Shown piece after piece: positions 1-64,000 of a DNA stretch of 64,000 nucleotides. Every line of letters starts with the position of its first letter. The first letter of the stretch is position 1. The notes below the pieces were generated by a model that worked only from the letters and a program-made list of their open reading frames with translations, made no database searches and was not told where the DNA came from. This stretch comes from a virus. Lineage: Duplodnaviria > Caudoviricetes. The translations under genes were made by a program, and so were the position numbers. Where the stretch lies: the IMG/VR virus record IMGVR_UViG_3300021082_000020, positions 30,959 through 94,958 of that record. One strand, 5' to 3'.

Positions 1-112
1 CAAAGTGCTCTTCTTCGAACAGCCGCTCGCTGACCCAGAACGGCTCGACGTAGTGCTCGTCGACGCGGGGATAGGCTTTGGCGCCGGCGGTGTGGGTCCA
101 CGGCTGGCTCAT
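1..112 (-). CDS. 5' part of DNA methyltransferase-like gene (truncated by window edge)
   Basis: MSQPWTHTAG start, homologous to 45975..46541. Confidence 0.8.
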   Translation of the reverse strand, partial: MSQPWTHTAGAKAYPRVDEHYVEPFWVSERLFEEEHF

Positions 113-321
113 CGCACGTCCTCGTTCCACTTCCACTTACCCTTGACCCAGTGGCCGTTGACCGGATCCTCACACTCGACGGCGCGGACTTCGCGTGCCG
201 AGGTCCAACGTTGTTCCAGGTCACGGGCGTAAGCCATTGCTTCGGCTTCGGTTTCGCAGCGCACCGCGTTGTCGTACCACTTCGGGTCGTTGTGGACGCG
301 CACCTCCGGTTTCCAGGCCAT
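109..321 (-). CDS. Conserved phage hypothetical protein (70 aa)
   Basis: 69/70 aa identical to 46538..46750 despite many synonymous changes. Confidence 0.85.
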   Translation of the reverse strand: MAWKPEVRVHNDPKWYDNAVRCETEAEAMAYARDLEQRWTSAREVRAVECEDPVNGHWVKGKWKWNEDVR

Positions 322-617
322 CAGGCGCTCCCCTGGACGTCGTCCAGCAGTGCTGCCGCGTTGCGCGTCATCTCTTCGTCCACGTCCTTGAACATCTGGT
401 TCATCACTGCGGACAGCTCGGCCATACCGATCTTGGCCGCCTGGTCGATGCTCATGAACGACTGCGCGGCGCCCATGAAGTAAGCTGACCGCATGGCGCT
501 GATCTGGTCTTCACCGGATCCGGCTTCGCGCAGGCTGCCGGCGAACGCGGTCCATCCCGCTTTCAACGTTAGGTCCGGGTCCAGTTCACCTTTGATAACT
601 TTGAAGATTTCAGCCAT
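321..617 (-). CDS. Hypothetical protein (YxGAA motif)
   Basis: Homologue at 46750..47040; translationally coupled. Confidence 0.75.
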   Translation of the reverse strand: MAEIFKVIKGELDPDLTLKAGWTAFAGSLREAGSGEDQISAMRSAYFMGAAQSFMSIDQAAKIGMAELSAVMNQMFKDVDEEMTRNAAALLDDVQGSA

Positions 618-1002
618 CGGCTTTCTCCAGCTGTTTGGCGCCGAGATCGGCGGCTAGCTCGTTCAATGCCGCGGTGGTTGGCGTCGGCGCCCGGTCCAGC
701 TCGTTGACACTGGCGACAAAATCCTCGGCCCGGCGTGTCAGCAATCCGATATTAGCCATTTGCGTGGTCAGTTCGATCAGCATCTTATGTAGCCGCAGCG
801 ATTCGTGGCGGTAGCGATCGCGTTCTTCGACCATCATCTGCACCCGGTCATGCTCGCGGTTTAAATCAATACGCATCTGGCTGATGGTGTTCTGGGCGTT
901 GATCAGGTCTTCGTGCATCTGCGTGACCTTGGCCAGCGCAGCCACGCGGTGGTCGTTCTCGACGTCGGGCAGCGGACGTGTCTGTTGCCGAGGTGCGTTC
1001 AT
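610..1002 (-). CDS. Coiled-coil hypothetical protein
   Basis: Start MNAPRQ chosen by comparison with 47033..47431. Confidence 0.75.
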   Translation of the reverse strand: MNAPRQQTRPLPDVENDHRVAALAKVTQMHEDLINAQNTISQMRIDLNREHDRVQMMVEERDRYRHESLRLHKMLIELTTQMANIGLLTRRAEDFVASVNELDRAPTPTTAALNELAADLGAKQLEKADG

Positions 1003-1027
1003 GGTTTTCGCCTTTCTGTTGTGAAGC

Positions 1028-1058
1028 TGCTGCGCCGGGTAGATCACCCGGCGCAGCA
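1028..1058. other. 13-bp perfect hairpin downstream of cro-like gene
   Basis: TGCTGCGCCGGGT-agatc-ACCCGGCGCAGCA; related stem at 47465-47493. Confidence 0.7.
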
Positions 1059-1072
1059 TGACCGCGGACGCA

Positions 1073-1303
1073 TTACCTTTTCGCAGCCTTTTTCGGAGCT
1101 GTTCGCATAGGCCATAGATGGTCAGGTGCATCGTGGCCGATCTCTTTCAGTTCATCTTTGAGTAGCCGGTAAGTGTCTGCTGGGAATTGCTTTCCCGCTC
1201 GCCAGTTGTAGACGCCGTTCTCCGAAGTTCCGGTTAGCTCGGCCATCGCCTCGATGCCGCCGAGCGCGTCGATGATTTCAGATGTCGTTCGTAAGGTCGT
1301 CAT
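1073..1303 (-). CDS. Cro-like HTH transcriptional regulator
   Basis: IIDALGG..AMAELTG.S.NGVYNWR HTH pattern; conserved in copy 2. Confidence 0.8.
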   Translation of the reverse strand: MTTLRTTSEIIDALGGIEAMAELTGTSENGVYNWRAGKQFPADTYRLLKDELKEIGHDAPDHLWPMRTAPKKAAKR

Positions 1304-1320
1304 ATGGAATCAGTCCTATC

Positions 1321-1371
1321 TCAACATTTTTGAGGGTGCAAGCTTGTATCTCAAAATAGTTGAATTATAGT
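1321..1371. promoter_or_regulatory. Divergent promoters with two TCAA-N5-TTGA operator boxes (1321-1333, 1351-1363)
   Basis: Both palindromes and their 30-bp spacing conserved at 47756/47786; rightward TTGTAT-16-TATAGT. Confidence 0.7.
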
Positions 1372-1379
1372 CGGGTACA

Positions 1380-1574
1380 ATGGCCGACCCGGAAACCCAG
1401 CTGCGCGAGCTGATGATGGAGGATGCGAAGGTCTATCGCATCCGCAATCAGATCGCGGAGAAGACCGATCCGCAGGCCAATAAAAATAAAGCGTACAGGT
1501 CGAAGGCGAAGGCTAAGAAGGCTGTTAATGTTGAACCTGTCGACGAACACCCAACAGAGGAACCACCCCAATGA
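1380..1574 (+). CDS. Small basic hypothetical protein
   Basis: Homologue at 47815..47991; ATGA overlap with next gene. Confidence 0.7.
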   Translation: MADPETQLRELMMEDAKVYRIRNQIAEKTDPQANKNKAYRSKAKAKKAVNVEPVDEHPTEEPPQ

Positions 1575-2356
1575 ATAAATTGCTTGGCACCGCGTTCGCG
1601 GTGTCTCTCGCTACATTTGCACTGGCGCTGCCGGCGCAGGCTGCCACCCGTATCCTCGGCGGCCAGACTTGGACGATCGGCGGCACTGACCTGACACTCG
1701 GCGGCGTCCCGGCCGGCAATCAACCGCAGAACGCGCCCTGCGTCATCTGCGGCGCGAACCAACCAAACCAAACCAACGTCGACCAGAATTTTGGTTATAC
1801 GGACTATGGCAACCAGGGGAATTTAACCTCTGAGACTTACTTTTCGTCCGGTATTCTCAGGGACACGGTGCTTGGTGCCGATACCATCTCGGCGGTCAAC
1901 TACAGCGGCACACAGTTGATCAACCTGATCACTGCGTTGGGTGGCCAGCAGACGTTCAGCATCGGCATCGATCTGAACCAGGCTAGTGGGCAGGGGCCGC
2001 AGACGCTGGAGAGCTTCTTCTTCCTCGACCTGACCAGCAAGACGGTCCTGGCGTCGTTCCTGCCGGACATTAATGACGGCATTGCGCTCAATAGCATCAA
2101 CAATGGCACGGGCTTTCCCGACTACCTATTAAACGGCCTGACCACTGCCGGGTTGGATCCCAACCATCAGTATGCGTTCTTTGCCCGCATGACCAACATC
2201 AATGACGGCCCTGACAGCTTCTTCATTGTGCCGGGTACTCAGGTGGCGGCGGTGCCGCTGCCGGCGGTCGGCGCCGGACTGCCCGCCCTGATCGCGGGGA
2301 TGTTTGGCTTGGTTGGGCTGCATCGCCGTCGGAAGCAGCGGTTGTTGTCGGCTTGA
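1571..2356 (+). CDS. PEP-CTERM/VPLPA-CTERM type exosortase-substrate surface protein
   Basis: N-terminal signal peptide (..ALPAQA); C-terminal VPLPA + hydrophobic helix + HRRRK. Confidence 0.85.
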   Translation: MNKLLGTAFAVSLATFALALPAQAATRILGGQTWTIGGTDLTLGGVPAGNQPQNAPCVICGANQPNQTNVDQNFGYTDYGNQGNLTSETYFSSGILRDTVLGADTISAVNYSGTQLINLITALGGQQTFSIGIDLNQASGQGPQTLESFFFLDLTSKTVLASFLPDINDGIALNSINNGTGFPDYLLNGLTTAGLDPNHQYAFFARMTNINDGPDSFFIVPGTQVAAVPLPAVGAGLPALIAGMFGLVGLHRRRKQRLLSA

Positions 2357-2363
2357 CCTTGCT

Positions 2364-2400
2364 GGCTCCGGCGGCGTGCATGTGAAGCGTCGCCGGGGTC
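2364..2400. terminator. GC-rich stem-loop after the CTERM gene
   Basis: GGCTCCGGCGGCG...CGTCGCCGGGGTC; conserved at 48682-48718. Confidence 0.55.
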
Positions 2401-2440
2401 GAGCTTCAAAAATGCAAAAAAATTTTGGGCGGTCTAAACG

Positions 2441-2596
2441 ATGCTGTGGGTTTTGCTAATAGGATCGGTCTGGGCGATCACCGGCTACCCGAGCAAAGAG
2501 GCGTGCCTCGAGGCATCGCGGACATCCAACTTCAGCTACGTCACATGGTGCGTGCCGATGCAGAGCACCGGCACAGTGGTGTCTGGTCACCGTTAA
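2441..2596 (+). CDS. 51-aa small protein, hydrophobic N-terminus, two Cys (not in ORF track)
   Basis: MLWVLLIGSVWAITGYPSKEACLEASRTSNFSYVTWCVPMQSTGTVVSGHR; same length and frame at 48758..48913. Confidence 0.75.
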   Translation: MLWVLLIGSVWAITGYPSKEACLEASRTSNFSYVTWCVPMQSTGTVVSGHR

Positions 2597-5500
2597 TTAC
2601 CAACCGCCAGTACTGCCCATCGGCATCGAGAATCCGCCACCACCCATATCGAAGCCACCGCCGCCACCCCAGTCGAGGCCGGCGCCGATGTTGCCGCCAC
2701 CCCAACCCCAGCCACCGAGAACCTGCGGTGAGATCGGTGACAACCCGCCGACCATGCCGCCGGACGCGGCTGTCTGATTGAGCAACGGACTCGAGTAGGT
2801 GCTGTTCTCAATGGGCGGCAGCACACCCGCCAAGGCTATGCTGCCGCCCTGGCTGCCGGGCGCGCCCGGTGCCACCGCGCCGGTCGGGATCGAACTTAAT
2901 CCCGGCGGCGCAAGAGACAGCCCGCCGGCGGTACCACCGGCGGGCGTGGCGGGCTGCGCCGGAAGCACCGGCTGGGCATCAGCCGGTGGTGGGCTCGGAT
3001 CCGGCGCAACCCGGCTTCCTTCATCGTTGTAGACATCGGTCAGGGCTTGGGCGATCTCCGGCGTCATCACCAGTTGCGGAGTTTGCGACGGTTCTGCGTA
3101 GCGCGCGTTCTTGCCGGTTGGCACACCCGGATCGGCGTCGATGTTGGTGTGTTGTTTAATGTCGTAGAAACCGGCGTCGTTAGCGAGGGCGTCTGTCCGG
3201 CCAAGCTTAGAACGATTTTGTCCGCCTTTTCTCTTGTATGGATCGCCCATATACGGATCGGATTCGGATTCAACATACATTCTGCGGTCATGAATGTTTG
3301 TCGACTCTGGCATCCGCGATGTGTCGATCGGTTTGAACGATCCGAGATGCTCGATAAATCCTGTGTTCTCTCGGTTGATGTATTCGGCCATTGCAGGATC
3401 GACATCAGGCAATGCGACAGCGCCACCTGAAGACGAGAAGTTCTGCGCCGGCAGTTCTGGCGCGTCGACCGCGGCGGTTGCGCCAGGTTTCTGGTCAGCA
3501 GCCGGTGTAACCTCCTCAGTGACGGCCGCTCCGGCGGCCGCCGCGGTCGGCTCTGGTGCCAGCCGCTTGCTGGCGCTGAAGTCGGTGGCACCCGAGGTGC
3601 CGAGGTCGAGGTCGCTGCGCTTGCCGACTGCCGCCGGCTTCGGCGCGCCCTCCTTCACCGCGGCGTCAAACTGCTGCTGGGTGATGCCCATCTTCGGCAG
3701 GTAGGGTTGCACGCCGGCGGCGATCTGGCTGCCGATGAACGGCGTGTTCATTGCCTCACGCAAGGTCTTGTTGCCGATGAAGTCCGGCACTTGACTGACC
3801 TTGCTCGGATCCCCCCGCTTGACCAGCTCGATCACCTTGGTGTCGAGCAGCGCGTGTGCCGGGTTGACCGCGGGAGCGGCTGGCGGCGCCGGCTTGGCGA
3901 CCGGCGGCGGCGCAGGGGGCGCGGCTGCCGGAGGTTTGACCGGCGCCGCTGCTGCCGCAGCCGGGGTAGTAGGGGTAGGCACTACGGCCGCGGGAGGTGG
4001 AGCTTGGGCTGCTGGTGTCGCTGCCGGTTCTTCCGGCAGCAATGTTTCCGGTTCGGTCGCCGCGATTGCGGCAGCACCCGGCGGCGCACTTGGCGTGGGT
4101 GCCGCCGCCGGAGCCGCAGCCGGCGCAGGCTTCGCTTCAGCTTGCGGGGGCTGGGCGGGAGCCTGTGCCGGAGCTGTTTTTGGTGTCGCTGCTGGATCCT
4201 GTTTGCCGCCCCAGTCCTGGGCCGCGGTCGTTCCGGCGTTTGGATTCTTGTAATAGTTCGGATTGTCGAACGCCTGCGCTTCCTGGCCGCGGCGAATGGT
4301 CAGGCCGTGCAACGGCTTCTTGGCGCCGGATGCGTCGGTGACCTTGTCGTACTGGACGAAGATCTCTTTAGCCTGCTTCCAGTCGCCGGCCTTCACCGCG
4401 GCAGCCAGGCCGGTGTTGTTCAAGGCGGCGCCGCCGGTGTTGAAGCCGAGCGAGGCGAGCGAGTTGCGGATCGCCGGCGGGGTGTTGGGGTTGAGCGCAT
4501 CGATCGTTGCCAGGTGCCGGCTCAGTTCGGCGTTCATCTCAGCCCTGGCGGTCGGCTCGTCGATGCTGGTGCGGCCCTTGGCGGCGGTGCCGTAGCCGAT
4601 GTTGGTGGTGCCATAGTCGGCGAACGACTTCGGCGTGAAGTTCTCCTTCTTGGCCACCCACTCGGTCAGCTCCGGCGGCACGCCAGCGGCGTGCGGGCCT
4701 GTCGCGGATGTAGCGGATGTAGCGGATGCCGGGTTGGAGAACGATTGCCCTTTATAGCCAGGATTGATCTGGACGTGCGGCGCGTCACCCTTGACCGGGA
4801 AGTGGACGCCAAACTTGTCCTGGTTGCCGGCGTTCAACCACTGCCGGAACGGGCTGTCGGGCAGGTCGCCGGCGCTACCCTTCTGGTGCTGCGAGTGGCC
4901 GGCCTTGGCGGCGATGCCGCCGGTGCCGGCCTCGTACTTGTCGCGGTAGATCTGCTGCACGTCGGCGCCGCGGGAGAACTCGCCGTACTGCGCCCGCTTG
5001 CCGGGGTTCTCCTTCTCGAACGCCTCGCCAGCGGCACGCAGCCGGGCGGCCAGTTCGGGATCAATCCCCTGGTAGCTGCCGGCCGCGGTCAGCGGCGCGT
5101 CGACGATCTTGCCGTCCTTCAACACACTGTGGTGACCGCCACGCTCCTGTAAGAACTTGAGATCGGCTTGGTAGGTCGGGCCTTCGGCCGATCGCTCGAC
5201 CGGCGCCCTGAGCCTGGCGCGGTTGGCGCCCGGCCCAGGCGGCCGCTCCGGCATGGCCGGCGGTGTCGGCGGCTTCACCTGCTGCTGTGCCTGCAGCTTC
5301 TGCTGCAGGGCCTTGTCCTTGGCGGCGCCGAAGCCGCCCGAGATCGTTTCACCGATGCTATCGTCACTCTGCATCGGCCGCTGCAGCGACGAGGTGACCT
5401 GGCCGACCAGCGGCTGCACCTGCAGCGGCTTGGTTTCGTCGACGTGGATGTCTTTCGCGCTCGGCCCCTTGAGTATGCGCTCGAGGAATTGGGTCATCTG

Positions 5501-5653
5501 GCTGGGCTGTGTGCCGGGTGGCACCACACCCAGGTTGACGCCGAGCGCGTGCAGCGCACGCGAAGTATCATCGCCGAGCAGCGGCTGCTTGCCGGCGATC
5601 ATCGTCTGCTTGCTCTTCTCGCGCTCGAGCGCCTGTTCGTCCATGTAGGCCAT
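2597..5653 (-). CDS. Large internal virion protein with peptidase M15-like and GH24 lysozyme-like domains
   Basis: SxHxxGxAxD...DAPHVQ motif; E..F....D...T.IGYG and GL..RR..E..F lysozyme motifs; Pro/Ala linkers. Confidence 0.75.
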   Translation of the reverse strand: MAYMDEQALEREKSKQTMIAGKQPLLGDDTSRALHALGVNLGVVPPGTQPSQMTQFLERILKGPSAKDIHVDETKPLQVQPLVGQVTSSLQRPMQSDDSIGETISGGFGAAKDKALQQKLQAQQQVKPPTPPAMPERPPGPGANRARLRAPVERSAEGPTYQADLKFLQERGGHHSVLKDGKIVDAPLTAAGSYQGIDPELAARLRAAGEAFEKENPGKRAQYGEFSRGADVQQIYRDKYEAGTGGIAAKAGHSQHQKGSAGDLPDSPFRQWLNAGNQDKFGVHFPVKGDAPHVQINPGYKGQSFSNPASATSATSATGPHAAGVPPELTEWVAKKENFTPKSFADYGTTNIGYGTAAKGRTSIDEPTARAEMNAELSRHLATIDALNPNTPPAIRNSLASLGFNTGGAALNNTGLAAAVKAGDWKQAKEIFVQYDKVTDASGAKKPLHGLTIRRGQEAQAFDNPNYYKNPNAGTTAAQDWGGKQDPAATPKTAPAQAPAQPPQAEAKPAPAAAPAAAPTPSAPPGAAAIAATEPETLLPEEPAATPAAQAPPPAAVVPTPTTPAAAAAAPVKPPAAAPPAPPPVAKPAPPAAPAVNPAHALLDTKVIELVKRGDPSKVSQVPDFIGNKTLREAMNTPFIGSQIAAGVQPYLPKMGITQQQFDAAVKEGAPKPAAVGKRSDLDLGTSGATDFSASKRLAPEPTAAAAGAAVTEEVTPAADQKPGATAAVDAPELPAQNFSSSGGAVALPDVDPAMAEYINRENTGFIEHLGSFKPIDTSRMPESTNIHDRRMYVESESDPYMGDPYKRKGGQNRSKLGRTDALANDAGFYDIKQHTNIDADPGVPTGKNARYAEPSQTPQLVMTPEIAQALTDVYNDEGSRVAPDPSPPPADAQPVLPAQPATPAGGTAGGLSLAPPGLSSIPTGAVAPGAPGSQGGSIALAGVLPPIENSTYSSPLLNQTAASGGMVGGLSPISPQVLGGWGWGGGNIGAGLDWGGGGGFDMGGGGFSMPMGSTGGW
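4704..4728. repeat. 9-bp tandem repeat (GCGGATGTA x~3) encoding Ser-Ala-Thr linker
   Basis: Direct reading; four units at 51241-51276 in copy 2. Confidence 0.85.
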
Positions 5654-7752
5654 TAGCGTCGTGGCCCCGCTAGTGGTGGTCCGCCCGGCCCGGATGCCGC
5701 CGCTGAGGCGGCGGTGATTGCTGCTGCCAGGTCAGCGATGGTGTAATCGCGCTGGAAGGGCTGGCCCTCCAGTGCATTGAGCGCGGTCGGCGACTGCATC
5801 ATCCGGCCGCCGATCGCCCGCCGGATCGGCCCGAGCGAGTAGCCGGCGATCCGTCCGGCGGTGTTGCCGCCGGGTACGCCGGTCACGGCGCTGACCGCGC
5901 TGCCGATCTGGCCGCCGACCTCGCCGGCAGTCAAACCGCCGACGACGCCTTGACTGAGATTGCCCATGGTCTGGCCAAGCCCTCCTTGTCTGGTGGGTTG
6001 GTTCAGTGCCTGGGCGATCAGTGCCAGGCGGTCGACCCGGTCGCGCTGCGGGCCTGCTATCACATCCAGCGATTCGTCCGCTATGCCCCGGACCCGGGTG
6101 GCAAGCTGCCGCGGCCCCGGCGCGCCCTGGTTCGGGCTGTTGATAGTCTGGTTGCCGAGCAGGCGCAGGTAGTCACCGAAAGTCTGGTCGAGCGGCGACG
6201 GCCCCTGCCCGCGTGCGACCGGCTGGCTGGTGGCTTCCAGCATGCGCAGCCGGGTCGGATCCTGCTCACCCTGCTTGAGGTAGTTGTAGCCGGACGCGGC
6301 ATTGGTACCGGCCCGCTCGGCTACGCCGGTGAGCTGCTCATGCGGTCCGCCCTCACCCATCGCGGCGGCGTAGCGTTCCTGGGTGCGATCGAACACGGCC
6401 GGCGGCACGCCCTGATTGACCGCGGTGCCGCGCATCTCGCGGGTAGCAGCGGCTTCGACATCGCCGGCGTAGCGGCTCGGGATCGGATCCATACCTTCGC
6501 CGGCGATCCGGGTGCCGCTGCGGAAGTCGCGCAATTGATTGTAGGTGCCACTGGTATCGAGGATGGCGCCGGTGACCGGGTCGCGTGGGAACCGCGCCTC
6601 GATCGCGTTGGCGCGGGTCTCCAGCGGCCGGGCGGTGATCGGATCGGTCTGACCTGCAGCCTGGCGCAGCGCGTCCAGCACCGGCTGCCAGTCGGCCACG
6701 GCGCCCGGCCCGACCGTCTGTGCCAGGGCTTCCTGCGGCGCCGCCACCCGGGTCCGCAGGTCGTCGGCGTTGGTCCTGGCGATGTCGCCTACCGCGGCGC
6801 CGATGTCGGCCGGCGCCGGCGTCGGATTGACCGAGCCTCTGGCGTCGGCCATGTCGTCCCAGGCGGCGCCGGTCTGGTCGCGGGCATTCATGCGGCGGTT
6901 CTGGGTGAAGGTAGACGCGCCGAAACGGTTGGCGTTGGCATTCTCCCGCATCCGTATGGTGTCGTTGCCGAGCGCGCTGGCCGGTAGTTGGACGCCCTCG
7001 ACCCGCGCCGCCTGCGCAATCTGCGGTGCTTCCGGCCGGCCCATGCCGCGGTACTTCCAGTCGATGTAGCTGCGCGGCGCCTGGCCGGCGGCACTGGCGC
7101 CACCGCCGCCGAGGATCGCGCCGAATAGCGCGCTGGTCTCCGGGTCGACGCCGGCCGTCCGGCCGACCTTCTCGCCGATGTCGGCGCCATAGTGCGAGCC
7201 GACTGTCGGCGCCACTGTGGTAGTGCCGAGCCGGGTCAATGCGGCGCGCACCGCCGCCAGCGCGTTCGGCGCCGCGGCCACGCCGCGGGCGATCGCCGAC
7301 GCGCCGCCGCCGAGCAGGGCGCTGGCGCCGCCTTCGAGCAGTTGCCGGATCGTGCTGGCATCGGCCGGCAGTGGCTCGGCGCCGACCGCGTTCAGCGCCA
7401 TCGGCCCGAGGTAGGGGATCTTGGTCTCGGGAAAGATCCCGGCCCGGGATCCGGCATTGCCGACGGCGATCGCCAGGTCGGGTATGCCGGTCAGCGCGCC
7501 GCCGCCGATCCGCGCGGCGGTGTTGTAGGCGGAATAGGGATCGCTCGGCGTGGCTGGAGCTGCGGCCGGTGCCGGAGCGGGTGTCGGCTCCGCAGTCGGT
7601 GCCGATGCCGCGGTGCCGGCCGGCGGCGCTGGCGCGGCGCCGTCCCGCAGCTGCTTGTATTGATCGGTCTTGGCCTGGAACTCAGGCGTGCCTTTCAGGT
7701 GCTGATTCTCGGTGGCCCACTGCACCAGGCTTTCCAGGGTGTCGGCCATCAC
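5653..7752 (-). CDS. Putative internal virion/DNA ejection protein
   Basis: Ala/Gly-rich 699 aa; position in podoviral core-protein cluster; homologue 52204..54330. Confidence 0.65.
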   Translation of the reverse strand: MMADTLESLVQWATENQHLKGTPEFQAKTDQYKQLRDGAAPAPPAGTAASAPTAEPTPAPAPAAAPATPSDPYSAYNTAARIGGGALTGIPDLAIAVGNAGSRAGIFPETKIPYLGPMALNAVGAEPLPADASTIRQLLEGGASALLGGGASAIARGVAAAPNALAAVRAALTRLGTTTVAPTVGSHYGADIGEKVGRTAGVDPETSALFGAILGGGGASAAGQAPRSYIDWKYRGMGRPEAPQIAQAARVEGVQLPASALGNDTIRMRENANANRFGASTFTQNRRMNARDQTGAAWDDMADARGSVNPTPAPADIGAAVGDIARTNADDLRTRVAAPQEALAQTVGPGAVADWQPVLDALRQAAGQTDPITARPLETRANAIEARFPRDPVTGAILDTSGTYNQLRDFRSGTRIAGEGMDPIPSRYAGDVEAAATREMRGTAVNQGVPPAVFDRTQERYAAAMGEGGPHEQLTGVAERAGTNAASGYNYLKQGEQDPTRLRMLEATSQPVARGQGPSPLDQTFGDYLRLLGNQTINSPNQGAPGPRQLATRVRGIADESLDVIAGPQRDRVDRLALIAQALNQPTRQGGLGQTMGNLSQGVVGGLTAGEVGGQIGSAVSAVTGVPGGNTAGRIAGYSLGPIRRAIGGRMMQSPTALNALEGQPFQRDYTIADLAAAITAASAAASGPGGPPLAGPRR

Positions 7753-9350
7753 TGCACTCCGAATGCTTCGTTACCGCGTTGGACCACCGGCGGCACTGCC
7801 GGGGCGGCAGCGCCGCGCCGCGCGCCAGTGGCTGGTGTTGCGGTGGCGGCGGCTGGATCTACGGCCCGGCCCCGCTGCAGGATGGCTTCCTTGTCGAACG
7901 GATGCATCTCCGGCATCTTCGGCACCGCCACGTTCGGGTCGACGCCGCGGCTCTTCGACACCGTGTCGCGGAAGTGATCGGTGACCACGTTGCGGTTCTG
8001 CTCGTACTCCTTCATGCGGACGTAGCCCTGCTCGATCAGGTTGGCGCGGGTCTCCGCACTCATCATGCCCTGGTCGGTGAACAGCTTGGAGTACAGCGCC
8101 GCCATCTGCTGCGCCATGGTGCCGGCGCCCTGGGTCAATTTGATTTCGCCTTCGCGCACCACCGAGCCCGGGTCGAACAGCTTGGCGATCGCGTAGACGA
8201 TCTGCAGATCGGTGGTGTTGTTGATCGGCCGGTTGGTGGCCTCGATCAGTGAGTTGTAGCTGGGTATTGCTGACAGGTAGTCTTTAACCTCCTGGGTCCG
8301 CATGACGCGGTCGGAGATGTCCAGCGGATCTCCTGCCAGGCTGCCGGTGACCCGTGACGCATTCGGATCGACCGGCGTCCCGGTGCCGGACGTCGACAGC
8401 ATGCCACCGCGGCCGAGCAGGTCGACCACATGCGGCGGCATCTCCTGGGTGTGGACGTACTTCTCTTGCTTGACGCCGTTGGCTTCCTCGAGCACGCGCG
8501 AGGATGGGTAGGCGGTCGGCGCAAAGATCGCGATGTTCATGCGCTCGGCCTGGGTGAGATCGCGGCCGACGCTTTGCCGGGCGATCACTGCCAGCCGCTC
8601 GCGGGCGGTGGATTCATCCAGCTTCGGCGTAAGATCCGTAGGTCCGGTGGTGGCGAGCGTGTGACCTGGCGGCACTGCACCGTTGGGGCCAAACAGCGGC
8701 CGGTTGGTGCCAAGCTCGGTCTTGTTGTTGTTGGTGGTGACCCGTTGCCCGGTCGGCTGGCCGTCGATGCCGATCACCGCGAGCGTGTGCGCGGCCGGTA
8801 CGCTTTTCTCTTCGCCGGTGCGGAACCGGCCGGTGGTCAGGAACTGCAAACGGTTCTGTTCGTCCTGATCGGTCGGCGCGCCGCTTAAACCGACGCGGGC
8901 CTTGGCATAGCCGCCAGGCAGGTCGCCGGCGCCCTGGTGCGCCTGCGCCCGGGCGGTCGCCTGGAAGAACGGCAGCTCGGCCTTGTAGCGTTCGGCCACC
9001 TTCGGATCGACGTACTTCTCCTGGTATGTGGTCGGCGGCAGGAAGGTCTCGCCCGGCAACGTGCTCGGGTCGGCCGGATTGACCGGCCCCTGCTGCTCGA
9101 TCGGGATGTCGCGGGTGCTCTGTGGCGGCCCGGCAGTGGCAATTGCTGCAGCCGCGGTGTCGCCGGCGGCGACGGCGGCGTCGAACTTGGCTTTGTCCTC
9201 GGCCTGCTTCTGTCGCAGCGCGACGATGTGCTCGACCGTCAGCTTCTGGTCGAGCGCCGCCTTCGGCGCGCCAGTGATGCTCTTGGCTATGTTAGTGGCG
9301 AGACTGCCCCAGGATGGATCCTGCTGGTAGGTGAGAAATTCCGATCCCAT
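7749..9350 (-). CDS. Putative internal virion/DNA ejection protein
   Basis: C-terminal K..DP.SVVREGE motif; homologue 54333..55919. Confidence 0.65.
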   Translation of the reverse strand: MGSEFLTYQQDPSWGSLATNIAKSITGAPKAALDQKLTVEHIVALRQKQAEDKAKFDAAVAAGDTAAAAIATAGPPQSTRDIPIEQQGPVNPADPSTLPGETFLPPTTYQEKYVDPKVAERYKAELPFFQATARAQAHQGAGDLPGGYAKARVGLSGAPTDQDEQNRLQFLTTGRFRTGEEKSVPAAHTLAVIGIDGQPTGQRVTTNNNKTELGTNRPLFGPNGAVPPGHTLATTGPTDLTPKLDESTARERLAVIARQSVGRDLTQAERMNIAIFAPTAYPSSRVLEEANGVKQEKYVHTQEMPPHVVDLLGRGGMLSTSGTGTPVDPNASRVTGSLAGDPLDISDRVMRTQEVKDYLSAIPSYNSLIEATNRPINNTTDLQIVYAIAKLFDPGSVVREGEIKLTQGAGTMAQQMAALYSKLFTDQGMMSAETRANLIEQGYVRMKEYEQNRNVVTDHFRDTVSKSRGVDPNVAVPKMPEMHPFDKEAILQRGRAVDPAAATATPATGARRGAAAPAVPPVVQRGNEAFGVQ

Positions 9351-9357
9351 GCTGCCC

Positions 9358-10044
9358 TCATACGCTCGTAGCTAGCGCGTTGCCGAGGCCGGTCCCGGCA
9401 ACGCTGGCGCCGGCTTGCGCTAATCCCCCAGCTGCACCGCCGCTGTACTGTGAAATCTTTATCGGCTCGACTGCCTTGGCGACGTTGTAGGCGGACAACT
9501 GTCCGGCGCGCTCGTTGCCGGCCAGGCGGATGTCCTGGCCTGCAGCATTAAAAATGCTGTTGGCGCGGTTGGTTAGGCCATACTGCGAGCCGCCGTAGGA
9601 CTGCACGTTGGCGAGGGCGGCGATACGTTTCCTCGCTTCGATCGCTGCCTGCTGGATATGCCCTTGAATGGCACTCTTCATCTCGTCGGAGCCGTTCTCC
9701 TGCCCGGAGAACATGGCAGAGGCGATCGCGTTGGGGTCGCCCTCGGCCTGGTTGGCGATGTCTTCCGGCGTCAGTGCCACCTTCAATCGATCGGCTTCGT
9801 TCTCCTGTGCCGCGGTCTGCTTCTTGGCGTCCAGCTCCTCGAGCGAGCCACTGCGCGCGGCCTCGGCATTGAGCCGCAGCTGCTCGTCGCGCTTCAGATA
9901 TTCTTGGGATTGTCTTCGCTGGTAGGCGACCCACTGATCGTTGGCAGCATTTTGCTGCGAGGCCATGTCTTGCTGCTGCTGCATGTTGTACATCGACATG
10001 CCGATGCTGAAGCCAAGACCAATGATCGAGACGGGATCGCACAT
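9358..10044 (-). CDS. Internal virion protein, T7 gp14-like MCDPVS N-terminus
   Basis: MC(D/E)P N-terminus, Gln/Ala-rich, Gly-rich tail. Confidence 0.65.
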   Translation of the reverse strand: MCDPVSIIGLGFSIGMSMYNMQQQQDMASQQNAANDQWVAYQRRQSQEYLKRDEQLRLNAEAARSGSLEELDAKKQTAAQENEADRLKVALTPEDIANQAEGDPNAIASAMFSGQENGSDEMKSAIQGHIQQAAIEARKRIAALANVQSYGGSQYGLTNRANSIFNAAGQDIRLAGNERAGQLSAYNVAKAVEPIKISQYSGGAAGGLAQAGASVAGTGLGNALATSV

Positions 10045-10056
10045 GGTTCAGCTCGG

Positions 10057-10701
10057 TTACGTTATGGTTCCAGATCCAGCCTCGCGGCCGGTCCGGGCGG
10101 CGAGTGCCTTGTTAGCCTGATACTCTCCGACCGCCGGCGCGACCGCCGAGCCCAGGCCGATGGCGATCGGCTTGAACATGTCGCCCAATGCGCCCGGGTT
10201 CGGCTGCTGCAATTGCGCGTTGCCGGCAGATGTCGCCGCGGTGTTGGCGGCGACGGTAGGGTCTTCGGTGGCGTACAGCTGGTTGTAGGCTTGCTGCTGC
10301 TGCGCCGCGATCGATTTGCGCAACTCAGCCGTATCAGTATCGGCCTTGGCCTTCAGCGCCGCCTCGTTGACGCCCTGCTGCTCGGTCAGCTTGTTCTGCA
10401 CGAAGCCGGCGGCGCCGGAGCGTAACAACCCGGCGCGCGCCAGGTCCGCTTCGGAGGTGCGCTTGGCCTCGCCGTACTGCTTCTCCAGCTGCGGCAGTGT
10501 GTAGTCCAACCCGGCCTTGCGATACTTCTCATAGAAAGCATCGCCGAAGTTGTCGTTGCCAAAGATGCTATCGATCGCCGTCTTGCCCTGATTGAGCCGA
10601 GCCTGGCGCTCGTTCTCTTTGTCGCGAGCTTCCTGGGCGCGCTGCATCTCCAGCTGCACCATTTGATTGTTCGATGGTCCGCTTCCGCCTTTACCGCCCA
10701 T
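10057..10701 (-). CDS. Putative ejection protein, MGGKGG N-terminus
   Basis: GGKGG start resembles mature P22 gp7; nearly identical in copy 2. Confidence 0.6.
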   Translation of the reverse strand: MGGKGGSGPSNNQMVQLEMQRAQEARDKENERQARLNQGKTAIDSIFGNDNFGDAFYEKYRKAGLDYTLPQLEKQYGEAKRTSEADLARAGLLRSGAAGFVQNKLTEQQGVNEAALKAKADTDTAELRKSIAAQQQQAYNQLYATEDPTVAANTAATSAGNAQLQQPNPGALGDMFKPIAIGLGSAVAPAVGEYQANKALAARTGREAGSGTIT

Positions 10702-10710
10702 GTGCTCACC

Positions 10711-11061
10711 TCATACTTGCGCGTTCGGATCGACCGGCGCCGTCTTGCTGTAGTCTGCCCAGAAGCCGGGCGGCGTCAGCACCGACTTGGCGACGATGTT
10801 GCCGGTGGAATCCTTGGTGGTCTCGGTGCCGGACACGCCCTCGGCCGGTGCGGTCGTGGTGTCTGGCTTCGAAGTGTCTTCCGCGGGCTTTGCCGTAGCG
10901 TCAGTGGCCGCTTTCTTGACGTTGATGTTCGACTGGTACCCAGTCATATCCAGCGGCGCCTTCTTGGCCAGCGTCTGCTGTGCCTCTTCCAAGGTTGCAT
11001 TGCCCGACTTGTCGAGCGGTTCCTGGTAGTACTGCTGTCCACCGCCACCCTTGCCGCCCAT
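10711..11061 (-). CDS. Small MGGKGG protein, paralog array member
   Basis: Start fixed by 57274..57621; C-terminal STG..VA.SVL.PP..W. Confidence 0.75.
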   Translation of the reverse strand: MGGKGGGGQQYYQEPLDKSGNATLEEAQQTLAKKAPLDMTGYQSNINVKKAATDATAKPAEDTSKPDTTTAPAEGVSGTETTKDSTGNIVAKSVLTPPGFWADYSKTAPVDPNAQV

Positions 11062-11069
11062 GACTACTC

Positions 11070-11540
11070 CTACTTGCTTATGCTGAGACTGCCTTGTGTG
11101 TTCGACGCTTTCTGTTTGCCCTGCGCATCCCAATTCGACGGCGGCGCCAGCAGTGTCGCGGCCAGCTGGTCGCCGGTGGTGGTCTGCAGTTTGCTGCCGC
11201 TGCTGATCGGACTGCCGGCCGAGATCGCCGGCCCGAGTGGCGCGTTCGGGTCGACTGCCGGCGCGGCCGGTGCCGCCGGTGCGGCGGCTGCGGGCGCGAC
11301 GATCGGCGGCGCCACTGGTGCCGGTGCCGGCTCTGGTGCGGGTGCGGCTACGGGCTCTGGCGTCGCCTCCGGCGCGGGCGGCGCGATCCAGTTCGGATCG
11401 GTTTCTTTGTTCCAGAAGCCGCCGTAACCGTCATATTCGGGCGGCAGGGCCGGGTTTCTGATGTATCCGCCGTAGCCGTCGTAGATCGTGTCCGGTTCGA
11501 TCCGGTAGCCGCCGTAACCATCATAGACTGAATATGGCAT
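11070..11540 (-). CDS. Pro/Ala-rich protein with three YDGYG repeats, paralog array member
   Basis: Conserved at 57631..58098; C-terminal TTG..LA.TLL.PP..W. Confidence 0.75.
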   Translation of the reverse strand: MPYSVYDGYGGYRIEPDTIYDGYGGYIRNPALPPEYDGYGGFWNKETDPNWIAPPAPEATPEPVAAPAPEPAPAPVAPPIVAPAAAAPAAPAAPAVDPNAPLGPAISAGSPISSGSKLQTTTGDQLAATLLAPPSNWDAQGKQKASNTQGSLSISK

Positions 11541-11547
11541 GGCCCAC

Positions 11548-11919
11548 CTATCTGGTTGTGCTGATGCTGCCAGGCGTGGTCGCCGGCCGCTGCGATTGAT
11601 TTGCCCAAATCGACGGCGGTGGCAGCAGCGACCCAGCCAGGAGAGCGCCGGTGGATTGCGGCGGGCCGCCGCCAGGTTGCAGCTTGCTGACGATCGGACC
11701 GCCGGCCGGGATTGCCGGGCCGAGCGGCTCGACTGGCGCCGCGGCCGCGGGAGCGGCCGGTGCCACTGGCGGCGCCACCGGCGCCGGTGGCGGTGCCATC
11801 TGCGCCGGCGCCATCGGCAGGTTCAGTGGTGGCGGCGCCGCCGGTGCCGGTTCCGGTTCCGCTGCCCAGCCCGGTTCGGATCCCCAATGATAACCGCCGC
11901 CTATGTCGTTCCAAGGCAT
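11548..11919 (-). CDS. Pro-rich protein, paralog array member
   Basis: Conserved at 58106..58474; C-terminal STG.LLA.SLL.PP..W. Confidence 0.75.
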   Translation of the reverse strand: MPWNDIGGGYHWGSEPGWAAEPEPAPAAPPPLNLPMAPAQMAPPPAPVAPPVAPAAPAAAAPVEPLGPAIPAGGPIVSKLQPGGGPPQSTGALLAGSLLPPPSIWANQSQRPATTPGSISTTR

Positions 11920-12437
11920 CAGAGCACCACCGTGAAAATCATGCCGACCGGCTCGCCACCGAAGTGCCGACCGATCATGTTCATCAGTGAGTTCTGCTCC
12001 GGCATACCGGAGCAGATTGGGAAGTTGATCACCTTGCAGCCGTCGCGGCGGGCCAAGGTGATGACCATGTCGACCAAGCGGCGGCCGAGGTCGGTGCGCT
12101 GGTACTTCGGGATGGTGTAGGTCTCGTCCATCACGCCCATCGGCTCGGAGAACACATCGAACACATGGTAGCTGCAGACGCCGACCAGCTTGTTGTTGTC
12201 CAGCGTATCGAGCGCGATGACGTACATGGCGAACTGGGTGCCGACCGCGTTCGCTAAGTAGCGTTCGGATTTCTCCCGGTGATACTTCAGGTGCTTGGCC
12301 CAGCCGGACAGCTCGAAGAACTCGCCGAGGAAGTCGGCAAGCATCGGAGCGTCGGCCGATTCCGCCATGCGGACGTTAATGTGCGGGGTACGCACCGTCC
12401 GCTTTGGTTTTGGTAGTTTGATAACCGGAATATTCAT
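11919..12437 (-). CDS. GNAT family N-acetyltransferase
   Basis: VRMAE.AD start; YTIPKYQRTDLGRRLV acyl-CoA-binding motif A region. Confidence 0.8.
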   Translation of the reverse strand: MNIPVIKLPKPKRTVRTPHINVRMAESADAPMLADFLGEFFELSGWAKHLKYHREKSERYLANAVGTQFAMYVIALDTLDNNKLVGVCSYHVFDVFSEPMGVMDETYTIPKYQRTDLGRRLVDMVITLARRDGCKVINFPICSGMPEQNSLMNMIGRHFGGEPVGMIFTVVL

Positions 12438-12894
12438 CAGCCAGCCACCTGTACGAAATGAAGTCCTCACCCTCGATGCCATAGCCGGACAGCACGCCTT
12501 CGGCCCTGGCGCCAATTAAACTCATGAATCTGCGGACATCATCCCGGTGGCGTAGTGCCACCGCATCAACGCGGTGTATTCCGAGGTCGACCAACATCGG
12601 TAGAACGAAACCACGGATCTGCCGCATCATTGGTAACACGGCGCGACCCCAGTCGTCAGTGCCGAAGGCGAAGCCGGCAGCCACACCCTGGCGTTTCAGC
12701 ACCGCGCCCCAGACTGAGATCGGGCCGCGGTCGAGGCTCCAGGCGCAATACACAAACAGCTTGTGCCGCATGATCAACCCTGGCAGCCGCTCCATGTCGG
12801 TGCCAGCCGCGGTCATCTCGGCTACGTCTTCCTCGCGCATGTGCTGCAGCACATGCCGGATTATGCCGACGTCGGCCTGCGCGATCTCGATCAT
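12376..12894 (-). CDS. GNAT-fold virion-assembly protein (T7 gp13-like)
   Basis: MR..D..EM motif, RF..LIGA..EG.L.GYG..GEDF tail; directly after nozzle gene. Confidence 0.6.
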   Translation of the reverse strand: MIEIAQADVGIIRHVLQHMREEDVAEMTAAGTDMERLPGLIMRHKLFVYCAWSLDRGPISVWGAVLKRQGVAAGFAFGTDDWGRAVLPMMRQIRGFVLPMLVDLGIHRVDAVALRHRDDVRRFMSLIGARAEGVLSGYGIEGEDFISYRWLADEYSGYQTTKTKADGAYPAH

Positions 12895-14327
12895 CCGGTC
12901 TCGGCCCCTGCGTAATGTACCACCATGTTGGACAGGGTTTGCGGTCCCAGCTCCTGCGACCGCAGCCGCAGCGACATGTGGGTGGCGTGGCCAAACAGCT
13001 GGATCTTGCCCTGTGGGAACGACGGTCCGTTGAACTCGCCGATGACGTCCTCGATCGTGGGGTCGGCCACATTGAACGCGGCCGACACCTGCCACGGCAC
13101 GCCGGAGCAGGTGGCATCCAACGCAGTGAAACCTTTGAAGGTGGCCACGCCCTCGCCGGCGTGAAATGGGAAGATCAGCTCGACCGGACAGTCGTCATAA
13201 ATGGGTCCGACATCGGAGGTGCCGCCGTAGGCATAGACGGTGTTGTTATCGTCGCGCACCACCACGCGATTTTGATGGATACAGGCGGCGGTGATGACGA
13301 AGCCGGCATCGTACTCACTCCAAGCTGTGATCTTCGGCCCCGGGAACGCTGATAACACATAGATCTTAGAGGTTAAGGGGGCGGCGGCGTCGGCTTTTGA
13401 GCCAGACATAATGATCCAGAACCTTCCGGTTACCGGCTGCAGCAGTGCGATCGTGCCGCTCATCCAGTCCGGCCCCATGGCGCGGAATAGATCCTGCATC
13501 AGTGGATCCAGCGGCGAGCCGATGTCGGACACCGCCGCAGCCAGTGAAGAGTTTCTAGCGCGTAGTGATCTGACACCTGATTGCGACAGGTACATCACAT
13601 CGCCGGAGCCGTACTGCATCACTGAGCGCCAGGCGGTGGTGCCGGCCTGGCGCAGCGTCTGCACGTATTGGTTCTTGGTGAAGTCGGGATCCATGATCCA
13701 CAGCTGCACCGCGGTCGAGGAGAAGATCGCCAGCTTGTCGTAGTAGACCTCGAGCGCCACCGAATCTGTCATATCGGAATCGCCCATCGACAGGTCGATG
13801 AAGTTGGTCGGATTGGGCGGCGCCATGCCGGACCAGTCGCCGGCGTTACCGATCGCCGAGAAGTACAAGATGCTATGCTCGACCGTGTACATCTTGTTCT
13901 TGTAGGTGCGGCAGTAGAAACCGCGCGCCAGTGGCAGGTTCAGGCCGTCATAGTAGCGGCCGATGTTGCCGGCGGCGTCCTTCCACAGGATCACGAATAC
14001 TTTGTTGTCGAACAGGTCGTAGTCGACGATCTCATAGATCGTCGCGGTCTGCTGACCGAGCACGCCGATCGACCAGACACCGGACGGCGGCTCGACCTTG
14101 TAGGGGCCGTTCGGGCCGAAGGTGTAAAGTTTCTGGTTGACCTCGACCAGGCCGCGACTGGCGCCGTCGACCGACCAGAACGGCACGAACGCCATGCGCT
14201 TCTCGATCTCACCACCCGGCGTGACATGGGCGTTGGTCATGCGGCGCAGCGTTCCCGCCGGCGCGGTCAGCTCACTGCGCCGTAGATCCAGACCGGCAGC
14301 GAAGTCGGTGATGGTGAAGTAGGGCAA
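12891..14327 (-). CDS. Tail nozzle/DNA stabilisation protein (tail tubular B-like)
   Basis: 478 aa beta-rich, DF..GLD N-terminus, follows adaptor. Confidence 0.7.
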   Translation of the reverse strand: MPYFTITDFAAGLDLRRSELTAPAGTLRRMTNAHVTPGGEIEKRMAFVPFWSVDGASRGLVEVNQKLYTFGPNGPYKVEPPSGVWSIGVLGQQTATIYEIVDYDLFDNKVFVILWKDAAGNIGRYYDGLNLPLARGFYCRTYKNKMYTVEHSILYFSAIGNAGDWSGMAPPNPTNFIDLSMGDSDMTDSVALEVYYDKLAIFSSTAVQLWIMDPDFTKNQYVQTLRQAGTTAWRSVMQYGSGDVMYLSQSGVRSLRARNSSLAAAVSDIGSPLDPLMQDLFRAMGPDWMSGTIALLQPVTGRFWIIMSGSKADAAAPLTSKIYVLSAFPGPKITAWSEYDAGFVITAACIHQNRVVVRDDNNTVYAYGGTSDVGPIYDDCPVELIFPFHAGEGVATFKGFTALDATCSGVPWQVSAAFNVADPTIEDVIGEFNGPSFPQGKIQLFGHATHMSLRLRSQELGPQTLSNMVVHYAGAETG

Positions 14328-14339
14328 CTACTCCCTCCA

Positions 14340-15287
14340 TCAGTTCGGGATGTAGTCGAGATAGCGGACGCGGCTCGCGGACTTGTCGGGATCGAAGCCG
14401 CCGCGCTGATTGCCGCCCATGTTGTAGTTCTGCCTCTTGTCCGCCCCCTGGTCGGCCAGCACCCGCCGCAGCGCGTTCTGCGCCTTGGTCAGCTTCATCG
14501 GCGCTGCTTCACTCTTCTGCACAGCCAGCATCTCGGCCGCGGCAAACAGCACGATCACCTTGGAATCGATGATGCAGGTATCGGTTGACGCCACCAGCGG
14601 CGACAGCGGCGCCTGGCCCTCGAACCGCATTATCAAGTTGTCGGTGGTCGGCACCGGCATTATCCGCAACTGTCCAACCGGATTGGTTATCGGCGCGGCA
14701 CCCGCCGTGTTGACGGTGACGACGTTGCCCCAACGTGTTGGATTGCCGGAGTTAGACATCCCCGGGCGGACCATGTGCGCCTTGATGCCGTAGGACAGCG
14801 GCGTCCATGACGACTTGACGGTCAGTACCGGCGGCGGCACGGATGATGCCGTCCAGAGTGTTGGAGCAGCTGCGCGCTGTTGTGCGAACGTCAGCGGCGG
14901 TGGGCCGTTGACTAGATCGAAGTTGAGCCGCCAGACCGAATTGTCGGCAATATCGCGTGCATAGGTACCAGCCGCGTAGAAGGTTGAATTTGCCCAGTAC
15001 GGCACCGTGGTTGTTACCAGGCTACCTTGTGCCACCCAGATCTGGGCGATCTGATCGAACGCCATCGCCGGCGGGTAGGAGTAGATCTCCTGGTTGGAGA
15101 TCAACGGTATGTCGACCCACATCTTCAGGTGCTGCCAATTGTAGGCGTCCCACAGCTCGCGCTGCTGCCGCGCCAGCAGGACATCGATCGTGTCCTGCGC
15201 CTGCACTCCCTGGGCAGGGTTGAGCGATGCGCCAATCTCGGCACGTAGCTCGCGGCGCAGCTCCAGCAGCGTGACCCCCAGTGGCAC
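14340..15287 (-). CDS. Head-tail adaptor (tail tubular A-like) with internal insertion
   Basis: TL.ELR..LR N-terminus; position; 50 aa longer than copy-2 homologue. Confidence 0.65.
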   Translation of the reverse strand: MPLGVTLLELRRELRAEIGASLNPAQGVQAQDTIDVLLARQQRELWDAYNWQHLKMWVDIPLISNQEIYSYPPAMAFDQIAQIWVAQGSLVTTTVPYWANSTFYAAGTYARDIADNSVWRLNFDLVNGPPPLTFAQQRAAAPTLWTASSVPPPVLTVKSSWTPLSYGIKAHMVRPGMSNSGNPTRWGNVVTVNTAGAAPITNPVGQLRIMPVPTTDNLIMRFEGQAPLSPLVASTDTCIIDSKVIVLFAAAEMLAVQKSEAAPMKLTKAQNALRRVLADQGADKRQNYNMGGNQRGGFDPDKSASRVRYLDYIPN

Positions 15288-15763
15288 TAGCCGGCGTCCT
15301 TATGCTCCGGTGGCGGCGGTGTCCGGCGGCCGCGTGCCGGCCGGAAGATCGGCTCGAGTTGGGTTCCGGCCTTGGCGACTTCGTCCTCGCCGTCGTCTTC
15401 CTCGTCGTCGCCGTTGCCGTTGGTGATCGCTGGCGCGACCTTGGTGGAGATGGCGCCGCCTTCATAGTGCGGCAGGTTCACCTCTTCGGTCATCATGTAG
15501 TCCATGCGGAAGGCCCGCCCCGGGAAGCACCGCTCGACAACTTCACGGCCATAGATGCTCATCAGCCGGTTCTTCTCTTCGGTCGGCCACACTTCGCCGA
15601 TGCCGATCGGCATGATGTCCATGACGTTCTCGTCGCCGTGCAGCGTCTGCAACACCTGGATCTCCGGCCAGGTCACCGGGTTATGTGCGCCATAGATCAC
15701 GGTATGACAGTTCTGACCGGCAAGGTTGATCTTGCAGGCGCAGTATTGGATCTGCTTCGCCAT
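15287..15763 (-). CDS. Conserved structural-module hypothetical protein
   Basis: Homologue 62045..62530. Confidence 0.8.
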   Translation of the reverse strand: MAKQIQYCACKINLAGQNCHTVIYGAHNPVTWPEIQVLQTLHGDENVMDIMPIGIGEVWPTEEKNRLMSIYGREVVERCFPGRAFRMDYMMTEEVNLPHYEGGAISTKVAPAITNGNGDDEEDDGEDEVAKAGTQLEPIFRPARGRRTPPPPEHKDAG

Positions 15764-15777
15764 AGTCTCTCCCTAAT

Positions 15778-15823
15778 GAAAAAGACCGGAGTGCTAAGAG
15801 TGTCCGCTCCCCGCACTCCGGTC
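15778..15823 (-). terminator. Rho-independent terminator after MCP
   Basis: 11-bp stem GACCGGAGTGC/GCACTCCGGTC followed by a U-tract on the minus strand; compensatory change in copy 2. Confidence 0.75.
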
Positions 15824-15834
15824 CCGCGCTGCGA

Positions 15835-16953
15835 TCAGACAATATCCATGACGACAGCGCCGTTGAGGCGCCGCGCACAGAGTTGCCCGGTCGAAGTGAT
15901 GGATCGATAGATCACGTACTTATCGGGTGCGCGATCCGGTGAGTGCTGGTGGCGCCACTCGTCCTGCATGGCGACCAGGTAGATGTCCCGCGAATCATAC
16001 CAATAGCAACGCTTGCTCTTGCCGAGCTGGTCCAGCGTTGGGTCGTATTCGAAGTCGGTGCCGGCATAGGAAATTTGCCCGACACTGACATCCTTGGCGC
16101 CAGAGAAGCCCTGCATGCTGTAGTTACCGTTGGCGCGCAGTTCAGCTTCCAAGGCAGCAAGCCAGTCACTGCCACAGAAGCCGGTGTTCGGCTTGGCGCC
16201 GTACCGGGTGAGCTGGCGATACTCTTTCTGCAGCAGGGTGATCAACGCGCCGCCGTTGGCGGCACTGGACGTAATTGGCCCGCCACCCCAGGCTGACAGT
16301 GCCGGCGTGCCGGTCACAGCCGTACCCATCGCCGAGGTATAGGCGCGGTTCCTCCACCACGGCTTCTGCGCCCGGTTGATGCCAGCGACGATGCCAACGC
16401 TTGGGTCGTCAGTGACCAGTGCCGCCATGCCGGCTAAAGCTTTGGCATCAGTGGCGCCGTTGGTCCACAGCAGGTTGTTCATGCAGCGGGCGTACTGCTC
16501 GCTGACATCTTGCAACGCATCCTGCAACAACCCGACCAGGACGGTGTCGTCGCGGCCGGAGTGCTCGTTGACGTCGTCCATGTTGCCGGAGTCGGAGACG
16601 CTGATGCCGTCGGTCTTCAGCTCGGAGTGGGTGAGCATGATGCCGATGTGCATTTCCTTCCAGGGGAACACCGCCTGGGTCAGGTTCGCAGGGGTGTAGT
16701 AGGTGACCGCGTCGTCGAGCTGGTAGCCCTTGAGCTGGTCGTCAGTGCCTGGCGCCGCGGTATTACCGAAGTCACCCTTGACCGAGATGATGATATTCCC
16801 CTTGCCGCCGGGGAAGGTCTTCTTCTTGGATTCCATCGCCGCCAGCAGCGGCTTCTCCTGGATCGCCTCCTGGAAGGCGGTCCCTTTGTTCATCCAGTAG
16901 TCCAACGCCGCCGTAGTGATGTGGGCGAGCAGTGGCGCAGAATAGGTAGGCAT
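15835..16953 (-). CDS. Major capsid protein
   Basis: 372 aa, after scaffold and portal, followed by terminator, highly conserved between copies. Confidence 0.85.
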   Translation of the reverse strand: MPTYSAPLLAHITTAALDYWMNKGTAFQEAIQEKPLLAAMESKKKTFPGGKGNIIISVKGDFGNTAAPGTDDQLKGYQLDDAVTYYTPANLTQAVFPWKEMHIGIMLTHSELKTDGISVSDSGNMDDVNEHSGRDDTVLVGLLQDALQDVSEQYARCMNNLLWTNGATDAKALAGMAALVTDDPSVGIVAGINRAQKPWWRNRAYTSAMGTAVTGTPALSAWGGGPITSSAANGGALITLLQKEYRQLTRYGAKPNTGFCGSDWLAALEAELRANGNYSMQGFSGAKDVSVGQISYAGTDFEYDPTLDQLGKSKRCYWYDSRDIYLVAMQDEWRHQHSPDRAPDKYVIYRSITSTGQLCARRLNGAVVMDIV

Positions 16954-16969
16954 TTAAGCACCTCTGGAA

Positions 16970-18016
16970 TTAGAGGCGCGGCGCTCCCTCGCGAGCAAAT
17001 CTGACTGCTTCCAGCAGTGACGTAGGCTCGGGTGCCACACCAGCGGTTCTTCCGGTGCTGCTCGGGACACGCGATGTGGCTTGGCGTCTGGTTCCAGCCC
17101 AACTTTCGTACTGCGCGTTAACGCGGCGGAGCGCCTCTTGGGCGATCTGCACACCGTTCTCGGGCGACTTAGGTGGACCGTATTCCTGGACTAGCGCCAT
17201 CATCGTGGACTGAACAGCGGCTTTTTTCTTAGCCGCATAGTTGGTGTCCGATCGTATGATCTTCAGTTCCCAGTTGTTGACGGCAGTCGCCACCTTGTCG
17301 GCCAAGATCTCCCGCTGCAATTGCAGCTGCTGTTGCGCTGACGTTTGCTGGTGCTGCTGCAACGCGGCCTGTTGTCGGACCGCATTGTTTTGCGCCATCG
17401 CCTTGTCCATGCGCTCTCGCGAGTACATGGCCGCGGCCTGTGTCGTCATATGCCCCTGCTGCACTGACTGTTGCAGATCAGGGGGCAACGAGATGCCGAG
17501 GTATTCCTCGCAAAGCTTCATGTACGGCTGCACGCCGGTATGAAACTTTACGAAGTCACCGCGGCGCATCGCCGCCATCAGCTCAAGGCCAAACAGGAAA
17601 TCGTCCTGACCGATATCGTTCTTGCGAAGATAATCGGTGACCTTGCGGGCCATATCCGCGTCCGGCTCGAGCGACTTCAGACGCTGTACCTCGGCCGACA
17701 ATTTCTGCCGTTGCGAGTTCAGCTTCTTGATGCGCCGTTGCGCGGCCTTGGAAAGCTTGGCTAATTCGTCAGGTGTCGGCTCTTCCGACAACTCGGGTTC
17801 GCGATCGCGAACGGACTTCCTTGCGACTTGGGATGGCGAGTCCCCCCTTGAGCCGTCGGTGTCTGAGTAGTCGTCATCCTGTCGCAGCTCAGGCACTGCG
17901 CTCTGGATGGCGTCTAGGAGACTTCCCGCGGTATCGCCGGCGTCCGTACCTGGCGAAGGTACCTGCTCGATCGACGGTGCTATCTCAGTGGATGGCACCT
18001 TGTCGTCATCGGCCAT
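16970..18016 (-). CDS. Capsid scaffolding protein
   Basis: Acidic N-terminus, coiled coil, between portal and MCP. Confidence 0.7.
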   Translation of the reverse strand: MADDDKVPSTEIAPSIEQVPSPGTDAGDTAGSLLDAIQSAVPELRQDDDYSDTDGSRGDSPSQVARKSVRDREPELSEEPTPDELAKLSKAAQRRIKKLNSQRQKLSAEVQRLKSLEPDADMARKVTDYLRKNDIGQDDFLFGLELMAAMRRGDFVKFHTGVQPYMKLCEEYLGISLPPDLQQSVQQGHMTTQAAAMYSRERMDKAMAQNNAVRQQAALQQHQQTSAQQQLQLQREILADKVATAVNNWELKIIRSDTNYAAKKKAAVQSTMMALVQEYGPPKSPENGVQIAQEALRRVNAQYESWAGTRRQATSRVPSSTGRTAGVAPEPTSLLEAVRFAREGAPRL

Positions 18017-18082
18017 ATCAAATTCCCCCGGTGCCGATCGGCACCTTCAAGCGATCATTACGTCAATTCAGGTTGTTTGTCA

Positions 18083-20695
18083 TCAACCTGGCATTGTCGG
18101 CATCGTCACCTGCTGCGGCATCGGATGCGGCCGCGCCGGCGGTGCGCCGGCCAGTGTCTGCTGCGCGTCGGGCGCCGACGGCGGCGGCGCTGCCTTGGCG
18201 CCGCCATCTGGCGCGTTGACGGCGCCCTGCGGCCCCATGCCCGCGCCTGGCGCAGCACCTGCGCCAGCCGCGGTGGGGCCGGCGCTGCCAGACATAGCAC
18301 CGTTCATCGCAACGATACTCGGCAGCGAGGACTTGAATGCTTCGGTCAGGTCGAGGCGATCGTCGAGCCGACGCAGCGTATCCTTGGCCAGGAACTCCGG
18401 GTCGATGCCGGGCAGCTGGATCAACAACGGCATCAGCCGCTGGGCGTTGGCGATCTCCTGCGCCTGGTTCGGCCGACCCATGGAGCCCGCTTCGATCTCG
18501 AGCAGGATCTCGTTGGCGATGTCCTGCGCGACCGGCTCGGCCGGCCAGACCGCGCCCTGGCCGACGATCTTTTTGACCCGTTCCTGCGACATCTCCCGCA
18601 TCAGGATCTGGCCGCCGTTGCGGGCCAGCTGCGTCAGCAGGTCGTTCAGGTCATCGATATTCGACCCCATGGACGTCATCCGCGAGCCTTCGGCAATCTG
18701 CGCCTGGGTCGCCGTGGTGTTCGAAGTGCCACCAAGGTTCGCTTCCTGGATGCCTGTCGTCCGTAGAATGTCCTCATAGACTGGATTTACTTCGTACAAA
18801 TTCGGATCGATCCCTGGCCCGGCGTAGGGTTGCAGGAGCTGTTTGACGTCCTGCTGCGGCTGTAGCGCGTTGAACTCGATCACCGCATTGGCTTCGCGGT
18901 TAGTCAGCTTCTCCATGTCGTCTTCGTCCATGGATCCAGCCACCACCGCAGTGAACGGCCGGCCGGCAATACGCTGTTCTTTCAAGCCCTCGCGGCAGCG
19001 GTTGTACTCGAGCTGCATGTCGCGCATCAGCCTGACGTCGCTCGGCGGGAACAGCTCGTTCTCATCCTCGATGCCGTTGAAGATCAAGGCGTACCAAGGG
19101 TAGAACCGCTCGTTGTAGATCTCTGGCGAAGCAGGTTCTTTTAGGAACTCTCGGTAGCCGTCACAGACCACATAGACCAAGCCGTCGTTGCGGTTGTAGA
19201 TCTCCCAAACGATCGCATTCGGCTCGCCGCGGTTCTTACTCTTGTCCTTGCTGCTCATCCAGTCTTCCATCGCCTTGGATGGATCGGTGTCGCTGTCGGA
19301 GCCGTACTCGGTGCAATGACCGCGCACGTCAACGCCATAGATCTCTTCGATCTCGCTAACGGATAGGAGATACTCCTCGGCGACCCAGCCGGCCGCCACC
19401 CAGTTGCGCAGGTCGATGCACTTGATGTCGGGGATGATGCGAGTCGACAGCGGGAAGTCGAAAGTAAGCCCTTCCCGCACCACCGCGCCCTGCGCCTTGA
19501 ATAAATCCTGCAATAGCAGCCGGAGCTGCTCGGCCTCAGAATCGTCGTTGTCGGTGATGCTGTCGGTGGCGTCGGCTGCCAGGCGCTCGAGCGTGGCCAA
19601 CCGTTCGTTGGCGTCGGCGATGCCCTTCTCCAGGTCGGGCCGCTGCTGCATCACCCGCTCGAAGCCGAGCTTCACATAGGCCACGCCATTGGTGACGGCG
19701 CGCCGCACGCTCATTTTCAGCATGCTTTTGAAGGGGTGCGGCTGGTTGTCGACCTCGTAGGAGTAGAGCAGCTCAAGGGTCCGAGCCAGCTTGTCCATCA
19801 TGATGTTCTCGGACTTCACCCTGGCCGCATCCATCATGATGTCCATGCCGGAGCCGACCGCCTGCGCAATCATCGGCGAGGCCGGCGGCGCCATGCCGCC
19901 GGCGGCGGCGCCGGCAGCGGCCTGGCCAAGCTGGTCACCGAGCCCCTGCGGCTGCTGCATTTCGCCAGGGATCGGGCCGGCACCCATACCCGGCATGGTC
20001 GCGCCACCGAGCGCGGCGCCCATCTGGCCGGAGATTTGGTTCACTGAAGGTGACGGCATCGACGCCGGGTTGGGCGGCATGCCGCCGGCCATCAGCATGC
20101 CGATGTCGGGCGGGCTGCCAGTTGCCATCGGCATCATGCCCTGCACCGCGCTACCGGCGGCACCGGCGACCTGGCCGGCCATACCAGGTGGCATGCCGGG
20201 CATGCCGCCAGGCGCCATCGGCCCTTGGCCCATGGCGCCAGCAGCTTGCGCCTGCTGCATCATCATCGCCGCAGACTGCATCAGCTGATTGAGCGTGGTC
20301 TGGCTTTCGTCCCAGGAGGTGGCATTGAGCCTTGGCCGCTTCTTGGCCACTGCCTTGGGGTTTTTGGCGTAGAGAAACGCCGTCTTTTGCGCCACCAATC
20401 TGAGCGTGAGGTTGGCGACGTAACGCTTGTCCTTGGCGTCCTTGGACCACTGCTTGCCGAAGCAGAACTCCTGGTCCTCACGCATACGATCGAATGACGG
20501 CTTCCAATACCGCTTGGCCTTTTTGACCTTGCTGGTCCAATCGCTGACCAAGTTACGGCGGCGGTCCGGCGGATCGGGATTGGCGCGCGGGATCGAGTTT
20601 GGCTTGCCGGTGGTTGGATTGATGTCTGGTTCGCTGGACTGCTCATCGATCCCGGCGAACACACGCATCATGTCGTCTTGGAAGGCGTCTACCAT
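18083..20695 (-). CDS. Portal protein (with long Met/Gly/Pro-rich insertion)
   Basis: Directly downstream of TerL; TATQAQIA and EIEAGSM motifs typical of P22-like portals. Confidence 0.8.
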   Translation of the reverse strand: MVDAFQDDMMRVFAGIDEQSSEPDINPTTGKPNSIPRANPDPPDRRRNLVSDWTSKVKKAKRYWKPSFDRMREDQEFCFGKQWSKDAKDKRYVANLTLRLVAQKTAFLYAKNPKAVAKKRPRLNATSWDESQTTLNQLMQSAAMMMQQAQAAGAMGQGPMAPGGMPGMPPGMAGQVAGAAGSAVQGMMPMATGSPPDIGMLMAGGMPPNPASMPSPSVNQISGQMGAALGGATMPGMGAGPIPGEMQQPQGLGDQLGQAAAGAAAGGMAPPASPMIAQAVGSGMDIMMDAARVKSENIMMDKLARTLELLYSYEVDNQPHPFKSMLKMSVRRAVTNGVAYVKLGFERVMQQRPDLEKGIADANERLATLERLAADATDSITDNDDSEAEQLRLLLQDLFKAQGAVVREGLTFDFPLSTRIIPDIKCIDLRNWVAAGWVAEEYLLSVSEIEEIYGVDVRGHCTEYGSDSDTDPSKAMEDWMSSKDKSKNRGEPNAIVWEIYNRNDGLVYVVCDGYREFLKEPASPEIYNERFYPWYALIFNGIEDENELFPPSDVRLMRDMQLEYNRCREGLKEQRIAGRPFTAVVAGSMDEDDMEKLTNREANAVIEFNALQPQQDVKQLLQPYAGPGIDPNLYEVNPVYEDILRTTGIQEANLGGTSNTTATQAQIAEGSRMTSMGSNIDDLNDLLTQLARNGGQILMREMSQERVKKIVGQGAVWPAEPVAQDIANEILLEIEAGSMGRPNQAQEIANAQRLMPLLIQLPGIDPEFLAKDTLRRLDDRLDLTEAFKSSLPSIVAMNGAMSGSAGPTAAGAGAAPGAGMGPQGAVNAPDGGAKAAPPPSAPDAQQTLAGAPPARPHPMPQQVTMPTMPG

Positions 20696-22266
20696 CCTTG
20701 CAGGCCCCTCGCCCGTAAGTCTTGGCCCTCACGCCGGCGCGTGTTTGCGAACAGCTCGCGGTAGGTGCCGGTGGTTATTTCCGGCTCAACCTTCCTGCCG
20801 CGGGTTCGCCCGTGCATCTTCGATAGTCCTAGCCCAACCAGGCTCAGAGTGTCGACCACGTCGTCGTTTGAGCCGTGCGGAAACTTCAGGATCTGGTCCT
20901 GCATCTCCGACCACTGGCGGATAAAACCAGGGAAGCGCACCATCTTCATGGAGGTGCGCGCCTGAATTGCCTGCGCGCGTTGCTGCTTGTCGGCGGCGGG
21001 ATTGATCGGATCGATCGCACAGAACGCCTGCTTCTCGATCATGCGCCGGCGCAGGAAGGGGCCTAAGCTCTTGGTGATGGCGCCGCCTTCCGCCCACCAG
21101 AACATCGGCTTGTATTTCTTCATCAGCACGATCATGCACTCGACCGCCTGGTGCGAATCCAGTCGGTCCCAGACCATGTCCGGCATGATCCAGATGTTGT
21201 CCTTCTCGTCGACGCCGACGATCATCAGGCAGGTCTTGTCGGCGGACTTGGCTACCGATACCGCGTGGTCCGATGCCCCATAGAATCGCAGGGTATGAAA
21301 CGCCGGGACGTCATCCATTTTATTGTAAGTGACCAGGTCACTGTCTTTGAAAAAGGCCCCATCCTTAGGTCCTGGACGGCCCTGATACAGCGCAGCAAAT
21401 CCACGCGGATCGGTGGCACGGATCTCCTCCAGATACTGCTTGGTGAACCGCTCCGGCCATAACGCCTCGCCCGGCTTGCGGCCGAGCACATCGTTGTCTT
21501 CGGCTAGCGCCGGCAGATCAATCTTGCGCCAGGCTTTGGCTTCTTCGACGTTATAGTAGGGATTAAGCGGGTCGATAAGCCGGCCAACGAGATCATCTTC
21601 TGTCCATCTCGTCTGGACGATGACGATAGTGCCAGTCGAATCCATGAGGCGAGTTCTGAGGACTTGATTGTACCATTGCCACAGCTTCTCGCGAACGATG
21701 ACGGAGTCAGCTTCAGTACGGTCCTTAATTGGGTCATCGAGGAGGATGCAATGACCACCACGTCCGGTGATGCTGGAGCCGCGTCCCACACTGAAGACCA
21801 CTCCATCACGGGTGGTTTGGACGCGGTTGACGGCATTGGCGCCCACCTTGATTTCTACTTCTGGGAAGACCTGTTTGTACTCCGGTGTCTCCATGATGTC
21901 GCGGACGCGACGGCCCAGATCCCAGGAATAATGCTCGTTGTAGGTGGCAACGATGATACTCCTTTCGGGATGGCGACCGACATACCAAGCTGGGAACATC
22001 GCACTGGCCAGCGTAGTCTTGCCGAAGCGTGGTCCGACATTGATCATGAGCCGCCGATAATCGCCGCGCTCGACCTCTTCAAGCGAGCGACCGATCATGC
22101 GGTGAAACGGTTGTGGCTTATACAACGACTGCCCGACATCATCATCGAAGTTGGGGTCGGGCATCATCAGTTCTGTAAACGCTATCAGATCGTTGCGGGC
22201 GTTGAGGATCGCCCGCTTGCGCTTCAGAAGCTTGAGGTGGACGTCCTGTTCAGCCTTCGTCGACAT
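20689..22266 (-). CDS. terL: Terminase large subunit
   Basis: PRFGKT Walker A, ILLDDP Walker B, TRW..DDL, C-terminal nuclease FP....DD.VD. Confidence 0.95.
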   Translation of the reverse strand: MSTKAEQDVHLKLLKRKRAILNARNDLIAFTELMMPDPNFDDDVGQSLYKPQPFHRMIGRSLEEVERGDYRRLMINVGPRFGKTTLASAMFPAWYVGRHPERSIIVATYNEHYSWDLGRRVRDIMETPEYKQVFPEVEIKVGANAVNRVQTTRDGVVFSVGRGSSITGRGGHCILLDDPIKDRTEADSVIVREKLWQWYNQVLRTRLMDSTGTIVIVQTRWTEDDLVGRLIDPLNPYYNVEEAKAWRKIDLPALAEDNDVLGRKPGEALWPERFTKQYLEEIRATDPRGFAALYQGRPGPKDGAFFKDSDLVTYNKMDDVPAFHTLRFYGASDHAVSVAKSADKTCLMIVGVDEKDNIWIMPDMVWDRLDSHQAVECMIVLMKKYKPMFWWAEGGAITKSLGPFLRRRMIEKQAFCAIDPINPAADKQQRAQAIQARTSMKMVRFPGFIRQWSEMQDQILKFPHGSNDDVVDTLSLVGLGLSKMHGRTRGRKVEPEITTGTYRELFANTRRREGQDLRARGLQGW

Positions 22267-22477
22267 GCTTGTACTTCGCCATCGGCACGTCTGGCATCTT
22301 CTTGATCGATACCTTAGGTTTGGAGCTGATGGTGTTGGCTTCGACCGGAGTCGGCTGCGGACCCTTTACCGGCGAGGTGTGGTGGGTGAAATTGTCCTGG
22401 GTCTTCGACACTGCCGGCGGCGCCTTGGCCACTGGCGGCGCCTTGATGTTCACGGTCTTGCCGATCTTGGAAGGCAT
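22250..22477 (-). CDS. Small basic hypothetical protein
   Basis: ORF with upstream GAGGGG, overlapping terL start. Confidence 0.55.
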   Translation of the reverse strand: MPSKIGKTVNIKAPPVAKAPPAVSKTQDNFTHHTSPVKGPQPTPVEANTISSKPKVSIKKMPDVPMAKYKHVDEG

Positions 22478-22686
22478 AGTTGAGTTCCCCTCAAGTTGAA
22501 AATCCGAAAAAATTTTTGCGCTAGGCTACGTCCTCATCGTCGTCCTGCATTAGCACGCCGACGCCGTTAACGGTGATCTGCAGGTCGACGCCGTCCGGCA
22601 CGGTCAATGCGATTTCGATCCGCGGAGTGAGCGGCCGGATCAAAGCCGGGTCCGGTGGAAATACATCCTGTTCAGGCTTGGCCATT

Positions 22687-22869
22687 TTATCTCCTGACTG
22701 TGCAGCGTTCCATTTGGATAATATTTCGCGCCAGTTGTCGGCAGGCGGTTTCGGCATTGATCGCATCGATCTCGTAGCGAGAATAAAACGGCGGGCGTTC
22801 AGTCACAGTCGTCACGATGCAGCTGGATAACAAGACGGCGAGCAGCACCAGGGCGGTGGCGTTAGGCAT
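22687..22869 (-). CDS. Small lipoprotein (possible o-spanin-like)
   Basis: Hydrophobic N-terminus with lipobox LSSC. Confidence 0.55.
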   Translation of the reverse strand: MPNATALVLLAVLLSSCIVTTVTERPPFYSRYEIDAINAETACRQLARNIIQMERCTVRR

Positions 22870-23035
22870 GGATCACAAAACCGAAAGCATGCCAGCCCAG
22901 CAGGAACAGCAGCACGAAGAACAGTAAGTTGCTGGCGTGGATGGCCCAAGGGAATTGTCCCGGCGAGTAGGTGTTAGTGATCCAGCTAAAGAACCACAGC
23001 ACCATCAGAACCCAAAACAATAAACCTATCGACAT
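22862..23035 (-). CDS. 57-aa two-TM membrane protein, holin candidate (not in ORF track)
   Basis: MSIGLLFWVLMVLWFFSWITNTYSPGQFPWAIHASNLLFFVLLFLLGWHAFGFVIHA. Confidence 0.65.
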   Translation of the reverse strand: MSIGLLFWVLMVLWFFSWITNTYSPGQFPWAIHASNLLFFVLLFLLGWHAFGFVIHA

Positions 23036-23045
23036 GGCTAGCCCC

Positions 23046-23333
23046 CTAGCGTCGACGCGGAATCACCTTGTGGCCGACGAATTGCGGCTCGATCATATAC
23101 TTGGTTTCGTCGATTGTAACCGGACCGCCAGGACTGATCGGCGTGCCGTCCGGCACCGTCACTGGCGTTGTCGGCGCCGGCGGCGGGTGCGTGGTGTCGT
23201 AGGCGGTCTTGGTCTCGATCGCCCGATTGATCGCATCGGCGGTCGCCACCTTCTCATTGAACACGTTGACGGGGCCGGAGGGCTCCAGCTCCCCGCCAAC
23301 GCGCAGCTGTGGGTTTTTAGGCCACTCAGTCAC
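23046..23333 (-). CDS. Hypothetical protein
   Basis: Coupled ORF in minus-strand operon. Confidence 0.55.
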   Translation of the reverse strand: MTEWPKNPQLRVGGELEPSGPVNVFNEKVATADAINRAIETKTAYDTTHPPPAPTTPVTVPDGTPISPGGPVTIDETKYMIEPQFVGHKVIPRRR

Positions 23334-23644
23334 TTAGCCTGCGGCTCCGATGGCGGATTGGGAGCCTGCGGGTTGTCAGGCGGCTGCCCCATCGGGTCGA
23401 TGCCACCGTGCTGTTTCTTGGCCAGTTCGACCGGATCGGAGGTCTGCTCGGACTGGTCGCCCGCAGTGCGCCGCGGATCCGGGTGCTTTGTTGCAGTGCG
23501 AGGTTCGTCTTCGTTGTCGTCATCATGCGACTTCTTGGACATCTTGGCTTTCCTCTTCTTCTTTCGGGGTGGGGCCGGCTTCTTTCGCGCAGTCACCTTG
23601 CGCTTTGGCGCAACAACCGGGCGTTTTCGCTTGGCCTTCTTCAT
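23330..23644 (-). CDS. Lys/Arg-rich hypothetical protein
   Basis: GGAGG upstream; highly basic N-terminal half. Confidence 0.55.
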   Translation of the reverse strand: MKKAKRKRPVVAPKRKVTARKKPAPPRKKKRKAKMSKKSHDDDNEDEPRTATKHPDPRRTAGDQSEQTSDPVELAKKQHGGIDPMGQPPDNPQAPNPPSEPQAK

Positions 23645-23674
23645 AACTATGCATCCTCCCTGTAGGTTGCAGCC

Positions 23675-23887
23675 TCATTTCATCCTTTCGACGATCGGCT
23701 GGCAAGACTTGGCCAATTCGGCGATCAGCGCATCACGCCGCTCCGATGCCGACGAGATGTGATAGAGCGTGAAGAACACCACGCCGAGGCAAACGATATT
23801 GATGATTACCAGCGGCAGTGCCAGCGGTCCCGCAGCCGCCAATCCCTTGGCGATCTCGCTCGCGGCCTTGCCGGTATACTCGATCAC
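23675..23887 (-). CDS. Single-TM membrane protein (lysis-related candidate)
   Basis: PLALPLVIINIVCLGVVFFTLY transmembrane stretch. Confidence 0.6.
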   Translation of the reverse strand: MIEYTGKAASEIAKGLAAAGPLALPLVIINIVCLGVVFFTLYHISSASERRDALIAELAKSCQPIVERMK

Positions 23888-24384
23888 TTTTTCCTGGCTT
23901 CCAGCGCCTTGATGCGCTTTTCCATAGCGTCGAGCCGCGCACTGAGCGATGGCGGCGGCGGCGGCTGATCGCTGAACGTGCCGGTCGCGTGGTCGTAGAC
24001 CTTACCACCGAAATCCTTCTGTGGGTTATCGCCAGTGTAACCGACGATCTCGATCACCCGCTGATTGATGGAATGGACAGCGGTCGGGTCGTAGGTGGCC
24101 GCGCCAACGATGCTCTGATCGCGCTGGCGGAAGATGTTGCAGACCACGCTGCCGGGCTTGAAGTTCGGCACCGGCTTGGGCCGGTCATCGACCAGCAGCT
24201 CGCCGGTGGTCGGGTGGTAGGTCGGCGGCTTGGGCGGCTGCATCAGCAGGAAGTTGGGCCGGACGTAGTCGTACCAATCGACGCTATCGGCCTCGCGCCT
24301 GGCGTAGATTGTCCTGGCCGGCGCATCCTTCTGCGGCTTTGCCGGCTGGTATTGGATCCACACGCCGTGGTCGATGATTTCCAT
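23884..24384 (-). CDS. Tail fibre assembly/chaperone-like protein
   Basis: D.VDWY motif, follows fibre gene, C-terminal coiled coil. Confidence 0.55.
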   Translation of the reverse strand: MEIIDHGVWIQYQPAKPQKDAPARTIYARREADSVDWYDYVRPNFLLMQPPKPPTYHPTTGELLVDDRPKPVPNFKPGSVVCNIFRQRDQSIVGAATYDPTAVHSINQRVIEIVGYTGDNPQKDFGGKVYDHATGTFSDQPPPPPSLSARLDAMEKRIKALEARKK

Positions 24385-24386
24385 GG

Positions 24387-25679
24387 TCAGGCCGCTTCCG
24401 ATGCGTAGTAGCCGCCGGCAGTCTTAACCTGAAGCACCCGGTAGCGTTGCGTTAGAAAAGACCCACCGAAGCCGCTCAGTTGGGCGCCGCTGCCGCCGGT
24501 CTGGCAGCCGGTCGGCCCATACGGCTCGGTTAGGCCCTCGTCGCTGCTGTGGACGTAGTCGCCAACATAAACCAGGCGGGTCTGGGTTAGCGGCTCACCT
24601 TCACGGGTGGTTAGAATCCTATAGTAGACGCCGCCACCGTGTGACCAGCCGCCCATATAGAACTGACCGTCGGTCGACATGCCGAGGTTAGCACCGAAAT
24701 AGCCGGCGCAATGGAAGGCGAGTGTCGGATAGGGCGGCCCCTGGATCTGGACGCTGGACGGCGTTCCTGAAGCGAAGTTGACGCCGTTGTTGAACAAAGT
24801 GTGGTTGAGGTTAACCGGGAAGTTCGACCCGCCATTAGCATTAAGCATGCCGCTGAAAGTGCCGCCGACCGCGGTAAGCGTGCCGCCGACCGACAAGCCG
24901 CCGCTCGGCATAATGTAGCCGGCGCCATCAAAGTACAGGTAGTGGGCGTTGTTACTGCCGAGATACAGCACGCCGGAATTAGCACCGCGGTTCGCCCAAA
25001 CGTCGCCGCCGACCTTCAAATCGCCGGTCATGGTGTCGCCGATCTTGCTGACCTTGCCGCCGATCGCGGTGGTGTTAGCGGCGACCGCGGCGTCGACGTA
25101 GTCCTTGCGCACCGCATTGGCCGCAGCTGGCGTCGTTGGCAGGGTCAGGTGGCCGGTCATGGTCGAGCCGGCCTTGGCGACCTTCTCAAGCTCCAGCTCG
25201 GCGATCGCGTCCTGCACGTTGGTGGCGACGATATCGCCGGTGGCGGTCGACGGGACCGTGCTGGCGGCCGGCGGCGGCGGCGCGGAATCATCGACGTACT
25301 TCTTGGTGGCGGCTTCCAGGTTGGCGGTCGGCGGGCCGGCCAGAACCAACGGCCCGCTCAAGGTGCCGCCGGTCAAGAGCAGGTAGCCGGCGCCCGGCGC
25401 CTGCGAGGTCATGCGCCACTGCGCGAGATTGAAGGCGCCCGGCGGAATGGGGCCGAGCGCGACATAGATGTTGTCCTGGTAGACGACGAAGTCGTGCAGC
25501 GCGTATTGCGACCGCGTATCGAAGTAGCGGATCGCGATCAGCGCGAGCGGCACGCCGGCCGGGTCGCCGACGGCGACCTGGCGATTGGCGGTGTTAACCG
25601 CGATCTCGCCCTTCTCCAGCGGGTTGGCGAACGGCACGGTCGGGTTGTTGTCGCGGCGGTGGCGGTAGTGCGAGGTCAT
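24387..25679 (-). CDS. Tail fibre protein 2
   Basis: L.GGTL.GPL, AATK.YVD and K.GDTMTGDL fibre repeats; N-terminus paralogous to 27700..29409. Confidence 0.8.
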   Translation of the reverse strand: MTSHYRHRRDNNPTVPFANPLEKGEIAVNTANRQVAVGDPAGVPLALIAIRYFDTRSQYALHDFVVYQDNIYVALGPIPPGAFNLAQWRMTSQAPGAGYLLLTGGTLSGPLVLAGPPTANLEAATKKYVDDSAPPPPAASTVPSTATGDIVATNVQDAIAELELEKVAKAGSTMTGHLTLPTTPAAANAVRKDYVDAAVAANTTAIGGKVSKIGDTMTGDLKVGGDVWANRGANSGVLYLGSNNAHYLYFDGAGYIMPSGGLSVGGTLTAVGGTFSGMLNANGGSNFPVNLNHTLFNNGVNFASGTPSSVQIQGPPYPTLAFHCAGYFGANLGMSTDGQFYMGGWSHGGGVYYRILTTREGEPLTQTRLVYVGDYVHSSDEGLTEPYGPTGCQTGGSGAQLSGFGGSFLTQRYRVLQVKTAGGYYASEAA

Positions 25680-25681
25680 GC

Positions 25682-27703
25682 TCAGCTCCCCGGCTGCGTC
25701 GGCGGCGTGAAATTGGCCGTCCACAGTGCGCGGCCTTTGTTGACCCGGAACTCATCGATGTAGCCGACGAACTTGTTGGCACCGTCATAATAGGCACCGA
25801 CGTAGAAGTATCCGCCAGTTGACGGGATGACTTTGTCCGTTATCGGTGTCGTCCCATCAGACACGCCGTTGATGTAGAACGTGATGCTGTTGTTACGGCA
25901 AACCACGGCGCAGTGCGTCCAGGCATTGAGTGGGATCGGCGTTGCCGTGGGATAGGCAACTTTGTTTACTGAACCTACCACAACATCAAACCGCAGCAGC
26001 CCCGCCGGGTTTATCCGCATGCTCCAACGGTCATTGTAGGTGTTGTTGGATTGATGATGCGCGGCGACAACGCCGTCGGCTGCCTGACGCGCAGACTGAA
26101 ACACCCAAAAGTCTATCGTCCAATCATAGCCGTCGAGCGTCCAATCGGCGCTTGGGTAGTAGGCGATATAGCATGTGCCGTCGAACAGCGCCGAGCGGCC
26201 GCCAAACTTGCTCTGCACCGCAGACGTTCCCATCACCCCTGCAGTGGGTGTCGGGAAGATGCGCCGGTATTGCGAATTGTCTCTTATGTCTGCATCGAAA
26301 TGCAGCAATAGGACCACCGGATCGGCGCCGTATTTGTACGGCGCATTCGGTGGCGTAAAGTTGGCGGTCCATAACGCCCTATCTTTGGTGATGCGTAATT
26401 CATCGATGTAGCCGTTGAATGGATAAGAAGTGCCGGCAAGCATGCCGACGTACAGCAGCGATGACACCACCGGCAGCACCGGAGTTGTCAGTGGCGGGCC
26501 GCCGACACCATCGACGTAGATCTTATTTATCCTACCGGCCCGCACGAACGCGATGTGATGCCAAGTGTTGATTGTAAGACCGGGCGCAGCGGCGTAGACG
26601 CTGTAATCACCCCCAGCAGCCGCCTGCCGTTGCAGCATGGTCATGTTGCCGTCACTGAGCAGCATCAGCAACCAGCCGTCGCCGGCCCAGTGCGTCGCAA
26701 GACACGCAGCTTGCCCTGCCGGCGGCCATGCCTGAATCCATATCCACATGTCGATGGTGTAATCATCGCCGATCGACCAGTCGGCATGATCAGGGTACGT
26801 TATGTAACTGTTGGTGCCGTTGAGGTACAACCCACGCGAACCGCCGAATGGCGTCGGTGTAATGTTAGTGGTGACTGCGCCGCCTGCGGCAGTCGCTGCG
26901 CCGCGCTTGTACTGCGATGCATCGCCGAGATTGTCGAAGTGCATCAACAGCTTTGTGTTTAGATCGGGGTCTGGCTTGTACAACACCAATGGTGATCCGG
27001 CAGAAGGCACCGAGAAGTTCGCGGTCCATCTGGCGATGCCGTTGCTGACGCGAAACTCATCGATGTGGCCGTAAAAGTAAGCGTAGCCGCCAGGATTGGG
27101 CCAGCAACCGACCATCGGGCCGTAAGTCGCATTGCTGAAAATGCCGTTGCCGCCGACCGCCTGGGTGCCTTGCAATATGCCGTTGCGAAAGGCGTAAAAC
27201 GTCGGGCCTTTGCGGACTAGTGCGCGGTGGCACCATGTATCGAACAGGCGACCGCCCATCGGCATCGAGGCGGCGAGGTTCCAGTTTGCCTGATCATTAG
27301 AGGCGTAAAAATAAGTGCCAGTGGCATCGCCCCAGCCAACCAACATAGGCGAATACACGATACCAAGCGTATCCCAGGTGAACGAGGGACGATAAACATC
27401 CTGCGCGCCTTGCGCGTACTCCCACCAGTCAATGGTGAAGTCACCGGAATATAGATTGAACGAGTTCTCCACGTTCACTGGCGAGTATGCATAAGCGTTA
27501 GCGGGGAACTGTGCGGACGCTTCGCCAGCGCCGCCGCCTATGCCAGTCGATGCAGGGAACGCCACATTGGAAGAAATAATCGGGCCGTTCTGTTTTGCCG
27601 AATAATCGATCGAACCGGCGGCATCGAAATGCGCGAGCCACGTCACATAGGCGTCGTTGTAGCGCGTGTCGTCGCCAGGATAATTGAAGCCCAGGCCGCT
27701 CAT
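25682..27703 (-). CDS. Triple LamG/concanavalin-A-like lectin domain protein
   Basis: Three repeats of L.HFD...TIDxW...WxH.A.V...G.IDE.R......WTANF. Confidence 0.85.
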   Translation of the reverse strand: MSGLGFNYPGDDTRYNDAYVTWLAHFDAAGSIDYSAKQNGPIISSNVAFPASTGIGGGAGEASAQFPANAYAYSPVNVENSFNLYSGDFTIDWWEYAQGAQDVYRPSFTWDTLGIVYSPMLVGWGDATGTYFYASNDQANWNLAASMPMGGRLFDTWCHRALVRKGPTFYAFRNGILQGTQAVGGNGIFSNATYGPMVGCWPNPGGYAYFYGHIDEFRVSNGIARWTANFSVPSAGSPLVLYKPDPDLNTKLLMHFDNLGDASQYKRGAATAAGGAVTTNITPTPFGGSRGLYLNGTNSYITYPDHADWSIGDDYTIDMWIWIQAWPPAGQAACLATHWAGDGWLLMLLSDGNMTMLQRQAAAGGDYSVYAAAPGLTINTWHHIAFVRAGRINKIYVDGVGGPPLTTPVLPVVSSLLYVGMLAGTSYPFNGYIDELRITKDRALWTANFTPPNAPYKYGADPVVLLLHFDADIRDNSQYRRIFPTPTAGVMGTSAVQSKFGGRSALFDGTCYIAYYPSADWTLDGYDWTIDFWVFQSARQAADGVVAAHHQSNNTYNDRWSMRINPAGLLRFDVVVGSVNKVAYPTATPIPLNAWTHCAVVCRNNSITFYINGVSDGTTPITDKVIPSTGGYFYVGAYYDGANKFVGYIDEFRVNKGRALWTANFTPPTQPGS

Positions 27704-29409
27704 GCGATGAGGCTCCCGCACAGTATCCAAGTATCAGTATTGATCTTCGACAACGTGCCACACGATCCCAGCTTTGGCAGCTTGCGCTTGCTGTCCTCCG
27801 AATAGATCGTAACACTGGCGGCGGGCGCTATCGTTGATGCGAACGGTGCCGCCACCGTGAGGTCGATTTGCGCGCCAATGGGGATCGGCACGGTGGCATT
27901 TGCTGGCACCGTAATGGTCGAGCCTATTTGTATCACCAGCAATTTGCCTGCGTCTGACAACACCAGCGTATAGGTTGGCGTAGCTATGTTATTGATTGGC
28001 CGCACACCGGCATCGACGTACTGCTTGGTGGCGGCACCAAGCGCCTGCGTTGGATCGCGGCGCAGATACATTTCCCCAGTAGCACGATCAAGTTGAAGTG
28101 CATTTGCCGCCCCAGATACGCCGTCGTCGTCGTAGCGCACCAATGTCAAACTAGATCCAGCGTTGCCGCCGCTTTCGGCATCGCCACCCAATCGCCACAG
28201 CCAGCGCCGCTTGCCGTTACGGTTAAATCGGACATCAGCAGTATTGCCGCCGAGAACATCATTAAGGATCAACAGCGGCGCTGTTTTATCAATTGTCAGA
28301 TCGCCGGTCATCGTGTCGCCAGCCCTGGCGACAGCATAAGACTTGGTGGCAACGCTGTTTGGCTGCGTCGGAGCTTGTGCGACGAGAACCTGTCCGCTTG
28401 CTCGATCTATCGTGAGCGGGGTGCCAAGCACAACGCCGTTGTTGTCGGCGCGGGTGATTGTAAAATTACAGCCGACATTGCCTGGACCTTCAGGAATGCC
28501 GTCACCTAAATTTATCGTCCAGCGCGTCTGGTAGTCTGACCAATCGATCTTTGTGCCGACACCGCCTTCGATGGAGCAGGGTACGTTGGCCCCCGGCGGG
28601 CTTAGCATGCTGAAGTACGGCGCAGGCGCGATAACATTCACACCTCCTTTGAAAAAAGACGAGCCGTCGCTGCCGATGCGCAGGCGCTCGGTGCCGTAGC
28701 TTGTTGAGCCGGTCTTGAAACACAGCGCCAACGGAACGCCCGCCCCCGCAACAGCATCGCCATCAACCGCAGCAAATATAGCGACAGACGTTTGGTAAGC
28801 TGATCCGTCGAAACCAGTGAACGCTATGCCACCAATCTCGCAACCGGGTGTCAGCGCTAGCGGTGCCGCCGCTGTTCCCTGCGCGTATTGGAAATACAGA
28901 CCTTCGGAGTAGAGATCGTCGTTGAAGTGATCGAATTGTCCGTAGGTCTGGTTGCCACCATAGTGACCGAGGATAAATCCCTGCGTGCCACCACCACCCG
29001 GCGGCGTCACATAAACAAAGCCGTCACTGCGATAAGAAAACGATCCGGCGATGATGTCGATGCCAAGCGGCCCAGTCAGCGTGCCGCCGGTCAGCGGCAG
29101 ATAATCGCCGCCGCCGCCGCCGGCGCCGCTGAACTCGGTCCACTGCGCGGCGTTGAACGGGCCGGGCGGCACCGCGGCGATCGCCACGTAAAGCTTGCCG
29201 GTTTCGACCACCATGTCATTGGCGAGATAGCTGGCCCGCGGGTCGAAATAGCGGATCGCAATCAACGGCAGCGGTGTGCCGACGCCGACAACGTTGGCGT
29301 CGCCGACCGCGAGCTGCCGATTGGCGGTGTTGACCGAAAGCTCGCCCGGCTCGAGCGTCGGAAACGGATTAGCCGGGTTGGCGCTGCGCCTGTGGCGGTA
29401 CTGTTTCAT
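27700..29409 (-). CDS. Tail fibre protein 1
   Basis: GGTLTGPL, GDTMTGDL, AATKQYVD; C-terminal YTL.LSDAG domain. Confidence 0.8.
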   Translation of the reverse strand: MKQYRHRRSANPANPFPTLEPGELSVNTANRQLAVGDANVVGVGTPLPLIAIRYFDPRASYLANDMVVETGKLYVAIAAVPPGPFNAAQWTEFSGAGGGGGDYLPLTGGTLTGPLGIDIIAGSFSYRSDGFVYVTPPGGGGTQGFILGHYGGNQTYGQFDHFNDDLYSEGLYFQYAQGTAAAPLALTPGCEIGGIAFTGFDGSAYQTSVAIFAAVDGDAVAGAGVPLALCFKTGSTSYGTERLRIGSDGSSFFKGGVNVIAPAPYFSMLSPPGANVPCSIEGGVGTKIDWSDYQTRWTINLGDGIPEGPGNVGCNFTITRADNNGVVLGTPLTIDRASGQVLVAQAPTQPNSVATKSYAVARAGDTMTGDLTIDKTAPLLILNDVLGGNTADVRFNRNGKRRWLWRLGGDAESGGNAGSSLTLVRYDDDGVSGAANALQLDRATGEMYLRRDPTQALGAATKQYVDAGVRPINNIATPTYTLVLSDAGKLLVIQIGSTITVPANATVPIPIGAQIDLTVAAPFASTIAPAASVTIYSEDSKRKLPKLGSCGTLSKINTDTWILCGSLIA

Positions 29410-29455
29410 TCATGACCCCCTCCTCAAGTCAGGGCCTGGTAAAACCTGGCAGTTT

Positions 29456-29848
29456 TTAGCGACGCCGGCCGCGGCTGGCCGCCGGATCGGTAAAAGTGAA
29501 ATCGATCGTGTTGCTGCGAAGCCCGCCAGTGCGAACGCCGACCGGACAAGCCGCCGGCACCGCAAACAGGCTCGGTTTGACGTTGGTGCGCACTTGCGTG
29601 TCGCTGAGCAGCGCCGTCGGCTCGTCGTTGCCGTTGAAAGTGATGATAGTCGCGTTGTTGAAGCCGGTGCCGTCGACAATGAGCTGCAAATCGGCATCGC
29701 CGCAGGCGGCGGTGTCGGGATTGAGACCGTCGACCGTTGGCGTCTCCATTTGTGCAATCACCGGCACGCTATCGGATCCGCCAACATTCAATTTGGCCGG
29801 TCCGGTAATGGTCATGACCTGCGTGTCGTCGATATGATAGATCGTCAT
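29456..29848 (-). CDS. IPT/TIG Ig-like domain protein
   Basis: P....L.P......L.V.GTGF.....I.FNG...V.VR......SN...F.F pattern. Confidence 0.7.
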   Translation of the reverse strand: MTIYHIDDTQVMTITGPAKLNVGGSDSVPVIAQMETPTVDGLNPDTAACGDADLQLIVDGTGFNNATIITFNGNDEPTALLSDTQVRTNVKPSLFAVPAACPVGVRTGGLRSNTIDFTFTDPAASRGRRR

Positions 29849-29862
29849 TTGCTCAATCTCCT

Positions 29863-30093
29863 CTAAAACGTGCCGCCGTCGAGCTGCACCCAATAACCGT
29901 CGATTCTGACATAAGCCTCGCCGTCGATCGGCGCTTCGCCGATCCCACCGCCGCCGCCGCCACCGGAAACGACCGAAAACGCCGATGGGATGCGTTTGTT
30001 GGCGCTGGACGGGCCGATGTTGTTGATGACATTGCCGCCGCCGACCGGATTGGCGGTCGGCATCCACAATGCGACGCGCAAATTCTGGCTCAT
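29863..30093 (-). CDS. Small virion-associated protein
   Basis: EAP.DG..YVR..G.W foldon-like motif and DGGTF end. Confidence 0.55.
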   Translation of the reverse strand: MSQNLRVALWMPTANPVGGGNVINNIGPSSANKRIPSAFSVVSGGGGGGGIGEAPIDGEAYVRIDGYWVQLDGGTF

Positions 30094-31502
30094 GGCGGTA
30101 GCACCACAGGAATATGCGGGCGAAACCAAACCGCCCAAAGCCGGCTGTCCGCCGGCGGGGCCGCGCTCATGGTCAGGATGTCGCCGGCCGCGGTGAAGTC
30201 GACCACCGGCTCTTGGATGATCCCATCCAGACTGACTTGCAACTGCGCGCCAGTGCCGACATTGACCGCAACCGCCGGCGGGCCGGTGGTCGGGTCGATG
30301 TAGGTCATGGTGAACGCGGTTTTAACGCCGTCGGGAATGAGCGGCTGCAGTTTGAAACAATCGACCTTGGCGGAATTGATCTGATCGGGCGGAATCATCA
30401 GATCCCACTGCACGATCGCGCCGGCACCAGGCGCCTCAACCAAAGTCATAGCGTCGGTGGTGGCATTGACGGTGTAGTCGACCGTCGGCACCAGGCGGAC
30501 GCCGTTTAGGTAAACGTCATGGCCTTCATTGGTGAACAGCGGCGCCAAACCGTTGCTATCAATGCCGCTGAAGGTCACCTGGCCGGCGGTCGCTACGTAA
30601 ACGTAGCGAGCTCGGAAACCTGGCGCGACAGTGACGCCCGGCGTCTGCCAGGTCTCGCCATTCCAGATCATCACCGAGTTTTTGGTGGTATCGTAGTAGA
30701 AACTGCCGATCGCAAGCGGATTGGGAACGCTTTCGCCGGTGTTAGGATTGGTGCTGCCGGGCAGCGGCGGCTCAGCCCACGGGCCGAGGTAATAAAAACT
30801 GAAATTGCCGACCAATTGCTGGCAATAAACCGCCCACCACTTGGCCGACCACAAACCGCCGACGCCGCCCATGCCGGAAACCGGCTGATAGAACAGTCCC
30901 TGCGGGAATTTCGAGGCGTTGATGAAATCCAGCGCGTGGCTGTTGTCGACAACTGGCCCGCCGAGGTATTCGGCCCAAGCCAGCGCCTCATCTTTGGCGG
31001 CAATGGCGTTGTCGGACTGAGCGTGTGAATAATTAGCGGAATTTTCCGACTGAATCGCCGCGGATTCGGCACGGTCGGCGGAATTTTCCGCGTCAGAGGC
31101 ACTATCCAGCGCGTTGACGTTGCCGTGGCTAATCGCCGTGAGCATTTGTGCCGCGGAAATGGCCGCGGCTTCGGCATCTTGGGCGCGCAAATCGGTTTCG
31201 CGGCCGCTTTGCACCACGATGCTGATCGCATCGGCGGTTTTATCAGCGGCGGCGACGACACGCTGCTCGATATTTTCGACTTCGCTGCGGATATGCTTGA
31301 GATCGAAGCTCAACTGCTCCTGGCTGATGCTGTTGTTGACTATTTTGCCGTCGTCGCGGCGGACATCAGCGAGAGCTTGCTGGGTGGACGCGATCGCTTC
31401 GATCAAATTGTGGATCTGCGCATCCAAGAGATCCGCGGTAATCTGGCCGCGCGGACGGTCGGAGAACAAAATTTGCTGCTTGGGCCGGACGATCGCTGGC
31501 AT
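30090..31502 (-). CDS. Tail-associated structural protein
   Basis: Ala-rich coiled coil, SAKWWA, two VYLNGV/V.LDG beta repeats. Confidence 0.65.
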   Translation of the reverse strand: MPAIVRPKQQILFSDRPRGQITADLLDAQIHNLIEAIASTQQALADVRRDDGKIVNNSISQEQLSFDLKHIRSEVENIEQRVVAAADKTADAISIVVQSGRETDLRAQDAEAAAISAAQMLTAISHGNVNALDSASDAENSADRAESAAIQSENSANYSHAQSDNAIAAKDEALAWAEYLGGPVVDNSHALDFINASKFPQGLFYQPVSGMGGVGGLWSAKWWAVYCQQLVGNFSFYYLGPWAEPPLPGSTNPNTGESVPNPLAIGSFYYDTTKNSVMIWNGETWQTPGVTVAPGFRARYVYVATAGQVTFSGIDSNGLAPLFTNEGHDVYLNGVRLVPTVDYTVNATTDAMTLVEAPGAGAIVQWDLMIPPDQINSAKVDCFKLQPLIPDGVKTAFTMTYIDPTTGPPAVAVNVGTGAQLQVSLDGIIQEPVVDFTAAGDILTMSAAPPADSRLWAVWFRPHIPVVLPP

Positions 31503-31562
31503 TTAAGCGTTTCCATCGTGCGGACGCCCATTTATCGCACAAAACCACGGAAAGGAAAGAAC

Positions 31563-32126
31563 ATGATCTCAGCCGAAGCGTTAGCCGCCCTGTCCGGCAT
31601 CGAAAACGGCGCGCACTACAACGCGCTGCACACAACCGCACGCGAGTTGATCGCCGCCGGCTACGCTTGCGACAACTGGGGGCAGCTCGATTTAACCGAG
31701 GCCGGGCGGATCTATCTGCGGCGCGGGCAGTTTAGGATTGCCATCACATCCGACGAGCAGGTCTGCGATTTGTCGGTACACATGATGGACGTGCCGAAGG
31801 TGCCGATCGATCGTCGACCGTCGAAGTTCTGGAAGAACCATGCCGCGGTCGACCTCGAGCAGCCACACCGCAGTCGCGGCGATTACGACACGATCGATCC
31901 AATGACGGCGCCGCACCGTGCGCGCAAAGCGGCCGAGCCGCTCGAGCTGGTCCCGGAAGCGCCGTCGCTTCCGCCGGTGCCGGCAGCAGAGCGACTGCCG
32001 GTGGCCGAGAGCCAACTGCAAAAGATGATGCGGGCTGCCGGCGTGGCGTCGGGCAAGACCGGCGTGTGGGTCAAAGACGAGTGGGTGGAGGAGTTCATCC
32101 GCGCGCTCGAGGGCGAAGACGAATAA
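31563..32126 (+). CDS. Hypothetical protein
   Basis: AAGGAAAG RBS before ATG at 31563; divergent from structural operon. Confidence 0.65.
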   Translation: MISAEALAALSGIENGAHYNALHTTARELIAAGYACDNWGQLDLTEAGRIYLRRGQFRIAITSDEQVCDLSVHMMDVPKVPIDRRPSKFWKNHAAVDLEQPHRSRGDYDTIDPMTAPHRARKAAEPLELVPEAPSLPPVPAAERLPVAESQLQKMMRAAGVASGKTGVWVKDEWVEEFIRALEGEDE

Positions 32127-32303
32127 GGGTGGCACAGACAGGGTATTTTTAGGAGCAGATCCACCCTTCAGAAATACCCTGTCGCGTGTGCGGTACGGCG
32201 CGTGTGGCACACAGACACGCTTCAATTCACGAAAAATTTGCCACGCAGCATTGCGGCTGCCGGCGCCCAGCCGACTCGGCCCCGCCAGGGGGCGGTACGA
32301 TGC

Positions 32304-32415
32304 TAAGCTATTGATAACACTACGCTTTTCACGATGAATAGGCTCGATCGCCGCGGCCGCGCATGGTAGCATCTGTTTTGTAAACAGATGGTATAGGCCA
32401 GGTAACCCATTGATT
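32304..32415 (-). promoter_or_regulatory. Two IHF-consensus sites (32304-32316, 32403-32415) in non-coding candidate packaging region
   Basis: Minus strand TATCAATAGCTTA and AATCAATGGGTTA match WATCAANNNNTTR. Confidence 0.55.
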
Positions 32416-32465
32416 TTGCTACGTTTGACCAGCTGCTTTGGGCGGGCTGGGATGCGTCTGGGATG

Positions 32466-32726
32466 CTATTTGCCCCATTCGGCGATCGCATTATCAAGCT
32501 CGGCCGCTGTCATGTCAGCGCCGCGGCGCCGCGCTAAGTCATTGGTTTCGTTATCAAAATACTGCAAAAGCGTCCGGCCAGCGCTGGCTTTTGCTGCAGC
32601 GCTAGCTTCCTGGTCTTTAAGCACGTTTAGCAGGGCTTCCTTAACGATCGATCGTAGAGAGGCTTGCGCCTTTGAATCTGTCACGGGCGTTTCGGCTATT
32701 GCGATTAAACGCGGTTTTACCGGCAT
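32466..32726 (-). CDS. Hypothetical protein, terminase small subunit candidate
   Basis: Helical 86 aa with DMTAAELD tail; adjacent to IHF sites. Confidence 0.4.
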   Translation of the reverse strand: MPVKPRLIAIAETPVTDSKAQASLRSIVKEALLNVLKDQEASAAAKASAGRTLLQYFDNETNDLARRRGADMTAAELDNAIAEWGK

Positions 32727-32973
32727 TGCGCTTTGCCTCTCTGATTCGCTTCGACGCTTGCATCATGTTGCCACCATGCCAGCGACAACACGGAACGCCC
32801 CGCATCGCTAGCTGGCCACACGGGCGCCCGCTATGGCGCGCGATCGCCACACACCGCATGCGATTCGCATAATTCGGCTGTATGGCGTGCTTTGCCATGG
32901 CCGCTCGCCATGCCGCGTTGCCCGATTGTGGGCGCCGTTTATTTTTCAAATTATTTGAATTTAGCACTTGCAT
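32641..32973 (-). CDS. HGGxSTG-like Cys/His zinc-binding protein (start uncertain)
   Basis: C.A..R.SG.PC...A......C..HGG motif. Confidence 0.65.
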   Translation of the reverse strand: MQVLNSNNLKNKRRPQSGNAAWRAAMAKHAIQPNYANRMRCVAIARHSGRPCGQLAMRGVPCCRWHGGNMMQASKRIREAKRNAGKTAFNRNSRNARDRFKGASLSTIDR

Positions 32974-32995
32974 TATGTCCCGATCGGGATATGTT
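32946..32995 (+). promoter_or_regulatory. Early promoter TTGCAT-16-TATGTT with palindromic spacer and upstream TCAA-N5-TTGA box
   Basis: TCCCGATCGGGA in spacer; TCAA-ATTAT-TTGA at 32946-32958. Confidence 0.55.
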
Positions 32996-33044
32996 GCGCA
33001 TACCGGATTTGGTCCGGCGCCAACGTAACAGAAACGGACATGAC

Positions 33045-33851
33045 ATGAAACATACAGCCGAAACAGTGATTTACAATTTAGATCGGATTGATCCGGCGAC
33101 GCGCGCCGCAATCCTGGCATCGCCCAAATATCTGAAATGGTTTTCACAAAAGCCCGACGCCATGTTGCGCCTTGATGGTTCAACGAAAGTAATCAAGGGA
33201 AACAAGCTTGGTTTCAAAACCGCTATTCTCTATCTGGCGCCCTATACCATGTCTGGCCAGAATATCTGCGCCAACGCAGAGCTCGCAAAATGCTTTGAAG
33301 CTTGCCTGAAATCGGCCGGCCGCGGCGCCATGAAAACTGTTGAAATGAGCCGATTGCGCAAGACTCTATTTTTCCTGCAATTCCGCAATGAGGCGATCGC
33401 TATGATCAAAGCGGAAGTTGCACTGTTTGAAAAACGCGCCGCAAAACAGGGTTTCGTTTTGTTAGTTCGCTTGAATGGAACGTCCGATTTGCGTTGGGAG
33501 AATTATGGAATCATCCAAGCTTTTCCGGACGTTCAATTTTACGATTACACGAAACTTTCTAACCGCAAAAACGTGCCGGCCAATTATGATTTGACGTTTA
33601 GCTATTCGGGCGTTCCTGATTTTCAGAAACAAGTCGATTTAGCTATTCGCGCCGGCATGCGATTGGCCGTGGTTTTCCGCAATCGCGGCATGGTCAATTC
33701 CATGCTCGCCAATAACGAAAGCTTCCACGGGCTCCCTGTGGTGGATGGCGATGATACAGACGTCCGGCACATTGACCCACAAGCTAGCGCAGTTGCGCTT
33801 TATGCCAAGGGCGCCGGCAAAAAAGACTATAGCGGATTCGTGGTGGGCTAA
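33045..33851 (+). CDS. GP88-family phage protein
   Basis: C-x7-C-x3-C, RLNGTSD..W, FYDYTK, NYDLTFS, GD..D.R motifs. Confidence 0.8.
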   Translation: MKHTAETVIYNLDRIDPATRAAILASPKYLKWFSQKPDAMLRLDGSTKVIKGNKLGFKTAILYLAPYTMSGQNICANAELAKCFEACLKSAGRGAMKTVEMSRLRKTLFFLQFRNEAIAMIKAEVALFEKRAAKQGFVLLVRLNGTSDLRWENYGIIQAFPDVQFYDYTKLSNRKNVPANYDLTFSYSGVPDFQKQVDLAIRAGMRLAVVFRNRGMVNSMLANNESFHGLPVVDGDDTDVRHIDPQASAVALYAKGAGKKDYSGFVVG

Positions 33852-33953
33852 ATGTTTAACATCAGCACGCGCCGCATAGGTGGAATCCGCTTTGTTAAAA
33901 TTGGCCGCTTTTGTTTCTCGTTTTGCTTAACGCGAGCTTACCGACCGCTTTGA
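33852..33953 (+). CDS. 33-aa basic peptide
   Basis: MFNISTRRIGGIRFVKIGRFCFSFCLTRAYRPL; fills the gap exactly between gp88 stop and repeat 1. Confidence 0.55.
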   Translation: MFNISTRRIGGIRFVKIGRFCFSFCLTRAYRPL

Positions 33954-34017
33954 TTGCAGTGCATGCCGCGGGCAATGCCCGCGGCATGAGCGGCGATCAT
34001 GCCGAAAACAGGAAAGG
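33949..34017 (+). repeat. Intergenic hairpin repeat 1 (stop codon - long stem - RBS)
   Basis: TTTGATTGCAGTGCATGCCGCG-N-CGCGGCATGAGCGGCGATCATGCCGAAAACAGGAAA shared with 34411-34485. Confidence 0.9.
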
Positions 34018-34024
34018 TTAGAAC

Positions 34025-34219
34025 ATGAAACCGACTAACGACCTATTCACGAAAACATATGAGCCGATCCGACCATTGCGCGCACCCGACAACGGCGTCG
34101 CGTATTGCTCGCCCGTTATCCTAACGCAACTATTGCGCGTCGATTATGGGCATATTGATTGGCCATCGCGGTCCTATTGGATTGTGCCAACCGCAACCCC
34201 AGACCGTACCGTTTACTAG
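34025..34219 (+). CDS. Small early hypothetical protein
   Basis: RBS supplied by repeat 1. Confidence 0.6.
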   Translation: MKPTNDLFTKTYEPIRPLRAPDNGVAYCSPVILTQLLRVDYGHIDWPSRSYWIVPTATPDRTVY

Positions 34220-34232
34220 GAAAGAATCGAAC

Positions 34233-34415
34233 ATGCGAAACCATACGAGCGTTTATGCAGTACTCCGCGGCGACCATGGCGGAGAATTAGACCGCCAGCG
34301 TATTGATACTCGATCGGACCAGGATCAAAGCGCAGTGATCGGCAACGCACTAATCCGCATGATCGGAGAGTGGACCATTAACCCGGGCGATAGCATCACA
34401 ATCGAAGAGGTTTGA
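34233..34415 (+). CDS. Small early hypothetical protein
   Basis: AGGAAAG RBS; stop lies within repeat 2. Confidence 0.6.
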   Translation: MRNHTSVYAVLRGDHGGELDRQRIDTRSDQDQSAVIGNALIRMIGEWTINPGDSITIEEV

Positions 34416-34485
34416 TTGCAGTGCATGCCGCGGCCGGATACCCGGCCGCGGCATGAGCGGCGATCATGCCGAAAACAGGAAAAGG
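34411..34485 (+). repeat. Intergenic hairpin repeat 2
   Basis: Arms identical to repeat 1; different but still paired apex. Confidence 0.9.
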
Positions 34486-34493
34486 AAAAGACC

Positions 34494-34793
34494 ATGTCTC
34501 TGTCCGCAGCAGGGCGCGAAGCCCTCAAGCTTGCCTATGCCAGCAAAGGAAAAAACCGCGGGCAGTTGCTCGCACGATGCCCGAAGTCAAACACGCTGGC
34601 CGCGGCCGCGTGGCAAGGCGCCATGATGGTATGCAACCCATACCAAGTCAGCATTGGCGCCATACTGTTCATGACCGCGGAGCAGCGCGAGCTATTCGAA
34701 CAGGTCAAAAACCATTTCGAAGCCCTGCCGCGGGAGTACCAGATCCTGGCGCAGCGCGATCGCGAAGCCCTCGAGCGATTGGGAGTATGGTGA
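34494..34793 (+). CDS. Early hypothetical protein
   Basis: RBS supplied by repeat 2. Confidence 0.7.
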   Translation: MSLSAAGREALKLAYASKGKNRGQLLARCPKSNTLAAAAWQGAMMVCNPYQVSIGAILFMTAEQRELFEQVKNHFEALPREYQILAQRDREALERLGVW

Positions 34794-35152
34794 TGCCAAA
34801 ATATAACAAAGCCGCAGTCGATCGCGCGATTGCAAACGCCGGCGCCAATGCGGACGAAGCCGGCAAAATCCACCGCCTGTTACGCGGCCGGCATGAGAAC
34901 CACAAAACGGAAGAAACGCGCCCAAAAAATACCAAACGGGGGCCACGTGGTAATGCCGCCATGTCTCGGGAACGATTCCTAGCCGGGCTCGCGGGGCTGG
35001 GCCACAACGTCAACACCGCCAACCAGCTATTGGGCATAGGCCGGTCGACCATCTACCGCATGGCTAGCGGCCAGGCAGTAGTCCCGCCGGTGATTGCCAG
35101 GCTCATGGACATGTACGAACGCTACGGGATCCCGAAGGAGCACCAATCATGA
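34793..35152 (+). CDS. HTH DNA-binding protein
   Basis: TANQLLGIGRSTIYRMASG helix-turn-helix. Confidence 0.65.
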   Translation: MPKYNKAAVDRAIANAGANADEAGKIHRLLRGRHENHKTEETRPKNTKRGPRGNAAMSRERFLAGLAGLGHNVNTANQLLGIGRSTIYRMASGQAVVPPVIARLMDMYERYGIPKEHQS

Positions 35153-35264
35153 GCGCGCTCGGCATCATCCTCAGCGTGATCAACTACGAAAACGGCAGCG
35201 GCATTGAAGCCGCGATGTCCATGGCCGCGATCATAATCCTGATCGCAACCTTAAGTTTTAACGA

Positions 35265-35657
35265 CTAAGGCTCCGCACGGTTCTGATAAACCGCGTCATG
35301 GCGATCGTGGTAGCCTGGATGGGCGCCGGCCTCACCAATACCCAGCAAACGCCTGGGGTGTGGCCGGCGCAAACGTGAGCTTATGTTAAACCGGGGATAG
35401 CGCCCGGATATACCTGGATGCATGTGCGCCGCTACCTCGACATCGGACTGCGAAACATAACGCCCAGCCCAACTCTCAACGATGTGCTTGATCGGCCGGG
35501 TAACCCGGTGGTTGACCTGGCCGGTTTTTATCTGCGCGTCCAGCCACTGATAAGCAATCCGCACACAATCATCATGCTGGTGCAACGGCTCGAAACTATC
35601 CGCATAGGGTGTGGTCAACTTAGCTTTGGTGATCGCCTCGGAACTCAGCACGGACAC
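35265..35657 (-). CDS. Hypothetical protein
   Basis: 130-aa ORF converging on the early operon. Confidence 0.6.
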   Translation of the reverse strand: MSVLSSEAITKAKLTTPYADSFEPLHQHDDCVRIAYQWLDAQIKTGQVNHRVTRPIKHIVESWAGRYVSQSDVEVAAHMHPGISGRYPRFNISSRLRRPHPRRLLGIGEAGAHPGYHDRHDAVYQNRAEP

Positions 35658-35749
35658 CTCCTAGAGTAACGGGACGATTCGAAATTGAGCACGCCGGCGG
35701 GAAGGGGGCAAGCCGCGCCAAAACATGCCGCCGGCCGGCCGCAAAATGC

Positions 35750-35900
35750 CTGGGTTCTGTGGGTCAGTGAGTTAGCCAGCAATAACTGTATATAAATATA
35801 TATATCTCCAATTATTCTTAGAGAGAGTGACCCACTGACCCATTAGATATAAATCATTGATTTATAACACATTGTTTTGGGTCAGTATGTTGGGTCCGGG
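35750..35900. other. Candidate replication origin
   Basis: AT-rich core, TGGGTC/GACCCA repeats in both orientations, 19-bp palindrome 35848-35866, directly downstream of helicase. Confidence 0.55.
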
Positions 35901-35935
35901 TCCGCTCCGCAACCCGTTTTTCGACGCGCGAGTGA

Positions 35936-37447
35936 CTATTCACCCACCGCATCCTCACTGGGTTCGCTGTTTTCGTTGTTGTCGGGACCCACCGCCTCAC
36001 CCATAACGCTCCGTAATATAGTCTGCGTGGTATCGAGCGTACCCCATTTTGCCGCCTCGATCCGTCGCTCTGTTTCATTCAATGTGTTGGCGGTTTTCGA
36101 CCGCGGCTTGAAGCAGTACAGCCGGTAGCGTTCGCCGTTTACTCGCACCCGGGCCTTGACCGTGCCGGCATTCGGCCGCACCGGCACGCAGTGGTCGTCG
36201 AAGGCGCCAGCGAAGTGTCCGCGCCACTCCCGGCCGCCGCCCATGCGCTCGCCACCACCGTTGAGGTGCCGCTCGACCGCCTGCTCCAGGAACAACCGTG
36301 GGAACACCAAGCCCCGATCGTCATCTTCGGCGAAGTCCTCGAAGATCTCGTCCATATGCGACAGCGCCTTCTCGGCCATCTGGGTCTTGGCTGCGGTTTT
36401 CAGCGGCGTGTACATGTCGAATTGCGACAGGTCGATCTTTTCCAGGTAGCGCGCCAAGGCTGCGATATTGCCCGGCCCGTTGATCCAGGCATTCATGACT
36501 TTGGCTTCGTCCGGTGTCATCGGCAGGCCGTTTTGCAGCACCGAGAACCGCCGATCGTTCTCTGGGATCGGTATGGCATTGCTATGGTTACTGAAGATAA
36601 CTACCGAGCAGTACGATATGCCGTCAAACCGTTTGCCGTATTTGGATTTGAACGATCGCCGCTTTGCTGCCGGGTCGATGCAATTTTTGAGCGCCGTGAA
36701 CATCGATCGTTTTTCATTTTTGCGGTGCGCGTTCGGTGATGTGTGCGCCTCGTCGACAAAGGCGGCGATCCGCTCCGCTTGCCAGTCGGTGTAGACTGCC
36801 TGGCCGGATTCGCCGGTCAGCACGTTGAAGTCCTCGGCTATGGTGTAGGCTTCGCCCAGCAGTTTCATACATACCCGTGCCATCATCCCGCGGCCGGTGC
36901 CGAACTGCCCCTCCCGCGGCCCGCTGTCGCCGTCTGCTACGAACACTGGCGAACAGCCAGGCACCTCAGGCCACTGCCATTTGTGCGACAGCCACTCCAG
37001 CCAATAGTCGTTCTCGTCCACGCCGGGAATGAAACGGTCGAGGAAATCCAGGAAGGTCTGCACCTCCCCTATGTCGGCGTCGGCATGCACCGGCCGGCGG
37101 TAGGTGTTCTTGAACACCTCGCCATCTTCCAGGTAGGTCGGGAAGTTTTTGTCCGGCCGCATATGTATGCCGGCGATACTCTCGCGCCGCGGATGCATCG
37201 CCCAAGCTGTGGTTGCCGACAGCTTCTTCGGCTTGCCGGTTTGTTGCGGTTGCAGCTCGAACCAGGCCGCGTACTCGGTTTCAAACGCTTTGAGCCGCAT
37301 GCTGCAATTGACGCTCGGCTCATACAGCATCACCACCTGGTCACCCCGGGCATCAAAACCATGCGTGCGTACCAGCCACTCGATCTTGTCCTTGAGCGGA
37401 TCCGCATCCTTCGGCTTCATCGGCACAGGCTTAGAAAACGTTACCAT
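35936..37447 (-). CDS. Primase-associated SF3-like helicase
   Basis: GQFGTGRG Walker A variant, FVDE Walker B, FSNH...DRRF. Confidence 0.75.
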   Translation of the reverse strand: MVTFSKPVPMKPKDADPLKDKIEWLVRTHGFDARGDQVVMLYEPSVNCSMRLKAFETEYAAWFELQPQQTGKPKKLSATTAWAMHPRRESIAGIHMRPDKNFPTYLEDGEVFKNTYRRPVHADADIGEVQTFLDFLDRFIPGVDENDYWLEWLSHKWQWPEVPGCSPVFVADGDSGPREGQFGTGRGMMARVCMKLLGEAYTIAEDFNVLTGESGQAVYTDWQAERIAAFVDEAHTSPNAHRKNEKRSMFTALKNCIDPAAKRRSFKSKYGKRFDGISYCSVVIFSNHSNAIPIPENDRRFSVLQNGLPMTPDEAKVMNAWINGPGNIAALARYLEKIDLSQFDMYTPLKTAAKTQMAEKALSHMDEIFEDFAEDDDRGLVFPRLFLEQAVERHLNGGGERMGGGREWRGHFAGAFDDHCVPVRPNAGTVKARVRVNGERYRLYCFKPRSKTANTLNETERRIEAAKWGTLDTTQTILRSVMGEAVGPDNNENSEPSEDAVGE

Positions 37448-37450
37448 CGG

Positions 37451-38422
37451 TTACCCCTCCCACGATTGCTTGAAATCCTGCGCTACCTCGAACAGTTGCT
37501 TTTGCAGTTCGGTATCTTCGGCCGGCGACAGCGATTCCCAGCGGTGCGACACACCCGTCTTGGTGTCCCAAAGCGTCAAGCCTGCGCCACCTGAGCGGTT
37601 GACCAGCACACGATCGCGGGTCTTGGATTCTTTATCCCAGATGTTGGCGTAGCCTTTGATCCGCGTCACACCGGCGCGCTTCTCGAGCTCGGACAATTTG
37701 ATTTGCTCGCCATCCGACAGCATCATCACGTCATCTGGCTTGAGATCATACACCCGATCGCCCGGCAGATGCGTGTGCTCGGGTTTGATTTGCGGAAGCC
37801 CAAGGTCGACCATCACCTGTTCGCATTCGCCGATCATCGACGGGATGTCGATCTCGGGAAACCATGGTAACGATTGCAGTGGCGCCTCGAGGATTGAGCG
37901 GCCCTGGTAGCCGTAGATACGACCTGGCGAGTGATAACCATGTACCGCGACATACCGTTTGTCGTTGCCGGTGAAGTATTCGACCAGGTGCGGTTTGTCC
38001 TCATTGGATTTAAACCGCGCTGTCCAGCGCCGCTTGTGGGCGGTAGCGCACTGGCCGATCAAGGCCAGTGTGGTGCTGCCGGAGGTCCGCCGCAGGCACT
38101 CGGCCATGAAATCCGGCCAGTGCTGCGCGAGTTTCCGCATCAACTCCTGCCGCACTTTCAGGTCGCGCACGTCGAGGTCGATGATGAAACAACTGGATCC
38201 GAACATGCGGATGCCGGCGGTTTTGCCGCTCCATCGCTCGATCGCATCGTCGTCATTGGGTTGTTTCGGCCAGCCGCGGAATGGCCCGTCGCGGCCGCGT
38301 AGCGGAATAACATCGTAGCCATTATCGCGGATTTTACGCCATATGTGCCGGTAGGCGTGTGCCGGTTTCGGCTGCAGGGGTATCTCTTGCGCCGGCTGTT
38401 CGGGATGGTATTGATTGGACAC
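37451..38422 (-). CDS. Bifunctional primase-polymerase (Prim-Pol) domain protein
   Basis: NGY.VIP, GI......IDLDV, YVAVHG.H motifs. Confidence 0.75.
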   Translation of the reverse strand: MSNQYHPEQPAQEIPLQPKPAHAYRHIWRKIRDNGYDVIPLRGRDGPFRGWPKQPNDDDAIERWSGKTAGIRMFGSSCFIIDLDVRDLKVRQELMRKLAQHWPDFMAECLRRTSGSTTLALIGQCATAHKRRWTARFKSNEDKPHLVEYFTGNDKRYVAVHGYHSPGRIYGYQGRSILEAPLQSLPWFPEIDIPSMIGECEQVMVDLGLPQIKPEHTHLPGDRVYDLKPDDVMMLSDGEQIKLSELEKRAGVTRIKGYANIWDKESKTRDRVLVNRSGGAGLTLWDTKTGVSHRWESLSPAEDTELQKQLFEVAQDFKQSWEG

Positions 38423-38488
38423 TGGTTTAATCCTTTGTTGGGTTGCGCTGGTCGCCTAGGGATGGGCGTGATACTGAGACTGTGACTT

Positions 38489-38517
38489 GGCCGGCAGGGT
38501 TTCGCCCCCTGCCGGCC
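38489..38517. terminator. 11-bp GC stem-loop between VRR-NUC and primase
   Basis: GGCCGGCAGGG...CCCTGCCGGCC; no clear U-tract. Confidence 0.4.
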
Positions 38518-38519
38518 GT

Positions 38520-38810
38520 TTACATTTTCAGTAGGTGGTCAATATCCGCTGAGTTCTTCACGATCGCAACCGCTACCCCTAGTGTGGCGAACCGCTCATG
38601 CCACAACATCTGGTGTTTTGCGGTCCGGCCGCCCTTCGGCCGCTTCACTTCGACGAACACCACGCGACCGCCGGGCAGGGTTACCAAGCGGTCAAAGAAT
38701 CCTCTCCGCCCCAACACGGTGACTTTGACGCATTCGCCACCAGCACCTTCGACGCGGGTGCGCAGTTCGTGTTCGATTTTATTCTCTTTCACAGATAATT
38801 TGACAGCCAT
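38520..38810 (-). CDS. VRR-NUC domain nuclease
   Basis: E..IE..L, G..DR......G...FVEVK...G.....Q. Confidence 0.85.
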   Translation of the reverse strand: MAVKLSVKENKIEHELRTRVEGAGGECVKVTVLGRRGFFDRLVTLPGGRVVFVEVKRPKGGRTAKHQMLWHERFATLGVAVAIVKNSADIDHLLKM

Positions 38811-38856
38811 TGGAATCTATGTCCTCTTGTGTGCAGCAAACAGAACTGAGGATAAC

Positions 38857-40119
38857 ATGACCAAACACTCCACCGTCGTCGGCGGCTCGACCGCCGAGCG
38901 TTTAATTAATTGCCCCGGCAGTTTCAAACTGCTGCAACAGATCCCCGAGCAGATCGAACAGCCCAGCGAATATGCGAATTATGGCTCGGCCATGCACGCT
39001 GCCATGGACAGTTTGATGGCGCGTTATGCCGAAGGGTTTCCACCCTCTGTCACCATGATGCTTGAAGACGCCGAGACCATGCTCGGTGAGACTTTCTATG
39101 ACCGCGTGCTCGAGCAGCACCACCTCGATGATTCGATCTTTCCAGCGATCGACACGTTGTATGAGCTGATGAAGGAATACGGCAATGGCTTTCATGTCGC
39201 TGCCAACGAACTAAAAGTGAAATTTCCTGGTATTCCTGGGGCTTTCGGCACCGCCGATTTGTTGCTGGCGAATAAAAAGTTCGTGTTGCTGGTCGACTGG
39301 AAATTCGGCGCCGGCGTGCCGGTCAAGGCAGTCTATAAAGATGAGCACGGCGAGAAGGTTAACGCGCAGTTGTTGTTCTATTTCGCCGGCGCCATGGAGG
39401 AGCTGCCCTCCATGTTCAATAAGAAACGCTATGTGGTTGCGGTGATCCAGCCGCGCACCACCGAGCGGCTCACTCACACCATCATCACCCGCACTGAGGT
39501 GGACATGTTCATCGAGGACATGGACCTCGCCATTGTTTCGGCGCTCGGCAAGAACCCGCCACTGCATGCCGGCGAGTATTGCCGCTGGTGTCCGGCTCGG
39601 CCGTTTTGCCCTGAGCACACGCAGCCGCTGTTTGATTTGGTCGGCATGGAAATCGCGCCAGCGCAGTTGGCGGCGTCTGTGGTCGATGATGGCAATTCGG
39701 CTGTTTATGGTGAGTTTTTAGCTAAGGCCAAATATCTAGCCGACCTCGCCGCTGACTACCAAAAGCAGGTGGACGAAGCGATCCACAGTTATCTGACCAA
39801 CGGCGGCACCGTGCCGGGCTGGAAGCTGAAGCAGAAAACCAAGCAGCGCCAGTGGATTGATAGCGACACGGTGGCGTTCAATTTGAAACGATTAGGTTTT
39901 GCCGAGGAAGATATCTGGCAGGACAAGCTGCAGACCTTCGGCCACACCGACCGGGTTGCCAAAAAGCTCGGCGTCAAGATCCCCGACACGCTGCGCGCCG
40001 CCCCCGAAACTGATGAGACCGTGATTGCGCCGGAGAGTGATCCGGCGCCTGCGATCGATCGCGCCAAGGCCCAGGAGGAGTTTGCCGCGGCGCTTCGCCA
40101 ATTGCGACACGAACAGTGA
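38857..40119 (+). CDS. DUF2800/Cas4-like PD-(D/E)XK exonuclease
   Basis: S.A.R...CPGS, FGTAD, DWKFG.G, QL..Y, C.WCP....C. Confidence 0.85.
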   Translation: MTKHSTVVGGSTAERLINCPGSFKLLQQIPEQIEQPSEYANYGSAMHAAMDSLMARYAEGFPPSVTMMLEDAETMLGETFYDRVLEQHHLDDSIFPAIDTLYELMKEYGNGFHVAANELKVKFPGIPGAFGTADLLLANKKFVLLVDWKFGAGVPVKAVYKDEHGEKVNAQLLFYFAGAMEELPSMFNKKRYVVAVIQPRTTERLTHTIITRTEVDMFIEDMDLAIVSALGKNPPLHAGEYCRWCPARPFCPEHTQPLFDLVGMEIAPAQLAASVVDDGNSAVYGEFLAKAKYLADLAADYQKQVDEAIHSYLTNGGTVPGWKLKQKTKQRQWIDSDTVAFNLKRLGFAEEDIWQDKLQTFGHTDRVAKKLGVKIPDTLRAAPETDETVIAPESDPAPAIDRAKAQEEFAAALRQLRHEQ

Positions 40120-40192
40120 TCGTGTAGCAAGATCTGGCCGGTACGAACCCACCGCCGGTCACCTGTAACTGAACTCAGAAGGACACGCGAAA

Positions 40193-40987
40193 ATGAACGA
40201 CATCGTAAAACGCAATCTCGGCTCTACCTCTTTATCCCTGCCTGACGACCTTGCCGACCGCCTGCTGGCTGGCATCGAAGACAGCCAAGCCACCACCATG
40301 GTGGCCGGCGGCGGCAAGGATTTAATCAAGCTTTCTAAAAATGACGGTACCTGGAATATCGGCCAGGCCGACGAGCCGATGCAGGTCGGTTCGAAGTGGT
40401 GGATCAATCTGTTGTCGATCTGCCACGGCTTCATTTGCTGGTCGAACTATCAAGGCACCAGGAAGAATGAGCGACTCGGTGAAGTGATGGTGCCGATGTA
40501 TGAGCCCAAGCCGCCAAAGCCCGGGCCGATCGAAGGCTTTCCGTTCCAGGAGCAGCGTTCGTTCGAAGCAACGTGCCTCAACGGCGAAGACGCCGGCGCC
40601 GAGGTGCAGTTCAAGAACGGCAGCGTCGGCACACTCAAGGGCTTCAAAAAGCTCGAGGATGCCGTGAAGGCACAGCTTAAGAGTGACCGTCGCTATCCCT
40701 GCCCGGTGATCCAATTTAAGTCGGAAAAATACAAGCATTCCGACTACGGCTGGATCCACAACCCGATCTTCGAAGTGGTCGATTGGGCCGATATGCAGGG
40801 CAACCTGAAGTCGGATGGCACCAAGACGCCGGGACCGGAGCCGAAGCCGGCGCCGGCCGCGGCGGCGGCGCCTCGGCCACGTACCAAGCCGGCGTTGGTT
40901 GATGACGCGCCGGATACGGTGCCACAGGACGAGCCTGAGGCGGCGCCTGTGCGTCCGGCGCAGCGTCGGCGGCCACCGGCCGCCTAA
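40193..40987 (+). CDS. Putative ssDNA-binding protein
   Basis: Between exonuclease and PolA; Y.H..YG.I..P.F....W motif; low-complexity tail. Confidence 0.6.
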   Translation: MNDIVKRNLGSTSLSLPDDLADRLLAGIEDSQATTMVAGGGKDLIKLSKNDGTWNIGQADEPMQVGSKWWINLLSICHGFICWSNYQGTRKNERLGEVMVPMYEPKPPKPGPIEGFPFQEQRSFEATCLNGEDAGAEVQFKNGSVGTLKGFKKLEDAVKAQLKSDRRYPCPVIQFKSEKYKHSDYGWIHNPIFEVVDWADMQGNLKSDGTKTPGPEPKPAPAAAAAPRPRTKPALVDDAPDTVPQDEPEAAPVRPAQRRRPPAA

Positions 40988-41003
40988 CTGCCGGTAAACT
41001 TAA

Positions 41004-41027
41004 CCCAGGCCCTTCCCAGGGCCTGGG
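41004..41027 (+). terminator. 10-bp stem-loop after SSB-like gene
   Basis: CCCAGGCCCT-tccc-AGGGCCTGGG. Confidence 0.5.
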
Positions 41028-41058
41028 CCTTCCCTTCCATCCCGGGGAATGCTGTCCC

Positions 41059-43218
41059 ATGGCTGCGCGCACCTTCGATTCCGAGAAGATTTGCTGGTTC
41101 GATTTCGAGACCAAGTCCGGCGAAGACCTGACCAAGGCCGGCGCCACTCGCTACGCCTGCGATCGCGATGCTGCGGCGATCATCCTGACCTACGCGATCG
41201 GCCACGGGCCGGTGCGGTTGATCACGGCGCCGCGGGCCGCGAATTGGGCCTTGTCCTGGCACCATCTGCCGTTGGATTTCACCGAGTTCTATTATCGGGT
41301 TGAGCTCAGCCCGGCGCATGGCGTCTTTGCCGCGTTCAATGCCGGGTTTGATCGAAACGTCTGGAATTTTGCGTTGCGCGATGCGCCGCAGCTGTTCCCG
41401 GACATGTGCATCGACCCATCGGTGCAAGCGACCGCGGCCGGCCTGCCGCCGGACTTGGCTGGCGCCTGCAAGGCCAGCGGATCCACCGCCAAGGTCGAAG
41501 ACGGTAACGTCTATATCAAGTTGTTCTGCATGCCGGATTCGACGGCTACGCCGCAGAGCCACCCGGCAGAGTGGGCTAAGTTTTGCGCCTATGCGATCGG
41601 TGACATTGAGGCCATGCGCAGCCTGTTCTTGCGCACCCGGCAACTGCCGTTGCGTGAGTGGCAGGAGTATTGGGCTGCCGAATTTATCAATGACCGTGGC
41701 ATTGGCGTTGATGTGAAGTTCGCCAGGAAGGCGGCCCGGCTGGCCGGCCATGCCAAGCACCGCGCCGGCAACGAGCTGCGCGAGATTACCGACGGCGCTG
41801 TTACCACTGTCGGCCAGGTCAAGCAGTTAACCCAATGGCTGCTGCATCGGCTGCCGGATGAAGGCGTCGATATGCTAATCAAGCGGGAGGAGGAGGAAGC
41901 CGACGATGGCACGATCGTCCGGCCGGCCAAGTATTCCTTGACCCGCTCGCGAATCGAGAAACTGATCCCCTATTGCGCGGCGATCGGCCACCACCAGGAG
42001 ATGCGGGCGCTGCAGATCCGCTTGTATGGCGGGTCGACCACACCGGCCAAGTATTCGAAGATTCTCGCTCAAGAGGTCGATGACACGGTCTATGGGCAGT
42101 ATGTGTTCAATGGCGCGCCGCAGACCGGGCGTTTTTCCTCCCGCGGCGTGCAGATCCAGAACCTGGCGCGGAGCTTTTTACCTTACGAGCACGATGCGAT
42201 CGAGGCGATCCTCAACGGCGCCGATTATGACGAATTGGCCCAATTCGGCGACGATACGCCGGTGTTGCGCAAGCTGGCGTTGCTGATTCGGCCCACCTTC
42301 GTTCCCAAAGGAACGAATCAGTTCGTGGTCAGTGACTTCGCGCAAATTGAGGCGAGGATTTTGCCGTGGTTGGTTGGCGCCGATTCTGCAGGCGCCCAGA
42401 AGCGGCTGCAGATCTTCCGCGATGTCGACGAGAACCCGAAGTTGCCGGATCTCTATACCCGGACGGCTGCGGATATCTCCGGCATTAAGCAGCTCGGCGA
42501 GGTGACCAAGGCGCTGCGGCAGCGTGGCAAAGTGGCCGAGCTCGCGCTCGGCTTCGGCGGCGGGGTCGGCGCCTTGGCCAACATGGGTGCAAATTACGGG
42601 CTTTATTTGCCGCACCACGAAGCTAAGGAGTTGGTCCAACTGTGGCGCGAAGCCAACCCCTGGTGCGTTCGGTTCTGGGGCCGGCATGACGCGGATTCGT
42701 CTTATGGCTTGTGGGGCGCCGCCAACCGGGCGCTCGAGCAGCCTGGCACAGCCCAGATTGCTGGCCGGGTCGCTTACGTCTACCTGCCGCAAATCCTCAA
42801 AGGCACGCTGTACTGCCAACTACCATCCGGCCGCTGTCTGGCCTACCGCGGTATCAAATACGAGAAAGTTGACGATCTGGATGAGGACGACAACGTCATC
42901 GGTCAGTCGGTCCAGCTGCGGTTCTGGAAAGGTCATTCTCGCGCCAAGATCTGGCATGGAATTTTTTGTGAGAATGTAGTGCAGGCGACCGCCGCGGATA
43001 TCTTGCGCGGCACCTTGGTGCGGCTCGAGCAGGCCGGCATGGGCGTCAGGCTGCATTCCCATGACGAGGTGTTGATCGAGTGTGCCGAGGCGGACGTGCC
43101 GGGCGTGGCGAACTCGTTGCGCTACATCATGCGCAAAGGCTTCGATTGGACTGACGGTTTGCCGCTGATGTCGGAGGAGACCATTCAATCCTACTATTCG
43201 AAGTGGGAGGGCAAGTGA
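41059..43218 (+). CDS. polA: Family A DNA polymerase (APSE-type) with 3'-5' exonuclease
   Basis: DFET, FNA.FDR, TGRFSS...Q.QNL, SDFAQIEAR, RQRGK, HDEV. Confidence 0.95.
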   Translation: MAARTFDSEKICWFDFETKSGEDLTKAGATRYACDRDAAAIILTYAIGHGPVRLITAPRAANWALSWHHLPLDFTEFYYRVELSPAHGVFAAFNAGFDRNVWNFALRDAPQLFPDMCIDPSVQATAAGLPPDLAGACKASGSTAKVEDGNVYIKLFCMPDSTATPQSHPAEWAKFCAYAIGDIEAMRSLFLRTRQLPLREWQEYWAAEFINDRGIGVDVKFARKAARLAGHAKHRAGNELREITDGAVTTVGQVKQLTQWLLHRLPDEGVDMLIKREEEEADDGTIVRPAKYSLTRSRIEKLIPYCAAIGHHQEMRALQIRLYGGSTTPAKYSKILAQEVDDTVYGQYVFNGAPQTGRFSSRGVQIQNLARSFLPYEHDAIEAILNGADYDELAQFGDDTPVLRKLALLIRPTFVPKGTNQFVVSDFAQIEARILPWLVGADSAGAQKRLQIFRDVDENPKLPDLYTRTAADISGIKQLGEVTKALRQRGKVAELALGFGGGVGALANMGANYGLYLPHHEAKELVQLWREANPWCVRFWGRHDADSSYGLWGAANRALEQPGTAQIAGRVAYVYLPQILKGTLYCQLPSGRCLAYRGIKYEKVDDLDEDDNVIGQSVQLRFWKGHSRAKIWHGIFCENVVQATAADILRGTLVRLEQAGMGVRLHSHDEVLIECAEADVPGVANSLRYIMRKGFDWTDGLPLMSEETIQSYYSKWEGK

Positions 43219-43649
43219 TGGTCGCCTCAACCAAAGTCCGGCCTTTGCCAGTGTCGGTACGCTCGCGGCTCGACAAGCTGATGCTGATGCTGGGTTCCGC
43301 CCACGATGGCGAGCGCGCATCGGCCGCCGGCATGATCACTAATTTGCTGCGCGAGCACGGCCTTGATTGGCACGATGTGGTTGGCTCGATCGGCCAGCCG
43401 GTGCCTGGATCGGCAACGTCGCCAAAGCCACCACCAACTCAGTCGAAATCGCCATCGGGCGGGCAGACCATGACCGCGGATGAGCTTAGACAGTTGGTGC
43501 ATGTGATTTTGCGCAGTCCTCTGAACGAGCGGGCGCGGCAGTTTCTGGCCGGCATGATGGACCGCGCCGACATTTATGACGTGGTCTATTTTTCCGACAA
43601 GCAGTGGCACTGGATCCGCGACCTGGCGCGAAGGGCGGGTGCAATATGA
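43218..43649 (+). CDS. Hypothetical protein
   Basis: LGS.HDGE...A and S.KQ..W motifs; coupled to polA. Confidence 0.7.
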   Translation: MVASTKVRPLPVSVRSRLDKLMLMLGSAHDGERASAAGMITNLLREHGLDWHDVVGSIGQPVPGSATSPKPPPTQSKSPSGGQTMTADELRQLVHVILRSPLNERARQFLAGMMDRADIYDVVYFSDKQWHWIRDLARRAGAI

Positions 43650-44134
43650 AATACCCAGACGAGCCTGGATTTAAAGAAGGAGACACATCGCGCGAAGCGG
43701 CCGAGAGCATGAGCCTGCGCGCCATCAAGTTGCGGAAGCTGTGTTACGATTTAATACGCAAATATCCTGGCCACACCGCTGACGAGATCGCTGACCTGGT
43801 GGGCGAAAGCCTGCTGGCGATCAGGCCGCGCATCTCCGAGCTGCGGCGTATGCAATACGTTCGTAACCACGGACGCGGCAGCAACCGTTCCGGTATGGCG
43901 GCCCACCGCTGGGTGGTCTGCGAGGATGTGGATGTAACGGCGGCGGCAATTGATGAAAGATGGGCGGACCTGCGGAGGGACAGTGCCAGGCAGATCCGAC
44001 GGCGCTACGTCGCGGCCCTTAATGTGTTCATGGATCGTATCGAGTGCGGCGACAAGAACGCCGTCGGAGAACTTAAGGCCGAGCTGGATGAGATGCGGGT
44101 GGTGCTGGATCAATCGTACGAATGGGTGCAATAG
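43646..44134 (+). CDS. Winged-HTH-like protein
   Basis: TS..AA, TADEIA......L..RPR.SEL. Confidence 0.65.
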   Translation: MKYPDEPGFKEGDTSREAAESMSLRAIKLRKLCYDLIRKYPGHTADEIADLVGESLLAIRPRISELRRMQYVRNHGRGSNRSGMAAHRWVVCEDVDVTAAAIDERWADLRRDSARQIRRRYVAALNVFMDRIECGDKNAVGELKAELDEMRVVLDQSYEWVQ

Positions 44135-44136
44135 CG

Positions 44137-45540
44137 ATGCGCGAGAAATCAGAGCTGCGGCCCTACCAGCATCGTATTGCTACGGCGCTTTACGAGTCCG
44201 ACGAGAAGATCGCGGTAGCGCGGCCGGGCGGTGGCAAGACCGTCGCGGCGTTGACCGCGATCGAGGAGCTGTTCCGCGACGGTCATGTCCGGCATGTGTT
44301 GGTGATCGCACCCAAGCGCGTGGCGCGCATTGTCTGGCCGGACGAAATCAAGGAATGGGCGCATACCCAGAAGCTGACCTACCAAGTGCTCACTGGCACG
44401 CCGAAGCAGCGCGCCGACATGCTCGGCCAGGCTGTTAAATTCAACATCACCATTGTCGGTCTTGACGTGGTGCAGTGGCTGCTCGACGAGCTGCAGCCCT
44501 ATCCCGATGAGCACCCGCTGTTCGATTTGCTGGTGATCGACGAGGTATCACGGTTGCGCAATCCATCCGGCGTGCGAGCTCGCAAACTGCTGCGCCACGC
44601 CAAACGCTGGCGCATGATCTGGGGCTTGACCGGCACGTTGCGGCCGTCAGGGGCCGAAGATCTGTTCATGCCGGCTACGGTGGTAACCCGTGCCAAGCTT
44701 TGGGGTAAGTCGTTCTACGGCTGGCGCAGCAAGCGGTTCTATGCGGTTGATTACCAGGGCTACACATGGGCGCCGCTGCCGGGTGCGGAGGAAGTCATTA
44801 ACAAGGAGATCGCACCGCTTTGCGTGTCCCTGCGCAACGACGAGCTGCCGCAGCTGCCGGAACTTCTTATCCTGTTCGATCGGGTAGAGCTGCCGACCGA
44901 CGCCCGTAAGCAGTACGAAGACATGGAAGAGCATCTCGCGCTGCGAAACGGCGATGCCGTCGTCTTGGCTGCCTCGGCCGCTGTCGCCACAGGTAAGCTT
45001 GCGCAGATCGCCAACGGTTTTGTCTATGATAACGGTGTGACCCACCGGATCCATCCGGAAAAGGAGCAGTGGGCAGAGGACATCATTGACGATGCCGATG
45101 GGCCGGTGCTGTTCATCTACGAATATCGCCAGGATTTGGAAATGCTTCGTGGGCTGCTCGGCGAGGGTCTTCCGTATCTCGGTGACGGGGTCACCGACAA
45201 GGTATCTGATCACAACATCACCCAATGGAACGCGGGTAATCTACCGTTTATGGCGATGCACCCAGCAAGTGGCGGACATGGTTTGAACTTGCAACACGGC
45301 GGCTGCGACATGGCGTGGATCTCCCCCACCTGGTCTCCTGAGATGTGGGAACAAACAATCGCTCGCTTGTATCGTTCCGGCCAATCTAAGCCGGTCGTGG
45401 TCCGTGTCTGTATGGCACATAACACAGTGGACCAAATGAAGATCGATCGGGTGCATAGAAAAATGACGGCGCAAGAGGCGTTCGAAGCCTACCTGCGCCG
45501 TCATGAAGTCGTAAGGGATCGTCAACAGGTTAAAGCGTAG
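44137..45540 (+). CDS. SNF2-family helicase
   Basis: LRPYQ, PGGGKT, VIDE, LTGT, HPAS.GHGLNLQ, Q...RL.R.GQ. Confidence 0.92.
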   Translation: MREKSELRPYQHRIATALYESDEKIAVARPGGGKTVAALTAIEELFRDGHVRHVLVIAPKRVARIVWPDEIKEWAHTQKLTYQVLTGTPKQRADMLGQAVKFNITIVGLDVVQWLLDELQPYPDEHPLFDLLVIDEVSRLRNPSGVRARKLLRHAKRWRMIWGLTGTLRPSGAEDLFMPATVVTRAKLWGKSFYGWRSKRFYAVDYQGYTWAPLPGAEEVINKEIAPLCVSLRNDELPQLPELLILFDRVELPTDARKQYEDMEEHLALRNGDAVVLAASAAVATGKLAQIANGFVYDNGVTHRIHPEKEQWAEDIIDDADGPVLFIYEYRQDLEMLRGLLGEGLPYLGDGVTDKVSDHNITQWNAGNLPFMAMHPASGGHGLNLQHGGCDMAWISPTWSPEMWEQTIARLYRSGQSKPVVVRVCMAHNTVDQMKIDRVHRKMTAQEAFEAYLRRHEVVRDRQQVKA

Positions 45541-45742
45541 CAGCTTTTTCGAGGCTGAGCACCAGCTGCGCGCCGTCTTTGTCAAACTTGTTTTTGGTAA
45601 CAACTTCAACGATTTGCTCGTTGAGTTGGAGGAGCTGTTCGCGGTTGATTTTGTAGCGATTGTGGTCACTGCCGTCGTTGATGTTGAGCACAACCGTATT
45701 GTTTTCGGGCATGGTTAGATAGACGAAGCGTAGTGCCGTCAT
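45530..45742 (-). CDS. Hypothetical protein
   Basis: GGAG RBS before MTALRF. Confidence 0.5.
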   Translation of the reverse strand: MTALRFVYLTMPENNTVVLNINDGSDHNRYKINREQLLQLNEQIVEVVTKNKFDKDGAQLVLSLEKAATL

Positions 45743-45790
45743 GGTGGGCTCCGTTATCCGCTTGTGTCGGAAACCCATCATACCTTTCCG

Positions 45791-45985
45791 TTAGTCTCGA
45801 TCCAGTGCGTGCTGCGCAATCCACATGCATGTGTCGGCTTCGACGTCGCGTAATGCCGCGATTTCGCGTAGGGCTTCACGCAGTTTTGCATTCTTTTCCG
45901 CTAGTTTAATGAGCTCGCGCATGCCGATGCTGAGCTGCCGTTCGATCTCGGTCAGCGCCGCGTACATTTCCTTTTCATGGGACAT
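45791..45985 (-). CDS. Small coiled-coil protein
   Basis: ENAKLREALREIA; coupled ORF. Confidence 0.55.
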   Translation of the reverse strand: MSHEKEMYAALTEIERQLSIGMRELIKLAEKNAKLREALREIAALRDVEADTCMWIAQHALDRD

Positions 45986-46541
45986 CGCGGCGCATCCATT
46001 TCAATTCTGGATGGCCGGTCCACTTGTGGTCGAATACCAGCCAGCAATAGTCCGACTTGCCACCGCCCACCTTGCCGCCTGCGGTGATGACGTGGCCCGG
46101 CGGCATCGACGGCCGCGGGGTCAGCAGCCACACGCTTTGCAGTGGCGTGTTCTCTAGCCAGCGGGCGGCATTGAGCCTGGCGGTCGGCATGATCAGCGCC
46201 ACCTTGTTGCGAGCGCGCGCCAGCGCGTGTTTGGCGAATGCTTCGAAGTTATCGAACGGCGGATTGCTGACGATATTGTTCGGGGTGGTGATGTTATTGA
46301 GCAGGAAATCTCGCACATCGCCGCGGCCGCGGCGATCAACGAGGTCGGCGCCGTGCGCCAAGTAGCCGGCCTTGACGGCGGAATCGATGATGCGACCAAA
46401 TCCACAAGCGGGATCGTAGATGTCGCCGACGAAGTGTTCTTCTTCAAACAGCCGCTCGCTGACCCAGAACGGCTCGACGTAGTGCTCGTCGACGCGAGCG
46501 TAGGCTGTGGCGCCGGCGGTGTGGGTCCAGGGCTGGCTCAT
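45975..46541 (-). CDS. Amino-DNA methyltransferase-like protein
   Basis: DPACGFG motif I, NPPF motif IV. Confidence 0.8.
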   Translation of the reverse strand: MSQPWTHTAGATAYARVDEHYVEPFWVSERLFEEEHFVGDIYDPACGFGRIIDSAVKAGYLAHGADLVDRRGRGDVRDFLLNNITTPNNIVSNPPFDNFEAFAKHALARARNKVALIMPTARLNAARWLENTPLQSVWLLTPRPSMPPGHVITAGGKVGGGKSDYCWLVFDHKWTGHPELKWMRRDVP

Positions 46542-46750
46542 CGCACGTCCTCGTTCCACTTCCACTTGCCTTTGACCCAGTGGCCGTTCACTGGATCTTC
46601 GCACTCGACGGCGCGGATCTCCCTGGCGGAAGTCCAGCGTTGTTCCAGGTCGCGGGCGTAAGCCATTGCCTCGGCTTCGGTCTCGCAGCGCACCGCGTTG
46701 TCGTACCATTTCGGGTCGTTGTGGACGCGCACCTCCGGCTTCCAAGCCAT
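46538..46750 (-). CDS. Hypothetical protein (copy 2 of 109..321)
   Basis: Near-identical protein. Confidence 0.85.
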   Translation of the reverse strand: MAWKPEVRVHNDPKWYDNAVRCETEAEAMAYARDLEQRWTSAREIRAVECEDPVNGHWVKGKWKWNEDVR

Positions 46751-47040
46751 CAGGCACTCCCTGCGGTTTTGAGCGATCTACTGTTTTCCATGATGTGGTC
46801 GTCAAGCTCACTAAATAGTCGCTGCATTACCGCGGCCAGCTCCGGCATGCCGGTCTTGGCCGCCATGTCGATGCTGAGGAACGTTTGTGCGGCGCCCATA
46901 TAGAACGCCTTTTCCATGCTGCTGATCATTTCGTCGTCGGCGTCGACTTTGCGCAGACTGTCAGCGAACTGCTGCCAGACGTTTTTTATGGTGTGGTTGG
47001 GGTTTAGGTTGCTTTCGATGACGTGCAGGACTTCAACCAT
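46750..47040 (-). CDS. Hypothetical protein (diverged copy of 321..617)
   Basis: MGAAQ.F.SID.AAK.GM.EL shared. Confidence 0.75.
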   Translation of the reverse strand: MVEVLHVIESNLNPNHTIKNVWQQFADSLRKVDADDEMISSMEKAFYMGAAQTFLSIDMAAKTGMPELAAVMQRLFSELDDHIMENSRSLKTAGSA

Positions 47041-47431
47041 CGGCTTTCTCCAGCTGCTTGACGCCGACATCAAGCTCGGCGGCCAGTTCGTCCAGCGCCG
47101 CGGTGGTCGGCGTCGGTCCAGCGTTCAACTCGTTGATGGCATTAACGTAATCCTCGGCGCGCCGGGTTAAGAGTCCGATATTGGCCATCTGCGTGGTTAG
47201 TTCGATCAGCATTTTATGCAGCCGCATCGATTCGTGCCGGTAGCGGTCGCGTTCTTCGACCATCATCGCGGTGCGATCGTGCGCGCGGTTTAAGTCAATC
47301 CGGTACTGCTGGATGGCGTTGTTTGCGGAAATCAGGTCGTCATGCATTTGATTGACCCGGGCCAGCGCCGCGGCCTGGTTATTCCTTTCGACGTCGGTGA
47401 TCGTGTTTTGTCCGTTCGGTCGTGCGTTCAT
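47033..47431 (-). CDS. Coiled-coil protein (copy 2)
   Basis: Homology to 610..1002. Confidence 0.75.
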   Translation of the reverse strand: MNARPNGQNTITDVERNNQAAALARVNQMHDDLISANNAIQQYRIDLNRAHDRTAMMVEERDRYRHESMRLHKMLIELTTQMANIGLLTRRAEDYVNAINELNAGPTPTTAALDELAAELDVGVKQLEKADG

Positions 47432-47465
47432 AGGGATGTCCTCGCTCATGTCAGGGAAGGGATAG

Positions 47466-47738
47466 CTACTGCGCCGCGAGTCGGCGCAGTAGCCGGACAG
47501 CGGATGCGTTACCTTTCGCTGCCTTTTTCGGAGCCTGTCGCATAGGCCAGAGAGTATCCGGCGCATCGTCACCGATCGCTTTCAGTGCGGCGTTAAGCAG
47601 GAGGTAAGTGTCTGCGGGGAATTGCTTTCCTGCCCGCCAATTGTAGACGCCATTGATCGAAGTTCCGGTCAGCTCGGCCACGGCTTCGATACCGCCGAGT
47701 GCGGTGATTATGTCGGATGTCGAACGTAAGGTTGTCAT
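47466..47738 (-). CDS. Cro-like regulator (copy 2; C-terminus extended by a 1-nt indel)
   Basis: Homology to 1073..1303. Confidence 0.8.
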   Translation of the reverse strand: MTTLRSTSDIITALGGIEAVAELTGTSINGVYNWRAGKQFPADTYLLLNAALKAIGDDAPDTLWPMRQAPKKAAKGNASAVRLLRRLAAQ

Positions 47739-47755
47739 TGTTTACACCACCTAAC

Positions 47756-47806
47756 TCAAGATTTTTGAGAATACAAGATTGCTTCTCAAAATAGTTGATT
47801 TATGCT
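47756..47806. promoter_or_regulatory. Operators TCAA-N5-TTGA x2 and divergent promoters (copy 2)
   Basis: TCAAGATTTTTGA and TCAAAATAGTTGA. Confidence 0.7.
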
Positions 47807-47814
47807 GGCATTCA

Positions 47815-47991
47815 ATGAATGATCCTGAGGCTCAACTCCGCGAACTGATGTTGATCGATGCGAAGGTCTTTCGCGTCCGTAATCAGATCGCGGAAAAGAC
47901 CGACCCCAATGCGAAGAAGTACAAAACCAAGGCTAAAAAGCCTGTTAAAGTTGAACCGGACGACATCACACCAAAGGAACCACAACCATGA
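47815..47991 (+). CDS. Small basic protein (copy 2)
   Basis: DPE.QLRELM..DAKV.R.RNQIAEKTDP shared. Confidence 0.7.
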   Translation: MNDPEAQLRELMLIDAKVFRVRNQIAEKTDPNAKKYKTKAKKPVKVEPDDITPKEPQP

Positions 47992-48674
47992 GATATTTAC
48001 TTGGCGCCGCCCTGGCGGCGTCTCTTGCTATGTTTGCTTCGGCATTGCCGGCGCAAGCAACTATTCTGCTTGACGAAACCGGCATCGGCGGCACTGGAAA
48101 TAACGTGATATTTTCCAGCATCGCCAACTCCGGCTTGATCCTTGGCCGCCTCAACGGCCAAAACGATGAGGTCGTAAGGTTCTTGGACCGCTCGGCCTTC
48201 AACCCTGACGGCGGCATATTGGCCGGTCTGTTCTCTGGATCAGCCAACGGCAACGACATCAAGATCGTAAACACCAGCGAACTTGATATCACGGTCTTCG
48301 ACCGCAATAACCTCACGCAGCTCACCACTACGCGAGACATCTTCTCCATCGTCGGAACAGGCACCCTGCTTATTCGTGCGACCGCCTTGGAAGCAGACGG
48401 CAGCTTTCAGGACTTCCTGTTCAGCAGCATTCTGAAGAACGGCCAGAACGGCTTCGACTTGAAGGCTATCGACGGCGAGCGGATCTGGGATGTTGACTTC
48501 CGGGTTGTCGGCGGCAGTATCACCGACTTTGAACACTTCCGTATCGACGTGGCGCCGCAGGTTGCGGCGGTGCCGCTGCCGGCAGTTGGCACCGGACTGC
48601 CTGCCTTGGTTGCGGGAATGTTTGGCTTGGTTGGACTCCACCGGCGCCGTAAGGCGCGACTGTTGGCGGTCTAA
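47988..48674 (+). CDS. PEP-CTERM/VPLPA-CTERM protein with a different passenger domain
   Basis: Signal peptide plus VAAVPLPAVGTGLPALVAGMFGLVGLHRRRK. Confidence 0.85.
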   Translation: MRYLLGAALAASLAMFASALPAQATILLDETGIGGTGNNVIFSSIANSGLILGRLNGQNDEVVRFLDRSAFNPDGGILAGLFSGSANGNDIKIVNTSELDITVFDRNNLTQLTTTRDIFSIVGTGTLLIRATALEADGSFQDFLFSSILKNGQNGFDLKAIDGERIWDVDFRVVGGSITDFEHFRIDVAPQVAAVPLPAVGTGLPALVAGMFGLVGLHRRRKARLLAV

Positions 48675-48757
48675 CCTTGCTGGCTCCGGCGGCGTGCATA
48701 TGTAGCGCCGCCGGGGCCCGCTTCAAAAATGCAAAAAAATTTTGCGCGGTCTAAACG

Positions 48758-48913
48758 ATGCTGTGGGTTCTACTAATAGGATCGGTCTGGGCGATCACAG
48801 GATACCCAAGCAAAGAGGCGTGCCTCGAGGCGGCGAGGACGACCGACTTCGGTTACGTCACACGGTGCGTTCCGATGCAGAGCACTGGCACGGTGGTGAG
48901 CGGTCACCGTTAA
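48758..48913 (+). CDS. 51-aa two-Cys small protein (copy 2)
   Basis: Homology to 2441..2596. Confidence 0.75.
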   Translation: MLWVLLIGSVWAITGYPSKEACLEAARTTDFGYVTRCVPMQSTGTVVSGHR

Positions 48914-48936
48914 CTTGGCGTTACTGGAGACGACAG

Positions 48937-49194
48937 ATGGACTGGCAACCGATTGAGACAGCTCCGAGAGACAAAACGGACATCTTGGTGTTCCACAAAA
49001 TTCATGGCGCGATGACCGCAAGGTTCTGCCCTGGCGAATGGTCGGAACACCACGAATACGGTCGAGAATATGATGGGCCAGTGTGGTGCTTTGGTGATGA
49101 CGCATTCCAAGAGGAAGTTGAGGAAGGCCCGGATGGGTTTCACGACGGGCAGGTATCGCACTGGATGCCGCGACCAGAACCGCCACCCCGTTAA
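48937..49194 (+). CDS. DUF551-like protein, copy 2 only
   Basis: WQPIETAP.D...HWMP.PEPP; GGAG RBS. Confidence 0.8.
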   Translation: MDWQPIETAPRDKTDILVFHKIHGAMTARFCPGEWSEHHEYGREYDGPVWCFGDDAFQEEVEEGPDGFHDGQVSHWMPRPEPPPR

Positions 49195-49201
49195 TTTCGA
49201 G

Positions 49202-52203
<3,002 letters not shown>

Positions 52204-52204
<1 letters not shown>

Positions 52205-54330
52205 TAGCGTCGCGGCCCCGCTAGTGGTGGTCCACCCGGTCCGGATGCTGCCGCTGAGGCGGCAGTGATCGCTGCGGCTAGGTCAGCGATGCCGTAATCG
52301 CTTTGATATGGTCGTCCAGCCAGCGCGTTCAGTGCGGTCGGCGATTGCATCGCCCTGCCGCCGATCGCCCGCCGGGCTGGCCCGAGCAAGTAACCCAGTG
52401 TCATGCCGGCTGTTGCGCCGCCCGGCAGACCTGTCGCGCTGCCGACCTGGTGGCCGATCGCGGTCGCGGTCATCGATGCCGGGATGTCGCGATTGATTTG
52501 GCCCATGGTTTGGCCGAGGCCGCCCTGGCGGGTCGGCGAGTTCAGCGCCTGCGCGATCATCGCCAGGTCATCGACCCGGCCGCGCTGCGGCCCGGCGATT
52601 ACGTCGAGCGATTCCGGCGTCATGCCGCGGATCCGGGTGGCGAACTGCCGTGGCCCCGGCGCGCCCTGGTTCGGGTTGTTGATGGTCTGGTTGCCGATCA
52701 GGCGCAGGAGGTCGCCGAAGGTCTGGTCGAGCGGCGTTGGCCCCTGGCCGCGCATCTGTGGCTGGCTGGTGGCTTCCAGCATGCGCAACCGCTGCGGATC
52801 CTGCTCGCCCTGCTTGAGGTAGTTGTAACCCGACGCGGCATTGCCGCGGGCGTTTTCGGCGACGGTGGTGAGCTGCTCATGCGGTCCGCCTTCGCCCATC
52901 GCCGCGGCGTAGCGTTCCTGGGTGCGATCGAAGGTCTGCGGTGGCACGCCCTGTTGGTCGGCGGCGTCGCGCATCACTCCAGTGGCGGCATCCTCGGCTT
53001 GGCCGGCGTAGCGGCTCGGGATCGGATCGTAGCCTTCACCCTTGATCCTGGTGTCGGACCGGAAGTCCTTGACCTGGTTGTAGGTGCCGCGGGTGTCGAT
53101 GATGTTGCCTTGGGCGTCGACCGGCAGGCGGCTTTCGATCGCCCGAATGCGTGCATCCAGCGGCCCGGCCGTGCCGGCGTAGGTTTCGTGTGACGCTTGC
53201 CGCAGCGCGCTGAGTACGGGCAACCACTCCGCCGGACTGCCCGGACCGACTTGCTGGGCCAGGGCTTCCTGCGGCGCCGCTACCCGGGTTCGCAGATCCT
53301 CGGCGTTGGTCCGAGCGATGTCGCCGACCGCGGCGCCGATATCGCCGGTGGTCGGTGTTGGGTTGAGTGATCCCCTGGCGTCGGCCACGTCGTTCACCGC
53401 GGCGCCGGTCTGGTCGCGCGCCGTCATGCGGCGGTCTTGGGTGTAGCCGCTGGAACCCCAGCGGTTGGCGTTGGAGTTTTCGCGCATGCGGATGGTGTCA
53501 TTGCCGAGCGCGCTGGCCGGCAGATCGATACCCTCGCGTGCTGCTGCCGCGGCGACCTGTGGCGCCTCTGGGCGACCCATGCCGCGGTACTTCCAATCGA
53601 TGTAGCTCTGCCGCCCGGGAGCGGCGCCACCGGCCGCGCCACCGCCGAGGATCGCGCCGAATAGCGCACTGGTCTCCGGGTCGACGCCGGCAGCCCGGCC
53701 GACCTTCTCACCGATGTCGGCGCCGTAGTGTGACGCAACCGTTGGCGCCACGGTGCTGCCAGTGAGCCTGGTCAGCGCGGCGCGGATCGCCGCCAATGCC
53801 GTTGGTGCCGCGGCAATACCGCGGGCGATCGCCGCGCCGCCGCCACCGAGCATGGCGCTGGCGCCACCCTCGAGCAGCTGCCGGGTGGTGCTGGCGTCGG
53901 CCGGCAGCGGCTCGGCGCCGACGGCGTTCAGCGCCATCGGACCGAGGTAGGGGATCTTGGTTTCCGGGAAGATCCCGGCTCGGGATCCGGCGTTGCCGAG
54001 CGCGATCGCTAAGTCGGGTATGCCGGTCAGCGCGCTGCCGCCAATCCGTGCCGCGGTGTTGTAGAAGGAATATGGATCGCTCGGTGCTGCTGGCGCCGCT
54101 GGCGCGCCTTGCGGCGGGGTTGCGACTGGTCCGGTTTCCGGTGGCGGCTCGTTTGGTCTGACGGTTATTTCGGGCAGCGTTTCCGTGGTCGGCGCGGTCG
54201 AGGGTGGGCCGCCGCCGGCGCCGTCCCGCAGCCGTTTGAACCGCTCGCCGACGGCCTCGTATTCAGGCGTCCCTTTCAGGTGCTGGTTCTCTTGGCCCCA
54301 TTTCACCAGGTCTTCTATGGTCTCGGCCAC
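52204..54330 (-). CDS. Internal virion protein (copy 2)
   Basis: Homology to 5653..7752. Confidence 0.65.
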
Positions 54331-54332
54331 AG

Positions 54333-55919
54333 CTATCTCCCGAATAGGACGGTGCCTTGTTCAGTCGTTGTCGATGCCGGCGGCGGTGCAGTCGCAGGCG
54401 CCGCGGCGCCGCGCCGTCCGCCGGTTGCTGCCGGTGCTGTGACGCCGCGCACCGCCAGCGCCCTGGCTTCGTCGAACGGCATCATCGGCATCAGCGGCGC
54501 GAGCACCGCCTTCGGCGCTAAGCCGCTGTCGATTGCTGACTGGGTGTAGAACTTCTCCTTCTCCAGCGCCGCGTTTTTGATTTCGCCCATGTGCTGTTGC
54601 ATGGTCTTGATGATGTTGACGCGGGTTTGCGGGTCGAGGCCCTCGCCGGTGGCCTGGCCTTTCAGTGTACGGATCTGCTCTTCCCAACTGCCGACCTGGC
54701 CGACCATCTTGGTTTCGCCTTCGCGGACGCCGGTCAGGTCGTCCATCATCTTGATGAAGCCGTAGACGATATCGAGGTCGGCGGCTTTGTTGCCGGTGTA
54801 GGCCGACTGCACCGCTGAGTTCCAGGTCGCCGCCGTGTTGGAGTAGCGTTTCACCTCCGGCACCGCGGCATACTCTTTGCGCAGCTCGATCGCCGAGCCT
54901 GGCTGGGTCTCGATCACCCGGTCGGCATTGGGGTCGACGGCTGCTGTTGCCGCGGGAGCTCCGGCGGCGCCGGCCGGTGCGGCTGGTTGCATCATCCTGA
55001 CCACCCAAGGCGGGATCGGCTCTTTTTGGATGTGCTTGACGGTCTGCCGATCGCCAACTTTCTCCACCACGCGCTCGGGCGGGTAGGCGATGCTGACCAA
55101 CTGCTCGATCTGTGCTGCCTGCGCCGGGGTCGGCGGCAGTCCGCTTTTGGCAAACACCGCCAGCCGTTGCCGCGCTACGTCTTTGTCTACTTTCGGCGTC
55201 GGGTCGGTCGGTCCGGTGGTGGCGACCGTGTGACCTTCCGGTATTACGCCCCCGGGACCAAACAGCGGCCGGCCGGTGCCGAACTCGGTTTTGTTGTTAT
55301 TGGTGGTGACCAACTGCCCGGTCGGCTGGTTGTCGAGGCCGATCACGGCGAGGGTATGATTGGTTGGGGCGCTGCGTTCCTCCGCGGTCGGGAACCGGCC
55401 GGTGGTCTGAAATTGCAACCGGCCGCGCTCTTCGGCATCGGTCGGCATGCCGCTCAAACCGACGCGGCCCTTGGCATAGACGCCGGGCAGGTCGCCGGCG
55501 CCCTGGTGCGCCTGCGCCCGGGCGACCGCCTGATAGAATGGCAGCTCGGCCTTGTAACGGGCTTCCACTTTCGGATCGATGTAGGACTGCTGGTAGTTGG
55601 TCGGCGGCAGGAACGTCTCGCCGAGCGGTGTCGACGGATCGTCCGGGTTCGACGGCCCCTGTTGCTCGATCGGGATGTTGCGGATGCTGGTCGGCGGCCC
55701 GGCGGTGGACAAGGCATCCGCTGCGGTGTTGCCCGCGGTGGTGGCGGCATCGAACTTGGCTTTGTCTTCAGCCTGCTTCTGCCGCAGCGCGACGATATGC
55801 TCGACCGTTAGCTTTTGATCGAGCGCCGCCTTCGGCGCACCGGCGATGCTCTTGGCGATGTTGGTCGCCAGGCTGCCCCAGGATGGATCCTGTTGGTAGG
55901 TGAGAAATTCCGATCCCAT
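54333..55919 (-). CDS. Internal virion protein (copy 2; divergent C-terminal half)
   Basis: Homology to 7749..9350. Confidence 0.65.
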   Translation of the reverse strand: MGSEFLTYQQDPSWGSLATNIAKSIAGAPKAALDQKLTVEHIVALRQKQAEDKAKFDAATTAGNTAADALSTAGPPTSIRNIPIEQQGPSNPDDPSTPLGETFLPPTNYQQSYIDPKVEARYKAELPFYQAVARAQAHQGAGDLPGVYAKGRVGLSGMPTDAEERGRLQFQTTGRFPTAEERSAPTNHTLAVIGLDNQPTGQLVTTNNNKTEFGTGRPLFGPGGVIPEGHTVATTGPTDPTPKVDKDVARQRLAVFAKSGLPPTPAQAAQIEQLVSIAYPPERVVEKVGDRQTVKHIQKEPIPPWVVRMMQPAAPAGAAGAPAATAAVDPNADRVIETQPGSAIELRKEYAAVPEVKRYSNTAATWNSAVQSAYTGNKAADLDIVYGFIKMMDDLTGVREGETKMVGQVGSWEEQIRTLKGQATGEGLDPQTRVNIIKTMQQHMGEIKNAALEKEKFYTQSAIDSGLAPKAVLAPLMPMMPFDEARALAVRGVTAPAATGGRRGAAAPATAPPPASTTTEQGTVLFGR

Positions 55920-55926
55920 GCTGCCC

Positions 55927-56613
55927 TCATACGCTCGTAGCTAGCGCGTTGCCGAGGCCGGTCCCGGCGACGCTGGCGCCGGCTTGCGCCAGGCCGCCGG
56001 CGGCGCCGCCGCTGTATTGTGAAATCTTGATCGGCTCGACCGCCTTGGCGACGTTGTAGGCCGACAGCCCACCGGCGCGCTCGTTGCCGGCCAGCCGGAT
56101 GTCCTGGCCCGCGGCATTGAAAATGCTATTGGCGCGGTTGGTCAGACCATATTGAGATCCACCATAGGACTGCACATCGGCCAATGCCGCGATTCGCTTC
56201 CTGGCTTCGATCGCTGCCTGCTGGATGTGGCCCTGGATCGCCGTCTTCATTTCGTCGGAGCCGTTCTGCTGGCCCGAGAACATGGCCGAGGCGAGCGCAT
56301 TCGGATCGCCTTCGGCCTGGTTGGCGAGCTCCTCCGGCGTCAGTGCCTTGGTTAACCGCGCCGCTTCGCTTTCTTGGGCTTCGGTCTGCTTGCCGGCACT
56401 GAGCTCATCAAGCGAGCCGCTGCGCGCGGCCTCGGCGTTGAGCCGCAACTGCTCGTCGCGCTTCAAATACTCCTGCGATTGGCGCCGCTGATAGGCGACC
56501 CATTGGTCGTTGGCCGACTGCTGCTGGCTCGCCATGTCCTGCTGCTGCTGCATGTTGTACATCGACATGCCGATCGAGAAGCCCAGGCCGATGATCGAGA
56601 CGGGATCGCACAT
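55927..56613 (-). CDS. MCDPVS internal virion protein (copy 2)
   Basis: Homology to 9358..10044. Confidence 0.65.
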   Translation of the reverse strand: MCDPVSIIGLGFSIGMSMYNMQQQQDMASQQQSANDQWVAYQRRQSQEYLKRDEQLRLNAEAARSGSLDELSAGKQTEAQESEAARLTKALTPEELANQAEGDPNALASAMFSGQQNGSDEMKTAIQGHIQQAAIEARKRIAALADVQSYGGSQYGLTNRANSIFNAAGQDIRLAGNERAGGLSAYNVAKAVEPIKISQYSGGAAGGLAQAGASVAGTGLGNALATSV

Positions 56614-56616
56614 GGT

Positions 56617-57264
56617 TCAGCCTGTTACGGTTCCAGATCCAGATTCGCGGCCAGTCCTAGCGGTGAGTGCCTTGTTAGCTTGGTATTCGCCGACTGCCGG
56701 CGCGACCGCGGAACCTAATCCGATGGCGATCGGCTTGAACATATCACCCAATGCGCCCGGGTTCGGCTGCTGCAACTGCGCATTGCCCGCAGATGTCGCT
56801 GCCGTGTTGGCGGCGACGGTCGGATCCTCGGTGGCGTACAGCTGGTTGTAGGCTTGTTGCTGTTGCGCGGCGATCGATTTGCGCAGCTCCGCGGTGTCGG
56901 TGTCGGCTTTGGCCTTCAGCGCCGCTTCGTTGACGCCCTGCTGCTCGGTCAGCTTGTTCTGCACAAAGCCGGCCGCTCCCGATCGTAACAATCCCGCCCT
57001 GGCGAGATCCGCTTCGGAGGTGCGCTTGGCTTCGCCATACTGCTTCTCCAACTGCGGTAGCGTGTAGTCGAGCCCAGCCTTGCGATACTTTTCATAGAAA
57101 GAATCGCCGAAGTTGTCGTTACCAAAGATGCTGTCGATCGCCGTCTTGCCCTGGTTCAATCGGGCCTGGCGCTCGTTCTCTTTGTCGCGAGCTTCCTGGG
57201 CGCGCTGCATCTCCAGCTGCACCATTTGATTGTTCGATGGTCCGCTTCCGCCTTTGCCGCCCAT
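56617..57264 (-). CDS. MGGKGG putative ejection protein (copy 2)
   Basis: Homology to 10057..10701. Confidence 0.6.
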   Translation of the reverse strand: MGGKGGSGPSNNQMVQLEMQRAQEARDKENERQARLNQGKTAIDSIFGNDNFGDSFYEKYRKAGLDYTLPQLEKQYGEAKRTSEADLARAGLLRSGAAGFVQNKLTEQQGVNEAALKAKADTDTAELRKSIAAQQQQAYNQLYATEDPTVAANTAATSAGNAQLQQPNPGALGDMFKPIAIGLGSAVAPAVGEYQANKALTARTGRESGSGTVTG

Positions 57265-57273
57265 GTCGTCACC

Positions 57274-57621
57274 TCATACTTGCGCGTTTGGATCGGCGCC
57301 CGGCTGCTTGTAATCCGCCCAGTAACCTGGCGGCGTCAGCACAGACTTGGCGACGATGTTGCCGGTTGAATCCTTGGTGGTCTCGGTGCCGGACACGCCC
57401 TCGGCCGGCGTGGTCGTGCTGTCCGGTTTCGAGGTATCTTCCGCAGGCTTGGCTGTGGCATCAGACGCCGCTTTTTTGACGTTGATGTTCGACTGGTAGC
57501 CGCTCATGTCGAGCGGCGCCTTCTTGGCCAGCGTCTGTTGCGCCTCTTCCAAGGTTGCATTGCCCGACTTGTCGAGCGGTTCCTGGTAGTACTGCTGTCC
57601 GCCGCCGCCCTTGCCACCCAT
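57274..57621 (-). CDS. MGGKGG paralog array member (copy 2)
   Basis: Homology to 10711..11061. Confidence 0.75.
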   Translation of the reverse strand: MGGKGGGGQQYYQEPLDKSGNATLEEAQQTLAKKAPLDMSGYQSNINVKKAASDATAKPAEDTSKPDSTTTPAEGVSGTETTKDSTGNIVAKSVLTPPGYWADYKQPGADPNAQV

Positions 57622-57630
57622 GTTGGCCCC

Positions 57631-58098
57631 TTACTTGGTTACGCTCAGGCTGCCCGACGTGCTCGGCGCCTTCTGCTTGCCTTGTGAATCCCAATTGGAT
57701 GGCGGTGCCAGCAACGTTGAGGCGAGCTTGTCGCCGGTTGTGGTCTGCAGTTTGCTGCCGGCGCTGATCGGGCTGCCGGCCGAGATCGGGTCGCCGAGCG
57801 GGGCGTTCGGATCGACCGCCGGTGTGACCGGCGCGGCAGCGGCGGGCGCGACGATCGGCGCCTCGATCGGCGGCGCGACCGGCGCCGGCGCGGGTGCTTC
57901 GGGTGCGGGCGCAGCTACAGGCGCTTCCGGTGCGGGCGGCGGGATCCAGTTTGGATCGGTATCCCGGTTCCAGAAATTGCCGTAGCCGTCGTAGTCGGCC
58001 GGCAGCGCCGGGTTCCGGATCATGCTGCCGTAGCCGTCGTAGATCTCGTCCGGCTCTATCCGGTAGCCGCCGTAGCCGTCATAGACTGAGTAGGGCAT
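57631..58098 (-). CDS. YDGYG-repeat paralog array member (copy 2)
   Basis: Homology to 11070..11540. Confidence 0.75.
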   Translation of the reverse strand: MPYSVYDGYGGYRIEPDEIYDGYGSMIRNPALPADYDGYGNFWNRDTDPNWIPPPAPEAPVAAPAPEAPAPAPVAPPIEAPIVAPAAAAPVTPAVDPNAPLGDPISAGSPISAGSKLQTTTGDKLASTLLAPPSNWDSQGKQKAPSTSGSLSVTK

Positions 58099-58105
58099 GG
58101 CTCAC

Positions 58106-58474
58106 CTATTTGGTTGTGCTGATGCTGCCGGGCGCCGTCGCCGGCCGCTGCGGTTGATTTGTCCAAATCGATGGCGGCGGCAGCAGGCTGCCGGCCAGCA
58201 GGGCGCCGGTCGATTGCGGCGGCCCGCCGCCGGGCTGCAGCTTGCTGATGATCGGCCCGCCGGGCGAGATCGGCGGCCCGAGCGGTTCAACCGGCGCCGC
58301 CGGGCCAGCCGGCGCGGCTACGGGTGGCGCTACCGCCGCCGGTGGCGGTGCCATTTGCGCTGGCGCCATCGGCAGGTTTAACGGTGGTGGCGGCGCCGGT
58401 GTTGGTTCCGGTACCGCCGCCCAGCCCGGCACATCCCCCCAATGCGCTCCGCCGCCTATGTCGTTCCAGGGCAT
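58106..58474 (-). CDS. Pro-rich paralog array member (copy 2)
   Basis: Homology to 11548..11919. Confidence 0.75.
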   Translation of the reverse strand: MPWNDIGGGAHWGDVPGWAAVPEPTPAPPPPLNLPMAPAQMAPPPAAVAPPVAAPAGPAAPVEPLGPPISPGGPIISKLQPGGGPPQSTGALLAGSLLPPPSIWTNQPQRPATAPGSISTTK

Positions 58475-58476
58475 GG

Positions 58477-58827
58477 CTACACCTGTCCCTCGGTTGTCAT
58501 ACTGCCGTTGCCGGATGACCGCGGTTTCGGCTGGCTTAATTGATCGGTCCACATCGATGGCGCGGTGAGTGACTGCGCCATTTTTGATCCGGTGCTGCTG
58601 TCCGGTGTGGTGCTAATGCTGCCGGAGGTTGACTGCTCTGGCGCGGCGGGTTCTGGCGTCGGCGCGGGTGCGGCGGAAGCTTGTGTTCCCGCGGGCGCGG
58701 GCGCCTGCTCTGACGCAGCTGCAGCTGGTTGCTCGGCATCCCAACCCCACCCGGCCGACCGTGCCACTGGCCCCCAGGTGACCGCGGATCCGCCAGGTGG
58801 TGCGCCGCCTTTACCCTTGCCACCCAT
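58477..58827 (-). CDS. Additional MGGKG paralog array member, copy 2 only
   Basis: MGGKGKGG start overlapping GNAT stop; STG..MA.SL.AP..W tail. Confidence 0.75.
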   Translation of the reverse strand: MGGKGKGGAPPGGSAVTWGPVARSAGWGWDAEQPAAAASEQAPAPAGTQASAAPAPTPEPAAPEQSTSGSISTTPDSSTGSKMAQSLTAPSMWTDQLSQPKPRSSGNGSMTTEGQV

Positions 58828-59345
58828 TACAATACCACCGTGAAAATCATGCCGACCGGCTCGCCACCGAAGTGCCGGCCGATCATGTTCATCAACGAGT
58901 TCTGCGCCGGCATGCCTGAGCAGATCGGGAAGTTGATCACCTTGCAGCCGTCGCGGCGGGCTAAGGTTATGACCATGTCGACCAGGCGGCGACCGAGGTC
59001 GGTGCGCTGATACTTCGGGATGGTGTAGGTCTCGTCCATCACGCCCATCGGTTCGGAGAACACTTCGAACACGTGGTAGCTGCAAACGCCGACCAGTTTG
59101 TTGTTGTCCAGCGTATCCAGCGCGATGACGTACATGGCGAACTGGGTGCCGACCGCGTTCGCCAGGTAGCGTTCGGTTTTCTCGCGGTGATACTTCAAAT
59201 GCTTGGCCCAGCCTGACAGATGGAAAAACTCGCCGAGGAAGTCGGCAAGCATTGGAGCATCGGCCGCTTCCGCCATGCGGACGTTAATGTGCGGGGTACG
59301 CACCGACCGCTTTGATTTCGGTAGTTTGATAACCGGAATATTCAT
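58827..59345 (-). CDS. GNAT N-acetyltransferase (copy 2)
   Basis: Homology to 11919..12437. Confidence 0.8.
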   Translation of the reverse strand: MNIPVIKLPKSKRSVRTPHINVRMAEAADAPMLADFLGEFFHLSGWAKHLKYHREKTERYLANAVGTQFAMYVIALDTLDNNKLVGVCSYHVFEVFSEPMGVMDETYTIPKYQRTDLGRRLVDMVITLARRDGCKVINFPICSGMPAQNSLMNMIGRHFGGEPVGMIFTVVL

Positions 59346-59802
59346 CAGCTAGCCACCTGTATGAAACGAAGTCCTCGCCGTCGACGCCGTAGCCGTTCAG
59401 CACGCCTTCGGCCTTGGCGCCAATCAAACCCATAAATCTGCGGACATCGTCGCGTCGTCGTAGCGCCACCGCTTCGACCCGGTGGATATTCAGCTCGACC
59501 AACAGCGGCAGCACAAACCCCCGTATCTGCCGCACCATTGGTAGCACGGCGCGGCCCCAGTCGGCAGTGCCGAAAGCAAATCCTGCGGCCACGCCGTGGC
59601 GTTGCTGCGCGGCACCCCAGATCGAGATCGGGCCGCAGTCGAAGTCCCAGGCGCAGAACGCAAACAAGCCGCGCCGGGTGATGTGACCAGCCAATTGGCT
59701 GAGGTCGGCGCCGGCTGCCTGCATTTCTTCTCGGTCGGCGCTACGCAGATTGGTGAGCACCGCTTGAACCATGCCGCGGTCGGCGATGGCGATCTCGATC
59801 AT
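59284..59802 (-). CDS. GNAT-fold gp13-like protein (copy 2)
   Basis: Homology to 12376..12894. Confidence 0.6.
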   Translation of the reverse strand: MIEIAIADRGMVQAVLTNLRSADREEMQAAGADLSQLAGHITRRGLFAFCAWDFDCGPISIWGAAQQRHGVAAGFAFGTADWGRAVLPMVRQIRGFVLPLLVELNIHRVEAVALRRRDDVRRFMGLIGAKAEGVLNGYGVDGEDFVSYRWLADEYSGYQTTEIKAVGAYPAH

Positions 59803-61235
59803 CCGGTCTCTCCACCGATGTAGTGGACGATCAGATTGGACAGCACCTGCGGGCCGAGATCCTGCGAGCGCAGCCGCAGCGACATGTGGGTGGTATGGCC
59901 GTGCAACTCGATTTTGCCTTGCGCGAATGACGGTCCGTTGAACTCGCCGATGAAGTCTTCGACCTCCGGCGATTCGACGTTGAACGCAGCTGACACCTGC
60001 CACGGCACCCCATAGCAGGTGGCGTCGATGGCGCTGAACGATTTGAAGGTCGCCACCCCCTCGCCGGCGTGAAACGGAAAGATCAGCTCGACCGGGCAGT
60101 CGTCATAGACCGGGCCGAGATCGGAGGTGCCGCCATAGGCATAGACGGTGTTGTTGTCGTCGCGCACCACCACCCGGTTCTGGTGGATGCAGGCGGCAGT
60201 GATCACGAAGCCGGCGTCGTACTCCGACCAGGCTGTGATCTTCGGTCCCGGAAACGCCGACAACACGTAGATCTTCGAGCTCATCGGCGATTCTTCGTCG
60301 ACCTGCGAGCCAGCCATAATGATCCAAAACCGGCCGGTTACCGGCTGCAACAGCGCGATCGTGCCGCTCATCCAGTCCGGCCCCATGGCGCGGAATAGAT
60401 CCTGCATTAACGGATCCAGCGGACTGCCGATGTCGGATACGGCTGCAGCCAAAGATGAGTTACGAGCTCGCAGCGAGCGCACACCGGACTGCGACATGTA
60501 CATCACGTCGCCGGAGCCGTACTGCATCACGGAACGCCACGCCGTTGTGCCGGCCTGGCGCAGGGTCTGCACGTACTGGTTCTTGGTGAAGTCGGGGTCC
60601 ATGATCCACAACTGCACCGCGGTCGAGGAGAAGATCGCCAGCTTGTCGTAGTAGACCTCGAGCGCCACCGAATCGGTCATGTCGCTGTCGCCCATCGACA
60701 GGTCGATGAAGTTGGTCGGGTTGGGCGGCGCCATGCCTGACCAGTCGCCGGCGTTACCGATCGCCGAGAAATACAAGATGCTGTGTTCGACCGTGTACAT
60801 CTTGTTCTTGTAAGTTCGGCAGTAGAAGCCGCGGGCGAGCGGCAGGTCGATGCCGTCGTAGTAGCGGCCGATATTGCCGGCGGCGTCCTTCCACAGGATG
60901 GTGAAGACTTTGTTGTCGAACAGATCGTAGTCGACGATCTCGTAGATGGTTGTGGTCTGCTGCCCGAGCACGCCGATCGACCAGACGCCGGATGGCGGCT
61001 CGACCTTGTAGGGGCCGTTCGGGCCGAAGGTGTAGAGCTTCTGGTTGACCTCGACCAACCCCCTGCTGGCCGCGTCGACCGTCCAGAACGGCACAAACGC
61101 CATGCGCTTTTCGATCTCGCCGCCGGGCGTGACATGACAGTTGGTCATGCGCCGCAGCGTGCCAGCCGGCGCGGTCAGCTCAGAGCGCCGTAGATCCAAC
61201 CCGGCTGCGAAGTCGGTGATTGTGAAATACGGCAA
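59799..61235 (-). CDS. Tail nozzle/stabilisation protein (copy 2)
   Basis: Homology to 12891..14327. Confidence 0.7.
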   Translation of the reverse strand: MPYFTITDFAAGLDLRRSELTAPAGTLRRMTNCHVTPGGEIEKRMAFVPFWTVDAASRGLVEVNQKLYTFGPNGPYKVEPPSGVWSIGVLGQQTTTIYEIVDYDLFDNKVFTILWKDAAGNIGRYYDGIDLPLARGFYCRTYKNKMYTVEHSILYFSAIGNAGDWSGMAPPNPTNFIDLSMGDSDMTDSVALEVYYDKLAIFSSTAVQLWIMDPDFTKNQYVQTLRQAGTTAWRSVMQYGSGDVMYMSQSGVRSLRARNSSLAAAVSDIGSPLDPLMQDLFRAMGPDWMSGTIALLQPVTGRFWIIMAGSQVDEESPMSSKIYVLSAFPGPKITAWSEYDAGFVITAACIHQNRVVVRDDNNTVYAYGGTSDLGPVYDDCPVELIFPFHAGEGVATFKSFSAIDATCYGVPWQVSAAFNVESPEVEDFIGEFNGPSFAQGKIELHGHTTHMSLRLRSQDLGPQVLSNLIVHYIGGETG

Positions 61236-61247
61236 CTACTCCCTCCA

Positions 61248-62045
61248 TCAGTTCGGGACGTAGTCGAGGTAGCGGGTGTGGCGCATACTCTTGTCGGGGT
61301 CGAAGCCGCCGCGCTGATTGCCACCCATGTTGTAATTGGTGCGCTTGTCGGCGCCCTGGTCGGCGAGTATCCGCCGCAAGTAATTCTGCGCCTTGGTCAG
61401 CTTCATCGGCGCCGCTTCGCTTTTCTGTGTGGCGAGCATCTCAGCTGCGGCAAACAGCACGATCGCTTTGCTGTCGATAATGCAGCTGTCGGTCGGCGCA
61501 ATGAGTGGCGAGATCGGTGCCATGCCTTCGAACCGCAGCACGTAGCTTTGTTGCGGATTGGTGGTGTTATCTTCCGGCACCGGCAGCACCTGGAACTGGC
61601 CGATCGGGTTGGTGATCGGCGCCGGCCCGGCAATATTGACCGTTACTACGTTGCCCCAGCGCGTCGGCTTGCCATAGCTCACGGGGCCTAAGTGAACCAT
61701 GTGCGCCTTGATGCCGTAGGTCAGTGGCTGCCAGGAGGTGGCCGCAGTGATCTTCTGCGGATCCATAACGTCGGACTTGGTCACCTGCGCGATGTAGACC
61801 TGGACGATCTGATCGAACAGCATCTCCTTTGGGTAGGAGTAGACCGCCTGCGTGCCGATCAGCGGCAGGTCGGTCCAGATCTTGAGGTGCTGCCAATTGT
61901 AGGCATCCCAGAGCTCACGCTGCTGGCGCGCTAACAGGACGTCGATCGTGTCCTGCGCCTGCACACCTTGTGCAGGATTGAGCGACGTGCCGGTCTCGGC
62001 CCGCAGCTCGCGGCGCAGTTCCAGCAGCGTTACTCCAAGCGGCAC
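61248..62045 (-). CDS. Head-tail adaptor (copy 2, shorter form)
   Basis: Homology to 14340..15287. Confidence 0.65.
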   Translation of the reverse strand: MPLGVTLLELRRELRAETGTSLNPAQGVQAQDTIDVLLARQQRELWDAYNWQHLKIWTDLPLIGTQAVYSYPKEMLFDQIVQVYIAQVTKSDVMDPQKITAATSWQPLTYGIKAHMVHLGPVSYGKPTRWGNVVTVNIAGPAPITNPIGQFQVLPVPEDNTTNPQQSYVLRFEGMAPISPLIAPTDSCIIDSKAIVLFAAAEMLATQKSEAAPMKLTKAQNYLRRILADQGADKRTNYNMGGNQRGGFDPDKSMRHTRYLDYVPN

Positions 62046-62530
62046 TAGCCGGCTTCCTTATGCTCCGATGGCGGGGGTGGCGTGCGCCGGCCGCGCGGCC
62101 GGAAGATCGGCTCGAGGCTGGCCTGCGCCTTGGCGACTTCGTCTTCACCGTCGTCATCTTCCTCGTCGTCACCGTTGCCGTTGGTGATGGCCGGCGGTGC
62201 GGATTCCTTGGTGGAGATCTGGCCGCCTTCGTAGCGCGGCAGATTGACCTCGTCGGTCATCATGTAGTCCATGCGGAAGGCCCGCCCCGGGAAGCACCGC
62301 TCAACCACCTCGCGACCGTAGATCCCCATCAATCGGTTCTTCTCCTCGGTCGGCCAGGTCTCGCCGATGCCGATCGGCATGATGTCCATGACGTTCTCGT
62401 CGCCGTGCAATGTCTGCAACACCTGGATCTCCGGCCAGGTCACGGCGTTGTGTGCGCCATAGATCACCGTGTGACAGTTCTGCCCGGCGAGATTGATCTT
62501 GCAGGCGCAGTATTGGATTTGCTTGCTCAT
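62045..62530 (-). CDS. Structural-module hypothetical protein (copy 2)
   Basis: Homology to 15287..15763; start MSKQIQ. Confidence 0.8.
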   Translation of the reverse strand: MSKQIQYCACKINLAGQNCHTVIYGAHNAVTWPEIQVLQTLHGDENVMDIMPIGIGETWPTEEKNRLMGIYGREVVERCFPGRAFRMDYMMTDEVNLPRYEGGQISTKESAPPAITNGNGDDEEDDDGEDEVAKAQASLEPIFRPRGRRTPPPPSEHKEAG

Positions 62531-62751
62531 TTTGGCTCCGGTGTCGTTGCCGCTTTCACAGCCCACATCGCGGCGTTTTCGTAGTGCGTCATCGCCAGCG
62601 AATATAAACGGCCCTTCTCCGGGTCGTCGTGCTTGTCATTCTCGACGTTGCACAGATCGATCAGATCCGCGGTATACCGCTTGATCTTGTCGACCAGACC
62701 TTCACCGCTCGGGTTGAAACTCTCCCGCACGCGCTCGGAGCCAAGGCTCAT
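62527..62751 (-). CDS. Tad1/Acb2-like helical-hairpin small protein, copy 2 only
   Basis: RLYSLAMTHYENAAMWAVKA resembles the Tad1 C-terminal helix motif (recalled, not searched). Confidence 0.55.
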   Translation of the reverse strand: MSLGSERVRESFNPSGEGLVDKIKRYTADLIDLCNVENDKHDDPEKGRLYSLAMTHYENAAMWAVKAATTPEPK

Positions 62752-62770
62752 TCAGAATCCCCCATTGATG

Positions 62771-62813
62771 AAAAACCGGGAGTGCTAAGAGTGTCCGCTC
62801 CCCGCACTCCCGG
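62771..62813 (-). terminator. Terminator after MCP (copy 2)
   Basis: CCGGGAGTGC/GCACTCCCGG stem plus U5. Confidence 0.75.
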
Positions 62814-62824
62814 CCGCGCTGCGA

Positions 62825-63943
62825 TCAGACAATGTCCATAACGACAGCGCCGTTGAGGCGCCGCGCACAGAGTTGCCCGGTCGAAGTGAGGCTCCGGTAG
62901 ATCACGTACTTATCGGGTGCGCGATCCGGTGAGTGCTGGTGGCGCCACTCGTCTTGCATGGCGACCAGGTAGATGTCGCGGCTGTCATACCAATAACACC
63001 GCTTGCTCTTGCCGAGCTGATCCAGCGTCGGATCATATTCAAAGTCCGTTCCGGCATAAGAAATTTGCCCGACCGAAACGTCTTTGGCTCCCGAGAAGCC
63101 CTGCATGCTGTAGTTGCCGTTAGCGCGCAGTTCCGCCTCGAGTGCGCCGAGCCAGTCGGAGCCGCAGAAGCCGGTGTTCGGCTTGGCGCCGTACCGGGTC
63201 AACTGGCGATACTCTTTCTGGAGCAGCGTGATCAACGCGCCGCCGTTGGCCGCCGACGAGGTGATCGGACCACCACCCCAGGCCGACAGCGCCGGCGTGG
63301 TGCCGACCGCCGTACCCATGGCAGTAGTGAACGCCCGGTTCCGCCACCAAGTCTTCTGGGCGCGGTTGATGCCGGCGACGATACCCGTCGACGGATCGTC
63401 GGTGATCAACGCCGCCATGCCGGCTAAGGCTTTCGCATCAGTGGCGCCATTGGTCCACAGCAGGTTGTTCATGCAGCGGGCGTATTGCTCGCTGACATCC
63501 TGCAATGCGTCCTGCAACAGTCCGACCAGGACGGTGTCGTCGCGGCCGGAGTGCTCGTTGACGTCATCCATGTTGCCGGAGTCGGAGACGCTGATGCCGT
63601 CGGTCTTCAGCTCACTGTGCGTGAGCATGATACCGATGTGCATTTCCTTCCACGGAAACACAGCCTGGGTCAGGTTGGCGGGGGTGTAGTAGGTGACCGC
63701 GTCGTCGAGCTGGTAGCCCTTGAGTTGGTCGTCAGTGCCGGGCGCGGCAGTGTTGCCGAAATCTCCCTTCACGCTGATCACAATATTCCCCTTACCCCCG
63801 GGGAAGGTCTTCTTCTTGCTCTCCATTGCGGCGAGCAGCGGCTTCTCCTGGATTGCCTCTTGGAAGGCGGTCCCTTTATTCATCCAGTAGTCCAACGCCG
63901 CCGTAGTGATGTGGGCGAGCAGTGGCGCAGAATAGGTAGGCAT
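62825..63943 (-). CDS. Major capsid protein (copy 2)
   Basis: About 97% aa identity to 15835..16953 by manual count. Confidence 0.85.
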   Translation of the reverse strand: MPTYSAPLLAHITTAALDYWMNKGTAFQEAIQEKPLLAAMESKKKTFPGGKGNIVISVKGDFGNTAAPGTDDQLKGYQLDDAVTYYTPANLTQAVFPWKEMHIGIMLTHSELKTDGISVSDSGNMDDVNEHSGRDDTVLVGLLQDALQDVSEQYARCMNNLLWTNGATDAKALAGMAALITDDPSTGIVAGINRAQKTWWRNRAFTTAMGTAVGTTPALSAWGGGPITSSAANGGALITLLQKEYRQLTRYGAKPNTGFCGSDWLGALEAELRANGNYSMQGFSGAKDVSVGQISYAGTDFEYDPTLDQLGKSKRCYWYDSRDIYLVAMQDEWRHQHSPDRAPDKYVIYRSLTSTGQLCARRLNGAVVMDIV

Positions 63944-63959
63944 TTAAGCACCTCTGGAA

Positions 63960-64000
63960 TTAGAGGCGCGGCGCTCCCTCGCGAGCAAATCTGACTGCTT
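63960..64000 (-). CDS. 3' end of scaffolding gene (copy 2, truncated by window edge)
   Basis: Identical to 16970-17010. Confidence 0.75.
   Translation of the reverse strand, partial: AVRFAREGAPRL

What the first reader, a model, noticed from the sequence alone, without database searches (positions are those of the whole stretch)
1571..2356. Phage-encoded PEP-CTERM/VPLPA-CTERM surface protein with an exchangeable passenger domain
Seen: both copies keep the signal peptide (..ALPAQA) and a nearly identical tail QVAAVPLPAVG(A/T)GLPAL(I/V)AGMFGLVGLHRRRK. The mature domains (~1645-2240 vs ~48060-48557) cannot be aligned by eye. Established: PEP-CTERM-type tails are processed by bacterial exosortases linked to EPS and surface display; no exosortase is encoded here. 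Inference: the phage uses the host exosortase to display a variable protein on infected cells (superinfection exclusion, receptor masking or aggregation), diversified by recombination between conserved flanks.
Basis: partly seen in the sequence, partly recalled or inferred. Interest (0 to 1): 0.8.

Follow-up and report, generated by a model that had tools for sequence, protein, structure and literature searches.

The report
Phage secreted proteins with swappable sorting tails
Two related phage genomes carry, in the same slot, genes for exported sugar-binding-like proteins that share an export signal and a bacterial-style C-terminal sorting tail but have unrelated middle domains. In relatives both the middle domain and the tail are swapped as separate modules, which suggests the phages feed their own cargo into a host envelope-sorting route.

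Summary
Window 1571-2356 (261 aa) and 47988-48674 (228 aa) share a signal peptide and a 38-residue tail. DNA homology stops at the signal-peptidase site and resumes at the tail. The passengers do not align, even profile to profile.

It scores 9.7 bits against the VPLPA-CTERM model (cut-off 25.35) and matches no PEP-CTERM model. It belongs to an uncatalogued class: VPxPxxGxGxP, a TM helix, then an Arg/Lys cluster.

This class still behaves like a sorting signal:
- It ends at least 1,229 protein clusters with many different passengers.
- In orthologues of both passengers the same position holds tails that pass the curated VPLPA-CTERM or PEPxxWA-CTERM models.
- In 18 of 18 viral loci with two tailed genes, both tails are of one class.

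Both passengers are large, mostly viral families with CBM-like beta-sandwich models. In this phage lineage the slot holds A or B, with at least 3 switches.

Exosortase dependence is unproven. The host was not identified, and two of five genomes rich in related tails showed no EpsH homologue. The biological role is inferred.

The scan has noted the same family and tail class on other phage DNA before. I found no published description.

The parts
1304..1379 (.). Divergent regulatory intergenic region between the Cro-like HTH gene (1073-1303, -) and the orf64/passenger operon (+). It carries two repeated TCTCAA..TTGA operator-like sites that are conserved in copy B.
   Evidence: DNA alignment of the two copies. 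The HTH protein matches phage DNA-binding and regulator PHROGs. One sigma-70-like site on the minus strand, not above shuffles.
1380..1574 (+). orf64, a small Lys-rich protein of unknown function. Its stop overlaps the start of the passenger gene (ATGA), so the two are probably co-transcribed and translationally coupled.
   Evidence: A homologue lies directly upstream of the A or B gene in 18 viral loci. No PHROG match.
1571..1642 (+). Signal peptide of copy A (residues 1-24, ending ALPAQA, SPase I type, no lipobox Cys).
   Evidence: AlphaFold helix 3-17. DNA homology with copy B ends at its last codons.
1643..2239 (+). Passenger A (residues 25-223): a beta-sandwich with an invariant CxxC (C57, C60) and the conserved motifs FSSG, NGTG and DGPDSF.
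   Evidence: Family of 507+ clusters. Alignments A1 and A2. Model pLDDT 87.6. CBM-like matches at Z up to 6.6. Nearest Atlas clusters are 97-100% viral.
2240..2353 (+). Sorting-type tail of copy A (residues 224-261): the VPLPA..GAGLP motif, a hydrophobic helix (~232-250), the basic cluster H-R-R-R-K, then six more residues.
2366..2400 (+). GC-rich hairpin (14-bp stem) just after the stop codon, conserved in copy B. Possibly a terminator or an RNA-stability element.
   Evidence: Folding gives -35.5 kcal/mol, z -2.45. Conservation.
2441..2596 (+). orf51, a conserved small protein with a hydrophobic N-terminus, lying between the passenger gene and the convergent virion hydrolase gene.
   Evidence: About 90% DNA identity between the copies. 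Homologues in 7 syntenic viral loci. No PHROG match.
47815..47991 (+). orf64 homologue of copy B.
47988..48059 (+). Signal peptide of copy B (residues 1-24, ending ALPAQA).
48060..48557 (+). Passenger B (residues 25-190): a jelly-roll beta-sandwich without Cys, unrelated in sequence to passenger A.
   Evidence: Family of 247+ clusters. Alignment A3. Model pLDDT 79.7. CBM29/CBM22-like matches: Foldseek E ~1e-3 to 1e-4 and VIA Z 6-8.3.
48558..48671 (+). Sorting-type tail of copy B (residues 191-228).
48758..48913 (+). orf51 homologue of copy B.

Best explanation
Each of the two tandem phage genomes carries a non-structural accessory gene in a short operon (orf64, then the gene). The operon diverges from a Cro-like regulator gene and converges on the virion hydrolase gene.

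The product is built from three independent modules:
1. A Sec/SPase I signal peptide.
2. A CBM- or lectin-like beta-sandwich passenger, of type A or type B.
3. A PEP-CTERM-like tail: a proline motif of the form VPxPxxGxGxP, a TM helix, and an Arg/Lys cluster.

Shown: the modular anatomy, the exact cassette boundaries, the repeated reassortment of passenger and tail among hundreds of uncultured phages, and the multi-passenger nature of the tail.

Inferred: after export the protein sits in the inner membrane by its tail, with the passenger in the periplasm. A host, tail-class-specific sorting enzyme (an exosortase or an unrecognised analogue) then cleaves near the proline motif and passes the passenger to the outer envelope or exopolysaccharide. 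There the glycan-binding-like domain alters the surface of the infected cell, for example by masking receptors, excluding other phages or changing aggregation. The tail class would be matched to the host, and the passenger would be the exchangeable effector.
For: Anatomy:
- Signal peptide, passenger and tail are seen in the sequence and the models.
- Cassette boundaries fall at the signal-peptidase site and at the tail start.
- The passengers are not alignable by BLASTP or hhalign.

The tail behaves as a sorting signal:
- A profile of the tail finds 1,229 clusters (50% identity representatives) at E<=1e-3, almost all at the extreme C-terminus.
- The 85 full-length proteins among the 150 best hits fall into 50 passenger clusters. 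Only 6 of these proteins are family A or B.

The tail is interchangeable with bona fide signals:
- P0004, 89% identical to P0001, carries a tail that passes TIGR03370. So do P0016, P0022 and P0133 (family B), at 29-32 bits against a cut-off of 25.35.
- P0086, P0099 and P0173 pass NF035944 (39-43 bits against 35) and TIGR02595.
- 31 of 119 family B members match PEPxxWA-CTERM at E<=0.01.

The tail tracks the genome, not the passenger:
- In 18 of 18 viral loci with two tailed genes, both tails are of the same class. This includes 5 loci of the rarer classes.
- The one bacterial homologue of B (L009, an alphaproteobacterial MAG) ends in the same tail, within one residue, as several of 8 PEP-CTERM-tailed ORFs (7 of them other genes) of that genome.
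- On passenger-only trees, tail class changes at least 18 times in A and at least 10 times in B.

The passenger is exchanged in one slot:
- 14 syntenic genomes hold A (4) or B (10), with at least 3 switches on each flank tree.

The gene is phage-borne:
- 203 and 106 IMG/VR contigs encode A and B relatives.
- Family A has no relative in 185,579 species genomes by the pattern scan.
- Its nearest Atlas clusters are 97-100% viral.

The folds are CBM-like.
Against: - The tail here fails every curated sorting-signal model.
- The host of this tail class was not found. Its DNA pattern was at chance level in 401 (class), 41 (family) and 151 (order) genomes, and the tail profile found none in a class sample of 301 or a phylum sample of 401 genomes.
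- Co-occurrence with an exosortase could therefore not be tested for this class.
- Two genomes rich in related tails gave no EpsH-family hit: G001 with 8 PEP-CTERM tails and G259 with 6 VPLPA-CTERM hits. Three others did have one.
- No cleavage, localisation or phenotype data exist.
- Fold matches are middling (Z 5-8) and show no function.
- The phage shows no integrase in the notes on this genome, so a lysogenic-conversion role is uncertain.
- The FastTree topologies behind the switch counts are not robust, so those counts may be inflated.
Confidence: 0.55

Rival explanations
1. The protein is a plain bitopic inner-membrane protein. The tail is only a stop-transfer anchor (TM helix plus positive-inside cluster) and is never processed. 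The periplasmic beta-sandwich acts at the inner membrane or in the periplasm, for example as a superinfection-exclusion factor that blocks genome entry of incoming phages, in the manner of the early T4 proteins Imm and Sp (established knowledge).
For: - The tail fails the curated sorting models.
- No exosortase is found in the phage, nor in two genomes rich in related tails.
- The gene sits next to an early-type regulatory region.
- AlphaFold predicts a single C-terminal helix.
Against: - A mere anchor would not need the conserved proline/glycine motif upstream of the helix. That motif is shared by at least 1,229 clusters.
- It would not need to be swapped for host-type VPLPA or PEPxxWA tails in orthologues.
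- It would not need to agree in class between co-resident genes.
- My test of one specific version failed: passenger type does not track the hydrolase domain type, so the passenger is not an inhibitor matched to the phage's own hydrolase domain.
Confidence: 0.3
2. The two passengers are just strongly diverged alleles of one ancestral gene (uniform decay). The conserved ends only reflect stronger constraint on signal peptide and anchor, and no cassette exchange took place.
For: - Both models are CBM-like beta-sandwiches.
- They share several of the same middling PDB neighbours, such as 9mui_A, 9jsf_A, 1wky_A and 7kwc.
Against: - The homology breaks are abrupt, at module borders, in DNA that is otherwise 78-86% identical.
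- Each passenger is itself a well conserved family (mean column identity 49-51%, many invariant positions).
- There are no intermediates, and no profile-profile signal outside the tail.
- Close flanks carry different passengers: the HTH gene of L064 is 97% identical to that of copy A, but its passenger is only 52% identical. Passenger type changes at least 3 times on the flank trees.
Confidence: 0.05
3. The protein is a lysis or virion component: a unimolecular spanin-like protein (N-terminal signal plus C-terminal TM, as in T1 gp11) or a secreted virion-associated adhesin.
For: - The signal-plus-C-terminal-TM architecture resembles a u-spanin (established knowledge).
- The gene abuts the virion hydrolase gene.
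Against: - There is no lipobox cysteine. Passenger A has Cys only at 57 and 60, and passenger B has none.
- The gene is on the opposite strand from the structural genes, in an operon with a regulator-adjacent small gene.
- The same families occur in many unrelated phage contexts. Only about 35 of 165 viral loci are even partly syntenic.
- There is no PHROG match.
Confidence: 0.05

Closest known systems
PEP-CTERM / exosortase (EpsH) sorting system (Haft et al. 2006, PMC1569441; TIGR02595, PF07589)
   Same: [quoted passage not shown]
- A C-terminal tripartite tail: a proline motif, a TM helix and a basic cluster.
- The tail occurs on many unrelated passengers.
- Orthologues of both passengers carry genuine PEP-CTERM tails.
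   Different: - The motif has no Glu (VPLPA..GAGLP in place of PEP).
- It fails both models.
- It is encoded by a phage without an exosortase.
- The host and its sorting enzyme are unknown.
VPLPA-CTERM (TIGR03370) and PEPxxWA-CTERM (NF035944) tail variants of Alphaproteobacteria
   Same: - The first five residues of the motif are V-P-L-P-A.
- The tail holds the same position in the same protein families. P0004, 89% identical in the passenger, passes TIGR03370.
   Different: - After VPLPA the tail here continues with a Gly-x-Gly-x-Pro segment that the model lacks.
- It scores 9.7 bits against a cut-off of 25.35.
- It belongs with the far commoner VPGPxxGAGLP class, for which NCBIfam and Pfam have no model.
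Flocculation-associated PEP-CTERM protein PepA of Zoogloea (NF033554; Gao et al. 2018, as cited in PMC12642866)
   Same: - A small secreted beta-rich PEP-CTERM protein.
- 16 of 119 family B members give sub-threshold hits that reach into the passenger.
   Different: - The best score is 38 bits against a cut-off of 80.
- P0002 itself gives no hit.
- The hits lean on the tail, so this is not membership.
Phage morons and early superinfection-exclusion membrane proteins (for example T4 Imm and Sp; established knowledge)
   Same: - A small accessory gene outside the structural and replication modules.
- An exported or membrane-bound product.
- Mosaic presence and exchange among relatives.
   Different: - No sequence or fold relation.
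- It carries a host-type sorting tail, which those proteins lack.
- Exclusion activity is untested.

Membership tests
PEP-CTERM domain proteins (TIGR02595 / PF07589) | Score at or above the curated cut-off of the PEP-CTERM models | tested here: not met
   Whole proteins and isolated tails give no hit to TIGR02595 or PF07589, even at E<=10.
PEP-CTERM domain proteins (TIGR02595 / PF07589) | Near-invariant Pro-Glu-Pro motif | tested here: not met
   The motif is V-P-L-P-A, without Glu.
PEP-CTERM domain proteins (TIGR02595 / PF07589) | Motif followed by a TM helix and a basic cluster at the extreme C-terminus, with an N-terminal signal peptide | tested here: met
   Residues 232-250 are hydrophobic, followed by H-R-R-R-K. 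The signal peptide ends ALPAQA. AlphaFold predicts helices 3-17 and 236-260.
PEP-CTERM domain proteins (TIGR02595 / PF07589) | The tail occurs on several unrelated proteins of the host genome, and the host has an EpsH-family exosortase | not testable with these tools
   The host was not identified. The tail class was not found in about 1,000 Pseudomonadota genomes searched. In metagenomes the tail ends at least 1,229 clusters, but these carry no taxonomy.
VPLPA-CTERM (TIGR03370) | Score at or above 25.35 bits | tested here: not met
   Copy A scores 9.7 bits (E 0.85). Copy B gives no hit. The orthologues P0004, P0016, P0022 and P0133 do pass, at 29-32 bits.
PEPxxWA-CTERM (NF035944) | Score at or above 35 bits | tested here: not met
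   The window proteins give no hit. The orthologues P0086, P0099 and P0173 pass, at 39-43 bits.
Unimolecular spanin (T1 gp11 type) | N-terminal lipoprotein signal with a lipobox Cys, plus a C-terminal TM helix | tested here: not met
   There is no Cys in or just after the signal peptide. Passenger A has Cys only at 57 and 60, and passenger B has none.
Carbohydrate-binding-module-like beta-sandwich (fold level only) | Structural match to CBM or galactose-binding-like domains that stands clear of the background | tested here: inconclusive
   Passenger A: best VIA Z is 6.6, and Foldseek gives nothing at E<=1e-3. Passenger B: Foldseek matches CBM29 at ~1e-3, and VIA gives Z 6-8.3 to many CBMs. Both lie within the range the tool calls common.

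The most novel reading that the evidence does not exclude
Uncultured soil and freshwater phages carry a three-module cargo system in which a host-specific C-terminal sorting tail and a lectin-like effector domain are exchanged independently. The tail class here (VPxPxxGxGxP, TM helix, Arg cluster) is an undescribed bacterial sorting signal, possibly served by an enzyme outside the recognised EpsH family. Its class on a phage gene would then predict the host. The passenger alleles would act as allele-specific surface modifiers, through receptor masking or exclusion.
Probability: 0.25. Interest if true: 0.8.

Novelty: new variant of a known kind. Interest (0 to 1): 0.6.

Why it matters
If the reading is right, phages use a bacterial C-terminal sorting pathway for their own cargo. 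I found no published description of this: full-text searches gave only incidental mentions.

It would matter in three ways:
- It points to an uncatalogued, very widespread tail class (at least 1,229 protein clusters) that annotation pipelines currently miss.
- It offers a sequence marker for phage-host matching, because tail class follows the resident genome.
- It gives a tractable natural experiment, with the same slot and the same tail carrying different passengers, for asking what such surface proteins do during infection.

It is not categorically new. The architecture is that of PEP-CTERM proteins, and this scan has met the same family and tail class on other phage DNA.

Tried and rejected
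1. Passenger as an inhibitor matched to the phage's own virion hydrolase domain. Rejected: in syntenic loci A and B passengers combine freely with the two hydrolase mid-domain types.

2. Unimolecular spanin. Rejected: there is no lipobox.

3. Finding the host of the tail class.
- The DNA pattern for V-P-x-P-x-x-G-[AT]-G-x-P was at chance level in 401 (class), 41 (family) and 151 (order) genomes around the one bacterial homologue.
- The tail profile found no such tail in a class sample of 301 genomes or in 401 genomes of the phylum.
- The correct wording is 'not found in those searched', not 'absent'.
- The lead from earlier notes that Bradyrhizobium-type genomes hold this tail could not be tested, because I could not reach such genomes.

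4. tblastn against plasmids with the tail and with two tail-bearing proteins: no match.

5. P0001 against 50,697 deposited phage genomes: no match. The capsid protein finds only Microcystis phage Mae-Yong1326-1 (52%) and Rhizobium phage RHph_N65 (40%).

6. Tail-only word search: 9 hits, not informative.

7. Cluster look-up of ten tail-bearing proteins: all metagenomic, with no names or taxa.

8. Kinship with PepA (NF033554): sub-threshold and largely driven by the tail.

9. Foldseek against PDB and BFVD for passenger A: nothing at E<=1e-3.

11. The promoter and terminator consensus scan found nothing above shuffles.

Genomes G041 and G241 are flagged unpublished.

Full report
**Setting**

The window is bases 30959-94958 of a single 94,958-bp virus record. 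A self-comparison shows that the record is two related genomes of about 47 kb laid head to tail. They are 74-88% identical in DNA, with roughly ten non-homologous blocks. PHROG matches identify large terminase, portal, major head protein, tail-fibre-like proteins, DNA polymerase, primase and helicase. It is a double-stranded DNA phage without close cultured relatives: the capsid protein is 52% identical to that of Microcystis phage Mae-Yong1326-1 and 40% to that of Rhizobium phage RHph_N65. The record has no tRNA gene and no exosortase homologue.

**The observation**

The ORF at 1571-2356 encodes 261 aa (P0001). Its positional counterpart at 47988-48674 encodes 228 aa (P0002).
- Both start with a 24-residue signal peptide ending ALPAQA.
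- Both end with a 38-residue tail: a V-P-L-P-A motif, a Gly-x-Gly-Leu-Pro segment, a hydrophobic stretch of about 19 residues, H-R-R-R-K and six further residues.
- BLASTP aligns only the tail (35/47 identical, E 5e-20) and faintly the signal peptide.
- In DNA, homology stops at the last signal-peptide codons and resumes at the first tail codons, which agrees with the genome-wide comparison.
- Profile-profile comparison of the two families aligns 41 tail columns and nothing else.

**What the tail is**

Against NCBIfam and Pfam, the whole proteins and the isolated tails reach no curated threshold. The best relevant score is 9.7 bits for VPLPA-CTERM (cut-off 25.35), and there is no PEP-CTERM hit.

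The relatives tell a fuller story. Both passengers define large families: 507 and 247 clusters at E<=1e-3. Within each family the same position holds one of three tail classes:
1. VP-x-P-x-x-G-A-G-[LI]-P, a TM helix and an Arg cluster. This is the majority class, and the window tails belong to it.
2. Canonical VPLPA tails.
3. PEP/PEL-x-x-W-A tails.

Class 2 tails pass TIGR03370 at 29-32 bits. They include P0004, whose passenger is 89% identical to P0001. Class 3 tails pass NF035944 (39-43 bits against 35) and TIGR02595. Class 1 matches no model.

A profile of six class-1 tails, searched against 1.84 billion cluster representatives, gives 1,229 proteins at E<=1e-3. Nearly all matches lie at the extreme C-terminus. 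The 85 full-length proteins among the 150 best hits fall into 50 passenger clusters, and only six of these proteins are family A or B. A short C-terminal domain shared by many unrelated exported proteins is what Haft et al. (PMC1569441) took as the signature of a sorting signal.

**The tail follows the genome, not the passenger**

- Among 165 viral loci with a tailed ORF, 18 hold two tailed genes. In all 18 the two tails are of the same class, including five loci of the rarer classes 2 and 3. Some of these loci are near-duplicates.
- The single bacterial homologue is B-type, 39% identical, and lies on an integrase-bearing island of an alphaproteobacterial MAG (L009). It ends in the same tail, within one residue, as several of 8 PEP-CTERM-tailed ORFs (7 of them other genes) of that genome.
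- On passenger-only trees, tail class changes at least 18 times in A (120 sequences) and at least 10 times in B (117 sequences). Shuffled labels give 24-31 changes. These are FastTree topologies, so the counts are rough.

**The passengers**

- A is overwhelmingly viral. 203 IMG/VR contigs encode relatives. The pattern scan found none in 185,579 species genomes. Its nearest ESM-Atlas clusters are 97-100% viral.
- B occurs in 106 IMG/VR contigs. The language-model search places it beside bacterial PEP-CTERM clusters.
- AlphaFold models are confident: pLDDT 87.6 for A and 79.7 for B. Both are beta-sandwiches followed by a poorly ordered linker and a C-terminal helix.
- A has an invariant CxxC.
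- Structure searches give CBM- or galactose-binding-like neighbours at middling scores. A reaches Z up to 6.6, and B reaches Z 6-8.3 with Foldseek E ~1e-3 to CBM29. A glycan-binding role is a reasonable guess, no more.

**Cassette exchange in this lineage**

Fourteen genomes share the order HTH regulator, orf64, tailed gene, (orf51), virion hydrolase. Four carry A and ten carry B. Trees of the upstream and the downstream flank each need at least three A/B switches. L064 has flanks nearly identical to copy A (HTH 97%), yet its A-type passenger is only 52% identical. So there are at least three cassette forms. In other phages a second tailed gene with yet another passenger often follows directly.

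**Mechanism**

Shown: modules, borders, reassortment, multi-passenger tail.

Inferred: Sec export, anchoring by the tail with the basic cluster in the cytoplasm, processing by a host enzyme specific for the tail class, and delivery of a lectin-like domain to the envelope.

The exosortase step is open. Of five alphaproteobacterial genomes with related tails, three have a strong EpsH-family hit, and in G138 that gene lies about 4 kb from a tailed gene. G001 (8 PEP-CTERM tails) and G259 (6 VPLPA-CTERM hits) have none by PF09721; G001 also has none by TIGR02602 or TIGR04178. These are draft genomes, so absence is not proven.

The host of class 1 was not found in about 1,000 genomes searched. Earlier notes of this scan attribute the class to Bradyrhizobium-type bacteria with a divergent exosortase. 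I could not test that.

**Rivals**

- Anchor-only inner-membrane protein, about 0.3. It fits the failed models and the missing exosortases. It does not explain the conserved motif or the host-matched tail swaps.
- Uniform divergence of one gene. It is contradicted by the sharp borders and by the flank trees.
- Spanin or virion roles. They lack the lipobox and the expected gene position.
- The idea that the passenger neutralises the phage's own hydrolase domain. It fails because the two vary independently.

**Novelty**

The architecture is that of PEP-CTERM proteins. What is new is the uncatalogued tail class, its carriage by phages, and the independent exchange of tail and passenger. Full-text searches found no description of phage-borne exosortase-type cargo. 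One 2026 preprint mentions a PEP-CTERM domain on a Dehalococcoides mobile element. The scan itself has flagged the same family and tail on other phage DNA.

**Limits**

Genomes G041 and G241 are unpublished and support no claim here.

Noticed in passing
whole record; window 1-17010 vs 46430-64000: The 94,958-bp record is two diverged (~74-88% identical) complete phage genomes laid head to tail, with no host DNA between them. Contigs of 81-86 kb in the protein searches hint that the same doubling recurs elsewhere. It could be a real concatemer, tandem prophages or an assembly join. This was not resolved.
   Followed up: partly
window 2597-5653 and 49202-52204 (-): The ~1,000-aa virion cell-wall hydrolase has two internally swapped domains. 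In related phages these mid-domain types reassort independently of the neighbouring passenger type.
   Followed up: partly
window 2441-2596 and 48758-48913 (+): A 51-aa ORF with a hydrophobic N-terminus and two Cys is about 90% conserved between the copies and is present in 7 syntenic viral loci. It has no family match and its function is unknown.
   Followed up: partly
window 2366-2400: A 14-bp GC-rich hairpin lies directly after the stop codon and is conserved in copy B. No U-tract follows, so it is not a classic intrinsic terminator.
   Followed up: partly
window 48937-49194 (+): Copy B alone has an extra ~85-aa ORF between orf51 and the hydrolase gene. It begins M-D-W-Q-P-I-E-T-A-P. It has no homologue in the 168 viral loci examined.
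   Followed up: no
window 1304-1379: Two operator-like repeats (TCTCAA, 5-7 nt, TTGA) sit between the divergent Cro-like gene and orf64, and are conserved in both copies. They suggest that the HTH protein controls the passenger operon.
   Followed up: no
L136 6693-7280; L192 6690-7418; L120 6843-7523; L181 8027-8602; L170 6788-7339; L087 6739-7368: In other phages a second tailed gene follows the A or B gene. It has a different, family-less passenger and always a tail of the same class.
   Followed up: partly
L009 9950-10609 (+), alphaproteobacterial MAG CAVXTR010000012.1: This is the only bacterial homologue found (B-type, 39%). It lies beside integrase-like and primase-like genes, so it sits on a mobile island. 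It carries the tail used by the genome's own PEP-CTERM proteins, while no EpsH-family gene was detected in that genome.
   Followed up: partly
G138:C6:48328-49077 and G138:C6:52908-53003: An EpsH-family exosortase gene lies about 4 kb from a gene ending in a VPLPA-like tail in one alphaproteobacterial genome.
   Followed up: no
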